This document shows positions 1 to 64,000 of a stretch of DNA of 64,000 nucleotides, one piece after another. The translations under genes and the position numbers were made by a program. Every line of letters begins with the position of its first letter. Position 1 is the first letter of the stretch. Below the pieces are notes generated by a model. It did not search any database. It was given only the letters and a program-made list of their open reading frames with translations, and was not told the origin of the DNA. The stretch comes from an uncultured Ruminococcus sp. (GTDB lineage: Bacteria; Bacillota; Clostridia; Oscillospirales; Acutalibacteraceae), in NCBI GenBank assembly GCA_902762375.1, contig CACWNY010000027.1:11400-75399 (forward strand), in the 5' to 3' direction.

Positions 1-1306
1 CACTTTCATAAGCTGTGCGGATAATACCCCAGTTATATCCTTCACCGTCATTGAGTTTACAGTAATCTACCGCAAATCTGACATCTGCCTCTTTTGCTGT
101 AGCAAACCAACCCATAATGGTATCATTATCGTGAGTACCGCTGTAAACAACGCTGTTCTCCGTATAATGTGACGGGAGATAATCATTTTCTTCACCGCTG
201 TCAAAGGCAAATTCAAGCACTTTCATTCCGGGATAGCCTGAGTCTTTGAGAAGTTGTACGACACCTGGAGTAAGTGTGCCTAAATCTTCGGCAACGATAG
301 GAAATTCTCCGATAGCCTTTTTCATTTTTTCGAAAAATTCTATACCGGGACCTTCAAGCCATTCTCCGTTGATTGCATTTTCAGCAGGGAAAGGAATGGC
401 ATAGTAGCTGTCAAATGCACGGAAATGGTCTATTCTGACAATATCAAACAGTTCGCTTGCACTCTTGATTCGTGCAAACCACCACTTATAATCGGTATCT
501 TCCAGATAATCCCAGTCGTAAAGCGGATTGCCCCAGAGCTGTCCTGTAGCGGAGAAATAATCAGGCGGACAACCTGCTACACAAACGGGTTTCTTTTCTT
601 CGTCAAGCCAGAAAACATCAGAATTTGCCCATGTGTCAGCACTGTCCATAGCCACATAGATGGGCATATCTCCCATGATTTTAATGCCAAGACCGTTGAC
701 ATATTTTCTGAATGCTGACCACTGTTCAAAGAATTTAAACTGTACGAATTTCCAGAAATCCATCTCCAGTTTATATTTCTCAGTGTATTTTTTGAGGGCT
801 TTGGGTTCACGCAGTTTAATTTCTTCGTCTTCCCACTCTGTCCATGCTTTCATATCGTTATTTTTCTTGACCGACATATACAAAGCATAATCTTCAATCC
901 AGTCCGCATTTTTCTTGACAAACTCTTTGTATTTAGGAGTAGCCTTGAAGTTTTTGAATGCACAACGCAGAACTTCAAATCTTGTTTCATAAATCTGTGC
1001 ATAGTCAACTTCTTCGGGATTTTCTCCCCATTTTCTGCCAAGCAAATCTTCTTTTTTCAGTAAACCGTCTTCCACAAGCATATCCAAATCTATCATGTAG
1101 GGATTGCCTGCATAGGTTGAGAACGACTGATAAGGGGAATCACCGTAACTTGTCGGACCTACAGGGAGTATCTGCCAGATTTTCTGTCCTGCTTTCTTGA
1201 GAAAGTCCGCAAAATCATAAGCTGTTTTTCCGATAGTTCCGAAACCGTAGGGGGTCGGCAGGGAGGATATTGCCATCAGCACACCTGCACATCTTTCTTT
1301 TGCCAT
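1..1306 (-). CDS. malQ: 4-alpha-glucanotransferase (amylomaltase, GH77), 3' end cut by window edge
   Basis: Hand translation of the minus strand from ATG at 1306 (GGAGATGA upstream) gives MAKERCAGVLMAISSLPTPYGFGTIGKTAYDFADFLKKAGQKIWQILPVGPTSYGDSPYQSFS..., and further on ...VVYSGTHDNDT. These are typical MalQ motifs. It is absent from the ORF track because it runs off the window. Confidence 0.85.
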   Translation of the reverse strand, partial: MAKERCAGVLMAISSLPTPYGFGTIGKTAYDFADFLKKAGQKIWQILPVGPTSYGDSPYQSFSTYAGNPYMIDLDMLVEDGLLKKEDLLGRKWGENPEEVDYAQIYETRFEVLRCAFKNFKATPKYKEFVKKNADWIEDYALYMSVKKNNDMKAWTEWEDEEIKLREPKALKKYTEKYKLEMDFWKFVQFKFFEQWSAFRKYVNGLGIKIMGDMPIYVAMDSADTWANSDVFWLDEEKKPVCVAGCPPDYFSATGQLWGNPLYDWDYLEDTDYKWWFARIKSASELFDIVRIDHFRAFDSYYAIPFPAENAINGEWLEGPGIEFFEKMKKAIGEFPIVAEDLGTLTPGVVQLLKDSGYPGMKVLEFAFDSGEENDYLPSHYTENSVVYSGTHDNDTIMGWFATAKEADVRFAVDYCKLNDGEGYNWGIIRTAYES

Positions 1307-1330
1307 CGTTATCATCTCCAATGTAAAAAT

Positions 1331-1506
1331 TTTCTACCTGAGCGGTTGAATATCAGGTAATTATTGTAAAAATCTGCTTACGCAGATTTTGTTTTGAATT
1401 TTTATCTGTTAAAGGGCTTCGCCCTTTAAAATCCCACAAGGGGCTTTGCCCCTTGACCCCACAAGCCTTTGAAAAGGCTTGACCGAAACTTTTAATTGTC
1501 ATAGCT
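1331..1506 (-). repeat. modular palindromic element (MPE) locus 1, monomer T-E-D-C-B-A
   Basis: TTTCTACCTGAGCGGTTGAA terminus. Hairpins: E AAAATCTGC..GCAGATTTT, D TAAAGGGC-TTC-GCCCTTTA, C CAAGGGGC-TTT-GCCCCTTG, B CAAGCCTTT-GAAA-AGGCTTG. A end CTTTTAATTGTCATAGC. Confidence 0.9.
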
Positions 1507-1714
1507 ATTATTCCTATGTATTTTACCATACACACAGAATTTTAGCAATAGAAATTAAAACATTTTATCAAAGTATTTTATTTTCTCCGTCACAATATGG
1601 CATAAATACAAAAATTTTACCTACCGTTTTGTACAAAATGATATACCATCAGATTATTTCTTGTGGTCATGATAACATGATATTGACTTTTACAGAAAAT
1701 CGTTTAAAATAGAT

Positions 1715-2569
1715 ATGATATATGTAACTGTGAGGAGAGGAGCTATAAATTTGTTTCAGATATTCAGCGAACACAAGGGTTTTTTGGGGCAAATTATCAT
1801 GCTTGCCAAAAATGAACTGGTAAAAACTTATAAAGGTTCGGTTATAGGCCCTTTATGGGCAGTAGTCAAACCATCGTTCACCCTTTTTGTATATTGGTTT
1901 GCTTTTGCGTTGGGTTTCAAAAAGGCTGGTCATGTTGATGTGGATATTAACGGTGTGACGGTTGCGTTTGACCGTTTCATGTTCATGCTTGTCGGATTTG
2001 TGCCGTGGTTTTTTATGAACGACAGCATTATTTTTGGCATGAAGTCAATAAGAACTAACCGTCATTTTGTCACGAAAATTTCTTTTCCTGTATCGACTAT
2101 CATGAGTTACACTATTCTTTCCAAATTGTATGTTCATGTGTTGTTGTGTGCCATCATGCTGATAATCGTGACGATTGTTCTGGGATTGAGTTTATATGCG
2201 TTACAGATTTTATTGATAATGCCGTTGATGTTTTTCTTTTTTCTCTTTTTGTCGTGGTCAACAGCACCGATGGGAGCGTTCAGTGCTGATTTTGAAAACA
2301 TGGTCATGTCGGTTATGTCGGGAATTTTCTGGCTTTCAGGAATTATTTATAATTCTTACGATATGGAAAGTGCCACATTGCGTCATGTTATGTATCTTAA
2401 TCCGATTAATTTCTTTGCCAATGCCTACCGCAAGGCAGTCTTATATAATCAGTTTATTTGGAACAGACCTGCCGAAATGGTTATATTTTTTGCGGAATTT
2501 GTGCTGGTATTTGTTCTGGGACTGTTCAATTATAACCGTCTGCGGAAAAAAATCCCTGATGTGCTTTAA
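1715..2569 (+). CDS. ABC-2 type polysaccharide/teichoic-acid export permease (Wzm/TagG-like)
   Basis: 284-aa ORF with the ...LAKNELVKTYKGSVIGPLWAVVKP... motif typical of ABC-2 exporters and about 6 hydrophobic helices. It sits directly upstream of the cognate ATPase. The exact start is uncertain. Confidence 0.8.
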   Translation: MIYVTVRRGAINLFQIFSEHKGFLGQIIMLAKNELVKTYKGSVIGPLWAVVKPSFTLFVYWFAFALGFKKAGHVDVDINGVTVAFDRFMFMLVGFVPWFFMNDSIIFGMKSIRTNRHFVTKISFPVSTIMSYTILSKLYVHVLLCAIMLIIVTIVLGLSLYALQILLIMPLMFFFFLFLSWSTAPMGAFSADFENMVMSVMSGIFWLSGIIYNSYDMESATLRHVMYLNPINFFANAYRKAVLYNQFIWNRPAEMVIFFAEFVLVFVLGLFNYNRLRKKIPDVL

Positions 2570-2580
2570 GTGAGGTTATT

Positions 2581-3336
2581 ATGTCAGACAATAAAACCAT
2601 GATTAAATTCCAGAATGTATCCAAACAGTATATTCTGTTCAAAAATGACCGTGAACGCTTTAAGGCATTGTTTTTCAAGCCCAAAAATGCCAAATACCAT
2701 ATGGCACTCAATGATGTATCAATAGAAGTATCTGAGGGAGAAAGTGTCGGTATTATCGGTGACAATGGTGCAGGAAAATCCACTTTGCTGAAAATGATTA
2801 CAGGTGTTGCCTTTCCCGATACAGGCACAGTGACGGTCAACGGTACTGTTGCAGCACTGCTGGAATTGACAGCAGGGTTCGCTCTGGAAATGACCGGCAG
2901 AGAAAATATCTATCTGCGAGGATATACACTGGGGTTAAAGGACGCTTATATCCAGAAAATTGAAGAAAAAATTATTGATTTTGCTGAACTTGGAGATTAT
3001 ATAGACCAGCCTGTAAGAACTTATTCCAGCGGTATGAAAATGCGGTTAGGGTTTGCGATTAATGTCAATATTGACCCTGATATTCTGGTGATTGATGAAG
3101 CCTTGAGTGTTGGTGATACTTCGTTCAAAAAGAAGTGCAAAAACAGAATTTCAGAAATTATCCGACAAGGCAAAACGGTACTTTATGTCAGTCATACAGA
3201 GGACAGTGTACGGGAAATGTGTACCAGAGCGATTTATCTTCGCAAAGGTACAGTAATTTATGAGGGTAATGTTGACGAGGCTTTCCGTCTGTACAAGGAG
3301 TACAAAGAAAAGCACCCTCCTAAAAAGAAAAAATAG
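2581..3336 (+). CDS. ABC exporter ATP-binding protein (Wzt/TagH-like)
   Basis: Walker A GDNGAGKST, signature YSSGMKMRLGFA, Walker B ILVIDEAL. Separated by 11 nt from the permease gene. Confidence 0.88.
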   Translation: MSDNKTMIKFQNVSKQYILFKNDRERFKALFFKPKNAKYHMALNDVSIEVSEGESVGIIGDNGAGKSTLLKMITGVAFPDTGTVTVNGTVAALLELTAGFALEMTGRENIYLRGYTLGLKDAYIQKIEEKIIDFAELGDYIDQPVRTYSSGMKMRLGFAINVNIDPDILVIDEALSVGDTSFKKKCKNRISEIIRQGKTVLYVSHTEDSVREMCTRAIYLRKGTVIYEGNVDEAFRLYKEYKEKHPPKKKK

Positions 3337-3340
3337 TCAT

Positions 3341-3484
3341 CTGTGCGGTTGGAATGATTTTCTCATCGTATAGCTGTGACAATTAAAAGTTTTGTCCACT
3401 TTTTCAAAAGTGGTGGGGTCAAGGGGCAAAGCCCCTTGTGGGATTTTTAAGTTGACAGTAACTATCTGGCTTTCAACCGCACAG
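3341..3484 (+). repeat. MPE locus 2, internally deleted monomer with both terminal inverted repeats
   Basis: Left CTGTGCGGTTGGAA and right TTTCAACCGCACAG are inverted with 1 mismatch. A, B(CCAC/GTGG) and C are present. D and E are deleted at TTTTTAAG|TTGACAG. Starts 5 nt after the ABC ATPase stop. Confidence 0.88.
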
Positions 3485-3500
3485 ATAGACAACTTTTAAT

Positions 3501-3523
3501 CAGATTTGCTTTTCGCAAATCTG
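3501..3523. repeat. orphan E-type hairpin
   Basis: CAGATTTGC-TTTTC-GCAAATCTG, 17 nt after locus 2. Confidence 0.6.
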
Positions 3524-3543
3524 GAAATGCGAGGTATGTATAC

Positions 3544-4293
3544 ATGGTAACAGCAGTAATTTTTGCAGGCGGTGTAGGGGCAAGAATGAGAACCGCCGAA
3601 ATTCCGAAACAGTTTCTACAGGTTGACGGAAAACCGATTATCATAAGAACTCTGGAAAATTTTCAGTATCATAAAGATGTGGATAATATTGTTATTGCCT
3701 GTCTGGAAACATGGATTGACCAGCTTTGGGCGGATATCAAAAGATATGGTATTACCAAAGTCAAAAAGGTAGTCAAAGGTGGACTTAACGGTCATCAGTC
3801 CATACACAACGGACTTTTGTGTGCTAAAGAGTTTTCCTCTAACGACAATGATATCGTGCTGATTTGTGACGGTGTAAGACCGCTTTTATCTGAAAATCTG
3901 ATTTCCAACTGTATCAAAAATGCCAGAGTTTTTGAAACCGCCGTTCCCGTAACAAGAAGTATCGATTCTGTTCTGGAAAGCAAAGACGGTATGACCTGTT
4001 GCAGAAGTCTGCCTCGTGGCGAAATGTTTATCACACAAGCTCCTCAGGGATATACTCTTCGAAAAATTCTCTGGGCTCACGATGAAGCCGAAAAAAGAGG
4101 GATTGACAACCCTATCTCCAGTTCCGAACTGCTGATTGAACTTGGTGAAAAAGTCCATATCTTTATCGGCGACAGGGATAATATCAAGGTGACTACTCCT
4201 GAAGATATGCGTTTCCTGAGAGCTTACTACTACTACAGAAGATATGAAATTTTTGCGAAAGAGGAATTAATGTATGACTTACCCAATCCTTGA
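3544..4293 (+). CDS. IspD/TarI-family cytidylyltransferase (candidate CDP-alditol synthase)
   Basis: N-terminus VIFAGGVGARMRTAEIPKQFLQVDGKPII is the IspD/TarI nucleotidyltransferase signature. Overlaps the next SDR gene by 20 nt. Confidence 0.75.
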   Translation: MVTAVIFAGGVGARMRTAEIPKQFLQVDGKPIIIRTLENFQYHKDVDNIVIACLETWIDQLWADIKRYGITKVKKVVKGGLNGHQSIHNGLLCAKEFSSNDNDIVLICDGVRPLLSENLISNCIKNARVFETAVPVTRSIDSVLESKDGMTCCRSLPRGEMFITQAPQGYTLRKILWAHDEAEKRGIDNPISSSELLIELGEKVHIFIGDRDNIKVTTPEDMRFLRAYYYYRRYEIFAKEELMYDLPNP

Positions 4294-5371
4294 TTGTATT
4301 CATCAGTATATCTACGAGGATATCTGTACACTTGCCACTGCTGACTTATCATGGGAAAAGCTGAAAAATAAAACTGTTCTTATCACTGGTGCTAACGGCT
4401 TTATCGCCTACTATCTGACAACAGCACTGCTGATACGAAACGATTTATATAACGATAATATTACTGTTCTTGCTTTAGTCCGAAATCAGGAAAAAGCTGA
4501 AAAGCGTTTCGGGGATATATTAAAGCGTGACGATATCAAATTGATTGTACAAGATGTCTGTGAGGATATTGCGACAGAAGATAAAGCCGATTATGTCATA
4601 CATTCTGCCAGTCAGGCAAGTGCCTATTTCTTTGAACATGACCCTGTCGGCACGATTGACGCTAATCTGACAGGTACTTATAAAGTTCTGGAATATTCCC
4701 GAAAATGTCATGCCGTAACACTGTTTGTTTCCAGTCTGAAAGTCTATGGCGACCTACATACGGGCAAAGCAAAAATTTCTGAGACGGATATCGGCTATCT
4801 TGACCCCACCAACTATAAAAACTGCTATGCACAAGGCAAAAGAGCTTCGGAAACTTTGTGTGCGTCCTTTCATAAACAGTACGGCATGAGTATCAAAATT
4901 GCCAGACCAAGCTATATTTACGGTGCGTCAAGTCTTGATGATGACAGAGTTTGGGCTCAGTTTATTGCCAATATCGTCAGAAATGAAAATATTCTCCTTA
5001 AAAGTGCAGGCACTCCGTATCGTTCTTTCTGTTATGTGACAGATACCGCCGTTGCCTTGCTGAAAATTCTCCTTGACGGTAAAGATATCTATCCTTACAA
5101 TATCTCTTCCGAAAATTCCAATGTCACTATACGGAATTTCGCTAAAACTGCTGTTGAGGCTTTCCCTGAAAGAAACCTCTCCCTTTCTTTTGCCAATAAG
5201 GAAGATGAAATCGAAAAAACAATCTCTATTATGGATAAAACACCCGAAATTCTTGACAGCACCCGTCTTAACGAACTGGGTTGGACTGCCAAAGTCAGTC
5301 TTACAGAGGGTATTCAGCGTGCAGTAAAAATTGTAGAACTTCAGTCGGGGAGTTCCTCCACGAACCCCTGA
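4274..5371 (+). CDS. NAD(P)-dependent SDR epimerase/dehydratase/reductase family protein
   Basis: Rossmann motif VLITGANGFIAYYL and catalytic YAQGK (YxxxK). The last 8 codons plus stop (SGSSSTNP*) are encoded by the G hairpin of a repeat element. Confidence 0.75.
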   Translation: MTYPILDCIHQYIYEDICTLATADLSWEKLKNKTVLITGANGFIAYYLTTALLIRNDLYNDNITVLALVRNQEKAEKRFGDILKRDDIKLIVQDVCEDIATEDKADYVIHSASQASAYFFEHDPVGTIDANLTGTYKVLEYSRKCHAVTLFVSSLKVYGDLHTGKAKISETDIGYLDPTNYKNCYAQGKRASETLCASFHKQYGMSIKIARPSYIYGASSLDDDRVWAQFIANIVRNENILLKSAGTPYRSFCYVTDTAVALLKILLDGKDIYPYNISSENSNVTIRNFAKTAVEAFPERNLSLSFANKEDEIEKTISIMDKTPEILDSTRLNELGWTAKVSLTEGIQRAVKIVELQSGSSSTNP

Positions 5372-5636
5372 TTTAAGGGCTGTCGCCCTTAAAAATCCCA
5401 CCCACTTTTCCCCAAAAAGTGGACAAAAAACTTTTATGGTTTTGGAAATGATTATCTGACTTTCAGCTATGACAACTGAAAGTTTTTGTCGAACTTTTTT
5501 CAAAAAGTTCGTGGGGTCAAGGGGCAATGCCCCTTGTGGGATTTTAAAGGGCAACGCCCTTTAACGAATAAAAATTCAAAACAAAATTTGCGTATGCAAA
5601 TTTTGACAATAATTACTTTCGTTTCGACCGCTCAGG
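5346..5636. repeat. MPE locus 3, head-to-head dimer (G-D-B-A | A-B-C-D-E-T)
   Basis: Left arm TCGGGGAGTTCCTCCACGAACCCCTGATTTAAGGGCTGTCGCCCTTAA..CCCACTTTTCCCCAAAAAGTGGAC. Right arm GCTATGACAACTGAAAGTTTTTGTCGAAC..GTTCG, C, D, E, then TTTCGACCGCTCAGG. Confidence 0.9.
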
Positions 5637-5671
5637 AAGAAATTATTCCTGACATCAAGGAGACGATTTAT

Positions 5672-6094
5672 ATGAAATCTGTCTTTTGCAGTGAGTTTAC
5701 CTACGACATCAACAATTCTTCTGAATCTGTAATGAAAAAGTTTCAGGAAAATACCGTTGCAGATAATCATTATCACTTTCATACCAAACATAACAGCACC
5801 AAAGATTTTATCGGAATATGTCATCAGAATAATTTTCAAATTAAAGCAATTATCAGTTCTTTTCCTGTAAAAAGAGAATTGTTCAATCCTATCATTGACG
5901 GAGTGACAGAAGAAACTAATAATATCACAAAGTTGCATATAAAAATGCACTGTAGAAAATTTGATTTGTTTTTTGCTGGAATATTTCTGATACTTTGCTG
6001 TTTTGCGACAATATTCATTGGTATCCATACTCATTCTGTAGCCAATTTGGTTATCTATCTTATTTCCATTTTGGGTCTGCTGATATTTTTATAA
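5672..6094 (+). CDS. hypothetical small membrane protein
   Basis: I trimmed ORF 5486..6094 to the ATG at 5672, preceded by AAGGAG. The upstream part of that ORF is repeat-derived. The C-terminus has two hydrophobic helices. No recognisable family. Confidence 0.4.
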   Translation: MKSVFCSEFTYDINNSSESVMKKFQENTVADNHYHFHTKHNSTKDFIGICHQNNFQIKAIISSFPVKRELFNPIIDGVTEETNNITKLHIKMHCRKFDLFFAGIFLILCCFATIFIGIHTHSVANLVIYLISILGLLIFL

Positions 6095-6141
6095 TCTACA
6101 TCAACTTTAAAGACACAAAAGAAAGAATAGAAAATATCCTG

Positions 6142-6236
6142 TCGGGGAGTTCCTCCCCGAACCCCTGATTTAAGGGCTGTCGCCCTTAAAAATCCCACCC
6201 ACTTTTTTGAAAAAAAGTGGACAAAAAACTTTTAAT
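6142..6236 (-). repeat. MPE locus 4, half element G-D-B-A
   Basis: Near-identical to the left arm of locus 3: TCGGGGAGTTCCTCCCCGAACCCCTGATTTAAGGGCTGTCGCCCTTAAAAATCCCACCCACTTTT.... Confidence 0.9.
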
Positions 6237-6270
6237 TGAACCTTAACTATGCACGAAAGGTGAAGAACAA

Positions 6271-8178
6271 ATGGAAATGTCGGAAATTCTGGGACAGTAT
6301 GAATTGGACTGGGCATACTATACGACAACTTTTGAGGACTATCCCTATGATAAACTGAAAAATAAAACTGTCTGTGTCAGCGGTACACAAGTATTCTTTG
6401 CTAAAGTTCTTACCTGCTTCTTGTTTGCTCTCAACGATAAGCAAAATCTGAATATCCATGTTGTCCTTGTTGCTCCTGATACAGGCGTTCTCAAAAAAAT
6501 GAACAACGCTTTGTTGAAACGCTCCGATTTCACTTTCTTCACCACAGATGAACTGCTGACAGAAAATTCTTTGTCTGATATAGATATCTGCCTTTATTCG
6601 GGCTGTTGTGCAAAATCTTTTGACAGTAACCCCCACGACTTCATACGGGAAACGCAACACCTGAAAACTTTACTGATTTCCCTTTCTGCACATCAATTAA
6701 AACAGTTTGTTCTTCTTTCAGATTATCGAACTTATGGCAATATTGAACGGGGTTACGCTGTTTCTGAAAATGAATACGGTTACATTGATTTGTCATCTGC
6801 CAGTGGCTGTATCAGTCAACTTTTGCAGACAATGGAAACTTTAGTTTGCGTCTATGCTAAAAAAAATAACTTCTTCTATACTGTCTTGCGTACAGGTGTT
6901 CTGCTTGGGGCTTGCACCGAATTTGATGACCATATCTTTAATCAGATGTTTCGCAGTGTCGCAAAAGGTGAACCCTTCGAAATTGTCAGCTCCCGTAAAA
7001 AATATTCCTTTACCTATATCCATGACCTGCTACATACTGTGTTCATGAGTATCACTACTTTACAGAAAAATCAGATTTATAATGTCGTCAGTAAAAACTG
7101 CACCATGTCTACAGGTATGCTCGTTGCCAGAATATTTGACCTCTACCCCGATGACTGTAAAATCCGTCTTACCTATAACGACTGTGACCCTTGCTATGCT
7201 ATCGCTCTCAATGACCAGAAACTTATCGCCAGAAACTGTCCTACAAGCGTCACTATGAACGAAATCATTCAATTAATGGTTTCCTCTCTGAAAAATGAAA
7301 GTAAACTCTTTCTTTACCAAAATTCTCATGAAGGAAAACTGGACTGTATTCAGAAAATTTTACTCGCCTATCTCCTTGAAGTCGACCGTATCTGTAAAAA
7401 ACATAACATCAGATATTTTCTGGGTGGCGGTACATTACTTGGTGCTATCCGTCATCACGGCTTTATCCCTTGGGACGATGATGCCGATATTATGATGCTC
7501 AGGGAAGATTACAATAAATTTCTTGAAGTTGTCGGTCAGGAATTGCCTGACGGTCTTTTCCTGCAAACTTCTTACACCGACAAGCACTGTCACTACCCTT
7601 TCGCTAAAATCCGTATCAACAATACTATATACGCTACACAATATTCTAAATCCCATACCGCTATGCACAATGGTATGAATTTCGATGTCTTTGCCCACGA
7701 CAAAACCGCTAATTCTAAGCTCGGTAAAAAACTGCACCTGCAATTTACTTTGCTGTTCCGTTCCATGATTTTTAACCGCTGGAATCACCGTCAGATTGAT
7801 AACAAACACAAATTCCAGAGTTTTTGTGCGAATATTCTTAAAGCTATTTTTCCTATTCCTGTTACAGAATGGCTTCAATATAAGTGCCTACGCTTCTTTG
7901 AACATAAAAAAAATGCACGCTTTCTCTATGACGGTATGGGGAGAAATGTCTATAAGGAAGATTTCCCCAAATATTTTCTTGACGATGTCATTGAGTGGGA
8001 TTTTGAGGGATATAAATTTCCTATTCCCAAAGAATACGATAAGTATTTACGCTATCTTTATGGAGATTACAATACACTTGTCTTTCCCTATAAAAGACAA
8101 ACCAGCCACGATATCGTTCTGCTGGATTTGGGAGAGTATTGTCATTTTCAGTTGCCTGATGATTTTCATCAGTTGTAA
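6271..8178 (+). CDS. fusion protein: degenerate SDR-like N-domain + LicD-family phosphotransferase C-domain
   Basis: N-terminus is a paralog of the 4274..5371 protein (YDKLKNKTVCVSGTQVFFAK vs WEKLKNKTVLITGANGFIAY). The C-terminal half has the LicD motif YFLGGGTLLGAIRHHGFIPWDDDADIMM. Confidence 0.75.
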   Translation: MEMSEILGQYELDWAYYTTTFEDYPYDKLKNKTVCVSGTQVFFAKVLTCFLFALNDKQNLNIHVVLVAPDTGVLKKMNNALLKRSDFTFFTTDELLTENSLSDIDICLYSGCCAKSFDSNPHDFIRETQHLKTLLISLSAHQLKQFVLLSDYRTYGNIERGYAVSENEYGYIDLSSASGCISQLLQTMETLVCVYAKKNNFFYTVLRTGVLLGACTEFDDHIFNQMFRSVAKGEPFEIVSSRKKYSFTYIHDLLHTVFMSITTLQKNQIYNVVSKNCTMSTGMLVARIFDLYPDDCKIRLTYNDCDPCYAIALNDQKLIARNCPTSVTMNEIIQLMVSSLKNESKLFLYQNSHEGKLDCIQKILLAYLLEVDRICKKHNIRYFLGGGTLLGAIRHHGFIPWDDDADIMMLREDYNKFLEVVGQELPDGLFLQTSYTDKHCHYPFAKIRINNTIYATQYSKSHTAMHNGMNFDVFAHDKTANSKLGKKLHLQFTLLFRSMIFNRWNHRQIDNKHKFQSFCANILKAIFPIPVTEWLQYKCLRFFEHKKNARFLYDGMGRNVYKEDFPKYFLDDVIEWDFEGYKFPIPKEYDKYLRYLYGDYNTLVFPYKRQTSHDIVLLDLGEYCHFQLPDDFHQL

Positions 8179-8235
8179 TCCATACCTCAAATCAATAAAT
8201 CAAAAAACATTTTCACAAATTGGAGGTTTCTCTAT

Positions 8236-8754
8236 ATGTCTGTTACTATACGCCCTATCACTGAGTACGATACTGATAATATCATCGCATGGAGAAATTC
8301 TGACGATGTAAAACGCTATTTTATCGATAGAACACCGCTAACCAAAGATGCTCATTTAAATTGGTTACATACTAAAGTTCAAAGTGGGAAAGTCGCTCAG
8401 TTCATCATTCACTCCGAAGAATTAAATAAAGATGTCGGTTCTGTGTATATTCGTGACATAGATACTCAACATCGAAAGGGAGAATTCGGTATATTTATTG
8501 GCATTCCCGAAGCAAGAAATAAAGGCATTGGTAGTAAAGCTACAAAACTTATCCTAGAATATGGATTTAAGGTATTAAAATTAAACCGTATCTATTTAAG
8601 AGTACTTTCCAAAAACATTGTTGCCATTTCATCTTATCAAAAGTCGGGGTTTATTCAAGACGGATTATTCAGGCAAGATGTTTTTGTGGACAAAAAATAT
8701 GAAGATGTCATTTTTATGTCAGTACTCCATGAAGATTACATCAAACATTCATGA
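8236..8754 (+). CDS. GNAT family N-acetyltransferase (PseH/RimL-like)
   Basis: 172 aa. IRPITEYDTDNIIAWRNSDDVKRYF...HLNWL and RNKGIGSKA are typical GNAT features. Confidence 0.8.
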   Translation: MSVTIRPITEYDTDNIIAWRNSDDVKRYFIDRTPLTKDAHLNWLHTKVQSGKVAQFIIHSEELNKDVGSVYIRDIDTQHRKGEFGIFIGIPEARNKGIGSKATKLILEYGFKVLKLNRIYLRVLSKNIVAISSYQKSGFIQDGLFRQDVFVDKKYEDVIFMSVLHEDYIKHS

Positions 8755-8775
8755 TAAAAAAGAGGTTTTTATTTT

Positions 8776-9735
8776 ATGAAAAAAACTTTATCGTTTGTTA
8801 TTCCCTGTTATCGCTCTGAAAATACTATCACACAAGTCGTCAACGATATTCAAACAACCGTTAGCCAACGCTCAAATGACTATGATTATGAAATTATTCT
8901 GGTATGTGACCATTCTCCTGATAATGTATTTTCTGTTATTACTCATCTTGCTCAGGAAAATGAAAATATCATAGGGATTGATTTATCCAGAAATTTCGGT
9001 CAGCATTCTGCTTTGATGGCGGGATTTCATCATGTGACAGGAGATATCATTGTATGTATGGACGACGATGGACAAACTCCCGCAGACCAGATGTTTAAAC
9101 TTATTGATACTTTGGATAACCGATGTGATATAGTTTTTGCACAGTACGATAATAAAAAACACTCTTCTTTCCGTAATTTCGGAAGTGCTGTCAATGATTT
9201 AATGGCAAGAATTTTAATTGATAAACCGAAAGACCTTAAAATTATGAGTTATTTTGCCTGTAAACGATATATTATTGACGAAATCAAACAATATAATAAC
9301 CCTTATCCTTATATCAGTGGTCTTTTGCTGAGAACAAGTAAAAATATTAAAAATGTAACCATTCACCATCAGGAAAGAATGTCGGGAACATCAGGTTATA
9401 CATTGAAAAAATTACTTGCTCTTTGGGTAAACGGTTTTACTTCATTTTCAGTTAAACCACTTCGTATTTCTACATTCATTGGCTTGCTAGTTGCTTCAAT
9501 CGGTGTTATATATGGCATCTATACTGTCATTAAACGATTACTTAATGCTAATGTTCCTATAGGATATAGTTCTCAAATGTCTGCTATTTTATTTATTGGT
9601 GGCATGATTATGATTATGCTGGGAATTATTGGAGAATATGTCGGCAGAATTTACATTAGTCTTAATAATTCCCCTCAATTTATTATCCGAGAAATTGTCA
9701 GTCAAAAAACTTTGAATGATAATGATAAAAATTAA
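8776..9735 (+). CDS. family 2 glycosyltransferase, polyprenyl-phosphate sugar transferase type (GtrB/CsbB-like)
   Basis: LSFVIPCYRSEN, the DDDGQ (DxD) motif and two C-terminal TM helices. Confidence 0.85.
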   Translation: MKKTLSFVIPCYRSENTITQVVNDIQTTVSQRSNDYDYEIILVCDHSPDNVFSVITHLAQENENIIGIDLSRNFGQHSALMAGFHHVTGDIIVCMDDDGQTPADQMFKLIDTLDNRCDIVFAQYDNKKHSSFRNFGSAVNDLMARILIDKPKDLKIMSYFACKRYIIDEIKQYNNPYPYISGLLLRTSKNIKNVTIHHQERMSGTSGYTLKKLLALWVNGFTSFSVKPLRISTFIGLLVASIGVIYGIYTVIKRLLNANVPIGYSSQMSAILFIGGMIMIMLGIIGEYVGRIYISLNNSPQFIIREIVSQKTLNDNDKN

Positions 9736-9785
9736 ACGGTATTTCTATAGGACTTTATGACCTTTGGTTTTAACTTGGAATTTTT

Positions 9786-10159
9786 GGGATTTTTAAGGGT
9801 GTTGCCCTTAAAAATCCCATGAGGCATATTATCCCTCAATCCCACGAACTTTTCATAGCTCACTTCGTCCGGAAGTCTTTATCTAAGTTTTAGCTATGAC
9901 AATTAAAAGTTTTTTGTCCACTTTTTTTCAAAAAAGTGGGCAGGGTTAAGGGGCGGCAGCCCCTTAGCAGGATTTTTAAGGGCGGCAGCCCTTAAACACA
10001 TCAAAATTCAAACAAAATTTGCGTAAGCAAATTTTGACAGTAACTATCTCTCTTTCAACCGCACAATTGGAAAGTTTTTTGTCCACTTTTGAGGGAAAAG
10101 TGGGCAGGGTCAAGGGGCGACAGCCTCTTGTAGGATTTTAAAGGGCAAAGCCCTTTAAA
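9786..10159. repeat. MPE locus 5, degenerate reverse arm + full forward element + tandem partial forward element
   Basis: Reverse arm has D TTAAGGGTGTTGCCCTTAA with decayed C and B, then linker CTCACTTCGTCCGGAAG..TATCTAAG. The full A-B-C-D-E-T copy ends at TTTCAACCGCACAA (10066). A second A-B-C-D copy runs to 10159. Confidence 0.88.
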
Positions 10160-10273
10160 AAGAACAAAAAACAGAAAATTACTTGTAATGATTTGTATGG
10201 TATGTTAAAATAAACAGCGATGGTCATAAAATGATTGTCAGAAAAGAATACAAACAGACAAAGGTGAATTTTT

Positions 10274-11929
10274 ATGAAAAGCTGGATAAACCAATCTATG
10301 ATTTATCACATTTACCCGTTAGGATTTTGTGGTTGCCCAGAATACAATGATGGTGTGCAAAGTTACCGTCTGGATAAGGTGATTGACTGGATACCGCATT
10401 TAAAAGAACTGAATATCAATGCTGTATATTTCGGACCTGTTTTTGAATCCACAAAACACGGCTACGATACCAAAGATTATTACAAAATAGATGTCAGATT
10501 AGGGGATAACCAATCGTTTAAAAAGATATGCGATGTTTTACACGCTAACGGAATTAAAGTCATTCTGGACGGTGTGTTTAATCATGTCGGAAGGGATTTC
10601 TGGGCGTTCAAAGATGTTCAGCAAAATAAACAGGGGTCAATATATTGTGGGTGGTTTCACAATCTGAATTTTGGCGGTCACAGTCCGATGGGTGACCCGT
10701 TCTGGTATGAGGGCTGGGGCGGTTATTATGACCTTGTGAAACTGAATTTACAAAATCCCTATGTTGTCGAACATTTGTTAGGTGCAGTGGGATTGTGGAT
10801 AGATGAATTTGGCATTGATGGATTAAGACTTGACGCTGCAGATTGTGTAGATATGAACTTTTTCAGACAGTTAAAGGATTTTTGCCATAAGAAAAGACCT
10901 GATTTCTGGTTGATGGGAGAGATTATACACGGCGATTATACACGATGGGCAAATGGTGATATGTTGGATTCAGTAACTAACTATGAATGTTACAAGGGAA
11001 TTTACTCCTCTCACAACGACCATAATTATTTTGAGATTGCTCATTCTTTGCAAAGGCAGTTTTCACAAGGCGGAATTTATTCCAATTTATGTCTGTACAG
11101 TTTTCTGGATAACCATGATGTGGACAGAATAGCCAGTCATCTGAAAGACAAAAATCATCTGAAAAATGCGTATACTATCATGTACGGTATGCCAGGAGTA
11201 CCGTCAATTTATTACGGCAGTGAGTGGGGCATTGAAGCAAGACGAACAAAAAATGATGACAAACCGTTGCGTCCTGAACTGAACTTAGGAAAAATTCCCA
11301 ATGCCAATGAGAAACTTAATCAGTATATAGGTAAGCTGGGAAAAATCAGAAAATCACTTGAAGCATTACAGTTCGGTGATTTTAAAAACGAATGTATCAG
11401 AAACGAACAGCTTGTATTTTCAAGGTCATACAATAGTCAGACTGTTTATGTTGCATTGAACCTTAGTGCCAATAACAGTGAAGTGGGATTTCAGGCGAAG
11501 GGCGGTTTCAGTAAATTGACAGATGTCCTTACAGGAAAAATTTTTGATAACACTGGATATGTGCATATTCCTATGGAGGGTTACAGTGCCAGAATACTTG
11601 TCATGAACAATGGAGAATTTTTCATTGATTTTGATGAAAAAGACGAAATTGTTACTGTTGATAAAAAAGAAACGCCTACTGTTGATGAAAAAGAAAAAGT
11701 CGTTGAAGAAAGTGTCAGACCGCTGACAGAAGTGAAAAAAGGAATGTACCGTCATTATACGGGAAAAGAATGTGAAGTACTTTGTGTATGTCAACATTCT
11801 GAAAGTAATGAAAAGCTGGTAATATATCTGGATAAGGAAAGCGGTAAGTATTGTGCATATCCTTACGAAAAATTTGTTGCTTTGACAGAAAAAAACGGTA
11901 AAACAGTAAGAATATTCGATAAAGAATAA
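10274..11929 (+). CDS. GH13 alpha-amylase-family glycosidase with C-terminal DUF1653-like domain
   Basis: GH13 regions DGVFNHVG, GLRLDAADCV, MGEIIHGD and FLDNHDVDR. The tail MYRHYTGKECEVLCVCQHSESNEKLVIYLD...YAYPYEKF resembles DUF1653. Confidence 0.8.
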   Translation: MKSWINQSMIYHIYPLGFCGCPEYNDGVQSYRLDKVIDWIPHLKELNINAVYFGPVFESTKHGYDTKDYYKIDVRLGDNQSFKKICDVLHANGIKVILDGVFNHVGRDFWAFKDVQQNKQGSIYCGWFHNLNFGGHSPMGDPFWYEGWGGYYDLVKLNLQNPYVVEHLLGAVGLWIDEFGIDGLRLDAADCVDMNFFRQLKDFCHKKRPDFWLMGEIIHGDYTRWANGDMLDSVTNYECYKGIYSSHNDHNYFEIAHSLQRQFSQGGIYSNLCLYSFLDNHDVDRIASHLKDKNHLKNAYTIMYGMPGVPSIYYGSEWGIEARRTKNDDKPLRPELNLGKIPNANEKLNQYIGKLGKIRKSLEALQFGDFKNECIRNEQLVFSRSYNSQTVYVALNLSANNSEVGFQAKGGFSKLTDVLTGKIFDNTGYVHIPMEGYSARILVMNNGEFFIDFDEKDEIVTVDKKETPTVDEKEKVVEESVRPLTEVKKGMYRHYTGKECEVLCVCQHSESNEKLVIYLDKESGKYCAYPYEKFVALTEKNGKTVRIFDKE

Positions 11930-11962
11930 ATAACAAGAAAAGAGAAATAATAATATTATTCT

Positions 11963-12403
11963 ATGATGAAACAAGTGGAAATATTTACAGACGGTTCATG
12001 TCTGGGTAATCCTGGAGCAGGAGGCTGGGGAGCAATACTGCGATACAAAAACACAGAGAAAGAAATTTCAGGCGGAGAAAAAGCCACTACCAACAATCGT
12101 ATGGAACTGACAGCCGTTATTGAGGCATTATCTTGTCTGAAAGAACGGTGTGAAGTCACTTTGTACAGTGATTCTCAATATGTCTGTAACGGACTGACAA
12201 AAGGCTGGGCGAAAAAGTGGAAACTCAATGGTTGGAAAAAAGCCGATAGAACACCTGCCTTAAATTCAGATTTGTGGGAAAAGTTGCTGGATTTGTATGA
12301 CTATCACAAAGTGAATATTATCTGGGTGAAAGGTCATGCAGGACACCCTGAAAATGAACGGTGTGACAGTCTGGCAGTAGCACAATCCAAAAAATACACA
12401 TAG
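11963..12403 (+). CDS. rnhA: ribonuclease HI
   Basis: [24 protein letters not shown]...TNNRMELTA...[14 protein letters not shown] is a canonical RNase H1 sequence. Confidence 0.92.
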
Positions 12404-12423
12404 TTTTCAAAAAATTTATCTAT

Positions 12424-12615
12424 CTGTGCGGTTGAAAATTAAATCGTTATTGTCAAAATTTGCTAACGCAAATTTTGGTTTGATTTTCAGGAGTTTAAGG
12501 GCTTCGCCCTTAAAAATCCCATCAGGGGCTTTGCCCCTGAACCCCACGAACTTTTTGAAAAAAGTTCGACAAAAACTTTTAATTGTCATAATAATCTCAA
12601 CTGTTCAGGTAGAAA
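12424..12615 (-). repeat. MPE locus 6, full monomer with both termini
   Basis: Left CTGTGCGGTTGAAA, then E, D, C (TCAGGGGC..GCCCCTGA), B (CGAAC..GTTCG), A, then right TCAACTGTTCAGGTAGAAA. Lies between the rnhA stop and the ldh RBS. Confidence 0.9.
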
Positions 12616-12642
12616 TCTATTATCTAAGGAGGAAATCAGATT

Positions 12643-13596
12643 ATGCTTATCAACATTCCTGACAACAGAAAAGTAGCAGTTATTGGTTGTGGATTTGTCG
12701 GTTCAGCATCAGCATTTGCGATTATGCAGAGCGGTCTTTTTTCGGAAATGGTGCTGATTGATTCAGACCGAAACAAGGCAGAAGGTGAAGCGTTGGATAT
12801 CAGTCACGGTTTACCATTTGCAAAACCGATGAAGATTTATGCAGGAGATTATGACGATATTGCCGATGCGTCTTTAATCGTTATTACGGCAGGTGCAGGA
12901 CAGAAACCAGGTGAAACCAGATTGGATTTGGTCAAGAAAAATGTCGGAATTTTCAAGTCCATCATTCCCGAAATTGCCAGAAGAAACAGGGACGCTATTT
13001 TACTGATTGTTGCCAATCCTGTGGATATTCTCACTTATACGGCAGCCAGAATCAGTGGTTATCCTGAAAGAAAAGTGTTCGGGTCAGGTACAGTGCTTGA
13101 CAGTGCCAGACTGAAATATCTGCTTGGTGAACATCTGAAAGTTGATAGCCGAAATGTTCACGCTTTTATCATAGGTGAACATGGTGACAGTGAGATTGTT
13201 GCATGGAGCAGTGCAGATGTGTCAGGTATTCCTATCAGCGACTTTTGCGAGATGAGAGGACATTTTCATCATGATGATTCTATGAAACAAATTGCAGAAG
13301 ATGTCAAAAACAGTGCGTATGAAATTATCGAAAAGAAAAAAGCGACTTATTATGGTATTGCAATGTCGGTTAAGCGTATCTGTGAGGCGATTGTAAGAGA
13401 TGAAAAATCTATTCTGCCTGTTTCGAGTATGCAGCACGGTCTGTACGGAATAGAAGATGTTGCGTTGAGTATTCCGGCGATTGTCGGTAAAGACGGTGTG
13501 GAGAAAGTTGTTCCGATTAAACTTAATGACGAGGAAGAAACGGCTTTGAGAAATTCTGCAGAAACTCTTAAAACAATTCTTGATGATTTGTTCTGA
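12643..13596 (+). CDS. ldh: L-lactate dehydrogenase
   Basis: VAVIGCGFVGSASAF, ITAGAGQKPGETRLDL, GEHGDSE. RBS AAGGAGG lies upstream. Confidence 0.92.
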   Translation: MLINIPDNRKVAVIGCGFVGSASAFAIMQSGLFSEMVLIDSDRNKAEGEALDISHGLPFAKPMKIYAGDYDDIADASLIVITAGAGQKPGETRLDLVKKNVGIFKSIIPEIARRNRDAILLIVANPVDILTYTAARISGYPERKVFGSGTVLDSARLKYLLGEHLKVDSRNVHAFIIGEHGDSEIVAWSSADVSGIPISDFCEMRGHFHHDDSMKQIAEDVKNSAYEIIEKKKATYYGIAMSVKRICEAIVRDEKSILPVSSMQHGLYGIEDVALSIPAIVGKDGVEKVVPIKLNDEEETALRNSAETLKTILDDLF

Positions 13597-13624
13597 AAAA
13601 ACGGGTTTTAGATATTTTCAACGA

Positions 13625-13662
13625 AAAAGACTTTGAGCTTTAACAACTCAAAGTCTTTTTTA
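13625..13662 (+). terminator. intrinsic terminator after ldh
   Basis: GACTTTGAG-loop-CTCAAAGTC followed by TTTTTT. Confidence 0.8.
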
Positions 13663-13833
13663 TGATATTATGGTTGAGAAAAAATAGTATCAAAAGCAAA
13701 AGATTAAAGACGGTGTTATTTTTTCAATGAAATTTAAAGAAGAAAAAATGTCGTAAAAGTGAGGCAACAGAGGAGGAAAACAGTGATATATGCAATTTTA
13801 TAAAAAAAAATTGCAAAAATTTCAAAAAAGGTA

Positions 13834-13862
13834 TTGCACACAAAGAAAAGATGTGCTATAAT
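13834..13862 (+). promoter_or_regulatory. promoter for gdhA
   Basis: TTGCAC, 17 nt, TATAAT. Confidence 0.5.
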
Positions 13863-13898
13863 TCCCATGTTGACAGCAAAAGAATAGAAATGAAATGA

Positions 13899-15296
<1,398 letters not shown>

Positions 15297-15330
15297 TTGA
15301 CAAGACACTCCTAAAAATAGATAAAATTAA

Positions 15331-15366
15331 AAAAGCTGTTTCCTTTTTTGGAAACGGCTTTTTTGT
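15331..15366 (+). terminator. intrinsic terminator after gdhA
   Basis: GCTGTTTCC-TTTTTT-GGAAACGGC followed by TTTTTT. Confidence 0.8.
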
Positions 15367-15450
15367 CTTGCATAAAAGAATTTTTCATGGTAAAATAAAT
15401 ACAATCCATAAAATTTCTGTATAAAATAAATAGAAAGAAGTGGTGATGAA

Positions 15451-15693
15451 TTGAAAAAGCGTTTTCGGAAATTGCTGGCTACTTTAGGGATAGGAACTTG
15501 TGTGGCAACCAATATTAACGGTTGTGTGTACGGACCTCCTCCCATAACGGACGACGGACCGCCAAAGACAGTACAGCCATCTGAAAAGACCAATAATGAT
15601 GACAAAAATATTTTTTCCCCTGAAGATAATATTCCCGAAGATGTATACGGACCTCCGTCCTATTGGGGAAATCCTGATGAAGAAGAACAATAA
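15451..15693 (+). CDS. small lipoprotein-like protein with terminal VYGPP motifs (candidate radical-SAM substrate)
   Basis: TTG start. Signal-like MKKRFRKLLATLGIGTC, then NINGCVYGPPP, and a C-terminal DVYGPPSYWGNPDEEEQ. Paralog of 16379..16873. Confidence 0.55.
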   Translation: MKKRFRKLLATLGIGTCVATNINGCVYGPPPITDDGPPKTVQPSEKTNNDDKNIFSPEDNIPEDVYGPPSYWGNPDEEEQ

Positions 15694-15719
15694 TATTTGA
15701 AAATTACAGAATATAAAAA

Positions 15720-15941
15720 TTTCCACCTGAGCAGTTGGCATTATTCTAAAGTGCATAATTATAGAAAAGCAACCTGTAGCTATGACAATTAAAAGTTTTG
15801 TCCACTTTTTCAAAAGTGGTGGGGTCAAGGGGCAAAGCCCCTTTTGGGATTTTTAAGGGCAAAGCCCTTAAACTCCCAAAAATCAAATCAAAATTTGCAT
15901 ATGCAAATTTTGACAATAATTACTTGCGTTTCAACCACTCA
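15720..15941 (+). repeat. MPE locus 7, full monomer
   Basis: Left TTTCCACCTGAGCAGTTGG, a 40-nt spacer, A-B-C-D-E, then right TTTCAACCACTCA. Lies between the 80-aa VYGPP gene and the 130-aa ORF. Confidence 0.9.
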
Positions 15942-15968
15942 TTTTAAAAATTTCAGGAGGAATTTGCT

Positions 15969-16361
15969 ATGCCACAACAAAGGCAATATTTTCGTGTAAT
16001 CGGAAAATACGACAAAATAATTTCTTTAGACGAAATATGGAAAATGCCTGCAACGATACATTTTCTTGACAGAGAAGACCGTCTTAAAACTGCCAAATCA
16101 TGCTTGGTAAAGAATGATGCTATTATGACGACAGTAGTTGTGGACAGACAGCACGAAGACGGTTATGAATTACACAGCATTACCAAAAGTGGTATTGTAT
16201 TTATTATGAATAAAGAAAAATATGAAAACGGAGAACCAAGTTTAATCACAATCTTAATTGCACGACCTACACAGCTTGAGAGATATAAACCTATTTATAT
16301 AGCTTCCGTATATACACGGCTTTTAGCAGATGACCATGAAGTTAGCGGACTGAATTTATAG
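15969..16361 (+). CDS. hypothetical protein
   Basis: 130-aa ORF with a strong RBS (CAGGAGG, 8 nt upstream). Its stop overlaps the alternative GTG start of the next ORF. No family recognised. Confidence 0.5.
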   Translation: MPQQRQYFRVIGKYDKIISLDEIWKMPATIHFLDREDRLKTAKSCLVKNDAIMTTVVVDRQHEDGYELHSITKSGIVFIMNKEKYENGEPSLITILIARPTQLERYKPIYIASVYTRLLADDHEVSGLNL

Positions 16362-16378
16362 TGAAAAGAGGTTATATT

Positions 16379-16873
16379 ATGAAAAAGAAAAGAAGATTTC
16401 AAATGGCAGTGGCAAGCATAGCATTAGCGACTTTTGGTATGAGTGGTTGTGAAGTAAACACGAATATGACAGTATATGGTCCCCCACCATCTGAAGTTAC
16501 TACACAGAGTGAAACAGCAAAAGCAACAGAACAACAGACACAAAATACAACTATCGCTACAGATAATGCGACAAGTCCGACAAATGCAACAAACACTACA
16601 ACTACCAATCCGCCTACCGAAATGGTTACCGAAGAACAATCGGAAGTGGAAACTATGACAGAAACTGTTACCGAAACCGTCACCAAATTTGTACCTGTAG
16701 AAGAAGAAACAGAAGAAAGCACACAAGAAGAACCCCCAACACAAACTATTACAGAAGAAGTTGCCACAGAACCGCCTACATATGAAGAAAATTCTACAGA
16801 AGATATGCTACCATTTGACCCTACTGAAAATATGCCCGTAGCTGTATATGGTCCACCATCATGGTTTGAATGA
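16379..16873 (+). CDS. Thr/Glu-rich lipoprotein with terminal VYGPP motifs (candidate radical-SAM substrate)
   Basis: ATG at 16379 after AAGAGG. MKKKRRFQMAVASIALATFGMSGC lipobox, then TVYGPPP, a T/E-rich spacer and a C-terminal AVYGPPSWFE. Ends 8 nt before the radical SAM gene. Confidence 0.6.
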   Translation: MKKKRRFQMAVASIALATFGMSGCEVNTNMTVYGPPPSEVTTQSETAKATEQQTQNTTIATDNATSPTNATNTTTTNPPTEMVTEEQSEVETMTETVTETVTKFVPVEEETEESTQEEPPTQTITEEVATEPPTYEENSTEDMLPFDPTENMPVAVYGPPSWFE

Positions 16874-16881
16874 GGTGAATT

Positions 16882-17949
16882 ATGTCTGAACAAATCAAAC
16901 TCAACCATCTGGAACAGTTACGGCAGTACAGACAGAAACTTCGCCGTGAACCTGTATTAAAATACTTATTTCTGGAACTGACATTGCGTTGCAATGAACA
17001 TTGTCGGCATTGTGGAAGCCGTTGTGGAGATGTCTGCACACAGGAAATGACCAGAAAGCAATATTTTACTTTTCTGGATAAAATCAAAGCAGATTTTCCA
17101 CAGTTACCCATGCTTTGTATTACAGGTGGAGAACCGCTGTTGCGTGAGGACTTTTTCGACATCATGGATTATGCCAACCGTCTGGGATTTGTATGGGGAA
17201 TGACAAGTAACGGTACACTGATTACTCCGCAGGTTGCCAAAAAACTGGAAGAAGTCGGTATGAAAACGATTTCAGTCAGTATTGACGGTTTAGAACAAAC
17301 ACATGACGATTTTCGCCAAAGTAAAGGCGGTTTTCGAAAAAGTGTTGAGGGAGTAAAAAATCTGTTGAAACACGATTTTAAATCTGTACAAGTAACTACA
17401 GTTGTTACCAAGAAAAATATTGGTGAACTGGAAGAATTGTTTTCTCTGATGTGTGACTTAGATGTAGATTCATGGCGTGTCATCAACATTGAACCTATCG
17501 GCAGAGCTTTGACTTTGGACGGTTATACGCTGGATAGGGTAGATTACCGTTATCTGTTCGGGTTTATCCGACAGAAACGCCGTGAAGGTTATCCTGTGAT
17601 GTACGGTTGTCAGCACTATCTTGGCATAGAATACGAAAGGGAAGTCCGTGACTGGTATTTTCTTTGCAATGCAGGAATTTATGTAGCGAGTGTTATGGCG
17701 AATGGAGATATCGGAGCGTGTCTGGATATCGAAAGACGCAGGGAAACCATACAAGGAAATATTTTCAAAGACGATTTCACAGAAGTATGGTACAATCGTT
17801 TTCAAATTTTTCGCAAACCGCTTGCCGACAGAAATCAGCAGTGTGCAGATTGTTCATCAAGAAATTTCTGTGAGGGTGGTGCTTATCATAGTTGGGATTA
17901 TGACAATAACAAACCTCTTGTTTGTTTCAAAGATATTTTATTTAAGTAG
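16882..17949 (+). CDS. radical SAM enzyme with C-terminal SPASM/twitch-like Cys cluster
   Basis: CNEHCRHC (CxxxCxxC), GGEPLL, and C-terminal CNAG...GDIGAC...CADCSSRNFCEGG. Confidence 0.85.
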   Translation: MSEQIKLNHLEQLRQYRQKLRREPVLKYLFLELTLRCNEHCRHCGSRCGDVCTQEMTRKQYFTFLDKIKADFPQLPMLCITGGEPLLREDFFDIMDYANRLGFVWGMTSNGTLITPQVAKKLEEVGMKTISVSIDGLEQTHDDFRQSKGGFRKSVEGVKNLLKHDFKSVQVTTVVTKKNIGELEELFSLMCDLDVDSWRVINIEPIGRALTLDGYTLDRVDYRYLFGFIRQKRREGYPVMYGCQHYLGIEYEREVRDWYFLCNAGIYVASVMANGDIGACLDIERRRETIQGNIFKDDFTEVWYNRFQIFRKPLADRNQQCADCSSRNFCEGGAYHSWDYDNNKPLVCFKDILFK

Positions 17950-17970
17950 AAAGTTTCCCCTCTAAAATAA

Positions 17971-18180
17971 TCCCACCTGAAACGGTGACAACCAAAAGTT
18001 TTCCAACTGTGCAGTTGAAAGTCAAATAGTTACTGTCAAAATTTGCTCACGCAAATTTTGTTTGAAATTTTGAGAAGTTTAAGGGCTTCGCCCTTAAAAA
18101 TCCCACAAGGGGCTTTGCCCCTTGACCCCACCACTTTTGAAAAAGTGGACAAAACTTTTAATTGTCATAGCTATCATAGC
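17971..18180 (-). repeat. MPE locus 8, monomer with duplicated terminus
   Basis: TCCCACCTGAAACGGTGA plus CCAACTGTGCAGTTGAAA termini, then E-D-C-B-A. The end is duplicated: GTCATAGCTATCATAGC. Confidence 0.88.
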
Positions 18181-18523
18181 TATACATGATAAAATTCACA
18201 TTTATAGGGAGATTTCCGAATATCTGAAAAAAGTGCAAATTTTAACTGTAAACATATTGAAAAAAAATAGTGATTATGATAAAATAGTGAATAAGCATAG
18301 TTGTATTTTCAGTATATAAATTGTTTGTTTATACAGTCAGATATTGTCGGTTTCAGCAATCATTTGCGATATCTGTAATTTTCATGACAAGCACTCACTT
18401 TCACTTCCCGATAGCAGAAATAACCGTAATCACCCTGAAATTGCGGGAATTTTTTGTATAGCGGAAAAACAGTATTTTCTAAAATATGACTGTGTAACAA
18501 TATTCTTTTAAGGAGGTTTTTAA

Positions 18524-21500
18524 GTGAGATTTCTGAAAAAAGGTTTAGCAGTAGTACTTGCCTCAATTATGTTGCAGAGTACGGTATGGACTTCTGTTTC
18601 AGCATTCAATACAGAAGTTTCGGAAGTTTCAGCAGGCACTTCATCTGTAGAGAGTGGTGTCAATCCTGTAAAGATAGTACTGGATAACACCAGTCTTTAT
18701 CTTTACGAAGGCGAAAGCGGTCAGATAGGAGCAACATTAAGTCCTGAAGATGCCACAGAAACAATTACATGGTCAACCAATAATACAAAGGTTGCTACTG
18801 TTGACGCAAACGGAAAAGTTTTTGGTGTCAGTAAAGGTACAGCAACCATTACCGCAAAAACAACCAACGGTCTTACGGCATCATGTACAGTGAATGTCAG
18901 CACTATGCCACAGGAAGTTTTTCTGGATAAGACATCTTTGACAATGGTAGTCAAAGAAAACTATCAGCTTATACCAAGTGTTTCTCCTGATGACGCTTAC
19001 GCTACTTATAACTGGTCATCAAGTGATGTCAGCACTGTGAAAGTAGACGAAAACGGTTTGCTGACAGCATTAAAAGTAGGTACAGCTACCATAGCGGTTA
19101 CCACTTCCAACGGTATCAGTACATTATGTACGGTAAAGGTAATTGCTCTTCCCACGAAAATCACGCTGGATAAGACCGAAGTTACCTTGCGTCCCGAAGA
19201 AACATTGACATTGAGAAAAAGTGTGACCCCGTCTAACGCAACAGCAGACTATGTGTGGAAAAGCAGTAACACTAAAGTGGCAACGGTTGACCAGACAGGT
19301 AAAGTGACAGGTGTAGCTTTGGGAGAAGCAGAAATCACAGTGACTTCCAGTAACGGAATTGTTGCCCAGTGTCATGTTGATGTCAAGAGATATCCTGATT
19401 CTATTGCTTTTGTTTATAAGAATGTGTCTATCTCTACCGATGCCCCCAACAATAAAGCAGACTTACAGACGATAATTTCTCCTGAAGATTCTTATACCAA
19501 GCTGGTATGGAAAAGCAGTGACACTAAAGTGGCAACTGTTGACCAGACAGGTAAGGTCACGGGAAGAAATGTAGGACAATGTACCGTTACCGTAACAACC
19601 GATAATGGTAAAAGTGATACCTGTACAGTAAATGTATCCAAAGAATCCGTTACGATTGATGATATTCCCAAAGATGAATCATTCCTTATGTATATCGGCA
19701 CAACAGAACAGTTTACCGCAACGGTATTACCCGAAGGTTCAACTTGTACATGGTCGAGCAATAATCCTGATGTTGTCAGCGTAGATGAAAACGGTTTGCT
19801 GACAGGTAAATCGTGGGGTGTTGCTATTATTACAGCCAGCATATCTGATAATGTGTCGGATTCCCGCATAGTGGTTTGTGGTGAAGAACCAAAATCCATT
19901 TACATGACGATTGACGGACAGAAAATTGCTGACGGTGCAACAATTTCGGTAGATGCACAGGATTATTTGATGATTGTTCCTGAACTGGAAACAGAATGGG
20001 CAGTTTCCAAAGTTGTATGGACCTATGAAAAAAATAATACAATTTCTTTTACCGTCAAAAAGGATACAAGTGTCGTTACCCTCAGAGGACTGAAGCCTGG
20101 TACTTGTAAACTCACAGTAACTACCGAAAACGGTAAAACAGCTCAGTGTACCATCAAAGTAGTAGCTGTCGTACAAAGTATTGACATTACCAATACCCCT
20201 CAACCTATCAAAATGAATGTGGGACAGAAGATAACACTCAATAAAAAAATAACACCTTCAGTTGCGGTTAGTAATTATACATGGAAAAGCAGTAATGAAG
20301 AAGTTGCTACTGTCAATGCAAGCGGTATGGTGACGGCAATGAAAGTCGGTGTTACCGAAATCAGCGTTACAGCTGATAATGGTGTCAGTGCATCTTGTGA
20401 AGTACAGGTTTGTCCGTTACCCGATGCGATTACGATTGTACCATCTAAGGTTTCGTTGTCACTCAACGAAGTAGCCACTGAAGGTCAGACAGTAAAGCCG
20501 TCTAATACACAGTTGTCTATTCGCTATACTCCTGAAAATGCGTATTCACCTACCTTAAAATGGGCAAGCAGTGACACTTCTGTTGTTGCCGTTAATTCTA
20601 CTACTTATGTGATAACCGCCAAAGATACAGGAAAAGCTGAAGTTACGGTTACCACATCAAACAGTAAAACAGCTACCTGTGAAGTAGAAGTTACAGCAAA
20701 ACCGTCATCGGTTCGTTTTGCAGAAAGTCCCAGCAAATACTGGATAAGAGTGGGTGAAAAAGCAACTCTTACACCTATACCTACTCCTGCACATGCCATT
20801 ACCAGCTACAAATGGTCAAGCAGTACTCCCGAAGTAGCAACAATAGATGAGAACAGTGGTTTGATTACCGCTAAGAAATTCGGAGAAACTACTATCACTG
20901 TAGAAACAGATAACGGTAAAAAAGCAACATTCAAACTCAAGGTTTACGCAAAACCGACAAAAGCCTATTTTGAACAGTCAGCAATGTCTATGTATGTTAC
21001 ACAGGAATTTACCTTTAAACCATTGTTAAGTCCTGAAAATTCTATTACAAGCGGTTATGAATGGGAAAGTTCAGATACATCAGTTGCCACAGTTGACAAA
21101 AACGGAAAGGTAATTGCTAAGAAAATCGGTAATACCGTTATCAGTGCAACCAACGACCTCGGACAATCCGCAAAATGTATTATTACGGTTTATCCTGTTC
21201 CTGAAACAGTAACGCTGAACCAGACAAGTGCTGATATCAATGTTTATAAGACAGTCACGCTTGTACCGTCCATTACGCCTGAAAATGCGTTGACAGCTTA
21301 CACATGGAAAAGCAGTGACACATCTATTGCTACCGTTGACGAAAACGGTAAAGTTAAAGGTGTAGCCGTAGGAACAGCTACCGTCACAGTCAGCACATCA
21401 AACAATAAGACAGCCACTTGTAAAATTAATGTCAAGAAAGCACCAACGAATGTATCATTTGAAAAAACTACTTTGAAACTCGGTGAAGGACAAACTTCTG

Positions 21501-22654
21501 TATTGACACCGATACTTACCCCAAGCAATGCCTATACAAAGTATTCATGGACAAGTAGTGACACAACCGTTGCTACAGTCAATTCACAAGGCAAAGTTGC
21601 GGCAAAGAAAGCAGGTAAATCCGTCATTACCGTAGAAACTCTCAACGGTAAAACAGCTACCTGTACTGTTACTGTAAGTAAAGGACCATCAAGCGTAGCT
21701 ATTGATAAAACAACAGTACAGATGGGTGTAGGCAGAACCTATCAGCTTAATGCTTCTATTACGCCCAGTAATGCTGTTACTTATTGTAGTTGGAGTACCA
21801 GTAAGAAATCGATTGCCACAGTCAGCGGTAAAGGTCTTGTTACCGCAAAAGGTGTTGGTACAGCTGTAATTACCGTAAAGACATCGAATGGTAAGACAGC
21901 AGAATGTAAAGTTACTGTAAAAGCAGCACCAACAGAAATCACTTTGAATAAAACCGCACTGGATTTAGGTCTGGGACAGACTTATACCTTGCAGACAGCA
22001 TTGACCCCTACTAATGCTTATGTAATGAACACATGGAGCAGTAGTAACAGTAATATTGTTTCGGTAAATTCTGTAGGAAAGATTGCCGCAAAGAGTGTCG
22101 GAAAGGCTACCATTACGGTAAAAACCTATAACGGTCTTACTGCACAGTGTGTTGTTACTGTAAAGACAGCTCCTGAAAGTGTTGCGATTAACAAGACTGC
22201 CATCAATATTGCGGTAGGACAAGATGTCACATTGACTTCATCTCTTACACCTTCAGACGCATACACTTATTGTAGCTGGAGTAGCAGTGATAAGAATATT
22301 GCCACTGTTTCTTCAAGCGGTAAGGTTACAGGTGTAAAAGTCGGTACAGCGGTCATCACCGTAAAGACTTCCAACGGAAAAACCGCTACTTGTAAAGTGA
22401 CTGTCAAAAAAGCTCCCACTGCGATTGCTTTGAGTAAAACAGCAGTTACCCTCAATGTTGGAGAAAAAACAACACTCACTAAAACTTTAACACCATCAAA
22501 CGCATTTTCCACTTATAAATGGAAAAGCAGTAACACACTCGTTGCCACAGTAAACAGTAACGGTGAAATAACTGCCAAAGGAAAAGGTACAGCGACTATC
22601 ACAGTAACTACTTTCAACGGACAGAAAGCTACTTGTAAAGTCACTGTAAAATAA
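18524..22654 (+). CDS. secreted protein with 16 tandem Big_2 (bacterial Ig-like) domains
   Basis: GTG start after AAGGAGG. Signal peptide MRFLKKGLAVVLASIMLQSTVWTSVSA. I counted 16 repeats of the ...W.SS....ATVD..G.VT....G.A.ITV.T.NG.TA.C.V.V pattern. Confidence 0.85.
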   Translation: MRFLKKGLAVVLASIMLQSTVWTSVSAFNTEVSEVSAGTSSVESGVNPVKIVLDNTSLYLYEGESGQIGATLSPEDATETITWSTNNTKVATVDANGKVFGVSKGTATITAKTTNGLTASCTVNVSTMPQEVFLDKTSLTMVVKENYQLIPSVSPDDAYATYNWSSSDVSTVKVDENGLLTALKVGTATIAVTTSNGISTLCTVKVIALPTKITLDKTEVTLRPEETLTLRKSVTPSNATADYVWKSSNTKVATVDQTGKVTGVALGEAEITVTSSNGIVAQCHVDVKRYPDSIAFVYKNVSISTDAPNNKADLQTIISPEDSYTKLVWKSSDTKVATVDQTGKVTGRNVGQCTVTVTTDNGKSDTCTVNVSKESVTIDDIPKDESFLMYIGTTEQFTATVLPEGSTCTWSSNNPDVVSVDENGLLTGKSWGVAIITASISDNVSDSRIVVCGEEPKSIYMTIDGQKIADGATISVDAQDYLMIVPELETEWAVSKVVWTYEKNNTISFTVKKDTSVVTLRGLKPGTCKLTVTTENGKTAQCTIKVVAVVQSIDITNTPQPIKMNVGQKITLNKKITPSVAVSNYTWKSSNEEVATVNASGMVTAMKVGVTEISVTADNGVSASCEVQVCPLPDAITIVPSKVSLSLNEVATEGQTVKPSNTQLSIRYTPENAYSPTLKWASSDTSVVAVNSTTYVITAKDTGKAEVTVTTSNSKTATCEVEVTAKPSSVRFAESPSKYWIRVGEKATLTPIPTPAHAITSYKWSSSTPEVATIDENSGLITAKKFGETTITVETDNGKKATFKLKVYAKPTKAYFEQSAMSMYVTQEFTFKPLLSPENSITSGYEWESSDTSVATVDKNGKVIAKKIGNTVISATNDLGQSAKCIITVYPVPETVTLNQTSADINVYKTVTLVPSITPENALTAYTWKSSDTSIATVDENGKVKGVAVGTATVTVSTSNNKTATCKINVKKAPTNVSFEKTTLKLGEGQTSVLTPILTPSNAYTKYSWTSSDTTVATVNSQGKVAAKKAGKSVITVETLNGKTATCTVTVSKGPSSVAIDKTTVQMGVGRTYQLNASITPSNAVTYCSWSTSKKSIATVSGKGLVTAKGVGTAVITVKTSNGKTAECKVTVKAAPTEITLNKTALDLGLGQTYTLQTALTPTNAYVMNTWSSSNSNIVSVNSVGKIAAKSVGKATITVKTYNGLTAQCVVTVKTAPESVAINKTAINIAVGQDVTLTSSLTPSDAYTYCSWSSSDKNIATVSSSGKVTGVKVGTAVITVKTSNGKTATCKVTVKKAPTAIALSKTAVTLNVGEKTTLTKTLTPSNAFSTYKWKSSNTLVATVNSNGEITAKGKGTATITVTTFNGQKATCKVTVK

Positions 22655-22673
22655 AACATAGCATAAAAAACAA

Positions 22674-22718
22674 AAAACACCTGATGATTTTTAAGAAATC
22701 ATCAGGTGTTTTCTTTTT
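22674..22718 (+). terminator. intrinsic terminator after the Big_2 gene
   Basis: ACACCTGATGATTT-loop-AAATCATCAGGTGT followed by TTTCTTTTT. Confidence 0.85.
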
Positions 22719-22742
22719 AAGGGCGTTTATAGATTGTCAAAT

Positions 22743-22900
22743 CAGCGGTTGGAATGATATTTTCATCGTATAGCTATGACAATTAAAAGTTTTTGTCCAC
22801 TTTTTTCAAAAAGTGGTGGGGTTCAGGGGCAAAGCCCCTGATGGGATTTTTAAGGGCAAAGCCCTTAAACTCCCCAAAGGCAAAGCCCTTAAACTCCCAA
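22743..22900 (+). repeat. MPE locus 9, monomer lacking E, with a D-region micro-duplication
   Basis: CAGCGGTTGGAATGAT terminus, then A-B-C-D. GGCAAAGCCCTTAAACTCCC is repeated twice. Confidence 0.85.
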
Positions 22901-22937
22901 AATTTTGTCAAAAGTTAAGGACATTGCCTTTTGAGAG

Positions 22938-23543
22938 CTAATTACTTATAGAAGTCATTTTTTCGGGGTCGAATTTACCTTTCAGACAGTAAGTAATAAA
23001 TTCATGTTCCAGACAATCACCGTTTGCTTCCATATTGATGTTAGCAATATCAGGATAATAATAACGATTGTGGATAATAACAGGAATTTCTTTACCGAAA
23101 CGGTGACTTAAAATCTGTGACTTATGGATATCTCTGACAGAATAAATCAGTTGTTCCGTCAGTCTTTCCACACTTTCTGTTGCAGGAATACGCTGTTGTC
23201 TGAACCATTCCCGAAGCATATTTCTGGTAAAACCGTCCTCTCCAAAACAGAACAGTTCATTTTGTAACCAAAATTCATAATTCCAACGGATTTCAATATC
23301 CTCTACATTTCGGCAAAGTTCATCGTGATAGTGAGTTTCGGTGTTGTAGTCAAAATACAGACGGATATCCTGTTGATTATCGTAATCGAAGTCAATAAAA
23401 AACGATATGGCATAGACATCGTCATCTTTCCAACGGGAAAATTCCTCCAGAAAGGCAAACCATATTTCACGGCTGATATTCAATGGCGAAAAATGATTAT
23501 TGTTAATATATTCATCGTTAAACAAAAGGTCATAAAGTCCCAT
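22938..23543 (-). CDS. hypothetical protein
   Basis: 201-aa ORF. Its start lies 4 nt after the recO ORF stop, with GAAAGGGTGA upstream. No family recognised. Confidence 0.55.
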   Translation of the reverse strand: MGLYDLLFNDEYINNNHFSPLNISREIWFAFLEEFSRWKDDDVYAISFFIDFDYDNQQDIRLYFDYNTETHYHDELCRNVEDIEIRWNYEFWLQNELFCFGEDGFTRNMLREWFRQQRIPATESVERLTEQLIYSVRDIHKSQILSHRFGKEIPVIIHNRYYYPDIANINMEANGDCLEHEFITYCLKGKFDPEKMTSISN

Positions 23544-23547
23544 AACT

Positions 23548-24420
23548 TCACCCTTTCAGACTGTCAAAATTTGCTGACGCAAATTTTGAGTTGATTTTTG
23601 GGAGTTTAAGGGCTTCGCCCTTAAAAATCCCACAAGGGGCTTTGCCCCTTGACCCCACAAGCCTTTGAAAAGGCTTGACCGAAACTTTTAAGTGGGTGTA
23701 CAGCAGATATTCTTCCGTACAGCGGTTCAATAGGCTTAACTTTTCAGGCGGTAAACTGAAATTAAAAAGTTTATTATATTCGCAGTAAATACAATGTCGT
23801 AATGCTGTTGTAACGCTTTTTCCTGTAAAAATTGCATATTCTTTTATTTCGGAGATACAATTACCACAAATAAGTTTTCCGCTTTTGGGGAGGAAATACA
23901 TTTCCTCTTGTTCGTAAGCGTTGCACTGACAACAACATACCAAATCAGGCATATATCCGCTGAGTACCATTAACTGTAATTCTACAACTGATTTTATCAG
24001 CGGTGCTGGACGCTTATTTGTATCCAGCATATATAGGGCGTTGAGTATCAATCGAAGATAGCTTTCTGCTTCCGTTTCCTGTGGTGCAAGATAACGGGCA
24101 AGTTCACAGAAATATTCCGCCAACGACATCTTGACAATATCTGTTCTCAAATGAGCAAATATCTTTTCACTTACAGCGTCATCAATTATGTACGCTTCCC
24201 GACGCTTATATAAAGAAAGCTGTGCATAACACAACAGTCGGGTAGCTTGTCCTTTGGTGCTTTTCAGACTTTTGCAGTTCTTGACAAATGCTCTGATAAC
24301 ACCAAGTTTTCTTGTCAGAACGGTAACCAGTCGGTCTTTTTCTCCTACACTCTGTTCACCGATAATCAGTCCGTCAGTTTCTATCTTCAAACTATTCACC
24401 TTTGTCTTTTTGCGTATCAT
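23548..24420 (-). CDS. recO: DNA repair protein RecO, C-terminus replaced or extended by repeat-element sequence
   Basis: RecO N-terminal OB region (GLIIGEQSVGEKDRLVTVLTRKLGVIRAF) and Zn-finger CCQC...CGNC. The last ~45 aa (VSVKPFQRLVGSRGKAPCGIFKGEALKLPKINSKFASANFDSLKG) are encoded by repeat locus 23560..23692. Confidence 0.85.
   Translation of the reverse strand: MIRKKTKVNSLKIETDGLIIGEQSVGEKDRLVTVLTRKLGVIRAFVKNCKSLKSTKGQATRLLCYAQLSLYKRREAYIIDDAVSEKIFAHLRTDIVKMSLAEYFCELARYLAPQETEAESYLRLILNALYMLDTNKRPAPLIKSVVELQLMVLSGYMPDLVCCCQCNAYEQEEMYFLPKSGKLICGNCISEIKEYAIFTGKSVTTALRHCIYCEYNKLFNFSLPPEKLSLLNRCTEEYLLYTHLKVSVKPFQRLVGSRGKAPCGIFKGEALKLPKINSKFASANFDSLKG
23560..23692 (-). repeat. MPE locus 10, E-D-C-B-A, lying entirely inside the recO ORF 3' end
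   Basis: CAAAATTTGCTGACGCAAATTTTG, TTAAGGGCTTCGCCCTTAA, CAAGGGGCTTTGCCCCTTG, CAAGCCTTTGAAAAGGCTTG, GAAACTTTTAAG. Confidence 0.9.
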
Positions 24421-24541
24421 TATGAAAATATTCGGGAAAATCTGCCTGTAATTCTTCTTTTTCTTTCAGAGCGGTATAATGCAGATAATCCAGAATGTTT
24501 CCTGTTTCAGAAAATGTCGCCCACGCTTCATAAAGTTCCAT
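24392..24541 (-). CDS. yqzL: YqzL-like small protein (49 aa)
   Basis: Hand-translated: MELYEAWATFSETGNILDYLHYTALKEKEELQADFPEYFHNDTQKDKGE*. The W..FS.TGNI..YL motif and the position just upstream of recO match Bacillus yqzL. Overlaps the recO start by 29 nt. Too short for the ORF track. Confidence 0.55.
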   Translation of the reverse strand: MELYEAWATFSETGNILDYLHYTALKEKEELQADFPEYFHNDTQKDKGE

Positions 24542-24609
24542 AATTACACTCACACCTCTTTCAAATTTGCTAAAGATAGTATGAGCTGTATAACCATAAT
24601 TATAGATAT

Positions 24610-24744
24610 GTCAAAATTTGCTTTTGCAAATTTTGGATTTTTTTGGGGAGTTAAAGGGCTTCCGCCCTTTAAAATCCTGACAAGGGGTTTCACCCCTTGT
24701 CCCCACAAACTTTTTGAAAAAAGTTTGACCAAAAACTTTTAATT
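24610..24744 (-). repeat. MPE locus 11, E-D-C-B-A
   Basis: The B stem is the CAAAC/GTTTG variant. C is CAAGGGGTTTCACCCCTTG. Confidence 0.9.
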
Positions 24745-24826
24745 TTTCACAACTGAATGTCATCATTGAACAATAATCTCATATAACAAAAATCAGATAA
24801 CAGAAATTCTGTTATCTGAAAAAACA

Positions 24827-25522
24827 TCAGCAACCTTCCTGACGGAAAACTACCGCAAAAGTGCCGAAAATGATTTTAATATCTACCCACATATTTCTTT
24901 CCATTATGTATTTTCTGTCAAGAGCCATCCAGCCTTCAAAAGAAATCGAATTTCTGTCAGGTTCAATCTGCCAGTAGCAGGTAAGACCAGGAGTAACCAG
25001 TAATCTTAATTTATGGGTTTCGTTATACTCTGCCACTTCTTTCGGGAGAGCGGGTCTGGGACCTACAAAAGACATATCTCCTTTGAGAATATTCAGTAAC
25101 TGAGGGAGTTCGTCCAGACTGGTTGAACGCAAAAATTTACCGATTTTCGTAATTCTGGGGTCATTCTTGATTTTAAATACAGGGCCGTCCATTTCATTCT
25201 GTTTCTGTAAAGCCTGTAACTTCTGTTCAGCGTCGGGACACATTGTTCGGAATTTGTATACTCTGAATGACTTTCCATGTTTTCCACACCGTTCCTGTGT
25301 AAAGAAAGGGGAATGTCTGTCTTCCAGAAAAATCAGCAACGAAATTATCAGAAAAACAGGAACCAGCACAATTAAAGCAATAAACGACATCACAATATCA
25401 AACAGTCTTTTGCAAAAATTATAAAAAGGCTTTTCCTGAAATGTAAAACTATCAACATTTTCCACAAGTTGGCTATCTCTGACAAGCGTTTCTTTACTCA
25501 TTATTGTATACTCCACATTCAT
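24827..25522 (-). CDS. undecaprenyl-phosphate sugar phosphotransferase (WbaP/CpsE/EpsL family)
   Basis: DELPQLLNILKGDMSFVGPRP and one N-terminal TM helix. Start set to ATG 25522 after GGAGGGA. Confidence 0.85.
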   Translation of the reverse strand: MNVEYTIMSKETLVRDSQLVENVDSFTFQEKPFYNFCKRLFDIVMSFIALIVLVPVFLIISLLIFLEDRHSPFFTQERCGKHGKSFRVYKFRTMCPDAEQKLQALQKQNEMDGPVFKIKNDPRITKIGKFLRSTSLDELPQLLNILKGDMSFVGPRPALPKEVAEYNETHKLRLLVTPGLTCYWQIEPDRNSISFEGWMALDRKYIMERNMWVDIKIIFGTFAVVFRQEGC

Positions 25523-25556
25523 ACAAATTCCCTCCTGTCTTGAACACAAACAGGTT

Positions 25557-26315
25557 CTAAATCCAGAAGTTCAGAAACTTTTTGGGTTTCTTCACTACAC
25601 TTAAATCAATATCTTCTCCATTGAACACTTTTTCGCTGTTATCTGTCAGCCACTGTACATAATCCTCTCCGAATGCTCTACGGACAACTTCATATCCTTC
25701 TTTTACATTAGGAATGCGATGTTCGTCTGAGTGGCTGTCACTACATATAAAATGCACTAAATCCCACTTCAGATATTTCATTGCTGTCCTTTTACGGACA
25801 CTGTTCTTTATCAGCGTTTCTGCATTGATATGTGCCAGACAACCGTCCATAACCAAATCATACAACAAGGTAGGGTCTTCCGCAAAATAACCGTACCGTT
25901 CCACATGAGCCAGTATAGGGGTATATCCCATACCTAAAAGACTGGTCAATGCTTCTTTAATTCCATACGGTTTCATTTTTGTAGAAAACTCTATCAGCAT
26001 ATAGTCGCTACCCTCAAAACAGAGTGGCTGTAAATCTTCCAGTTCCAGTAGTTTCAGTGAAAAGTAGACTTCTGACCCTGTTTTCAGCGTCATATCCAGT
26101 TTCTGACATTCTTCATTCGACAATAATATCTGCTTGCTTTCTTCTCTTTTCTGAAGAAATTCTTCATAGGTCATTTCGTCAATCTTAAAATGCGGTGTGA
26201 ACATGACTTTATCCACACCCTGTTCTTTCTGCATTTTAAGCATATTCAAAGAAATTTCAAGATTTTTTGACCCATCATCTATTCCAGGCAATATATGACA
26301 ATGTAAGTCAATCAT
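25557..26315 (-). CDS. tyrosine-protein phosphatase, PHP family (CpsB/YwqE-like)
   Basis: MIDLHCHILPGIDDGS..., DSHS.... Confidence 0.87.
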   Translation of the reverse strand: MIDLHCHILPGIDDGSKNLEISLNMLKMQKEQGVDKVMFTPHFKIDEMTYEEFLQKREESKQILLSNEECQKLDMTLKTGSEVYFSLKLLELEDLQPLCFEGSDYMLIEFSTKMKPYGIKEALTSLLGMGYTPILAHVERYGYFAEDPTLLYDLVMDGCLAHINAETLIKNSVRKRTAMKYLKWDLVHFICSDSHSDEHRIPNVKEGYEVVRRAFGEDYVQWLTDNSEKVFNGEDIDLSVVKKPKKFLNFWI

Positions 26316-27082
26316 TTACTCTCTTCCTCACTACTACCACCGTTACCGTAATTGTAATTATAATAATAGTAGTCATAAGAATAGTAATCATGATAAGCCG
26401 TCTTAGATTTATCTTTATAAGCCGTAACAATCGCACCGAAAATCTTTGTACCTGCATTTTCTAAGTTTTTCTTTGCCTTGATGGCATATTTCTTTTCGGT
26501 GGAATTATGTCTGACAACCATGAAAGTTGCGTCCATATATTTTCCCAGAACGGCTGCGTCACTGATAATAAATGCGGGCGGAGTATCATAGACAATATAA
26601 TCGTACTCTTTTTCCAGTGCGGCAATAACTTCCTGCATACCTTTACTGGAAAGCAATTCTGTCGGGTTCGGCGGTGAAATACCTGCCAGAAGTAAACTCA
26701 GGTTCGTTCCGTTGACTTTCTTGATAGCGTCTGCAAGAGATACTTCCCCTTTAAGTACATTGGTAAGTCCCATTGCATTACGCTTCTGCGATATAAAGCG
26801 GTGCATACCTGGTCTTCTCAGGTCACACTCTACCAGACATACCTTTTTTCCCAGCTCTGCCAAAGATATCGACAAATTCAGACTGCAATTTGTTTTTCCT
26901 TCATTTGCCAGAGATGAGGTAATCATAATATTTTTACATTTCTGTGCAACGGTGATGAACTCTATATTGGTAGCCAGCATTTTGAACGATGCTACATAAT
27001 CAGACGGTGCTTTCTCGTCCATGATGCTGAACAGTTCTTTGACAACGGGTCTATTTTTTGATTCTCTCTTATTCTTACTCAT
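26312..27082 (-). CDS. BY-kinase, tyrosine-protein kinase (CpsD/YwqD-like)
   Basis: Walker A NEGKTN, LVECDLRRP, and a C-terminal Tyr cluster YHDYYSYDYYYYNYNYG. 4-nt overlaps with both neighbouring genes. Confidence 0.87.
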   Translation of the reverse strand: MSKNKRESKNRPVVKELFSIMDEKAPSDYVASFKMLATNIEFITVAQKCKNIMITSSLANEGKTNCSLNLSISLAELGKKVCLVECDLRRPGMHRFISQKRNAMGLTNVLKGEVSLADAIKKVNGTNLSLLLAGISPPNPTELLSSKGMQEVIAALEKEYDYIVYDTPPAFIISDAAVLGKYMDATFMVVRHNSTEKKYAIKAKKNLENAGTKIFGAIVTAYKDKSKTAYHDYYSYDYYYYNYNYGNGGSSEEESK

Positions 27083-27798
27083 TTGCTGAAGTCCTTTCCA
27101 TCAACATAAGGGATAACCCCCATCATCGGTAAACCAAGTGTATTGGTGATATCGCTTTCTGTTTTGAACTTCTTATTGAAGAGTTCTTTCAAAAATACGA
27201 TAACCAGCATAAAGGCAAGTCCTCCCATCGCACCAAGTAAAGCATTCTTCTTGGCATTAGGACCTATCGGTCTGCCGTTATTGGCAATTCTGGAATCGTC
27301 AACAACCTTTACTGAACCCGCTTCAACAACATCTTTGATTTTGGGTTGTGCCACTATAACAACATTGGCAATAACTTTCTTTGCAAAACTGGGGTCAGTA
27401 CTTTTCATGGATATTTCAATAACCTGCGTTTCGTTGACAGGTGCTACCGTAATGGAATTGGCAAGGGCTTCGTAGGTCATGTTAAGCTGCATTTTGTCGA
27501 TAACAGGTTGCAAGACGGAATTGGACTTGATAATAACCGAATAAGTATTGGCAAGTGACTGTGCTGCGGTCAGTTCACTGTTATTGACACTTCTTTCAGA
27601 TGTGTCTGAACGGTTGTTGTTGACGATAAGCTGAGCACTTGCTTTGTACTGTTTGGGAATAAACTGTGTTGTTCCCACATAGGCACCCACTCCGAAAACG
27701 ATTGCTGACAAAACTAAAGGAATGACATTCTTGCGTAATATCCTGAAAATAAAGGATAAATCAATTTCCATCTCTTTAGTTTCTTCTCTCTTCTCCAT
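27079..27798 (-). CDS. Wzz-family chain-length/kinase modulator (CpsC/YwqC-like)
   Basis: Two TM helices flank a Wzz-like loop. It is the first gene of the CpsC-CpsD-CpsB-transferase module. Confidence 0.8.
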   Translation of the reverse strand: MEKREETKEMEIDLSFIFRILRKNVIPLVLSAIVFGVGAYVGTTQFIPKQYKASAQLIVNNNRSDTSERSVNNSELTAAQSLANTYSVIIKSNSVLQPVIDKMQLNMTYEALANSITVAPVNETQVIEISMKSTDPSFAKKVIANVVIVAQPKIKDVVEAGSVKVVDDSRIANNGRPIGPNAKKNALLGAMGGLAFMLVIVFLKELFNKKFKTESDITNTLGLPMMGVIPYVDGKDFSK

Positions 27799-27831
27799 CT
27801 AAATTCCCCTTTTATTTTTATCTTTTACGAA

Positions 27832-27860
27832 ATTATACAATATTCCGTCAGAACAGTCAA
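27832..27860 (-). promoter_or_regulatory. promoter for the cpsC/D/B/transferase operon
   Basis: Minus strand TTGACT, 17 nt, TATAAT. Lies 34 nt upstream of the start at 27798. Confidence 0.5.
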
Positions 27861-28010
27861 GCCAATAGAAACATCTTGTAGCAATTTGTAAAAATCTCAT
27901 CTTTTTGCAAGGGATTTTTATCAATTTTTAGCACAATAATCAGTTGACCTCAACATAATCATCATTCTGATGACCGTTTTTTCTCATTTTTTCACAATTT
28001 TTTTGTTTAT

Positions 28011-28541
28011 TTATTTCTTGTTGCTGTCAAATATATCCAAAAAGACTTTTGCGGCAATATCTGCATTCTCTCCAATAACCATGAATACATACCCTTGTGA
28101 AAATTCCAGTTCATAATTCCGAATATACTCACTTTCTTTTGGACTTTCCTGAAATCCTTTCAACTTTGCGGTAATGTGTTCTGATACAGACGCTTTGATT
28201 TTCTCTTCATAATCTTCACTGCTGAGCTTGAAACAGGCAATTTCCATAGCTGACGCATTGGATTGTGCAATATATACCGACGCTTGAGTAATTCCGTCTT
28301 CAGGCACATCGAAGTGTCCTGAAATTTCACCGTTTCCAAGTTCTCTTATTCCTTTATAGCCCATTTTTTCAATTACTGTTTTGTTTATCTGTGCTACCGA
28401 AATTTCTGTCGCTGATGACCCTCCGTCTTCCCCACGACCGTTCACCCAAAAGACATATACCGAACTTAGTATGGCAGCTATCGCCACTAAGGCTATTACC
28501 ACAAAAGTAACGAATTTTTTCGTAGCAGAAGTCAATTTCAC
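28011..28541 (-). CDS. membrane-anchored protein, DUF4358-like
   Basis: N-terminal TM anchor. The ASVYIAQSNASAMEIACFKL...GYVFMVIGENA pattern resembles DUF4358. Start is either GTG 28541 or, with better RBS spacing, TTG 28535. Confidence 0.5.
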   Translation of the reverse strand: MKLTSATKKFVTFVVIALVAIAAILSSVYVFWVNGRGEDGGSSATEISVAQINKTVIEKMGYKGIRELGNGEISGHFDVPEDGITQASVYIAQSNASAMEIACFKLSSEDYEEKIKASVSEHITAKLKGFQESPKESEYIRNYELEFSQGYVFMVIGENADIAAKVFLDIFDSNKK

Positions 28542-28560
28542 ACCTCTTTTCCGTTAATTT

Positions 28561-28834
28561 TGCAGAGGTTTCACCCCTGCACCCCTGAGTTAAGGGCTTT
28601 GCCCTTAACAATCCCCACAAACTTTTTGAAAAAAGTTTGACCAAAAACTTTTAAGGCTCACTTTATTCGGAATGTTTATCTGAGTGTCAGCTATGACAAT
28701 TAAAGTTTTTTGTCCACTTTTTTTCAAAAAAGTGGTGGGGTCAAGGGGCAAAGCCCCTTGTCAGGATTTTTAAGGGCGGAAGCCCTTAAACTCCCTCCAA
28801 AAAATCTAAAATTTGCGAAAGCAAATTTTGACAT
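28561..28834. repeat. MPE locus 12, head-to-head dimer
   Basis: Left arm has a G-like GCAGAGGTTTCACCCCTGC, then D and B(CAAAC). Linker GGCTCACTTTATTCGGAATGTTTATCTGAG. Right arm is A-B(CCAC)-C-D-E. Confidence 0.9.
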
Positions 28835-28917
28835 AGATACAAATGTGACAAACTCTCTGTTACCTCAAGTCTGCCACATTTAATCATACACCTTTATCAA
28901 TAAATAATCAATAAATA

Positions 28918-30867
28918 TTACTGAATTGTCTTATTCTCAATTTCTTCCTTGAGCTTTGCTTTGAAATCCTCTACACTGAACGCTCCTAAATCGCCTGCTT
29001 TTCGTGAACGGATAGAAATTGTTCCGTTTTCGATATCTTTATCGCCTACCAGAACCATATACGGTATCTTCTCCAGTTGTGCTTCACGGATTTTGTAACC
29101 AATTTTCTCACTTCTGGTATCAACTTCACAACGAACACCCATTGCCTGTAACTCTTTCTCCACTTCTTTCAGACGGTCGATATGTCTGTCAGCGATGGGC
29201 AACAGTTTTACCTGTATCGGGGCAAGCCACAACGGAAATGCTCCTGCATATTTCTCAATCAATAATGCCAGTGTTCTTTCATAGCAACCGATTGATGTAC
29301 GGTGAATAATATACGGATTTTTCTTTGTACCGTCCTTATCAACATACTTCATGCCGAATTTTTCTGCTAACATCTGGTCAATCTGAATAGTAATCAGCGT
29401 ATCTTCTTTGCCGTATACATTCTTTATCTGAATATCCAGTTTAGGGCCATAAAATGCTGCCTCTCCTATACCGATTTCGTAATCAATTCCCAAATCATCA
29501 AGAATATTCTGCATTTTACTCTGTGCTTCGTTCCACTGTTCTTCCGTTCCGATATATTTTGCACGGTCGTTCTTATCCCACTGTGAAAATCTGTACGATA
29601 CATCTTCATACAGTCCAAGTGTCTTCAGCATGAAAATTGCCAGCTCCAAACAACCTTTGAACTCATCTTCCAACTGTTCGGGTGTACACATCAGGTGTCC
29701 TTCCGAAATCGTGAACTGTCTTAAACGGATAAGTCCGTGCATTTCTCCGCTTGCCTCGTTACGGAATAATGTTGATGTTTCATTATAGCGTAACGGCAAA
29801 TCACGATAAGAACGCTCTCTGTTAAGATATGCCTGATACTGGAAAGGACAAGTCATCGGTCTTAATGCGAAAACTTCCTTGTCTTTCGTTTCGTCACCAA
29901 GCACGAACATACCGTCCTGATAATGGTCCCAGTGTCCCGAAATCTTATACAGGTCACTCTTTGCCATAAATGGTGTCTTTGTCAGTAACCAGCCTCTCTT
30001 CTGTTCCTCGTCCTCCACAAAACGCTGTAACAACTGTACCACTCTTGCTCCTTTCGGTAACAGAATTGCCAGTCCCTGACCGATAATGTCCACTGTCGTG
30101 AACAGTTCCAGTTGTCTGCCCAATTTATTGTGGTCACGCATTAAGGCTTCTTCTCTTTGCTTGAGGTATTCTTCCAGTGCGGACGCTTTCGGGAATGCTG
30201 TTCCATATACACGGCATAACTGTTTATTGTTGCTGTCCCCTCTCCAGTAAGCACCCGTGCAATTCAACAGTTTGAATGCTTTGACTACTCCTGTCGACAT
30301 CAGATGAGGTCCTGCACATAAATCCGTAAAATCGTCCTGTCTGTAAAAACTGATGGGTTCTCCTTTAGAGGCGTGTTCCTGTGCCAGTTCTACTTTGTAA
30401 GGTTCGCCCATTTCGGAAAGCATTTTTATTGCCTCGTCAGGGGATAATTCAAATTTTTCCACCGCAATGTTGCTTTTGACAATCGCTTTCATTTCCTTTT
30501 CGATGTTTTCCAAATCACTTGCCGAAAATGGTTTTTCTACTTCAAAATCATAATAGAAACCGTTGTCAATCGCAGGTCCTATGGCAAGTTTTGCGTTGGG
30601 GTACAGTCTTTTGACCGCCTGTGCCAGAATGTGTGACGCTGTATGCCAGAATGTTTTTTTACCGTCTTTATCGTCAAAATTAAGGATTTCTACTTCACAT
30701 TCACTGTCGGCATTAAGCACCGTTCTTAAATCCACAACTGCACCATCTACCTTGCCGACACACGCATTTTTATAAATTCCTCCACCAAGCGATTTCGCTA
30801 CTTCTCCGACAGTTACTCCATTGTCATACTCTCTTACACTGCCGTTTTTCAATCTGACTTTTACCAT
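28918..30867 (-). CDS. thrS: threonine--tRNA ligase
   Basis: 649 aa with TGS, editing, class II core and anticodon-binding regions (FWHTASHILAQA, RDHNKLG, FRNEASGEMHGLIRLRQFT). Preceded by a Thr T-box leader. Confidence 0.95.
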   Translation of the reverse strand: MVKVRLKNGSVREYDNGVTVGEVAKSLGGGIYKNACVGKVDGAVVDLRTVLNADSECEVEILNFDDKDGKKTFWHTASHILAQAVKRLYPNAKLAIGPAIDNGFYYDFEVEKPFSASDLENIEKEMKAIVKSNIAVEKFELSPDEAIKMLSEMGEPYKVELAQEHASKGEPISFYRQDDFTDLCAGPHLMSTGVVKAFKLLNCTGAYWRGDSNNKQLCRVYGTAFPKASALEEYLKQREEALMRDHNKLGRQLELFTTVDIIGQGLAILLPKGARVVQLLQRFVEDEEQKRGWLLTKTPFMAKSDLYKISGHWDHYQDGMFVLGDETKDKEVFALRPMTCPFQYQAYLNRERSYRDLPLRYNETSTLFRNEASGEMHGLIRLRQFTISEGHLMCTPEQLEDEFKGCLELAIFMLKTLGLYEDVSYRFSQWDKNDRAKYIGTEEQWNEAQSKMQNILDDLGIDYEIGIGEAAFYGPKLDIQIKNVYGKEDTLITIQIDQMLAEKFGMKYVDKDGTKKNPYIIHRTSIGCYERTLALLIEKYAGAFPLWLAPIQVKLLPIADRHIDRLKEVEKELQAMGVRCEVDTRSEKIGYKIREAQLEKIPYMVLVGDKDIENGTISIRSRKAGDLGAFSVEDFKAKLKEEIENKTIQ

Positions 30868-30911
30868 AATTTTTTACCTGTCCTTTCAAAAATTATTCGT
30901 ATGGTTCTCAT

Positions 30912-31002
30912 AACTAAAGTTTAGGTCAAGCCTTTTTAAAGGCTTGTAGGGGTCAAGGGGACAAAGTCCCCTTGTGGGATTGTTAAGGGCAATGCCCTTA
31001 AC
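30912..31002 (+). repeat. MPE locus 13, partial A-B-C-D inside the thrS 5' UTR
   Basis: GGTCAAGCCTTTTTAAAGGCTTG, CAAGGGGACAAAGTCCCCTTG, TTAAGGGCAATGCCCTTAA. Sits between the T-box terminator and the thrS start. Confidence 0.88.
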
Positions 31003-31210
31003 CTAAAAAAGTCCTGTCCCACACAACATGGGACAAGACTTTAACTATCTCGTGATTCCACCCAATTTCAGTATGTAAACCATACCCTCATTGACACATA
31101 TAACGGTGTTCACCGTTACACCTTTTTCGGTGTACAGCTCAAAGGCGGTAAATTATAGCCGATAATGATATCACTTTCAGCTTTTCGTGATACTCTCTGT
31201 CAAAATCATT
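31003..31210 (-). promoter_or_regulatory. T-box leader (Thr specifier) of thrS
   Basis: On the minus strand: AGAGAG stem I base, candidate specifier ACC (31149..31147), T-box AAATTGGGTGGAATCACG (31068..31051), and terminator GTCTTGTCCCA-loop-TGGGACAGGAC+TTTTTT (31041..31003). Confidence 0.8.
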
Positions 31211-31257
31211 TCTATAATTCGTGTCCTTATCTTCGCTTTTGGTTATTCGTTTTCTCT

Positions 31258-31286
31258 ATCATAACACTTACAGGGCAATTAGTCAA
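31258..31286 (-). promoter_or_regulatory. sigma-A-type promoter for the thrS leader
   Basis: Minus strand TTGACT, 17 nt, TATGAT. Confidence 0.55.
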
Positions 31287-31298
31287 GTGCTTTTTTTA

Positions 31299-31439
31299 TC
31301 AAAATTTGCTTTCGCAAATTTTGTTTTGTATTTTGGGAGTTTAAGGGCTTCGCCCTTAAAAATCCTGCTAAGGGGCTGCCGCCCCTTAACCCCGCCCACT
31401 TTTTTGAAAAAAAGTGGACAAAAAACTTTTAATTGTCAC
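31299..31439 (-). repeat. MPE locus 14, E-D-C-B-A
   Basis: C is the CTAAGGGGCTGCCGCCCCTTAA variant and B is CCAC/GTGG. Lies 13 nt upstream of the thrS promoter -35. Confidence 0.9.
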
Positions 31440-31460
31440 CGCCTAATGATTGCGTAACAA

Positions 31461-32615
31461 TCAATCGTCTTCCAGACTGATTTCATCAATCAGTTTGTCG
31501 ATATCTTCCAGACTTTTTTCAATTTCGCCATCCGCAGATGGAGAGTTTATCTCTCTGTTAAAATATTCTTCTGACCACGGACTGTAATTTTCAGGATTTT
31601 GTGCTTCTTTTTCCATGTTTTCAATCACACTGTCCACTTCATCAAGGTCTTTATTCACATCATCTTCCACATCACTGACATCAATCGTATGGATTTCCGT
31701 ATCTGACAGCTTGTCCTGTGAAACTTCATCTTTATATTCCGTTTTTTCTTCAATCTGCAAACTGCCCTTGCCTATATAATGGTCATCTGTTTTCATTTCA
31801 GTGTCAACGCTTTTGGCATGAACTGTCATTTCTATCATCATACAAAGAATATATAAACCTATCAGCATAAAGGTTACTGTATCCAGTGAACCCAGAATAT
31901 CATACATTCCCGAATTGTCATACTGTTTGAGAGCATCTGCAACGGTATATACTGTTACTGTGACAAAACCAGGCATACCGTAAAGCAATGTTCCTTTTAC
32001 GGTATTCTTGAAAGCTACTCCCTGATACATCATCGAAAGGTGAAGTAATGCCAGTGTCAGAAAAGCCATATAGAACAGATTTGTCATATCGTATTCATGG
32101 ATAGAGTGTTTGGTGTAGCTGATAAAAGTTGTCACCAGTTGTATACAAGCCCATATTGCGGTCAATGATGAAAATATACCTGTTTTCCTGACCAGATTTT
32201 TTCCTGAAAACGACGATATTCCCATAAGTAACAGAATAACTCCACCCAATATTCCGAATATCGCATTAATCATCAGGACAACGGGAGTGTTACCTGTCGC
32301 ATTCGCTGAAAATAATGCTCCTGCCTGCATACCTGCATTGAAAATCAGTGTCCCTGCGGAAAGTATACCGAGTACTCCTGCCAGTAAATTGCTTTTTGGC
32401 TGATAATACTGCGATGTTTTCTTGTCGGCAACGCAAAGTATCAGCAAAACAATATATAACAATGCCACCAGTCCTGCATAGACAAGCCATATCCTGCCAC
32501 TGTTGAGAAAATTTTTGTCAATTCCTTTGTCGACAAACAATAGCTGATATACCCTCAGCACTACCGAAACTATTGCTACCGGGATAAAAAAAATCCATGA
32601 GTATTTCATTCTCAT
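31461..32615 (-). CDS. hypothetical polytopic membrane protein with acidic C-terminal tail
   Basis: About 8 hydrophobic helices followed by a D/E-rich ~100-aa tail. No family recognised. Confidence 0.55.
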   Translation of the reverse strand: MRMKYSWIFFIPVAIVSVVLRVYQLLFVDKGIDKNFLNSGRIWLVYAGLVALLYIVLLILCVADKKTSQYYQPKSNLLAGVLGILSAGTLIFNAGMQAGALFSANATGNTPVVLMINAIFGILGGVILLLMGISSFSGKNLVRKTGIFSSLTAIWACIQLVTTFISYTKHSIHEYDMTNLFYMAFLTLALLHLSMMYQGVAFKNTVKGTLLYGMPGFVTVTVYTVADALKQYDNSGMYDILGSLDTVTFMLIGLYILCMMIEMTVHAKSVDTEMKTDDHYIGKGSLQIEEKTEYKDEVSQDKLSDTEIHTIDVSDVEDDVNKDLDEVDSVIENMEKEAQNPENYSPWSEEYFNREINSPSADGEIEKSLEDIDKLIDEISLEDD

Positions 32616-32747
32616 ACTAACACCTCGTTATTGATTTATTGGTCAATTTTATTCATAACCTGTCCCTAAGGCTAATAAATATTGGTATACAATCATTTTA
32701 TTCTAATATCTTTGAGATGTCAATACAAAAATTACCGTATTTACCGT

Positions 32748-33779
32748 ATGTTCAAAAAGAAAGGATTTTTGATGATGAAAAAAAACTTAATTTCTATTGG
32801 TCTGCTGATTGTGGCAATCGCTGTCATTCCTTTGCTGGCACTGATGGTCAGTCCTGCAAAATCTCCCGACACTACCGTAAAACCTGCCATTTCCGAAATT
32901 TCTCCCACAACATCACCCACTCTTTCAGAAACAAATACAACAGACAGTTTCAGAATTTTTGATAAGGCACTGCAAGAAGTAATTACTGTAAATGATTTTG
33001 ATTTCTGCATAGGGGCAATCGCTACCGAAACAGATACGGATATCCCCAAAGAAGCACTCAAGGCGGAAATTGTTGCCGTGCATACTTATTATGCCTATCT
33101 GCGTCAGCAAAGCCGTCAGCAAAATAAGGATTTCGACTTTGAATGTGACAGCAAAACCTGGAAAGTGTATGTCAGCAAAAACCAGCTCAAGGAAAAACTC
33201 CGTGATACCTTTGAGGACTACTATAACACTTTAGAAAGTGCTGTACAGGAAGTCAGTAATTTCCTGATTTTCTATGATGGCAAACTCTGTATGACACCTT
33301 ATTTTGATATTTCAGTCGGAAATACTTTCAGCTACAGCGAAATTTATAACGAAACTATTCCTTATCTTCGCAGTGTCCCCTCCCCTTTCGACACGCTCGC
33401 CAACAATTATACCACTCAACTTACCCTTTCTTTTAACGAACTCGATAAAATAATGTCAGAAAAATTTTCAGACTATCAATCTGCTGAAAATCATTCTGAC
33501 AACCTCAAAAATATTTCTGAAAGCGAAAATGGTGCCGTTCTGAAAATGACTGTCGGTAATCATACTTTAAGCGGAAAGGATTTTGCGGATATCGTTCATC
33601 TTAGAAGTAATGCTTTTACTGTGGATTTTCAAAATAATCAATATCTCTTCACCGTGTACGGCTATGGAGAGAATATCGGTCTGAGTAAATTCGGAGCTTG
33701 TAAACTTGCTGAACAAGGATACGATTTTCAGGCTATTCTGCATTACTATTATACAGATATTACGCTTTCTGAAAACTGA
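32748..33779 (+). CDS. SpoIID/LytB-domain protein (stage II sporulation protein D-like)
   Basis: EALKAEIVAVHTYYAY and C-terminal GLSKFGACKLAEQGYDFQAILHYYYTDITL resemble SpoIID. The start could be 32748 or 32772; the ORF track gives 32682. Confidence 0.7.
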   Translation: MFKKKGFLMMKKNLISIGLLIVAIAVIPLLALMVSPAKSPDTTVKPAISEISPTTSPTLSETNTTDSFRIFDKALQEVITVNDFDFCIGAIATETDTDIPKEALKAEIVAVHTYYAYLRQQSRQQNKDFDFECDSKTWKVYVSKNQLKEKLRDTFEDYYNTLESAVQEVSNFLIFYDGKLCMTPYFDISVGNTFSYSEIYNETIPYLRSVPSPFDTLANNYTTQLTLSFNELDKIMSEKFSDYQSAENHSDNLKNISESENGAVLKMTVGNHTLSGKDFADIVHLRSNAFTVDFQNNQYLFTVYGYGENIGLSKFGACKLAEQGYDFQAILHYYYTDITLSEN

Positions 33780-33804
33780 ACACCAAAAACTTTGCCTGCC
33801 GTCA

Positions 33805-33950
33805 AGCTATGAAAATTAAAAGTTTTGTCCACTTTTTCAAAAGTGGTGGGGTCAAGGGGCAAAGCCCCTTGTGGGATTTTAAAGGGCGAAGCCCTTTAAT
33901 GGATAAAAACTCAAAACAAAATCTGCGTAAGCAGATTTTGACAATCATTT
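33805..33950 (+). repeat. MPE locus 15, A-B-C-D-E
   Basis: AGCTATGAAAATTAAAAGTTTTGTCCAC.., with E as CAAAATCTGCGTAAGCAGATTTTG. Lies between the convergent spoIID-like and queF genes. Confidence 0.9.
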
Positions 33951-33956
33951 AACGCT

Positions 33957-34451
33957 TTAACGATTGTTGACCGTTTCAGGATTCATATCGTGATGGGAAA
34001 GTCTGTCCCATGCCAGTTTTTCCCATTTGGTATCAGGCTTGCCGTAATTACAGTAGGGGTCGATGGAAAGTCCGCCTCGTGGCAAAAATTTTCCCCATAC
34101 TTCAATATATTTCGGTTGCATAAGTTTAATCAAATCTTTCATGATAATATTCACACAGTCTTCATGAAAATCTCCGTGATTGCGGAAACTGAACAGGTAT
34201 AATTTCAGTGATTTGCTTTCTACCATAAGTTTATCAGGAATGTAGGAAATGTAAATGGTAGCAAAATCAGGCTGACCCGTAATCGGACAAAGACTGGTAA
34301 ATTCGGGACAGTTGAATTTGACAAAATAATCATTTTCGGTATGTTTATTCGGGAAAGTTTCCAGAATTTGCGGGGAATAATCTGTACTGTAACGAACATT
34401 ACGGTTACCCAAAAGTGAAATATTTCCCATTTCGTTTTCATTTCTCATCAT
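33957..34451 (-). CDS. queF: NADPH-dependent 7-cyano-7-deazaguanine (preQ0) reductase
   Basis: [27 protein letters not shown]...[20 protein letters not shown]. Confidence 0.92.
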
Positions 34452-35142
34452 TCTGTCCCCCTTTCATCAGTGGGTCGGTAAGACCGTTTTTCTTGAAAGC
34501 GTCTATCCTGTCACGACAAGTACCGCACAAACCACACGGCTTGTCGTTGCCCTCATAACAACTCCATGTCAGTTCATAGGGAACATTTAAAGCTATTCCT
34601 GTTTTAATGACATCTGCCTTTTTCATTCCCACAAAAGGAGCTATCACACTTAACTGCTTACCACTTCCCAGAAAAATAGCTGTGTTGATAGCTTCGTTAA
34701 ATTCTTGACTGCAATCGGGATAGGCATTGCCTGCACTGTCGTCACTATGTATCCCATAATAAATAACATCGCAATCATTCGCCAGTGCCACACTTGCACT
34801 GACAGATAAAAAAAGTCCGTTACGAAACGGTACATAGGTCGAAACAGGCATACCATCAGTAGATTTCAGTTGTTCGGCATAGCTTTCTTTGGGAATTTCT
34901 TTTTCAGAACTTGTCAGCAGTGAACAGTCAGAATTTTCAAATATCTTGCTGACATCAATTTCTATATGTTGCACACGGTAATATTCGGTAATCTTTTTTG
35001 CCGAAAGCAATTCTCTGAAATGTTTCTGTCCGTAGCTTACCGACAAGGCAATCACATTTTCGCTACCGTATTTTTCTACTGCCAGTGCCAGACAAGTTGT
35101 GCTGTCTGTACCACCACTGAACAACACCAATGCTTTACTCAT
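34438..35142 (-). CDS. queC: 7-cyano-7-deazaguanine synthase
   Basis: [16 protein letters not shown] and C-terminal [10 protein letters not shown]. Confidence 0.92.
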
Positions 35143-35168
35143 AATCTTACATACTCCTTAGTTATTTA

Positions 35169-35364
35169 GTCGGGGACGCTGTCCCCGAACCCCTGTTTAA
35201 GGGCTACCGCCCTTAAAAATCCTGTCCACTTTTTTGAAAAAAAGTGGACAATAAACAATCCGAACGAAGTGAGCCAGAAAAGTTTTTGTCAAACTTTTTT
35301 CAAAAAGTTTGTGGGGTTCAGGGGCAACGCCCCTGATGAAATTGTTAAGGGCAAAGCCCTTAAC
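35169..35364. repeat. MPE locus 16, dimer inside the que operon (between folE and queC)
   Basis: Left arm is G TCGGGGACGCTGTCCCCGA, D and B(CCAC). The linker is in inverted orientation (ATCCGAACGAAGTGAGCC). Right arm is A-B(CAAAC)-C-D. Confidence 0.9.
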
Positions 35365-35384
35365 AGAAACAATACCTTTTAATT

Positions 35385-35948
35385 TCAGTCGAATTTCAGA
35401 AGGTCTTTGAGTTCGGAATCAGTCCTGAATTTTCCACGATAGGTGGTCGTAATGGTTTTTGACGATGAGTTTCTGATACCTCTTGCGGTCATACAACTAT
35501 GACAACCGCTTATCGCTACACCTATATCTTCACTTCCGCTGGCTTCGGCAACAATTTCGGCAATATCTTCACCTAGCTTTTCCTGTAACTGCAAGCGTTT
35601 TCCCGCCATATCACACATTCTGGCAATCTTACTCAACCCTAAAACTTTTCCATTAGGAATATACGCAACATTCACTCTCATATCATACATCAATGCCATA
35701 TGATGTTCACAATAACTGAAAACTGTGATATCTTTCATAACGATAGCATTTTCACTTTCAGAATGGTAATCAAAAGTCTTTCCGAACATTTCCGCAATTT
35801 CATGGTTGCTATAGGCGATACCCTCCAGCATTTCTTCCAGCATTTCGGCAACTCTCTGCGGTGTTTCACGCAATCCCTCACGATTAGGGTCTTCACCTAT
35901 TGCCTCTAAAATACCGACAATGTGTTTTTCTATTGCTTGTTTATCCAT
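35385..35948 (-). CDS. folE: GTP cyclohydrolase I
   Basis: DPNREGLRETPQRVA...FSYCEHHM...LQLQEKL. Start set to ATG 35948 after AAGAGGTG; the longer track ORF overlaps queE. Confidence 0.9.
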   Translation of the reverse strand: MDKQAIEKHIVGILEAIGEDPNREGLRETPQRVAEMLEEMLEGIAYSNHEIAEMFGKTFDYHSESENAIVMKDITVFSYCEHHMALMYDMRVNVAYIPNGKVLGLSKIARMCDMAGKRLQLQEKLGEDIAEIVAEASGSEDIGVAISGCHSCMTARGIRNSSSKTITTTYRGKFRTDSELKDLLKFD

Positions 35949-35952
35949 AAAG

Positions 35953-36618
35953 TTAAACACCTCTTTCGTTGGGATTCCAGATAAATTTATGTAACTGTAA
36001 TTGTAGTCTGACTTTGTTGAGATGATTTTGTAGCATAAAGCTGACGATTTCCTGTGGATTGATTTTTCCGAAAACAGGACTAAGATAGACATGACATTTT
36101 TCTGTAAGTGAATACTGTCGGATAATTTTCAAGGCTGTTTGTAGGTCTTTTTCACTGCCGACAACAAATTTTACTGTATCGTCTTTTTGCAATAACGCAA
36201 AATTATCCATACACATCTTATCTTCCATACCGCTTGACAGAGATTTATAATCCATCGTGAATAAAGGACGATATGGTAAAACAGAAAATTCATCAAGCGG
36301 AATACTGCCGTTAGTTTCTATTTCGACACTAAGTCCTTTTTCGCCAAGTAAATTAATCAGTTCGGCAATATCATTTTGCAACAATGGTTCACCGCCTGTA
36401 AGTGTGACATTCTCTATATTCTGAGCGATAATCCAATGGGCAAGTTCATCAGGAGTGTAGAGTGTAAACGGAACATCGGGCATATTCGCCCATTGTGTGT
36501 CGCAGTAGGAACAGTGAAGATTACAGCCTTTAAAACGAACAAACACCGCCACTGTGCCTGCCCGACTGCCCTCACCATTAATACTGACGAATTTTTCCAC
36601 AACATTCAGCATAAACAA
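35953..36618 (-). CDS. queE: 7-carboxy-7-deazaguanine synthase (radical SAM)
   Basis: FVSINGEGSRAGTVAVFVRFKGCNLHCSYCDT. Confidence 0.9.
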   Translation of the reverse strand: MFMLNVVEKFVSINGEGSRAGTVAVFVRFKGCNLHCSYCDTQWANMPDVPFTLYTPDELAHWIIAQNIENVTLTGGEPLLQNDIAELINLLGEKGLSVEIETNGSIPLDEFSVLPYRPLFTMDYKSLSSGMEDKMCMDNFALLQKDDTVKFVVGSEKDLQTALKIIRQYSLTEKCHVYLSPVFGKINPQEIVSFMLQNHLNKVRLQLQLHKFIWNPNERGV

Positions 36619-37037
36619 TCCTCCTCATAGCAGGCACAGTTGTTCGGTGTTTCGTATACGGTAACTTTAGAAACAGGTAATCCCTTGTTCTTGAGCATAG
36701 TAAAAAAGTGTCTGGCAAAGTTTTCCGCAGTGGGACGGAAAGAAACTTCTGTAAGAGAAAAGTTTTCCTCTTGTAAAGCAAGCAAAGTTGTCGGTTTAAG
36801 GGAATTTTTTTCGTAAATTAAAGTATGGTCAAAACTGTCGGCAATGTCTTTCAGAACAGTTTTGAAGTCGCCGAAATCAATTATCATTCCGTTTTCAGGT
36901 GTGTTTTCCTGCAAGGTCAAAGAACGGATTTCTGCCTCAATCACCCAGCGGTGACCGTGAATATTAGCACATTTTCCGTTGTAATTTTTCAGAAAATGCG
37001 AACTGTCAAAATGAGCCGAAGTTTTTAATGTATACAT
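36606..37037 (-). CDS. queD: 6-carboxy-5,6,7,8-tetrahydropterin synthase
   Basis: SAHFDSSHFLKNYNGKCANIHGHRW. Confidence 0.9.
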   Translation of the reverse strand: MYTLKTSAHFDSSHFLKNYNGKCANIHGHRWVIEAEIRSLTLQENTPENGMIIDFGDFKTVLKDIADSFDHTLIYEKNSLKPTTLLALQEENFSLTEVSFRPTAENFARHFFTMLKNKGLPVSKVTVYETPNNCACYEEDCLC

Positions 37038-37044
37038 GAAGTCA

Positions 37045-37172
37045 CCTCAAAAAATAAGCGTCTGCCACTAAGCAGACGCACCGTTTTTGGACACACTAAC
37101 AAAAAGCACAGTTTTATTATGTGCTTTCTGCCCTAGTTTTGTTTAAAGACAGGATGGTGCAAACGAACTGTC
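37045..37172 (-). promoter_or_regulatory. preQ1-I riboswitch with terminator hairpins upstream of queD
   Basis: Minus strand 37172..37131 reads GACAG-UUCGUUUGCACCAUC-CUGUC-UUUAAACAAAACUAGGG. This fits the preQ1-I shape (5-bp P1, loop starting UUC, A-rich tail ending AAAACUAGG). It is followed by AGCACA..UGUGCUUUUU and GCGUCUGC..GCAGACGC+U-tract. Confidence 0.62.
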
Positions 37173-37233
37173 TTATTACCATTTCTGTCAATTATAACAT
37201 TTTGAAAGAATTTGTCAATATTATGGCAAAAAA

Positions 37234-37447
37234 TTTCTACCTGAGCGGTTGAAAATCAGGTAATGATGGTCAAAATCTGCTTACGCAGATTTTGTTTTGA
37301 ATTTTTATCCATTAAAGGGCTTCGCCCTTTAAAATCCTGACAAGGGGACTTTGTCCCCTTGACCCCTACCACTTTTGAAAAAGTGGACAAAACTTTTAAT
37401 TGTCATAGCTAGAGGTTGTTTTTCATCATTACGGATTTCTGAAATAT
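37234..37447 (-). repeat. MPE locus 17, monomer T-E-D-C-B-A plus long A-side extension
   Basis: Starts with TTTCTACCTGAGCGGTTGAAA. The extension GCTAGAGGTTGTTTTTCATCATTACGGATTTCTGAAATATT parallels locus 20 and runs up to the hydrolase stop codon. Confidence 0.88.
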
Positions 37448-38209
37448 TCAGTTCAGAAAACTGATTATCAGACTGATAGCTGTATCTGCCTTTTTGGGGT
37501 CAGAAAAACGATGGTCAGCATTTTGTACTGTTTCAAGGGGAATACCGTTGTTTTCGGCAAATGTCTTTACCACTTCATAAGAAACGACTTCATCTTTGTT
37601 TCCCTGTACAATCAGCATATTATCGCTATAAGAATGATAATTGTTTTGTGTGATATCCGATTTTTTCAAATCATCAATAAAATCTTTTGTGACTTTAACT
37701 TTTCTGTCAAACCCAAGCAGGACAGGTTTACCTTTCTGAATAGTTTTCAGATTTTCAGTGACCATGAGTGCATTGGTTGTTGTTTCATACATATTCACCG
37801 CAGGACAACGCAATGCTATTTTAGTAAACGGATTATCATTTTCGGCAATATATTTCAGCAAAAGATATCCGCCGAAACTTGTTCCGCAACCGTAAAGCTG
37901 TTGTGCCTTGAAATTTTCTCTGGCATAGTGGACAACAATATCCAGATAGACAAGACAATCTTTAAGTAATAATTTATTTCTTGCATCATCACCGTGACAC
38001 GGCAAGTCAAAAATCAGCAATGCTCTTTCACGGTGCTTTTTCTGTGACCTTTCAGCAATCTTTTCGGCAAATTTGTTATCCTTGAACCCACTGAAACCGT
38101 GACAGAAAATAATAATCTCCTGAATTGTTCTGGGATTGTCGCAGTAAAGTTTACACCGTATACTGAACCCTTTCTGATTGATATTGAAATATTTTATCAT
38201 ATTTACCAC
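37448..38209 (-). CDS. alpha/beta-fold hydrolase
   Basis: HGFSG oxyanion region, nucleophile elbow GTSFGG, and C-terminal NADHRF (His). Confidence 0.7.
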   Translation of the reverse strand: MVNMIKYFNINQKGFSIRCKLYCDNPRTIQEIIIFCHGFSGFKDNKFAEKIAERSQKKHRERALLIFDLPCHGDDARNKLLLKDCLVYLDIVVHYARENFKAQQLYGCGTSFGGYLLLKYIAENDNPFTKIALRCPAVNMYETTTNALMVTENLKTIQKGKPVLLGFDRKVKVTKDFIDDLKKSDITQNNYHSYSDNMLIVQGNKDEVVSYEVVKTFAENNGIPLETVQNADHRFSDPKKADTAISLIISFLN

Positions 38210-38243
38210 ACCTTAGCTGTTGTTTTGTTCAGTGTAACATAAT

Positions 38244-38282
38244 TGCCGTTTCGTTGCAAGTACTTTGCAACGAAACGGCAAA
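38244..38282. terminator. 17-bp perfect hairpin between the GT1 gene and the hydrolase gene
   Basis: TTGCCGTTTCGTTGCAA-GTAC-TTTGCAACGAAACGGCAA. The T-run sits on the 5' side for the minus-strand genes, so terminator function is uncertain. Confidence 0.4.
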
Positions 38283-38291
38283 AATAATGGT

Positions 38292-39680
38292 TCATTGAAG
38301 ATTTCTGATTAACTTCTGATAATTTTTCTTAGATACGGCTTTGCTGATGGGAGTAGACAAGATACCCGCCGTCACACCGATAATCCACACAAACCGCCAC
38401 GAAACCAGTAAACCAAAAAGCACAATAAGAACAACAACTATCAGCCAGTACAGAATACGGAACAAACCGTCCATTTTATGTAATTCTTTGAGGATATCTT
38501 TGGAATGAGAGGTATGGGGAGCGTTTTCGATAAATTCTGCAATACCTGTTGTTCCGCAACAACTACGGAAATCCTCACTGTATAATTCAGCGGATTGGCT
38601 GTAGGAAGTGTGGTTGAGAATTTCCTGTACGGCATTTCGGATAGCGTCTGCCGAATTTTCTTCAAGCATTACTCCTGCACCGACTTCTTTGGTCTTTCGG
38701 GCAACGGCATACTGTTCGCCCGTCTGAGGGTACAGAACCATAGGTGTTGCCATATACAGACTTTCCGATACACTATTCATTCCACAATGAGTAATGAATA
38801 CGCTCGTTTTGGCAAGAATTTCCAACTGATTGACATAGGGATAGGCTTTGACATTTTCGGGAAGTTTGCCTAACAGGTTGATATCCATGCTTTTTCCCAC
38901 AGAAATGATAATTTCAACGGGTAAGTCTTTCAACGCTTCAATACAGTTGGTGTAAAAATCGGGGCGTTCATTGATAACCGTTCCCATAGAAATATAGACA
39001 AGCGGTTTCTCTGTGTTTTTATGAGGAATTTCCTTGCTGAATACGGAAGGTCCTGCAAATAAATAATGGTCGGAATAACTTTCCACACAAGGCTGGAATT
39101 TTCGGGAAGTGTAGACAACGGTATCGGTATCGTTATCATTCTGTACCAGTGACAATGTGCTTTTGACATGATAGCCATAAGGTTTCAAGGTTTTGAGTTC
39201 TCTGGAAATTTTAGGAAGTCCTAAAATCATATCTGCCAGTTCTGACGGTGTATGTTTCATATACTTTGAGGACATTTCATTAAAAGCAAATGTACTTGTC
39301 GATACCACCATAGGAACATGATGTTTCCATGCGTTCAGTTTCCCCCAGAAACAAGCACTGTCCGTATAAACAACATCAGGAGCAAAGTCTTTGAACTCTT
39401 TTTCCAGAAAGTCATTCAGTTTTAAGGTAATGCGGATATCCTGTATACTCATTTCTGTCAAGGAAACATTTTTTAATGCTTTTTCTTCTTCTTTGGTCAG
39501 TTTGGGAAGATAGTCCTCACAAGAGATGAACTCTGCCCCTGTTGAACGGATTTTTTCGGCAAATTCGTTGAAAGAATAAAAACGAACCTGATTTCCACGA
39601 TTAACCAATTCACTGGCAACAGGCAACATCGGATTTGTGTGACCGTGTGCGGGAATACAGAACATTGCTATTTTTTTCAT
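38292..39680 (-). CDS. GT1 (MGT/UDP-glycosyltransferase family) glycosyltransferase with C-terminal double-TM anchor
   Basis: MFCIPAHGHTNPMLPVASEL, ITHCGMNSVSESL. The last ~60 aa are hydrophobic (LYWLIVVVLIVLFGLLVSWRFVWIIGVTAGIL). Confidence 0.75.
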   Translation of the reverse strand: MKKIAMFCIPAHGHTNPMLPVASELVNRGNQVRFYSFNEFAEKIRSTGAEFISCEDYLPKLTKEEEKALKNVSLTEMSIQDIRITLKLNDFLEKEFKDFAPDVVYTDSACFWGKLNAWKHHVPMVVSTSTFAFNEMSSKYMKHTPSELADMILGLPKISRELKTLKPYGYHVKSTLSLVQNDNDTDTVVYTSRKFQPCVESYSDHYLFAGPSVFSKEIPHKNTEKPLVYISMGTVINERPDFYTNCIEALKDLPVEIIISVGKSMDINLLGKLPENVKAYPYVNQLEILAKTSVFITHCGMNSVSESLYMATPMVLYPQTGEQYAVARKTKEVGAGVMLEENSADAIRNAVQEILNHTSYSQSAELYSEDFRSCCGTTGIAEFIENAPHTSHSKDILKELHKMDGLFRILYWLIVVVLIVLFGLLVSWRFVWIIGVTAGILSTPISKAVSKKNYQKLIRNLQ

Positions 39681-39898
39681 TTCTCTCCACCACCTTTCTG
39701 ATTATTGAATGCCACTCCGAAAAGTCCGTCAAAGGCTTCTTTCGGCAAAATAGCGATACCTCTTTCTTCATCGCCTAAAAGCAACAGTGTATCCCCTGAT
39801 TTAATGTTGAACACATCTCTTGCCTGTTTCGGTATGACAATCTGTCCTTTTTCTCCTACTGTAGCTGTCCAGGCGTATTTTCCTTTCGGTGCTGTCAT
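39677..39898 (-). CDS. AbrB/MazE/SpoVT-family DNA-binding protein
   Basis: ATVGEKGQIVIPKQARDVFNIKSGDTLLLLGD is a swapped-hairpin barrel motif. Start ATG 39898 follows AGGAG. Its stop overlaps the GT1 start (ATGA). Confidence 0.7.
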   Translation of the reverse strand: MTAPKGKYAWTATVGEKGQIVIPKQARDVFNIKSGDTLLLLGDEERGIAILPKEAFDGLFGVAFNNQKGGGEK

Positions 39899-39932
39899 CT
39901 TACTCACTCCTAAAGTATGATTTGTTATACAA

Positions 39933-39961
39933 ATTATACTTATCATTCGCTATGTTGTCAA
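39933..39961 (-). promoter_or_regulatory. promoter for the abrB-like/GT1 operon
   Basis: Minus strand TTGACA, 17 nt, TATAAT. A small palindrome TTTGT-TAT-ACAAA lies just downstream. Confidence 0.5.
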
Positions 39962-40381
39962 GTCTTTTCAAAATATTTGTTGTTTTAGATTATTTATTTT
40001 CTTGAATAAAATAAATTTTATTCTTATTTGCTATACATCTTCTGCCTGATAATTTCACAGTAAATATTCACATATTCTTTACAAAATCCATATGATTTAT
40101 TCTTTTCTGTGACAACTTCAAACAAACAAAGAATGGGTAAGTTAGAATTTTTGTAATTTCGAACAAATGTTCAGAAATTGCTTGATTTTTCCATCAGAAT
40201 TTGCTACAATATCAGCGAAAGGACAAACAATAGTTTTATTGAAAATGTATATTATTGTTTTTCTTTTCAAACGATGATAATTTTTTCTTGAGATAGCCAG
40301 ATGATAATGGTCAGTATTATTTTGTTATCCGCTTTCAGTGAAAAATTATCTAATATTATTGTGAACAGGAGGTTTACACAC

Positions 40382-40615
40382 TTGCAATATGATGTATGGG
40401 CAACAGAATATGAAACACAGACAACTGTCCTGAAGAACCGTATCACCAATCTCAAACAACAGAAAAAACATTGCCGTCTGATGAAACAGTCCGAAGAACT
40501 TTCCAGCAGAATCGACTCTCTTTATACGATGTATCTGGAAAGCAAACATACGGGAGAATTACTCAGACAGCGTGCTATAAAGGAACATTATCATGAAAGT
40601 ATTTCCCAGCGATAA
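40382..40615 (+). CDS. hypothetical coiled-coil protein
   Basis: Part of ORF 40301..40615. TTG at 40382 lies 8 nt after CAGGAGG. Overlaps the next gene. No family recognised. Confidence 0.35.
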   Translation: MQYDVWATEYETQTTVLKNRITNLKQQKKHCRLMKQSEELSSRIDSLYTMYLESKHTGELLRQRAIKEHYHESISQR

Positions 40616-40898
40616 TGTCAGACTGGAAAGTCTGTCGCAGGCAATGGCATACAGAAATTACTGTCTTTCGCATAACGACAACAAGGCTGAAATCGAAAGA
40701 ATGAAACGACATCTCTACAAAGCCCTTGAAATTGAACTTACCGAAAAACAACGCTACTGTATCACACAGTACTATCTTAAAGGACGCAAAATGAAAGATA
40801 TTGCTGAAGATTTACAGGTCAATCCTAGTGTTGTCAGCCGTCATATTTCCAGAGGTATCAATAAAATCAAAAAGACATTGCCTTATTCCAATAAATAA
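40593..40898 (+). CDS. small sigma-70 region-4-like HTH protein
   Basis: ELTEKQRYCITQYYLKGRKMKDIAEDLQVNPSVVSRHISRGINKIKK resembles sigma region 4 / LuxR-type HTH. Confidence 0.55.
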   Translation: MKVFPSDNVRLESLSQAMAYRNYCLSHNDNKAEIERMKRHLYKALEIELTEKQRYCITQYYLKGRKMKDIAEDLQVNPSVVSRHISRGINKIKKTLPYSNK

Positions 40899-40915
40899 AG
40901 AGTGTATTAGGTGAC

Positions 40916-40951
40916 AAAATGCCGTCTGTTATAACAGACGGCATTTTTTTG
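40916..40951 (+). terminator. intrinsic terminator after the sigma-r4-like gene
   Basis: AAAATGCCGTCTG-loop-CAGACGGCATTTT followed by a T-run. Confidence 0.8.
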
Positions 40952-40952
40952 T

Positions 40953-41227
40953 GTTAAGGGCGTTGCCTCTGTTAAGGGCGTTGCCCTTAACAATCCCATG
41001 AGGGGCTTTGCCCCTCAACCCCACGAACTTTTTAAAAAAAGTTCGACAAAAACTTTCAAGGCTCACTTCGTTCGGAAATCTTTATTTAAAGTGTTGGCGG
41101 TGAAACTTAAAAGTTTTTTGTCCACTTTTTTTCAAAAAAGTGGGCAGGGTTAAGGGGCGGCAGCCCCTTAGCAGGATTTTTAAAGGCGGCAGCCCTTAAA
41201 TCAGGAGTTCGGGGAGGAACTCCCCGA
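40953..41227. repeat. MPE locus 18, dimer (D-D-C-B-A | A-B-C-D-G)
   Basis: Left arm has a duplicated D and B(CGAAC). Linker GGCTCACTTCGTTCGGAAATC. Right arm has B(CCAC), C, D, and the G hairpin TTCGGGGAGGAACTCCCCGAA, which abuts the rplL terminator. Confidence 0.9.
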
Positions 41228-41262
41228 AAAAAAAGAAGTCGGTAAATTGCTTTACCGACACT
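41227..41262 (-). terminator. intrinsic terminator after rplL
   Basis: Minus strand GTCGGTAAA-GCAA-TTTACCGAC followed by TTCTTTTTTTT. Confidence 0.8.
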
Positions 41263-41281
41263 TTTCTTTATGGAAACGAAA

Positions 41282-41650
41282 TTATTTGATTTCAACTTCT
41301 GCTCCAGCTTCTTCAAGTTCTTTCTTGAGAGCTTCAGCATCGTCTTTGGAGATAGCTTCTTTGATAGCTTTGGGAGCACTTTCAACGAGTTCTTTGGATT
41401 CTTTAAGTCCAAGACCTGTAATCTTTCTGACAGCTTTGATAACGCCCATTTTACTTGAACCGAAAGATTTAAGAATAACATCAAATTCTGTTTTCTCTTC
41501 AACGGGAGCAGCTTCAACGGGAGCAGCAGCAACCGCAGCAGCAGCGGATACACCAAATTCGTCTTCAACAGCGTGAACAAGTTCAGCCAGTTCAAGAACG
41601 GTGAGTGTTTTCAATGTTTCAATAATACCTGTAATTTTTTCAGATGCCAT
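41282..41650 (-). CDS. rplL: 50S ribosomal protein L7/L12
   Basis: [25 protein letters not shown]...LKESKELVE.... ATG 41650 follows GGAGG. Confidence 0.95.
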
Positions 41651-41692
41651 GATAAAAACCTCCATATTAATAAATTAGTTTTGTGTTAATGA

Positions 41693-42214
41693 TTATTCGG
41701 CAGTTTCTTCAGTAGTGCCTTCGGTCTGTTTGTCCACGATAGCCTGTACGGCACGAGCAAACGCAGAAATAGGTGCCTGGAATGCACCAAGTACATTTGC
41801 CAGCAATACTTCACGGGACGGCAGTTTTGCCAGACTTTGAATTTTCTCCAGACTGATAACATCGTTATCCATATAGCCTGATTTTACTTCAAACTTGTCA
41901 TTCTTGTCGGCAAACTTGCAAAGAATACGAGCAGCAGCAACATAGTCTTCATCACAGGTTGCCAGTGCAGTAGTTCCTTCCAGAACGCCTTTCATATCCC
42001 CAAGACCTGCATTGTCAGCAGCACGGGACAAAAGCGTATTTTTAACAACGGTATATTTTACACCGTTCTCTCTTAACTCCTTACGAAGTTTTGTGTCATC
42101 CTCAACGGTGATACCCTCATATTTTACGACTACACCTGCGATAGAGTTCTGTAATCTTTCTGTGAGAGTAGCAACAATTGCTTTCTTTTGTTCAAGAACT
42201 TTTTGACTTGCCAA
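41693..42214 (-). CDS. rplJ: 50S ribosomal protein L10
   Basis: ASQKVLEQKKAIVATLTERLQNSIAGVVVKYEGITVEDDTKLRKELRE.... TTG start at 42214 lies 7 nt after GGAGGTG. The upstream part of the track ORF is leader sequence. Confidence 0.9.
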   Translation of the reverse strand: MASQKVLEQKKAIVATLTERLQNSIAGVVVKYEGITVEDDTKLRKELRENGVKYTVVKNTLLSRAADNAGLGDMKGVLEGTTALATCDEDYVAAARILCKFADKNDKFEVKSGYMDNDVISLEKIQSLAKLPSREVLLANVLGAFQAPISAFARAVQAIVDKQTEGTTEETAE

Positions 42215-42420
42215 AGTAATTTCACCTCCATAAAAAGTAACTGAATATCTCAAAGTGAAGTACTCACCGCCTATAGAGACGGGAGCTTCCTTTAATCCGC
42301 CCAACCTTGCAAAGGATTTCATTTTACGGGAATCAGTTTCCGAGGCTATGGGTTTTTTATGAGGCAAACCCTTCCCGTACTCCTTACGGTACTGCTGTCT
42401 TACGAACAACTTTTGAAAAC
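42215..42420 (-). promoter_or_regulatory. candidate ribosomal protein L10 leader
   Basis: About 200 nt of structured untranslated leader between a good promoter and the TTG start of rplJ. Position is consistent with the L10(L12)4 autoregulatory leader of Firmicutes. I did not verify the motif. Confidence 0.35.
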
Positions 42421-42424
42421 CTAT

Positions 42425-42453
42425 ATTTTAGCAACATATATTTATGTTGTCAA
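42425..42453 (-). promoter_or_regulatory. promoter for rplJ-rplL
   Basis: Minus strand TTGACA, 17 nt, TAAAAT. Confidence 0.45.
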
Positions 42454-42530
42454 GGAAAAAGTCAACCTTACGGCTGACGGGCAATTCATCTCCGACCTCT
42501 ATAGGTCGGAATTTCTTTGCCGTTTCAAGA

Positions 42531-42563
42531 TAAAAGTGCCTTTTCCTGACAAGAAAAGGCACA
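42531..42563 (-). terminator. terminator/attenuator hairpin between rplA and the rplJ promoter
   Basis: Minus strand GTGCCTTTTC-loop-GAAAAGGCAC followed by TTTTATCTT. Confidence 0.6.
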
Positions 42564-42709
42564 CAACATACACACTTCGTCAAAATAACTTCTGACAAAT
42601 TTCTGCGACCCATTCTCGGCAGGTAGGAAAATTCCTTTTATCATAACACACCTGCTGTCTTTGAACAGCTTTATATACCGTTACATTAAAGTAAGGATTT
42701 GTAAAATGA

Positions 42710-43405
42710 TTAACCACCAATTCTGTTGGAATTAATGCGGACACCAGGTCCCATTGTACAGGAAACCGTACAGGAACGGATATACTGACCTTTAGTGGCA
42801 GCGGGTTTAGCTTTAAGAATTGCTTCAAGCAATGTATTGAAGTTTTCAGCAAGTTTTTCTTTACCGAATGACGCTTTACCTATCGGACAGTGAATGATGT
42901 TTGTTTTGTCAAGACGGTACTCAATCTTACCTGCTTTTGCCTCTTTGATAGCTTTGGCAATATCAGGGGTTACTGTACCTGCTTTCGGGTTGGGCATCAA
43001 GCCACGAGGTCCCAAAATTCTACCAAGACGACCTACCAGACCCATCATGTCAGGGGTTGTGATAAGTACATCAAAATCCATCCAGCCTTCCTGCTGAATT
43101 TTCCGTGTCATATCTTCTGCTCCGACATAATCTGCACCAGCTTCTTTTGCAAGGTCTACATTGCCACCTTTACATACAGCCAGTACTCTTACGCTTTTAC
43201 CTGTACCGTTGGGTAATACGATAGCTCCTCTTACCTGTTGGTCTGCGTGACGGCTGTCTACACCCAGTTTGACATGAACTTCTACTGTTTCATCAAATTT
43301 AGCGGTAGCGGTCTTGACAACCAAATCCAACGCTTCATCTGACTCATATAATTTTGTTCTGTCGATAAGTTTTGCACTTTCGACATATTTTTTACCGTGT
43401 TTCAA
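42710..43405 (-). CDS. rplA: 50S ribosomal protein L1
   Basis: [19 protein letters not shown]...[25 protein letters not shown] start at 43405 follows GGGAGGA. Confidence 0.9.
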
Positions 43406-43483
43406 TTTCGTTCCTCCCTGTGGTAAAATCGGATTGTTTCCTCCCACTATTTCTACTCACGCACCCAATACGGGCAACCAACA

Positions 43484-43909
43484 TCAGTCTACTACTTCTA
43501 CACCCATACTGCGGGCTGTTCCAGCTATCATGCTCATCGCACTTTCCAGCGAAGCCGCATTCAGGTCAGGCATTTTCTGTGTAGCGATTTGTTCAATCTG
43601 CGTGCGGGTAATCTTTGCAACTTTTGTTTTGTTCGGCACACCTGAACCACTCTGAATGTTACAAGCCTTTTTAATTAATACGGCAGCAGGCGGTGTCTTT
43701 GTCACAAACGAGAAAGAACGGTCTGCGTATACTGTGATGACGACAGGAATAATCATTCCTATATCACCTTTAGTGCGTTCGTTAAATTCTTTGGTGAACG
43801 CCATAATGTTTACACCATGCTGACCGAGTGCCGGTCCTACAGGCGGTGCCGGAGTAGCTTTACCGGCAGGGATTTGCAGTTTAATAAAACCTACAACCTT
43901 TTGAGCCAT
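43484..43909 (-). CDS. rplK: 50S ribosomal protein L11
   Basis: [40 protein letters not shown]. Confidence 0.95.
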
Positions 43910-44049
43910 TATTTTTGCACCTCCATTTGTGGTAATCGTCGGAATGTTTTGCTTTATGGATTTACATTCCTCCCACAGGGGATAATTTCCTTTTTGAATC
44001 TCCCCTTATCTAATAACTGTATTTTCTTACAGATTATCAGCATGAATTT

Positions 44050-44577
44050 TTAGTCTGACAATAACTGAACCTGACTGAGTTCCAATTCTGCCACAGTTTC
44101 TCTTCCAAACATCGAAACCGTTACTTTGACAATATTCTTGTCAATCGCAATTTCCTGTACAGTCCCTACAAAGTCCTCTAAAGGTCCGCTGACAATGCGT
44201 ACATTATCTCCGACACTGTACAATACTTCAACACTTTTTACCTCTACGCCCATCTTGATAACTTCTTCTTCGGTAAGAGGAACAGGCGTTGTTGATGAAC
44301 CGACAAATCCCGTACAACCTCGTATATTACGCACGACATACCATGTTTCATCGGTATATACCATCTTGATAAAGACATATCCGGGAAAAAGTTTCCGTTC
44401 AACCTCTTTTACCTTTCCTTTTTCTCCGATTTCGGTTACCTTTTCGGTAGGGATTTTGACATCTTGAATAACATCCTGAAGATTTCTGTTTTCGACAGTT
44501 TTCTCCAATGTGGAGGCGACTTTGTTCTCATACCCTGAATAGGTGTGTACAACATACCATTTTGCCTCATCTGCCAC
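44050..44577 (-). CDS. nusG: transcription termination/antitermination factor NusG
   Basis: KWYVVHTYSGYENKV...FPGYVFIKM...KOW region GDNVRIVSGPLEDFVGTV. Confidence 0.95.
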   Translation of the reverse strand: MADEAKWYVVHTYSGYENKVASTLEKTVENRNLQDVIQDVKIPTEKVTEIGEKGKVKEVERKLFPGYVFIKMVYTDETWYVVRNIRGCTGFVGSSTTPVPLTEEEVIKMGVEVKSVEVLYSVGDNVRIVSGPLEDFVGTVQEIAIDKNIVKVTVSMFGRETVAELELSQVQLLSD

Positions 44578-44599
44578 TACACATCTTCCTCTCTGCTAT

Positions 44600-44905
44600 T
44601 TAGCCTGCCGATGTTTCCATTACGAGATTAAGCAAAGCAAAAAGTCCCCTGTCAAGACCGAAAATCAGCAATCCCATCACAATAATTATCACCAATACGA
44701 TTCCACAGTTTTTAAATACGGATTTTGGTGTCGGCCATGTGATTTTCTTGATTTCCGCCTTACACTCACGAAAGTATTTTGCTATTCTGGAAAAAATGTT
44801 AGGCTTTTTATTTTTCTTACTGTCAGTCTTTTTGGTGTCTTTAGCTTTTTTGTCGATTTTGTCCGACTTCTTTTCAGCTTTTACACCGACTTCTTTTTCA
44901 GCCAT
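44600..44905 (-). CDS. secE: preprotein translocase subunit SecE
   Basis: Lys-rich N-terminus, then FRECKAEIKKITWPTPKSV plus a single TM helix. Conserved position between rpmG and nusG. Confidence 0.82.
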   Translation of the reverse strand: MAEKEVGVKAEKKSDKIDKKAKDTKKTDSKKNKKPNIFSRIAKYFRECKAEIKKITWPTPKSVFKNCGIVLVIIIVMGLLIFGLDRGLFALLNLVMETSAG

Positions 44906-44924
44906 AACTTTTCTACCTCCGTGA

Positions 44925-45074
44925 TTATTTAGTTTCCTTGTGAACAGTATGTTTGTTACAGAATCTGCAATGTTTCTTCATTTCAAGTCTTTCGGGGTCA
45001 TTTTTCTTGTTTTTCATCGTGTTGTAGTTACGCTGTTTACATTCTGTACAAGCTAATGTTATTTTTACTCTCAT
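44925..45074 (-). CDS. rpmG: 50S ribosomal protein L33
   Basis: Hand-translated: [56 protein letters not shown] lies 8 nt upstream. Below the ORF-track size cutoff. Confidence 0.9.
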
Positions 45075-45157
45075 TCTGACGGCACCTCCGATATTGCGGT
45101 AATTTTAGCCTCCCTCAAAACAGGCACAAAAAAATAAGCCTCTTCTGAGGTATAATT

Positions 45158-45186
45158 ACTATATCACATATCTTTTCTTTCGTCAA
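45158..45186 (-). promoter_or_regulatory. promoter for rpmG-secE-nusG
   Basis: Minus strand TTGACG, 17 nt, TATAGT. Confidence 0.45.
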
Positions 45187-45208
45187 GTCTTTTTGCAAAC
45201 TTTTTTCC

Positions 45209-45499
45209 GTTAAGGGCGTTGCCCTTAACAATCCCATGAGGGGCGTTGCCCCTGAACCCCACAAACTTTTTGAAAAAAGTTTGACAAAAACTTTCAAGGC
45301 TCACTGCGTTCGGATTTTCCGCTAAGGCTTAGCTGTGACACTTAAAAGTTTTTTGTCCACTTTTTTTCAAAAAAGTGGGCAGGGTTAAGGGGCGGCAGCC
45401 CCTTAGCAGGATTTTTAAGGGCGGCAGCCCTTAAACTTAAAGGGTTATTAAGGGGCGGCAGCCCCTTAGCAGGATTTTTAAGGGCGACAGCCCTTAAAC
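45209..45499. repeat. MPE locus 19, dimer with 63-bp tandem duplication of C-D
   Basis: Left arm is D-C-B(CAAAC). Linker GGCTCACTGCGTTCGGATTTTCC. Right arm is A-B(CCAC)-C-D-C-D. It abuts the stop codon of the HMGL-like gene. Confidence 0.9.
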
Positions 45500-46483
45500 T
45501 TAAAGAGTGTTGTCAAGGAGTTCATGGTAATATCTGGAGTAGTCGGTACGGTTGTCCTTGATGAACTTGATGGCGGCTGACGGGTGAGTGTTGAGAATAC
45601 CTGTCAGTAAATAGGGAATGTCATAGCCCCATACATTGCCTTCTTCTTTGAGCTTGACCATGTGTTTTTCGACAAAGTTCAGCAAGGGGAAAAGTTTGTA
45701 TTTGGGATTTCGCAGAAAACTTAACAAGGATTCTGTAAAACAGTTGCCTGCCCCACGCCCCATTCCGCTTATTGTAGAATCCAACATCTTGGCATTGTGC
45801 ATAAGAGCAGTTATGGTGTTGGCAAATGCAAGCTGTTGGTTGTTGTGAGCGTGCATACCGATTTTTTTATTGAATTTATCTCCGATTTCTACATACTGGT
45901 CAGTCAGACGGGCTATCTGTTCGGGATAGAAACAACCGAAACTATCAACAATATAAATGTAATCTGTACTGCTACGGGCAATTTCATTCAGACCGTTGAT
46001 AAGTTCTTCACTGCCTATTTTCGATACCGCCATAAGATTACAGGACACTTCATAACCTTTATTTTTAGCGTCCTCAATCATTTCGATTGCAGTCGGGATA
46101 GAGTTGATATAGGTAGCCACTCTAATCATGTCAACAGGACTGTCGCTTTTATCAAGAATATCCCTATGATAATTGGTTCTGCCAACATCAGCCATAACCG
46201 AAATCTTTAAATTGCTGTCATTGTCACCGACAATCGCACGGATATCGTCATCTTTACAGAATTTCCATTTTCCGTACTCACTCTCATCAAAAATATCTCT
46301 GTCTGCCTTATACCCGAACTCCATATAATCAATACCCGATAAAATACAGGTTCTGTATAAATCCCTGACAAACTCATCAGAAAAACGAAAATTGTTGACC
46401 AGTCCACCATCTCTTAATGTACAGTCAAGCACTTTCAAAGACGGACTGTAAGAAACTAAATTAGCATTGGTAATTTGTGCCAT
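45500..46483 (-). CDS. HMGL-like (pyruvate carboxyltransferase/aldolase TIM-barrel) family protein
   Basis: VLDCTLRDGGL and GMHAHNNQQLAFANT motifs. ATG 46483 follows GGAGG. Confidence 0.7.
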   Translation of the reverse strand: MAQITNANLVSYSPSLKVLDCTLRDGGLVNNFRFSDEFVRDLYRTCILSGIDYMEFGYKADRDIFDESEYGKWKFCKDDDIRAIVGDNDSNLKISVMADVGRTNYHRDILDKSDSPVDMIRVATYINSIPTAIEMIEDAKNKGYEVSCNLMAVSKIGSEELINGLNEIARSSTDYIYIVDSFGCFYPEQIARLTDQYVEIGDKFNKKIGMHAHNNQQLAFANTITALMHNAKMLDSTISGMGRGAGNCFTESLLSFLRNPKYKLFPLLNFVEKHMVKLKEEGNVWGYDIPYLLTGILNTHPSAAIKFIKDNRTDYSRYYHELLDNTL

Positions 46484-46607
46484 ATGAAAACCTCCATAAA
46501 AACGCTTATTTACTTTAGCACATAAAACTTTTACACTTTTATCTGCTAAATTATTCCTGATTTCATTGTTAATTATATACAGGCAAATAGATAATGTCAA
46601 GAAAAAT

Positions 46608-46842
46608 TTTCTACCTGAGAGTTAAAAATCAAATAGTTATTGTCAAAATTTGCTTTGCAAATTTTGTTTTGAATTTTTATCTGTTAAAGGGCTTCGCCCT
46701 TTAAAATCCCACAAGGGGTTTCACCCCTTGACCCCACCACTTTTTGAAAAAAGTGGACAAAAACTTTTAATTGTCATAGCTAAAGGTTGTTTTTCTCTAA
46801 TCAGGCATTTCAGAAAATTATTTCAACCGTTACAGGTGGAAA
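46608..46842 (-). repeat. MPE locus 20, complete 235-bp monomer with ~20-bp imperfect terminal inverted repeats
   Basis: Left TTTCTACCTGAGAGTTAAAAA and right TTTCAACCGTTACAGGTGGAAA. The internal order is E-D-C-B-A followed by a 50-nt A-side extension. Confidence 0.9.
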
Positions 46843-46943
46843 TTTTTTGATTTTTTGTCGAATAAGAAAAGTTTGTCTATTGCAGGAAAATTAAGACAAT
46901 GCTATAATCATAGAAAATGATAGATTTACGGAGAAAAACAGCT

Positions 46944-49307
46944 ATGACAGATTACGAAAAAGGACTGTCCGAACAAGAAGTCCGAAAGCGTTTGGAAAAC
47001 GGTCAATATAACAAAGCGGATAATTTTGAAACCAAGTCATTTTTACAGATTTTAAAAGATAATGTCTGTACGCTGTTCAATGCGATGAATTTATTTTTAG
47101 CGATAGCGGTTATCAGTGTAGGGTCATATAAAAACATTATGTTTATGATGGTAGTGATTATCAATGCTCTGATAGGTACTGTTCAGGAACTGCGGGCAAA
47201 AAAAACTATCGAAAAACTTTCCATTGTCGGCAAACAGAAAATCAAAGTCTTGCGTGACGGCAAGATTATCGAAGTCGATACAGAAGAACTGGTACTTGAC
47301 GATATATTTTTTCTGGAAAATGGCAATCAGGTTCCTACAGACTGTGTTGTGATAGAGGGCAGTTGTGAAGTCAATGAGTCCTTACTGACGGGAGAATCTG
47401 ATGCTGTGTTCAAAAATCCCGCTGACAAATTAATTTCAGGAAGTTTCATTGTCAGCGGAAAATGTAAGGTACAGGCGGAAAAAGTCGGTGGGGATAACTA
47501 TGCTTCTCATATTTTCAAAGGAGCAAGATATGTCAAAAAGGTCAATTCCCAGATTATGCAATCGCTTAATCTGATTATTAAAACAATGTCCATTGTCATT
47601 CTCCCTGTAGGAACACTGCTTTTTTTAAGACAGTATTTTGTCAGTAACGATATCCGACAATCTGTGATAGGTTCAGTCGGAGCATTGATTGGTATGATAC
47701 CCGAAGGTCTGATACTCCTGACAAGTACGGTTCTGGCGGTGGGGGTTATCCGTCTGTCAAAACAGAAAGTTCTCACACAGGAAATGCTTTGTATCGAAAC
47801 TTTAGCAAGAGTAGATGTCTTATGCCTGGATAAAACAGGTACGATTACCGAAGGTTGTATGGAAGTCAGCAAAATTATTCCTACAAATAACAGTACATCT
47901 GAACAACTGGAAAAGGCTTTATATGCACTTGGTCAGTGTTCACAGGATAATAACCCTACTATCAATGCAATCCGTGAGAAATTTTCAGGAAATACTACGC
48001 TTACACCTCAAAATATTATGCCTTTTTCGTCCGAAAAAAAATGGTCGGGAATTTATTTCGGTGAGGATATCGGCACTTATCTTATCGGTGCAGAAGAATT
48101 TTTATTGGGTGGTAAAAACAGTGAAATTCAGAAGATTATCAGAGATATTCCCAAAGGCTATCGTGTGATTACTGTAGCTTATTCGGAAAACAATTTTCAA
48201 GAAAGAAATCTGCCCGAAAATGTCGTACCGCTTGGTATAGTTGTGCTGAGGGATAAAATTCGTAAGGAAGCAAAAGCAACACTGGAATATTTTGACAAAC
48301 AAGGTGTGACAATTAAAGTGATTTCGGGGGATAATCCCGAAACGGTTTCCGCTGTAGCAGAACAGGCTGGGGTCAAAAACTATGATAAAGTAGTTGACGC
48401 AACTACCTTACAGACAGAAGAAGATATCTTTGACGCTGTAGAAAAATACACCGTATTCGGCAGGGTAACACCGAAACAGAAATTACAGATGGTGAAAGCC
48501 TTACAGAAACACTCCCACACAGTAGCAATGACAGGTGACGGTGTTAATGATGTACTGGCACTAAAAGAGGCAGATTGTTCCATTGCGATGGCAAGTGGTA
48601 GTGAGTCGGCAAGGTGTGTTGCCCAACTGGTTTTGCTCGATTCCAATTTTGCCTCCATGCCGAAAGTTCTGGCCGAAGGCAGACGCTCTATCAATAATAT
48701 CCAGCGTTCCGCCTCACTGTTTCTGGTCAAGACCATATTTTCTACAATACTTGCTGTTATTTTTGTGTTCTGGGGTCAACAGTACCCTTTCTCTCCCATT
48801 CAGATGACTTTGGTCAATGCGTTCTGTATCGGTTTCCCGTCATTCGTGCTGGCTCTTGAACCCAATGAAGATATGGTCAAAGGTAATTTCCTGATGAACA
48901 TTCTCAACAAAGCCGTTCCAGGAGGTATAACGGTTGTATTTGCGGTTGTCATGGTGAAAATTCTGGAAATATTCTGTCAGTTCGATGCAGAATTTTCTTC
49001 TACTCTCGCCGTTTCACTGACTGCCTTTACAGGATTGATGGTCATTTTCAAAACAAGTCTGCCGTTTAATCTTATCCGCAGTCTGATGTTTGCCATTTCG
49101 GTAAGCGGTATGGTATTCGGAATTACTTACTCCAAATTCGTTATCCGAAAATTTATAGGTATTCATAACTTTTTCGGATTTGTGGATATGTCACAGACTT
49201 TTTTAGTTTATTTTCTGATTGGTGCAGGCGTAAGTATAGGGATTTTTTTGACGGTTACTTTCCTTCGAAAAAAATTATTTGACAGGTTTAAGGGCTGCCA
49301 CCCTTAA
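46944..49307 (+). CDS. cation-transporting P-type ATPase
   Basis: TGES, CLDKTGTITEG, MTGDGVNDVLALKEADCSIAM. Start at 46944 or 46917. The last codons FKGCHP* lie in the D hairpin of a repeat element. Confidence 0.87.
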   Translation: MTDYEKGLSEQEVRKRLENGQYNKADNFETKSFLQILKDNVCTLFNAMNLFLAIAVISVGSYKNIMFMMVVIINALIGTVQELRAKKTIEKLSIVGKQKIKVLRDGKIIEVDTEELVLDDIFFLENGNQVPTDCVVIEGSCEVNESLLTGESDAVFKNPADKLISGSFIVSGKCKVQAEKVGGDNYASHIFKGARYVKKVNSQIMQSLNLIIKTMSIVILPVGTLLFLRQYFVSNDIRQSVIGSVGALIGMIPEGLILLTSTVLAVGVIRLSKQKVLTQEMLCIETLARVDVLCLDKTGTITEGCMEVSKIIPTNNSTSEQLEKALYALGQCSQDNNPTINAIREKFSGNTTLTPQNIMPFSSEKKWSGIYFGEDIGTYLIGAEEFLLGGKNSEIQKIIRDIPKGYRVITVAYSENNFQERNLPENVVPLGIVVLRDKIRKEAKATLEYFDKQGVTIKVISGDNPETVSAVAEQAGVKNYDKVVDATTLQTEEDIFDAVEKYTVFGRVTPKQKLQMVKALQKHSHTVAMTGDGVNDVLALKEADCSIAMASGSESARCVAQLVLLDSNFASMPKVLAEGRRSINNIQRSASLFLVKTIFSTILAVIFVFWGQQYPFSPIQMTLVNAFCIGFPSFVLALEPNEDMVKGNFLMNILNKAVPGGITVVFAVVMVKILEIFCQFDAEFSSTLAVSLTAFTGLMVIFKTSLPFNLIRSLMFAISVSGMVFGITYSKFVIRKFIGIHNFFGFVDMSQTFLVYFLIGAGVSIGIFLTVTFLRKKLFDRFKGCHP

Positions 49308-49590
49308 AAATCCTGCTAAGGGGCTGCCGCCCCTTAACCCCGCCCACTTTTCCCCCAAAAGTGGACAAAAAACTTTTATGGCTCACTTCGTTCGGATTGC
49401 TATCTCAAAGTATAGCGATGACAATTAAAAGTTTTTGTCGAACTTTTTTCAAAAAGTTCGTGGGGTTCAGGGGCAAAGCCCCTGATGGGATTTTTAAGGG
49501 CAAAGCCCGATTTTTAAGGGCAAAGCCCTTAAACTCCCCGAAATTCCAAACAAAATTTGCGTAAGCAAATTTTGACATTATCTGTTCTGA
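49287..49590. repeat. MPE locus 21, head-to-head dimer
   Basis: Left arm is D-C-B(CCAC). Linker GGCTCACTTCGTTCGGATTGCTATCTCAAAG. Right arm is A-B(CGAAC)-C-D with a 20-bp duplication, then E. The left D hairpin contains the ATPase stop codon. Confidence 0.9.
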
Positions 49591-49704
49591 CAAAGACGAA
49601 TGTTATAAAAGAAAAACGGTAAATTGTATTTTTGAAAAATACAATTTGCCGTTTCTTTTCATAGCCGTACTGGGGAAAAATCCCCATACCCCATTATAAA
49701 CTCA

Positions 49705-51498
49705 TTACTGAATAGGTTCAAAATCCGCTACACCGTGTTTGCAAAGCGGACAGATGAAATCATCAGGCAAATCGCCTTCGTGAACATATCCGCATACTTT
49801 ACATACCCAACCTTTTTTACCTTCGGTCTGGGGTTTGGGTTTGACATTGTTCTGATAATAGGTATAAGTCATCGTTTCCTTATCAGAAACAACTCTCGCC
49901 TCACTCACACTACAAATGAACATACCATGTGTATCAAGGTCGATATAGTCCTCAACTTTCAGCGACATAAAAGAATTGATATACTTGTTCAGGAATACAA
50001 GACCGTTGTCAGAACGGAGTTTTTCATAATCAACAAACTTATCCGTATTTCTGCCACTCTGGAAACCGAAATTCTCAAATACACTGAACGGTGCCTCTAC
50101 CGAAAGACAGTTGACATTCATCATACCTGTCTGTTTGATGACATGATGAGAATAATTCTGTTTGTTGATGCAGACAGCAACTCTGTTAGGTGTACTTGTG
50201 ACCTGCGTTACAGTATTGACAATAAGACCGTTATCCTTTTTGCCGTCATTGGAAGTCACTACATACAGACCATAGCCGATATTAAAGAGAGCTTTAAGGT
50301 CATTTTTATTAGCGGTTTCCTCGTGTTGAGCCATATAGTCCATACAAAGTTCGTTGGCAAGTTTTTCAAGCTGGTCTTTGCTGTCCTGATTGAGTGCGGA
50401 AAGAATTTTAACATTGTTTTCCGTATAGGTAATTTTCTTACAGCCTTCAAGCATTTTCCTGATGACCTTGTTCGCCATAGGAGCCCACGAGCCGTTTTCA
50501 ATAATAGCAACTGTTCTGTTCTGGAAATTGCGTTCGGTGAGGTGTTCGATGAACTCTCGCATAAAGGGGAAAATATCCGCATTGTAGGTAGTGGTAGCCA
50601 GTACAATTCTGCCATAACGGAAAGCGTCCTCTACAGCTTCTGCCATGTCGCACCTTGCCAAATCGTTGACAACAACTTTCGGACAACCCTTTACCCTTAA
50701 TTTTTCTGCCAGAATTTCCACAGCTTTTTTGGTATTGCCGTATACGGAAGTGTAGGCAATCATCACACCGTCACTTTCTACACCATAACTTGACCATGTG
50801 TTGTACAGTCCTAAATAGTAACCCAGATTTTCTGTCAGTACAGGACCATGTAACGGACAAATGATTTCGATATCCAGTTTAGTTGTCTTTTTGAGCAATG
50901 CCTGTACCTGCATACCGTATTTTCCGACAATACCTATATAGTAGCGTCTTGCCTCACAAGCCCAGTCTTCGTCAACATCTAAAGCACCGAATTTTCCGAA
51001 ACCGTCTGCCGAAAACAGTACCTTATCCTTGCTGTCATAAGTGACAATAACTTCGGGCCAATGTACCATAGGTGCAGTAACAAAAGTCAGGGTATGTGTA
51101 CCTAAGTCTAAGGTATCTCCCTCACCCACAACAATTCTTCTTTCTGCAAAGTCCGTACCGAAAAAGTTTTTCATCATGTTGAATGCCTTTGCCGAAGATA
51201 CAACTGTTGCCTCAGGATAGTTCTTTAAGAACACCTCGATATTAGCAGAGTGGTCTGGTTCCATATGCTGAACAACAAGATAGTCAGGGTTTCTGCCTTG
51301 CAGAGCGTCTTCGACATTGTTCAGCCATTCGTGGGTGAAGTTGCGGTCAACCGTATCCATAACCGCAATTTTTTCGTCCATGATAACATAGGAGTTGTAC
51401 GCCATACCGTTGGGAACATCATACTGTCCCTCAAACAGGTCAATTTTATGGTCGTTTACGCCTACATACTTGATGTCATTGGTGATATTCATTTGCAA
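49705..51498 (-). CDS. multidomain flavodiiron protein (metallo-beta-lactamase + flavodoxin + flavin-reductase-like + rubredoxin)
   Basis: HMEPDHS diiron site, flavodoxin-like YTSVYGNTKK, a flavin-reductase-like middle domain, and C-terminal rubredoxin WVCKVCGYVHEG...CPLCKH. Confidence 0.85.
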   Translation of the reverse strand: MQMNITNDIKYVGVNDHKIDLFEGQYDVPNGMAYNSYVIMDEKIAVMDTVDRNFTHEWLNNVEDALQGRNPDYLVVQHMEPDHSANIEVFLKNYPEATVVSSAKAFNMMKNFFGTDFAERRIVVGEGDTLDLGTHTLTFVTAPMVHWPEVIVTYDSKDKVLFSADGFGKFGALDVDEDWACEARRYYIGIVGKYGMQVQALLKKTTKLDIEIICPLHGPVLTENLGYYLGLYNTWSSYGVESDGVMIAYTSVYGNTKKAVEILAEKLRVKGCPKVVVNDLARCDMAEAVEDAFRYGRIVLATTTYNADIFPFMREFIEHLTERNFQNRTVAIIENGSWAPMANKVIRKMLEGCKKITYTENNVKILSALNQDSKDQLEKLANELCMDYMAQHEETANKNDLKALFNIGYGLYVVTSNDGKKDNGLIVNTVTQVTSTPNRVAVCINKQNYSHHVIKQTGMMNVNCLSVEAPFSVFENFGFQSGRNTDKFVDYEKLRSDNGLVFLNKYINSFMSLKVEDYIDLDTHGMFICSVSEARVVSDKETMTYTYYQNNVKPKPQTEGKKGWVCKVCGYVHEGDLPDDFICPLCKHGVADFEPIQ

Positions 51499-51523
51499 AA
51501 CCTCCGTAATCTGTAAAATGAAT

Positions 51524-51689
51524 CCAACTGTGCGGTTAAAAATCCAATAGTTACTGTCAAAATTTGCTTACGCAAATTTTGTTTGGATTTGGGGAGTTTA
51601 AGGGCTTTGCCCTTAAAAATCCCACAAGGGGCTTTGCCCCTTGACCCCACAAGCCTTTGAAAAGGCTTGACCGAAACTTTTAATTGTCA
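51524..51689 (-). repeat. MPE locus 22, T-E-D-C-B-A
   Basis: CCAACTGTGCGGTTAAAAA terminus. B is the CAAGCC/GGCTTG variant. Confidence 0.9.
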
Positions 51690-51878
51690 TTTGTCCTCAT
51701 TGTAGCATATTCATTTCTGTTTTTCAACAAAAATTGGAAAATCAATTTGCAAATTTTGTGTGAATTTAAAAAATTCTTTTTCAGAAAAAATCCGCATAAT
51801 TCTGTCAAAGAAAAATCGCTGTGTTAATTCGGCGATTATGAGGCAAAATAACATCAGCACGAAAACGGAGGTGTTATT

Positions 51879-53072
51879 TTGAAAAAATTTGTCAGATTGT
51901 TTACCACAGTGACAACATTCTTTTGTGCAATAATTTTCACGGCAGGTACTGTACTGGGAAATATCTTGCCGTCTGATTATTATACTGACCGTCTGGGGTC
52001 ACAATCTCTTGCAGTATACGGTGTCACTCTCAATACCTACAAAAACGAAAATCAGGAAATTTCGGGAAAGTTGATGTTCGGGAATATTTTTCCGATTAAA
52101 ACCGTCAATATTCAGCTCAAACCCAACGAAACCGTTATTCCCTGTGGAAACCCGTTTGGTATACGCCTGTTTACAGAAGGTGTGATGGTAGTCAAAACGG
52201 AAAAAATGACCGTAAACGGTAAAACCTATCACCCTGCAAAAGAGGCTGGGATAGAAACAGGTGATGTAATTACTTATGCCAACGGAAAAAAAATCACCTG
52301 TACAGAAGATTTACCTGTAGCGGTCAACGAAAGCAAAGGAAAACCCGTCACATTACGGATAGTCCGCAACCATAAGACCATAGCCAAAACTGTTATGCCT
52401 GTCAAGACCAACGAAAACTATAAAATCGGAATATGGGTGCGTGACAGTTCGGCTGGCATAGGTACAATGACTTTTTATCACAGCGAAAGTCATGCTTTTG
52501 GTGGATTAGGTCACGGGATTTGCGATACCGATACAGGACAGCTCATGCCATTGGCACAGGGAGAAGTCACAGGTGCAGAAATCGAAAGTATCACCAAAGC
52601 TAAATCAGGTGTAGCAGGAACACTTAACGGACATCACTGTGAAAATTTATGTAAAGGTTATGTAATAAGCAACTGTGAAGCAGGTATTTTCGGTTATATA
52701 CAGACTTCCCCTGTCAACCATCAACCATTGCCCATCGCTTACAAACAGCAACTTCAGACAGGAAAAGCAAAAATAATCACCACTATCGACAATACCTCTC
52801 CAAAATATTACGATGTAGAAATATGTTCCATCAACTATAACGAAAGCAACAAAACCAAAAATATCGTCATTCAGGTCACAGACAAAGAACTTTTACGCAA
52901 GACCAACGGTATTGTACAAGGTATGAGTGGAAGTCCCATTATACAGAACAATCGTTTAGTAGGAGCAGTCACTCATGTATTTGTCAACGAACCCTCCAAA
53001 GGTTACGGTATTTTTGCCGAAAACATGATTTCCGCTTTCAACACCGAAAGCCTTAAATCTTCGCCGTGTTAA
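51879..53072 (+). CDS. spoIVB: SpoIVB peptidase (S55)
   Basis: PDZ region (GIETGDVITYANGKKI) and S55 catalytic region GIVQGMSGSPIIQNNRLVGAVTHVF. TTG start follows GGAGGTG. The stop TAA lies in the D hairpin of a repeat element. Confidence 0.87.
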   Translation: MKKFVRLFTTVTTFFCAIIFTAGTVLGNILPSDYYTDRLGSQSLAVYGVTLNTYKNENQEISGKLMFGNIFPIKTVNIQLKPNETVIPCGNPFGIRLFTEGVMVVKTEKMTVNGKTYHPAKEAGIETGDVITYANGKKITCTEDLPVAVNESKGKPVTLRIVRNHKTIAKTVMPVKTNENYKIGIWVRDSSAGIGTMTFYHSESHAFGGLGHGICDTDTGQLMPLAQGEVTGAEIESITKAKSGVAGTLNGHHCENLCKGYVISNCEAGIFGYIQTSPVNHQPLPIAYKQQLQTGKAKIITTIDNTSPKYYDVEICSINYNESNKTKNIVIQVTDKELLRKTNGIVQGMSGSPIIQNNRLVGAVTHVFVNEPSKGYGIFAENMISAFNTESLKSSPC

Positions 53073-53295
53073 GGGCGTTGCCCTTAACAGTTCCATCAGG
53101 GGCGTTGCCCCTGAACCCCACGAACTTGCCCTCAAAAGTTCGACAAAAACTTTCAAGGTTTACTCCATTCGGATTGTTTATCTAAGTATCAGCTATGACA
53201 ATTAAAAGTTTTTTGTCCACTTTTTTTCAAAAAAGTGGGCGGGGTTAAGGGGTGGCAACCCCTTAGCAGGATTTTTAAGGGCAAAGCCCTTAAAT
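53068..53295. repeat. MPE locus 23, head-to-head dimer
   Basis: Left arm is D (containing the spoIVB stop codon), C, and B(CGAAC with loop GCCCTC). Linker GGTTTACTCCATTCGGATTGTTTATCTAAG. Right arm is A-B(CCAC)-C-D. Confidence 0.9.
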
Positions 53296-53301
53296 AAACG
53301 G

Positions 53302-53730
53302 CTATTCAAGAGGAGCTAAGCCGTATTCGGAAAGTTTTATGTTGGTATTGATAACAGAAATGTGGTGTGCAATAGAAAAGGCTATGATGGAATCTCTGGT
53401 ATCACGGACATACAACGGAGCATAACCGCTTTTTTTGAGAAGTTGCTGAGTTTCGTCTGTCGTCAGCGATAAACCGAAACATAACATAATTACCTTATCT
53501 CTGGAAATTTTCTTGTTTGATTTTCCCTGAAGAATTTCATAGCAATATTCCCGTTTCATACCTGAATTTTTGACCACATCTTTTTTTAGGATATGTTTCT
53601 TTGCCATGAAATAATTGATAAGTTCGGTGAGTGTACCGAAAAAAATTTCGTTGTCGTTTTCCTGAAAGTAGTCCTCTACCGTTTTTTTGGATTTCAGAAT
53701 TTTCATCAGTTCATCTGTACTTTTTTTCAT
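53302..53730 (-). CDS. putative HTH-type regulator (XRE-like)
   Basis: ATG 53730 follows AAAGGA. LKKDVVKNSGMKREYCYEILQGKSNKKISRDKVIMLCFGLSL is an HTH-like segment. Divergent from the Ser/Thr kinase gene. Confidence 0.5.
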   Translation of the reverse strand: MKKSTDELMKILKSKKTVEDYFQENDNEIFFGTLTELINYFMAKKHILKKDVVKNSGMKREYCYEILQGKSNKKISRDKVIMLCFGLSLTTDETQQLLKKSGYAPLYVRDTRDSIIAFSIAHHISVINTNIKLSEYGLAPLE

Positions 53731-53806
53731 ATTGCTATTCCTTTCTCTGACAAGTTGTGATAAAATATTTCTATTAGCATTTTGGAAAACAGGCGGTGAT
53801 TTTTGT

Positions 53807-54853
53807 ATGAATACTGAACAGTTATGGGATTTTTCGATTGTGAGCAGAATTTCAAAGGATATCCGACTGATACGCAACAACATCAGCAATGAAATGATGA
53901 TACAGCGTTTCTCTGCCATAGATACCTATGATACTCTGAAAGCTATCGTTACTATCAGACACCCTAATCTGATGACAGTTTATGATGTGGTCAAAAAAGA
54001 CGGTGTATGTGTAAGTATCTGCGAATTTATCAGCGGTACAACATTGCAATTCCATGTGGAAAATACAGGAATTTATCCTGTTGATACGGTGAAAAAAATT
54101 ATGTATCAGGTCTGTGACGGATTGTCTGTGTTACATAAGAACGGCATTGTTCACCGTGATATCAAACCCGAAAATATTATGATGGATAACAACGGTAATG
54201 TCAAAATTATTGATTACGATATTACACGAATCATCAAATCGCAACAAAATCACGATACCAATATTTTAGGTACGGCAGGTTATGCCTCTCCTGAACATTT
54301 CGGCTTTTCGCAGACCACCCACAAAGCGGACATTTATTCTTGTGGTGTATTGATGAACTATCTGCTGACGGCAAAACTCCCTAACGAAAAACTCTATCAG
54401 GGAAATCTGACCCCTGTTATTCAGAAATGTATCGAAATTGATGAGAAAAACCGTTTCGACAGCATTGACGATTTGAAAAAGGCAATTCTCAAAGAAAAAG
54501 CAAATATCAGTGAAATTCAATTCCGTCCTTTACCAGGATTTCGTGGCAAACATATTTTACCCAAAATTCTCATGACGATTGTTATTCTTATGTGGTTTTT
54601 GATTTTTTTTAATTTTATCAGGTCATTTCCGTCATTTCTTAATCCGGGAAAATATGATAATCCTCGTTTACAAATTATAAATTTTATTAATATTTTGTTT
54701 TTCTGGAGTGCTATACCCTATTTTCTGTTTGGTGATATTTTCAGATTGTCAGAAAAAATTTATCCTAAAAATCCAAAAACAGGACGATTTATTCAAAAGG
54801 CTTTGGGTTACATCAGCTTTATCTTAGGAATTATCCTTACTTATTTCAGGTAA
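53807..54853 (+). CDS. Ser/Thr protein kinase with C-terminal membrane domain
   Basis: HRDIKPENIMM, DYDIT (DFG-like), GTAGYASPE. The last ~90 aa are hydrophobic. Confidence 0.8.
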   Translation: MNTEQLWDFSIVSRISKDIRLIRNNISNEMMIQRFSAIDTYDTLKAIVTIRHPNLMTVYDVVKKDGVCVSICEFISGTTLQFHVENTGIYPVDTVKKIMYQVCDGLSVLHKNGIVHRDIKPENIMMDNNGNVKIIDYDITRIIKSQQNHDTNILGTAGYASPEHFGFSQTTHKADIYSCGVLMNYLLTAKLPNEKLYQGNLTPVIQKCIEIDEKNRFDSIDDLKKAILKEKANISEIQFRPLPGFRGKHILPKILMTIVILMWFLIFFNFIRSFPSFLNPGKYDNPRLQIINFINILFFWSAIPYFLFGDIFRLSEKIYPKNPKTGRFIQKALGYISFILGIILTYFR

Positions 54854-54970
54854 TATGATTATAACACATAAAAATCAAAAAATGTATGCTGTCAGCATAC
54901 CAAAAAATTAAAGTAATCTTGTATGATATAGCTACAAGGTTACTTTTTTATTTTACAGGAGGTAATGACC

Positions 54971-55885
54971 ATGAAAAAAAGAAAATATATTGCTATTATT
55001 TTAGCAGGAATGATGTTATTGTCGGCAACAGCGGTACTTGGCGGTTGTGGAAAAGAAACAGAAACTGTCGCACAGACCTCAAGCATTATATTGTACGATG
55101 ACACAAGCGAGGAAGAAACTGAAGAAGAAACTGAGGAAGAAACCGAAGAGGACACCGAAGAAGAAACTGAAGAAGAAACTGAAAAGAAAACCGAAGCTCC
55201 TACCGAAAAACCTACACCGAAACCGACAGAAAAACCTACTTCAAAACCTACAAACAAAACAAGTACCTCAAATACATCAATTCTTTCAGCAGAGGATTTA
55301 GAAAGCGTATTAGATGAAGATATCCAAAAAACTACTGACACCCTTAAAGAAAGATTTTCACAAATTTCTGTCAATTCCTATACTGATTATATCAACAATT
55401 ATAGTACAATAGAAAAATTATATGAGGATATTGCTACAGAAACTCAAAAATTATGTGGAAGATTATATCAATACACCTATGAATATGCAATAGTGATTAT
55501 GTCATCAGAAAAATCAAGCAAGAAAAAATATAGTGATTTTGAAGAAATAGAAGATTACATATATGAAGATGCGTGTGACGAAATCAACGATGAAATTTAT
55601 GAGGGATTACTTGACGATATGCAGGACGCTTTCTATGAAGGTGTATTGGATAAAGACGATGATAGCAGTTCATTCGATGACTGGTGGGAAACAAAATCTA
55701 ATGAATATGATATTTGGTATGATACAAGGTCAAGTGTATATGACAGTTATTATGATACAAAATCTGATATTTATGATTTCTGTTATGATATGAGAAGTTG
55801 TTTGTATGATGATAAAACTGACCGTGCTGAAAAGAAAATGGAAAAATTCAAAGAAAAAGTTGAAAAAGTCAATAGTGGTTTATAA
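54971..55885 (+). CDS. lipoprotein with acidic E/T-rich repeat linker
   Basis: MKKRKYIAIILAGMMLLSATAVLGGC lipobox, an (EETE)n and (TEKPT)n low-complexity stretch, and a D/Y-rich C-terminal domain. Confidence 0.6.
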   Translation: MKKRKYIAIILAGMMLLSATAVLGGCGKETETVAQTSSIILYDDTSEEETEEETEEETEEDTEEETEEETEKKTEAPTEKPTPKPTEKPTSKPTNKTSTSNTSILSAEDLESVLDEDIQKTTDTLKERFSQISVNSYTDYINNYSTIEKLYEDIATETQKLCGRLYQYTYEYAIVIMSSEKSSKKKYSDFEEIEDYIYEDACDEINDEIYEGLLDDMQDAFYEGVLDKDDDSSSFDDWWETKSNEYDIWYDTRSSVYDSYYDTKSDIYDFCYDMRSCLYDDKTDRAEKKMEKFKEKVEKVNSGL

Positions 55886-55913
55886 AAATTAAATAAAACT
55901 GTATCAGATGATG

Positions 55914-55947
55914 AAAATGCCGTTATGATAACGGCATTTTTATTTTT
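55914..55947 (+). terminator. intrinsic terminator after the lipoprotein gene
   Basis: AAAATGCCGTTA-TGA-TAACGGCATTTT followed by TATTTTT. Confidence 0.8.
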
Positions 55948-55954
55948 GGTATTA

Positions 55955-56092
55955 TATCAAAATTTGCTTACGCAAATTTTGTTTAATTTTGGGTAGTTTA
56001 AGGGCTTTGCCCTTAAAAATCCCACAAGGGGCTTTGCCCCTTGACCCCACAAGCCTTTGAAAAGGCTTGACCGAAACTTTTAATTGTCATAG
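55955..56092 (-). repeat. MPE locus 24, E-D-C-B-A
   Basis: Nearly identical to locus 22 over E-D-C-B(CAAGCC)-A. Confidence 0.9.
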
Positions 56093-56116
56093 TCATACGA
56101 TGGGATTTTATCAATA

Positions 56117-56147
56117 ATTACGCATTACGCATTACGAATTACGAATT
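56117..56147. repeat. 7-bp tandem repeat (ATTACGC x2, ATTACGA x2)
   Basis: Read directly: ATTACGCATTACGCATTACGAATTACGAATT. Ends about 18 nt upstream of the putative -35 of FHA-rodA. Confidence 0.8.
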
Positions 56148-56164
56148 TATTAACACCCTGTTTC

Positions 56165-56193
56165 TTGACATAGAGGAAATAAAGGGATAAGAT
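56165..56193 (+). promoter_or_regulatory. promoter for FHA-rodA/pbp
   Basis: TTGACA, 17 nt, TAAGAT. Confidence 0.4.
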
Positions 56194-56223
56194 GTAAGCA
56201 TAAAAAGGAAAGAGGGTGTGTTA

Positions 56224-57921
56224 ATGGAATTTTTAGAGTTATTCAATTTACCGTATTTCGGAGCAATTATTGATTTGGCACTGTTTACTATCAGAATACT
56301 GTTGCCGATATTAGGGATAATTATTGTGTTTCAGTGTTTCAGTTCTATGAGAAGACACCGTCGTGACGAACACGCACTAGTTATGCTTGTTGATAAAGAT
56401 AGTGGAGAAAGCAAACCCGTTCTGTACTGGGAAAATTCCATCGGCAGAAACCGTGACAGCGATATCCGTATTACTGATGAAAGTGTTTCCCGTGACCACG
56501 CTGTTTTACTCAGGAGGAAAGAGGGTTGGTTTGTGAATGATGTCGGTTCAAAGAACGGTACATATGTCAACCATACCCGCATACAAGGGCGAACACCTGT
56601 TATGATAGATGATGTGATTACTGTCGGAGATAAGTCCTATCTGTTCAAACGGACAGACGATGTGGTAGTTTCCCGAAATTCGTGGTTTTTCAACCGTCCG
56701 ACAAACAAAAAAGCTATCAGTACATCATCATTACTGCTGTTGATATCCTTGTTTCACTTTTTTCTTGCGGTAGAGGGAAGTCTTTGTGATGAAAAGCAAG
56801 ATTTTCAACCGTTTCTGATATGGGGACTGTTTACAGGATTAAGCTGGGGATTTTTTGCCTTTTCCCGAAAAGTACTGGGACGGGTCAACTTTGAAATTGA
56901 AGCACTGGCACTTTTCATGACTGGAACAGGTGTGATGATGTTGGTGCGTCAGGTATTGCGACAGAGTATTACTCAGACCATCGCCACTGCAATAGGAATG
57001 ATAGGCTTTTGCATTATCATCAAGATGATAGAAGACCCTGACCGCATAGAAAAATTCCGTATACCGTTATATATTCTTGCGGTAGGAATGTTAGGGGCAA
57101 ATATTCTGTTTGCAAGAGTAACCAACGGTGCAGCAAACTGGCTGAGCATAGGTGGAATTTCGGTACAGCCGTCAGAATTTGTCAAAGTCATCTATGTTTT
57201 GCTGAGTGCGTCAGTACTGGACAGACTGCTGACAAAAAGCAACTTGATACAGTTTATCGGATTTTCGATAATCTGTGTCGGAGCATTGATATTAATGAGT
57301 GACTTAGGTACGGCACTGATATTTTTCTGTACATTTTTATTCATATCGTTCATGCGTAGCGGAAACTTACACACGGTTATCTTAGCTTTGGTGGCGGCGG
57401 TACTGGGAGCGATATTCATTATATCGTTCAAGCCGTATATTGCTGACCGTTTCAGTGCATGGGGAAAATGTTTTGAACTTGCAGACACCACAGGCTATCA
57501 ACAGGCAAGAGTGCTGACCTATTCCGCCAGTGGTGGAGTAATCGGAGTAGGTGTAGGAAACGGTTATCTGAAGTATATCTTTGCCTCAGAGAGTGACCTT
57601 GTTTTCGGACTGCTTTCGGAAGAAGTCGGAATTGTAATAGCGATAAGCATGGTAATCTGTATTATCGGGTTGGTGATTTACGCCAGAGCCATTACGACAA
57701 GAAGTCGAAGTACCTTTTATTCCATATCCGCTTCCTGTGCGTCAGGGCTTATGCTGGTACAGACAGCACTGAATGTATTCGGGGCAACAGACATTCTACC
57801 ACTTACAGGAGTGACTTTACCGTTCATCAGTTTGGGTGGGTCAAGTATCATTTCGTGTTGGTGTATGCTGGCGTTCATCAAATCGGCAGACGAACGCACC
57901 TACGGTCTGAAAACCCGCTAG
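56224..57921 (+). CDS. FHA-domain fusion to SEDS glycosyltransferase (FtsW/RodA/SpoVE family)
   Basis: FHA: ENSIGRNRDSDIRITDESVSRDHAVLL...NGTYVN. SEDS: IGGISVQPSEFVK...DLGTALIF...LPLTGVTLPFISLGGSS. Confidence 0.85.
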   Translation: MEFLELFNLPYFGAIIDLALFTIRILLPILGIIIVFQCFSSMRRHRRDEHALVMLVDKDSGESKPVLYWENSIGRNRDSDIRITDESVSRDHAVLLRRKEGWFVNDVGSKNGTYVNHTRIQGRTPVMIDDVITVGDKSYLFKRTDDVVVSRNSWFFNRPTNKKAISTSSLLLLISLFHFFLAVEGSLCDEKQDFQPFLIWGLFTGLSWGFFAFSRKVLGRVNFEIEALALFMTGTGVMMLVRQVLRQSITQTIATAIGMIGFCIIIKMIEDPDRIEKFRIPLYILAVGMLGANILFARVTNGAANWLSIGGISVQPSEFVKVIYVLLSASVLDRLLTKSNLIQFIGFSIICVGALILMSDLGTALIFFCTFLFISFMRSGNLHTVILALVAAVLGAIFIISFKPYIADRFSAWGKCFELADTTGYQQARVLTYSASGGVIGVGVGNGYLKYIFASESDLVFGLLSEEVGIVIAISMVICIIGLVIYARAITTRSRSTFYSISASCASGLMLVQTALNVFGATDILPLTGVTLPFISLGGSSIISCWCMLAFIKSADERTYGLKTR

Positions 57922-57930
57922 TATGTCATA

Positions 57931-58222
57931 TTCGGGGACGCTGTCCCCGAACCCCCTGTTTAAGGGCTGCCGCCCTTAAAAATCCTGCCCACTTTTTTGA
58001 AAAAAAGTGGACAAAAAACTTTTATGGTTTTGTAGCGTTCGGATTGTTATCTCAAGGTATAGCTATGACAATTAAAAGTTTTTGTCGAACTTTTGAGGGC
58101 AAGTTCGTGGGGTTCAGGGGCAAAGCCCCTGATGGGATTTTTAAGGGCGAAGCCCTTAAACTCATCAAAATCCAAACAAAATTTGCGTCAGCAAATTTTG
58201 ACAATGACTATTTGATTTTCAA
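57931..58222. repeat. MPE locus 25, dimer between FHA-rodA and pbp
   Basis: Left arm is G TTCGGGGACGCTGTCCCCGAA, D and B(CCAC). The linker is a variant, GTAGCGTTCGGATTGTTATCTCAAGG. Right arm is A-B(CGAAC with loop GAGGGC)-C-D-E plus a decayed terminus. Confidence 0.9.
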
Positions 58223-58239
58223 CATTTAGGAGTATTGTT

Positions 58240-59613
58240 ATGACGAAAATTCATTTCAGAACAATTCTTGTATTGATTATTGCGTTAGCTGTCATTTTCG
58301 GAATGGGTCTTTTTGTCTGGCGGATAGTCAGTAATTCCAGCGAGTGGATACAGCATACCTATAACGGACATCTTTCGGGAAACGGCGGACTTGCCGAAGC
58401 AGGAATGATTTATGACCGCAACGGTAATGTGCTGGCATATTCAGAAGATAAACTCCGTCTTTACAACTATGACGAAGTTACCCGACTGTCAACACTTCAT
58501 GTGGTAGGTGACGACAGTATGAATATTTCGTCAGCCATTCAGAGTTCCTACCGTTCTTATCTGACAGGATATAATTTCTTTTTCGGGCTTGGCTTACCAA
58601 AGACTTTACGCAGGGGAAATGATATCACCTTGAATATAGACAGCAATGCCTGTAATACTGCCTATTATGCTCTGAACGGCTATAACGGTGCGGTTGTGGT
58701 TTATAATTATAAAACAGGAGAAGTCCTTTGCAGTGTCAGTACACCCACTTACGACCCGTTAAATCCCCCTGAAATCACCGAAGAAAATGAAAGTGAATAT
58801 GATGGAATTTATGTCGATAAAGTGCTTGCAGGACGATATGCTCCAGGTTCTACATTCAAAATAGTCACGCTTGCCTGTGCTTTGGAAAACATTCCGAATG
58901 TGGAAAACGAAATTTTCTCTTGCAACGGTGCAAAGAAAATCGGCGAAAAAGAAGTTACCTGTATGCATGTTCACGGTGATTTGAATTTGAAAGAGGGTCT
59001 GTCACAATCGTGTAATATTGTTTTCGCAGAACTTGCCGAACGGCTGGGCAAAGATAAAATGACACAAACCGCTGAAAAACTGGGATTTAATACTTCCTAT
59101 GAAATCAACGGTACCTACACCGCCAAAGGAAATTACAATGTAGAAAAAGCTAATAAAAATGATTTGGCATGGTCGGGAATAGGACAGTATACCGTAGAAG
59201 CCAATCCTATGCAGATGGCGATTATGTGCGGTGCGATTGCCAACGGTGGAACGGCAATTCTTCCTGATGAGATTAAAAGTGGTGTGACAAAATCCTTTGT
59301 CAGTAACGGTCAGAAAAATTTAATCAGCAGTGATATGGCTCAGAAACTTGACGAATATATGCGATATGATGTTACCAACTATTACGGAGATGACCTTTTT
59401 CCTAGCCTGACGGTCTGTGCGAAAACAGGAACGGCAGAAGTCGGAGAAGGAAAAGAACCTCACGCATGGATGATAGGTTATGCACAAGATGAGGACGCAC
59501 CTCTTGCTTTTGCGGTGATTGTCGAAAACGGTGGTTACGGGTACAGTACAGCAGGTCCTGTCGCTGTAGCCGCTATGGAGGCTTGTGCGTTGATTACCCG
59601 CAACAATCAGTAG
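58240..59613 (+). CDS. class B penicillin-binding protein (transpeptidase)
   Basis: N-terminal TM anchor, with STFK, SQSCN (SxN) and KTGTAE motifs. Confidence 0.87.
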   Translation: MTKIHFRTILVLIIALAVIFGMGLFVWRIVSNSSEWIQHTYNGHLSGNGGLAEAGMIYDRNGNVLAYSEDKLRLYNYDEVTRLSTLHVVGDDSMNISSAIQSSYRSYLTGYNFFFGLGLPKTLRRGNDITLNIDSNACNTAYYALNGYNGAVVVYNYKTGEVLCSVSTPTYDPLNPPEITEENESEYDGIYVDKVLAGRYAPGSTFKIVTLACALENIPNVENEIFSCNGAKKIGEKEVTCMHVHGDLNLKEGLSQSCNIVFAELAERLGKDKMTQTAEKLGFNTSYEINGTYTAKGNYNVEKANKNDLAWSGIGQYTVEANPMQMAIMCGAIANGGTAILPDEIKSGVTKSFVSNGQKNLISSDMAQKLDEYMRYDVTNYYGDDLFPSLTVCAKTGTAEVGEGKEPHAWMIGYAQDEDAPLAFAVIVENGGYGYSTAGPVAVAAMEACALITRNNQ

Positions 59614-59842
59614 TTTAAGGGCTGCCACCCTTAAAAATCCTGCTAAGGGGCTGCCGCCCCTTAACCCTGCCCACTTTTTTTGAAAAAAAGTGGACAAAAA
59701 ACTTTTATGGTTCACTTCGTTCAGATTGTTTATCACACATTGGGCTATGACAATTAAAAGTTTTTGTCGAACTTTTTTCAAAAAGTTCGTGGGGTTCAGG
59801 GGCAAAGCCCCTGATGGGATTTTTAAGGGCAACGCCCTTAAA
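59614..59842. repeat. MPE locus 26, dimer between pbp and cobB
   Basis: Starts directly after the pbp TAG stop. Left arm D-C-B(CCAC) is almost identical to the left arm of locus 21. Right arm is A-B(CGAAC)-C-D. Confidence 0.9.
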
Positions 59843-59874
59843 GACATAACTCTGCAATCGAAAGGAGAAACACT

Positions 59875-60603
59875 ATGTCAGAAAATAAAATCGCTGAGTT
59901 GCAGAAAATTATTGACAACAGCAACAGAATTGTCTTTTTCGGCGGTGCGGGTGTCAGCACAGAATCGGGTATTCCTGATTTTCGCAGTGTGGACGGTCTT
60001 TACAATCAAAAATATGACTATCCTCCTGAAGAAATTTTAAGCCATACTTTCTTTGTTCGCCATACCAAAGAATTTTATGACTTCTACCGTGACAAAATGC
60101 TCTGCTTTACCGCTAAACCTAACAAGGCTCACCTCTTTCTTGCACAACTCGAACAAAAAGGTAAACTTCTGGCGGTCATTACCCAAAACATTGACGGTCT
60201 GCACCAACAGGCAGGTAGTAAAACCGTCTATGAACTTCATGGCAGTGTACACCGTAATTTTTGTACGCAGTGCAGTAAATTCTATGACGGTGAGTTCATC
60301 GCCAATTCTACAGGTATTCCCAAATGTACGGCTTGTCACGGACTGATTAAACCTGATGTCGTTCTTTATGAGGAAGGTCTTGACGATTATACCGTCACCC
60401 AAAGTGTAAAAGCCATTCAAAAAGCCGACTGCATGATAATTGCAGGAACAAGTCTTAGCGTCTATCCTGCTGCGGGACTTATCCATTATTTTCGTGGAAA
60501 ACACCTTGTTCTCATCAACAAAGGCAACACTGCTATGACAACCAATGCTGATTTAGTGATTAATTCCGCTGTCGGAGAAGTACTCTCCCAAATCAAACTC
60601 TGA
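59875..60603 (+). CDS. cobB: NAD-dependent protein deacylase (Sir2 family)
   Basis: FFGGAGVSTESGIPDFRS, QNIDGLH, and Zn motif CTQC...CTAC. Confidence 0.9.
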   Translation: MSENKIAELQKIIDNSNRIVFFGGAGVSTESGIPDFRSVDGLYNQKYDYPPEEILSHTFFVRHTKEFYDFYRDKMLCFTAKPNKAHLFLAQLEQKGKLLAVITQNIDGLHQQAGSKTVYELHGSVHRNFCTQCSKFYDGEFIANSTGIPKCTACHGLIKPDVVLYEEGLDDYTVTQSVKAIQKADCMIIAGTSLSVYPAAGLIHYFRGKHLVLINKGNTAMTTNADLVINSAVGEVLSQIKL

Positions 60604-60605
60604 AC

Positions 60606-60644
60606 AAAAAGACCGCTTGTTCAAAAAGGACAGCGGTCTTTTTA
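60606..60644 (+). terminator. intrinsic terminator after cobB
   Basis: GACCGCTTGT-loop-ACAGCGGTC followed by TTTTT. Confidence 0.8.
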
Positions 60645-60715
60645 GTTGCAATATTTTTACAAAAATGGTATCATAAATATTATAAAACAGTATTGTCAGC
60701 AAGGAGGAAACATCT

Positions 60716-61180
60716 ATGGGCAAAATGACAGTGTATCACGGGAGTTATACCCGTGTGGAATATCCGAAAATTATCAGGGGTAAGAATACCAAAGATTTCG
60801 GTTATGGATTTTACTGTACTGTTATTCGTGAGCAGGCAGAAAGATGGGCAAGACGCTATAATACTCCTTTCGTCAATACCTATACAGTAAGAATGAATAC
60901 CGCTTTGCATATTTTGGAGTTCAAAGAAATGACAGATGAATGGCTGGATTTTATCATTGACTGTCGCAGCGGAAAAACACATCACTATGATATTGTGATA
61001 GGAGCAATGGCGAATGACCAGATTTACAATTACATTTCCGATTACATAGACGGTATTCTGACAAGAGAACAGTTCTGGATTTTGGCAAAGTTCAAATATC
61101 CCACACATCAGATAAATTTCTGTACACCGTCAGCTTTAAAATGTCTGACCTTTGTCAGCGGAGAGGAGTGTAAAAAATGA
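60716..61180 (+). CDS. DUF3990-like protein
   Basis: VYHGSYTRVEYPKI...KDFGYGFYCT...QAERWA resembles DUF3990. Overlaps the next gene by 4 nt. Confidence 0.5.
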   Translation: MGKMTVYHGSYTRVEYPKIIRGKNTKDFGYGFYCTVIREQAERWARRYNTPFVNTYTVRMNTALHILEFKEMTDEWLDFIIDCRSGKTHHYDIVIGAMANDQIYNYISDYIDGILTREQFWILAKFKYPTHQINFCTPSALKCLTFVSGEECKK

Positions 61181-61632
61181 TTGGTCGTGAAAATCAGAAA
61201 GACAACGATTTATTTTTCACCTGCAGTCTGATAGATTACATAGCCAGAAAAACCAAAAACAAGAGAGTTACTGTTGTTGATAAGTTGGGTAAAGAAACGA
61301 TAGCTAAAATTTATGATTTGGCAGATGTCTACCACAGCGACAATATAGAAACAGTCAGCGATGATTTTATCGCACAGGCAAATATTTCTATAGGTAACTT
61401 TGACAATGTAAAATCCGCAAAATATGCCGTACCCAGTCATTGGGATATCGGAAAGGTATATAAACGACTTGTGTTGGGAATTGTCAGAGAAAAGGGACTG
61501 TCTATTGTTGACGCACTGTTTGAAGCCTATCATTCCTTTGTCAGCGACAAAATTGACGACTATAACAGCAGTTTCTATTACGACAGCCCCCAGAATATTT
61601 TAAATGCTTATCTCTACAATGAAATAGAGTAA
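61177..61632 (+). CDS. DUF3791-like protein
   Basis: 151-aa ORF translationally coupled to the DUF3990-like gene, a pairing I recall as typical. Weak family recall. Confidence 0.45.
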   Translation: MIGRENQKDNDLFFTCSLIDYIARKTKNKRVTVVDKLGKETIAKIYDLADVYHSDNIETVSDDFIAQANISIGNFDNVKSAKYAVPSHWDIGKVYKRLVLGIVREKGLSIVDALFEAYHSFVSDKIDDYNSSFYYDSPQNILNAYLYNEIE

Positions 61633-61640
61633 CGCTTTAA

Positions 61641-61676
61641 CTGTAGTCTGATAATTTCAGATTACAGTTCTCTTTT
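61641..61676 (+). terminator. hairpin between convergent genes
   Basis: CTGTAGTCTGA-TAATT-TCAGATTACAG followed by TTCTCTTTT. Overlaps the stop codon of the minus-strand permease gene. Confidence 0.55.
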
Positions 61677-62339
61677 GCTGTACACCTTCACCGAAATCAG
61701 CCACGAAATGAAGTATAAAAGCAACATAATCCCGACAAAAATTATTGTCACAGGAATATTTCCAGCAGATTGTACGGCAAAGGGATTTTCATTGTCAGAT
61801 GTACCAGCAGAAAGAATCATAGAAACAAGACCTGAATAAACACCTATCATCACCAGAAGTGCTATTCTTGCTTTCTGATAACCGAACTTGAATGTCAGCG
61901 GAAAAATAATACAGGGCATAACCGACATTCCCATTATCATCGGAACATTGCTGATTATCGTATTCAACATTTCGGCTGTACCTACCTGCCATTTGATATT
62001 GGAAATCACTGTCAGTACAGAAGATGCCAACCATAACACAACATTACTGCCTATGATAAAAAAATATTTTTCCGTTACAAATGTTTTTCGGGAAATCGGA
62101 AAAGTATCGCAATAGATATGCCATTTGGTTGTTTCATCGTAGGTCAATGTAGACATCGTTGCCATCATAAAGAAAAATATACCGTACATACAAGCGGTTG
62201 CCAATACCGAAATTCCCAGCAAAGCAACACTACCCGCAACCGTAAACAACAACGCTATTATGAATAAAAGTGTGTTTCTCTTTAAAACAAAATAAAAATC
62301 TTTCAACAATAAGCCTTTCATGAATATTTCACCTTTCAT
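61662..62339 (-). CDS. ABC-2-like membrane permease
   Basis: About 6 TM helices. It is the last gene of an ATPase / membrane protein / membrane protein operon. Confidence 0.55.
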   Translation of the reverse strand: MKGEIFMKGLLLKDFYFVLKRNTLLFIIALLFTVAGSVALLGISVLATACMYGIFFFMMATMSTLTYDETTKWHIYCDTFPISRKTFVTEKYFFIIGSNVVLWLASSVLTVISNIKWQVGTAEMLNTIISNVPMIMGMSVMPCIIFPLTFKFGYQKARIALLVMIGVYSGLVSMILSAGTSDNENPFAVQSAGNIPVTIIFVGIMLLLYFISWLISVKVYSKREL

Positions 62340-63127
62340 TATATATCGTCAAGAAAATCCGCAAAATCGTCAAAGAAAGAAATGTAATTGCCTAATGTTC
62401 CTGCTATGACTTTTGCCGATAGTTTCAAAATCTTTTCCGCTAACATTCCCACCAGAACAGACCCCACAAAAGCAATAATACATAATACAGAAGTCTGCAA
62501 TATAGACGGCAAATGTAATTTACCATCTATGATTTCGATAAAGTCGAAAATTTTGTAGAGAGCAAAAATATAAAACGATAAGTATACACCTGATGTCAGC
62601 ACCACAAACAACACGATAATTCCCAATGCTATTGCAATTAAAATCATCAGGATAAAATACAGTTTTCCGTGAGTATCCATGCCTGCTATTGCCATATTCA
62701 TCACAGACTGAATTTTCGGGGTAATCAGATACCATATTACCGCACTGAAATAAAACAGGATATTGTCTGTCAAAAAATCCTGTAATATGTTTTTGATAAA
62801 CGAATCGTCATCATCATGCAAAATAACGGGAATAATCAGTTTCTGCACATTGAACAGCAAGGCAAATACAATGACATACAGTATAATCATATCTTTAGGA
62901 GCCTGATAGGTACAGAATGCCATTATCTGTAAAATATCCGAAAATCCGAAAAAGAGTGTACTTTCAATAATATCTGCGGAAGATTGTGTCAAGGAAATAT
63001 CATACCACGGAGAATAAATATTGCTGACAATCATAACTGCAAAATACAACACCGCAAAAAAACAGAATTTCAGATTATCCACAACAAAATCTTTGACCGT
63101 TTCCCACACCTCAGAAATAAACTGCAC
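62339..63127 (-). CDS. hypothetical polytopic membrane protein
   Basis: 262 aa and multiple TM helices. Its stop overlaps the start of the next gene. Confidence 0.5.
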   Translation of the reverse strand: MQFISEVWETVKDFVVDNLKFCFFAVLYFAVMIVSNIYSPWYDISLTQSSADIIESTLFFGFSDILQIMAFCTYQAPKDMIILYVIVFALLFNVQKLIIPVILHDDDDSFIKNILQDFLTDNILFYFSAVIWYLITPKIQSVMNMAIAGMDTHGKLYFILMILIAIALGIIVLFVVLTSGVYLSFYIFALYKIFDFIEIIDGKLHLPSILQTSVLCIIAFVGSVLVGMLAEKILKLSAKVIAGTLGNYISFFDDFADFLDDI

Positions 63128-63132
63128 TTGCC

Positions 63133-63984
63133 TCAGTCCTCCTTTACCATAAAGATAAACAAGTCCTCTACATCAACAGCCGATACTTTTAACCCTTGCG
63201 GTATATTTCTGCGTTCCATAAGCACATTAATACCGTAAGGTGTTTTCTTTTTGCCGACGATTGCAGAACTGTCCAGTCTGTTCAGTTCGTCTTTGGTACA
63301 GTTAATCACACCGTACTTTTCGATAAGCAAATCCTTTTCATCACAAAGCATTAATTCTCCGTTGTGCATAAAAGCGATATAATCACAGATTTTGTCCAAA
63401 TCACTGACAATATGTGACGATACCAAAATAGAATGGTCTGCGTTACGGGTGAACTCCATGAAAATATCGTTGACTTCATCACGCATTACAGGGTCAAGAC
63501 CGTTGGTGGCTTCGTCTAAAATCAACAGTTTCGGGTTGTGAGAAAGGGCAATCGCTAACCCTAATTTCATTTTCATACCTTTGGAAAATTCTTTGAAAGT
63601 CTTGTTTTCGGGAACTTTCAGTTTTTGAAGATAACCCAAAAATGTTTTTTCATTCCAGTGGGTAAAGATATTTTTCATTATCTTATTGATTTCTTTCGCT
63701 TTGAGATATTCGGGAATACACGGTTCGTCAAGCACTACACCGATATCGTCTTTGACAGAAGTGAGTTCTTTTTGACTGTCTTTACCAAGTACAGTAATTG
63801 TACCGTTGTCTTTTTTTATCATATTGAGAATAAGTTTGATAAGTGTCGTTTTTCCTGCACCGTTTTCGCCGATAAGTCCCATGATACTGCCTGACGGCAA
63901 CTCCAGATTGAAATTCTCAATCTGGAAATCCTTATAGTATTTCGACAGTTTCTGAATAGTAATAGCGTTGTTATTCATATTCAT
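63133..63984 (-). CDS. ABC transporter ATP-binding protein
   Basis: GENGAGKTT, FSKGMKMKLGLA, LLILDEAT. Confidence 0.87.
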   Translation of the reverse strand: MNMNNNAITIQKLSKYYKDFQIENFNLELPSGSIMGLIGENGAGKTTLIKLILNMIKKDNGTITVLGKDSQKELTSVKDDIGVVLDEPCIPEYLKAKEINKIMKNIFTHWNEKTFLGYLQKLKVPENKTFKEFSKGMKMKLGLAIALSHNPKLLILDEATNGLDPVMRDEVNDIFMEFTRNADHSILVSSHIVSDLDKICDYIAFMHNGELMLCDEKDLLIEKYGVINCTKDELNRLDSSAIVGKKKTPYGINVLMERRNIPQGLKVSAVDVEDLFIFMVKED

Positions 63985-64000
63985 TTTCCTCCATAATTGT

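What the first reader, a model, noticed from the sequence alone, without database searches (positions are those of the whole stretch)
46608..46842. Full-length 235-bp copy shows about 20-bp imperfect terminal inverted repeats: MITE-like architecture with no mobilising gene in view
Locus 20 begins TTTCTACCTGAGAGTTAAAAA and ends TTTCAACCGTTACAGGTGGAAA, which are inverted copies of each other. Loci 2 (CTGTGCGGTTGGAA ... TTTCAACCGCACAG), 6 and 7 also carry both termini, while many others keep only one. This suggests the hairpin modules are the cargo of a non-autonomous TIR-bounded element, not just REP-like hairpins. I could not find a consistent target-site duplication by eye.
Basis: seen in the sequence. 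Interest (0 to 1): 0.7.

Follow-up and report, generated by a model that had tools for sequence, protein, structure and literature searches.

The report
Dense hairpin-carrying MITE family in Ruminococcus
The 235-bp repeat is a real miniature transposon with inverted ends and a 7-8-bp target duplication. It is absent from the same site in related rumen Ruminococcus genomes and belongs to a family that fills about 8% of this window, so it is a new family of a well-known kind.

Summary
The element is 46611-46839 (229 bp). Its ends are CTACCTGAGAG-TTAAAAA and TTTCAACCGTTACAGGTGG, and direct AAATTTT copies flank it at 46604-46610 and 46840-46846. This TIR is weak on its own: 8% of random end pairs score as well. 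The family supplies the support: the 14-nt T motif has 10 hits against 1.1 expected, all at copy ends.

Two related MAGs (flanking ATPase 93% and 79% identical) have the same intergenic site empty, with one AAATTTT. A 99.5%-identical strain keeps a complete copy at locus 22, with 17/22 TIRs and a perfect non-palindromic 8-bp duplication, AAATGAAT. In the window, a 46-nt deletion has removed that copy's second terminus. This shows how one-ended copies arise.

The MITE reading is supported. The element is non-autonomous, TIR-bounded, makes a 7-8-bp TSD and prefers AAAWWTTT-like targets. No transposase was found in the window or in the other fetched DNA (about 302 kb searched in all).

About 42 copies at 26 loci make up 8.2% of the 64 kb. 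Four internal hairpins are near-perfect (98.7% Watson-Crick) with compensatory variants, and they are better conserved than the TIRs. The architecture is modular, like pneumococcal BOX. The mobilising enzyme and the role of the hairpins remain unknown.

The parts
46604..46610 (.). Left copy of the target-site duplication, AAATTTT
   Evidence: Present once in the empty sites L004 and L005 and twice in the window
46611..46629 (+). Left terminal inverted repeat (T motif, degenerate here): CTACCTGAGAGTTAAAAAT
   Evidence: Aligns with T of 10 other copies. The insertion boundary from the empty site falls here
46630..46642 (+). Linker between T and hairpin H1 (CAAATAGTTATTG)
   Evidence: Conserved in T-bearing copies
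46644..46666 (+). Hairpin H1: CAAAATTTGC-TTT-GCAAATTTTG, followed by a T-rich run (terminator-like in this orientation)
   Evidence: (I6). A compensatory variant AAAATC/GATTTT occurs in 3 copies
46684..46704 (+). Hairpin H2: TTAAAGGGC-TTC-GCCCTTTAA
   Evidence: Present in 37 of 38 strong copies
46712..46730 (+). Hairpin H3: CAAGGGGT-TTC-ACCCCTTG
   Evidence: Stem variants CAAGG/CCTTG, TCAGG/CCTGA, TAAGG/CCTTA and TGAGG/CCTCA
46737..46756 (+). Hairpin H4: CCACTTTTT-GA-AAAAAGTGG
   Evidence: Stem variants CCAC/GTGG, CGAAC/GTTCG, CAAGCC/GGCTTG and CAAAC/GTTTG
46757..46780 (+). K module: ACAAAAACTTTTAATTGTCATAGC
   Evidence: Contains an AAAACTTTT stretch that resembles the preferred target
46781..46820 (+). 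Tail between K and the right terminus
   Evidence: Shared with loci 7 and 17. Poorly conserved
46821..46839 (-). Right terminal inverted repeat T': TTTCAACCGTTACAGGTGG
46840..46846 (.). Right copy of the target-site duplication, AAATTTT
46572..46600 (-). Flanking, not part of the element: perfect sigma-70-type promoter (TTGACA-17-TATAAT) of the HMGL-like gene 45500-46483(-). It lies just outside the left end
   Evidence: Conserved in the empty site L004
46880..46908 (+). Flanking, not part of the element: probable promoter of the P-type ATPase gene (TTGCAG-17-TGcTATAAT)
   Evidence: Read by eye; conserved in L004 and L005. Not listed by the consensus scan
12420..12612 (+). Locus 6: family copy with both termini. 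TIR 16/22; flanks AAATTTAT / AAATCTAT
   Evidence: Also filled in the 95%-LDH relative L045
15723..15946 (-). Locus 7: copy with both termini (the H1-side T is degenerate). Flanks AAAATTT / AAAATTT
3338..3488 (-). Locus 2: internally deleted copy (lacks H1 and H2) with both termini. TIR 16/22; no TSD recognisable
51524..51691 (+). Locus 22: copy that has lost its tail, T' and one TSD copy through a 46-nt deletion after position 51690. It is complete in strain L025 and absent in L043/L044

Best explanation
The 229-bp sequence is one copy of a non-autonomous DNA transposon (MITE) family of an uncultured rumen Ruminococcus.

A full unit reads: T (about 18-19-bp inverted-repeat end, C[T/C]A[C/T/A]CTG[A/T]GCGGTTGAAA), linker, four short perfect hairpins (H1-H4), K module, tail, T' (inverted T).

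Inferred mechanism: a transposase encoded elsewhere in the genome binds the two T ends. It inserts the unit into AAAWWTTT-like AT-rich intergenic sites with a 7-8-bp staggered cut. Repair of that cut gives the flanking direct duplication.

After insertion, copies decay quickly by microhomology-mediated deletion, module duplication, and recombination between inverted copies. This leaves one-ended and hairpin-only remnants and head-to-head composites.

Shown here: the termini, the target duplication, the insertion polymorphism, one decay step, and the absence of any coding capacity or nearby transposase.

Inferred only: the transposase itself, its family, and the origin of most hairpin-only copies by decay.

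The hairpins ride as cargo. Their near-perfect pairing suggests either selection on structure or self-correction of palindromes.
For: Empty sites. L004 (RUG11850; flanking ATPase 93% identical) and L005 (RUG11803; 79%) align on both sides of locus 20 and lack exactly the element plus one AAATTTT copy. L043/L044 (FprA 94% identical) lack locus 22. L047/L048 lack composite locus 25.

TIR plus TSD. In strain L025, locus 22 reads CCAACTGTGCGGTT...AACCGCACAGATGG. Its TIR matches at 17/22 (1 of 2000 random pairs score as well), and it is flanked by AAATGAAT on both sides. That duplication is not palindromic, so it cannot be an extension of the TIR. Locus 6 has 7/8; loci 20 and 7 have 7/7.

T is strictly terminal: 10 hits against 1.08 expected, all at copy edges.

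Target preference: the flanks outside T are A-rich at -9 to -6 and T-rich at -3 to -1.

Decay observed directly. The only 3 indels between the window and a 99.5%-identical strain over 20 kb all lie inside family copies. One of them removes the tail, T' and a TSD copy between AATTGTC microhomologies.

Multi-copy: 42 profile hits at 26 loci, covering 8.2% of the window.

Non-coding and non-autonomous: no transposase or integrase in the window or in the other fetched DNA, about 302 kb searched in all. No Rfam family matches.
Against: No cognate IS or transposase was found, so trans-mobilisation is inferred.

Only 4 window copies (plus locus 22 in a sister strain) have both ends. Most copies (about 20 of 40) start at H2 and lack both T and H1.

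The 5' starts cluster at module boundaries (T, H1, H2) rather than being ragged. Simple random decay does not predict this.

The hairpin stems are more conserved (0.95-0.98) than T (0.76). This is the opposite of what is expected if only the TIRs matter.

The TSD length is not uniform by simple reading: 7 at loci 20 and 7, and 8 at loci 6 and 22.

Locus 20's own TIR is not significant in isolation.

The locus 22 and locus 25 empty sites have diverged flanks, so only locus 20 gives a clean filled/empty junction.
Confidence: 0.8

Rival explanations
1. REP/BIME-like host-maintained palindromic units. On this view the GC-rich hairpins (H2, H3, H0) are the primary repeat. They are spread and rearranged by a RAYT-type Y1 transposase or by recombination, and T-linker-H1 and K-tail-T' are accessory mosaic motifs, as in E. 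coli BIMEs.
For: Hairpin cores are the most frequent and best conserved modules: H2 is in 37 of 38 copies, while T is in about 8-11. Copy starts cluster at module boundaries. Modules duplicate in tandem: loci 9, 18, 19 and 21, and a 20-nt H2 duplication separates near-identical strains. Head-to-head pairs resemble REPINs.
Against: The clean polymorphic insertions (loci 20 and 22) are complete T...T' units with 7-8-bp duplications. Y1/HUH transposition does not produce such duplications. No RAYT/Y1_Tnp-like gene appears in the window. T loss by deletion was seen directly, which explains T-less copies without a second mechanism.
Confidence: 0.1
2. A hairpin-guided single-strand transposon remnant (an IS200/IS605-type PATE). 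It would insert 3' of an AAATTT-like target without duplication, and the flanking repeat would be the target on one side and a similar cleavage site at the other end.
For: The element has perfect subterminal and internal hairpins. For loci 20 and 7 the near-palindromic AAATTTT flank can be read either as a TSD or as part of the ends.
Against: Locus 22 in L025 is flanked by AAATGAAT on both sides. That sequence is neither palindromic nor conserved between copies, so it is a true duplication of local target DNA. The ends are inverted repeats of each other, unlike IS200/IS605 left and right ends. No TnpA(Y1) or TnpB gene was seen.
Confidence: 0.04
3. A dispersed structured RNA or regulatory module (small RNA, terminator, attenuator or mRNA stabiliser) that selection keeps between genes. 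On this view its inverted ends are incidental.
For: The fold is far more stable than shuffles (z = -4.4 as RNA, -4.9 as DNA). Stems show compensatory variants. H1 followed by a T run scores as terminator-like. Some copies sit in transcribed positions: locus 22 lies between the -10 box and the RBS of the FprA-like gene.
Against: No Rfam match. Copies show no evident orientation rule relative to neighbouring genes (read by eye). Locus 20 lies between two divergent promoters, where no transcript is expected. Neighbouring genes keep their own classical terminators next to the copies. Mispairs are so rare (1 G:T, 1 A:C) that there is no sign of the G:U tolerance typical of RNA-level selection. Insertion polymorphism with a TSD shows mobility.
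Confidence: 0.06

Closest known systems
Prokaryotic MITEs in general (for example Coxiella QMITE2, Neisseria Correia elements, cyanobacterial Nezha, pneumococcal RUP)
   Same: It is small (about 190-230 bp), non-coding, AT-rich and intergenic. It has terminal inverted repeats of about 18-20 bp, a short target duplication, many copies, a strongly folded structure, and presence/absence differences between relatives. QMITE2 has direct repeats of 7-9 bp and TIRs of 23-29 bp (PMC10969869), which is the same range as here.
   Different: No cognate IS has been identified. The interior is an array of four independent perfect hairpins, not one long TIR-driven stem. The hairpins are better conserved than the TIRs. 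The local load is 8.2% of the sequence and about 400 loci per Mb. The highest values in a census of 183,232 genomes were 123 per Mb and 1.23% of the genome (PMC11602168). The window may not represent the whole genome.
BOX elements of Streptococcus pneumoniae and S. suis (boxA - boxB(n) - boxC)
   Same: It is a composite, modular repeat in a low-GC Gram-positive bacterium. Distinct terminal modules form the inverted ends, and internal stem-loop modules vary in number. Length differs between strains through gain and loss of modules. Elements insert into one another (PMC3049150).
   Different: No sequence relationship is claimed and none was tested. The BOX paper reports finding 'no clear evidence' of something in the regions flanking insertions; the excerpt does not say what, and that BOX lacks a clear target duplication is my recollection. 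Here a 7-8-bp TSD is documented. BOX has one kind of internal module repeated in tandem, whereas this family has four different hairpins in fixed order plus an alternative fifth (H0).
REP / BIME / REPIN elements with RAYT transposases (from my own knowledge of the literature)
   Same: Both have GC-rich short hairpins, a mosaic arrangement with other motifs, head-to-head pairs and very high copy number in intergenic DNA.
   Different: REP and REPIN elements have no TIR-plus-TSD signature and depend on a Y1 (RAYT) gene. Here the polymorphic insertions are TIR-bounded with duplications, and no RAYT gene was seen.

Membership tests
MITE (non-autonomous class II element) | Small size with no coding capacity for a transposase | tested here: met
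   Full copies are 151-229 bp. The only ORF across locus 20 is a 66-aa TTG-start frame.
MITE (non-autonomous class II element) | Terminal inverted repeats | tested here: met
   TIR matches are 17/22 (locus 22 in L025), 16/22 (loci 2 and 6) and 15/22 (locus 20). The T motif is found only at copy ends.
MITE (non-autonomous class II element) | Target-site duplication flanking the insertion | tested here: met
   AAATGAAT 8/8, AAATTTAT/AAATCTAT 7/8, AAATTTT 7/7 and AAAATTT 7/7. The empty site holds a single copy. Locus 2 shows none.
MITE (non-autonomous class II element) | Multiple dispersed copies in the genome | tested here: met
   42 profile hits at 26 loci in 64 kb. Copies also occur in related MAGs and metagenome contigs.
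MITE (non-autonomous class II element) | Insertion polymorphism: empty and filled orthologous sites | tested here: met
   Locus 20 is empty in L004 and L005, locus 22 in L043/L044 and locus 25 in L047/L048.
MITE (non-autonomous class II element) | A cognate autonomous IS with matching inverted repeats in the same genome | not testable with these tools
   None was found in the window or in about 302 kb of fetched DNA. The whole genome of this lineage could not be scanned, and no IS reference library was available.
BOX-type modular repeat | Distinct terminal modules enclosing a variable set of internal stem-loop modules | tested here: met
   Module map. Module gain and loss between strains is shown. 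This is an architectural resemblance only.
BOX-type modular repeat | Sequence homology to boxA, boxB or boxC | not tested
   No BOX sequences were compared. No homology is claimed.
REP/REPIN-RAYT system | Associated RAYT (Y1 transposase) gene and insertion without target duplication | tested here: not met
   No such gene is in the window. Insertions carry 7-8-bp duplications.
IS200/IS605-derived PATE | Asymmetric ends with subterminal hairpins and insertion next to a fixed short target without duplication | tested here: not met
   The ends are inverted repeats of each other, and the duplicated flank differs between copies: AAATGAAT against AAATTTT.
Known RNA families (Rfam 15) | Covariance-model match at the gathering score | tested here: not met
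   There are no hits in the window at gathering threshold. The best sub-threshold hits have E = 0.39-0.48.

The most novel reading that the evidence does not exclude
The hairpin array may not be passive cargo. It could be a structure kept under selection that the host exploits at the DNA or RNA level, for example in 5'UTRs, at gene ends, or as recombination and inversion sites in head-to-head composites. In that case this Ruminococcus lineage would carry the densest MITE load yet described in a free-living bacterium, about 8% of its DNA. The elements would then be actively reshaping gene ends, UTRs and synteny.
Probability: 0.2. Interest if true: 0.65.

Novelty: new member of a known kind. Interest (0 to 1): 0.42.

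Why it matters
This is a clean, well-documented case of an active or recently active MITE family in an uncultured rumen Firmicute. Four points make it useful.

- At about one locus per 2.5 kb, the family probably explains why short-read MAG contigs of this clade break at intergenic regions. Several relatives' contigs end inside a copy (L004, L005, L029, L035-L038, L045).
- The family alters gene ends, a 5'UTR and possibly a ribosome-binding site. It also coincides with synteny breaks and small inversions between strains that are 95-98% identical.
- It provides dense strain-typing markers.
- The near-perfect, compensated hairpins offer a tractable test of whether MITE cargo is selected or merely self-correcting.

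It does not reveal a new kind of mobile element.

Tried and rejected
- **Viral contigs.** A scan for T-linker-H1 gave 17 stretches, all chance matches in coding DNA or unrelated repeats.
- **JGI metagenomes.** A scan with a 30-base T-linker-H1 pattern gave only 2 contigs, so a large census of ends was not possible.
- **Plasmid and phage collections.** BLAST of the element found no match.
- **Rfam.** Nothing at the gathering or E-value thresholds.
- **Genome collection.** The scan with the ATPase gave only 2 short MAG contigs. These were enough for the empty site but not for a genome-wide search for an IS.
- **LDH homologues.** These were meant to find an empty site for locus 6. The 95% relative is filled and its contig starts inside the copy. 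The 421-aa hit came from an unrelated organism.
- **Extension beyond the window's right end.** This found RecA, RecX and GntR but no transposase.
- **An alternative reading I considered.** The outer TTT...AAA might belong to the TIR, with a blunt insertion into AAA|TTT and a TSD of 1, 3 or 5 bp. I rejected it because of the non-palindromic AAATGAAT duplication at locus 22 in L025.
- **A mistaken T'.** I first took TTTTTCAACAAAAATTGG, right of locus 22, for a degenerate T'. The empty site shows it is flanking DNA.
- **Column-wise covariation.** Counts on the MAFFT alignment A1 were abandoned because subfamilies with longer loops are out of register. An anchor-based count replaced them.
- **Locus 25 empty sites.** The flanks are too diverged to define boundaries or a TSD.

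Full report
**What is at the coordinates**

Window 46608-46842 lies in the 460-bp gap between two divergently transcribed genes. One is an HMGL-like gene at 45500-46483 (-). The other is a P-type ATPase at 46944-49307 (+). The quoted termini are present. Between them are four short perfect hairpins:
- H1: CAAAATTTGC/GCAAATTTTG
- H2: TTAAAGGGC/GCCCTTTAA
- H3: CAAGGGGT/ACCCCTTG
- H4: CCACTTTTT/AAAAAGTGG

A conserved K module, ACAAAAACTTTTAATTGTCATAGC, and a 40-nt tail follow. The sequence folds far better than shuffles, with z = -4.9 as DNA and -4.4 as RNA. A perfect TTGACA-17-TATAAT promoter for the left gene sits just outside the left end. By eye, a TGcTATAAT promoter for the ATPase sits outside the right end. 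The element therefore lies between the two promoters.

**Organism and family**

The flanking ATPase is 93% and 79% identical to proteins of two 'uncultured Ruminococcus sp.' rumen MAGs, RUG11850 and RUG11803. A profile built from 11 window copies finds 42 hits at 26 intergenic loci, covering 5,261 bp or 8.2% of the window.

Copy starts cluster in three classes: at T (11 copies), at H1 (7) and at H2 (about 20). Copy ends cluster at K, at K plus tail, or at T'. Only loci 2, 6, 7 and 20 have a true T'. Ten loci are head-to-head composites of two half-elements.

No Rfam family, tRNA, plasmid or phage sequence matches. The window encodes only housekeeping genes, with no transposase, integrase or Y1/HUH gene.

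**Are the inverted ends real?**

For locus 20 alone the evidence is weak. The ends match at 15 of 22 positions with gaps, and 8% of random end pairs do as well. The left T of this copy is degenerate.

The family evidence is strong. CTGWGCGGTTGAAA occurs 10 times at <=2 mismatches against 1.08 expected. Every occurrence, in the window and in about 302 kb of fetched relatives, is the outermost conserved block of a copy, followed inward by linker-H1 or tail-K. Other two-ended copies have much better TIRs. Loci 2 and 6 match at 16/22 (2 and 12 of 5000 random pairs), and locus 22 in a sister strain matches at 17/22 (1 of 2000).

**Empty sites**

The RUG11850 contig (L004) aligns with the window at high identity on both sides of locus 20 and lacks exactly 236 nt. 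The empty site reads ...AATGTCAAGAcAAATTTTTTGATTTTTTGTCG. The filled site reads ...AATGTCAAGAAAAATTTT[CTACCTG...CAGGTGG]AAATTTTTTGATTTTTTGTCG. RUG11803 (L005) is also empty at this site. The element is therefore 46611-46839.

AAATTT is palindromic, so this one site cannot separate a 7-bp duplication from a shorter one with longer TIRs. A second case settles it.

An ENA contig is 99.5% identical to the window (L025, L034 and L001). It differs from the window by only three indels of 3 nt or more in 20 kb, and all three lie inside family copies. One is a 46-nt segment missing from the window at 51691. In L025, locus 22 is a complete element, CCAACTGTGCGGTT...AACCGCACAGATGG, flanked on both sides by AAATGAAT. 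That 8-mer is not palindromic and differs from the flanks of other copies, so it is a true target duplication.

The window copy lost its tail, T' and one duplication copy between AATTGTC microhomologies. This shows directly how one-ended copies arise.

Locus 22 is absent from the 94%-identical lineage (L043/L044). Composite locus 25 is absent from two lineages with 86-88% identical flanking protein (L047, L048). Their flanks are too diverged to read a duplication.

The remaining two-ended copies give:
- locus 6: AAATTTAT / AAATCTAT
- locus 7: AAAATTT / AAAATTT
- locus 2: nothing recognisable

An 8-bp duplication fits all four informative copies with at most 2 mismatches. A 7-bp reading fits two of them exactly. 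Flanks outside T are A-rich at -9 to -6 and T-rich at -3 to -1, which implies an AAAWWTTT-like target.

**Mechanism**

The anatomy is that of a MITE: short, non-coding, TIR-bounded, with a target duplication, many copies and presence/absence between relatives. The most likely mechanism is mobilisation in trans. A DDE-type transposase would recognise the T ends and make a 7-8-bp staggered cut in AT-rich targets. That step is inferred, because no matching IS was found in any DNA I could reach and the genome could not be scanned.

After insertion, structural change is fast. I saw deletions, a 20-nt half-duplication of H2, and loss of 32 nt from a composite centre between strains that differ by 0.5%. 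The roughly 60-bp centre of composite loci is inverted between the window and relatives at 95% (locus 19 against L027) and 98% identity (locus 16 against L026). This fits recombination between the inverted arms.

**The hairpins**

Arm positions outside the invariant GC cores pair as Watson-Crick in 98.7% of cells, against 70.9% when partners are shuffled among copies (maximum 78.7% in 1000 shuffles). H1 and H4 behave the same way.

Each hairpin exists in several fully complementary variants:
- H1: AAAATT/AATTTT and AAAATC/GATTTT
- H2: TTAAG/CTTAA and TAAAG/CTTTA
- H3: four stem types
- H4: CCAC, CGAAC, CAAGCC and CAAAC stems

Stems are the best conserved part of the family, with majority-base frequency 0.95-0.98 against 0.76 for T. 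Non-Watson-Crick pairs are too rare to show the G:T-over-A:C bias expected of RNA-level selection.

This points to a constraint on pairing in DNA or on both strands. Candidates are a host or element function, or templated self-correction of quasi-palindromes. I could not distinguish these. The variants define a few subfamilies, so the number of independent compensatory events is small.

**Rivals**

A REP/BIME-RAYT-type system explains the dominance and modularity of the hairpins. It does not explain the TIR-plus-duplication insertions, and no Y1 gene was seen.

An IS200/IS605-like single-strand mechanism is excluded by the AAATGAAT duplication and the symmetric ends.

A dispersed RNA regulator is not supported by orientation, by position (locus 20 lies between divergent promoters) or by Rfam. 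Individual copies do sit in transcribed places.

**Comparison with known elements and novelty**

The TIR and duplication sizes fall within the range of described bacterial MITEs, for example Coxiella QMITE2 with 7-9-bp direct repeats (PMC10969869). The modular build, with distinct end modules around variable internal stem-loops and module gain and loss between strains, resembles pneumococcal and S. suis BOX elements (PMC3049150).

I found no paper describing such a family in Ruminococcus. The local load, about 400 loci per Mb and 8.2% of the sequence, far exceeds the maxima of a 183,232-genome census: 123 per Mb and 1.23% (PMC11602168). One window may not be representative, and that census used a different detection method.

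My verdict is a new member of a known kind. It has unusually high density and unusually well-kept hairpin cargo.

**Verdict on the finding**

The missing pieces are the transposase and the reason the hairpins are kept.

Noticed in passing
window 45290-45350 (locus 19) vs L027 4930-5010; window 35251-35278 (locus 16) vs L026 9488-9540: The roughly 60-bp centre of head-to-head composite loci is inverted between the window and relatives that are 95% and 98% identical. At locus 16 it is also partly deleted. This suggests frequent flipping by recombination between the inverted K/H4 arms.
   Followed up: partly
window 35251, 49489-49508, 51691: The only three indels of 3 nt or more between the window and a 99.5%-identical ENA contig over 20 kb all lie inside family copies. 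They are a 32-nt loss in a composite centre, a 20-nt half-duplication of H2, and a 46-nt loss of tail, T' and TSD.
   Followed up: yes
window 42260-42524: An extra segment of about 265 bp lies in the rplA-rplJ (L1-L10) intergenic region. It is absent from five close relatives (95-99% identity) and is not a member of this repeat family. In the strains that carry it, L10 is called as 224 aa instead of 173 aa.
   Followed up: partly
window 51524-51703: Locus 22 sits between the -10 box (TACAAT) and the ribosome-binding site of the FprA-like flavoprotein gene (49705-51492, -). It should therefore be transcribed as a structured 5'UTR of about 180 nt, which relatives L043/L044 lack.
   Followed up: partly
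window 5345-5371; 49278-49307; 23548-23694: Several ORFs run into family copies and take their last codons and stop codon from them. Examples are the epimerase 4274-5371, the P-type ATPase ending at 49307 inside H2 of locus 21, and RecO 23548-24420 (-), whose last 45 or so codons overlap locus 10.
   Followed up: no
window 58210-58240: At locus 25 the degenerate T end (TTTCAACATTTAGGAGTA) supplies the AGGAG ribosome-binding site of the penicillin-binding-protein gene starting at 58240. Relatives without the element use a different RBS.
   Followed up: no
window 46644-46676 and other H1 copies: H1 followed by TTTTGAATTT scores as an intrinsic-terminator-like site in the T-to-K orientation. Copies show no evident orientation rule relative to upstream genes, and neighbouring genes keep their own classical terminators beside the copies (for example 40925-40952 and 41234-41275).
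   Followed up: partly
L005 2451-2500; L027 4460-5115; L039-L042: Synteny differs between relatives exactly at element-bearing gaps. In RUG11803 the ATPase is followed directly by the SIR2 gene, which lies 10 kb away in the window. In L027 a Big_2 protein gene replaces the HMGL-like gene upstream of L33. Many relatives' contigs end inside a family copy.
   Followed up: no
window 5345-5363, 6142-6160, 35167-35190, 41209-41227, 57932-57950: A fifth hairpin module, H0 (TCGGGGAG-TTC-CTCCCCGA, with compensated variant GGGGAC/GTCCCC), caps the H2 end of some copies instead of H1 and T. Its relation to the T-bounded unit is unexplained.
   Followed up: no
window 18569-22654 and 55096-55215: There is a 1361-aa protein with 15 Big_2 domains encoded by 243-bp tandem repeats. 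Separately, a 12-nt periodic GAA-rich (Glu/Thr-rich) repeat lies in the ORF 54965-55885.
   Followed up: no
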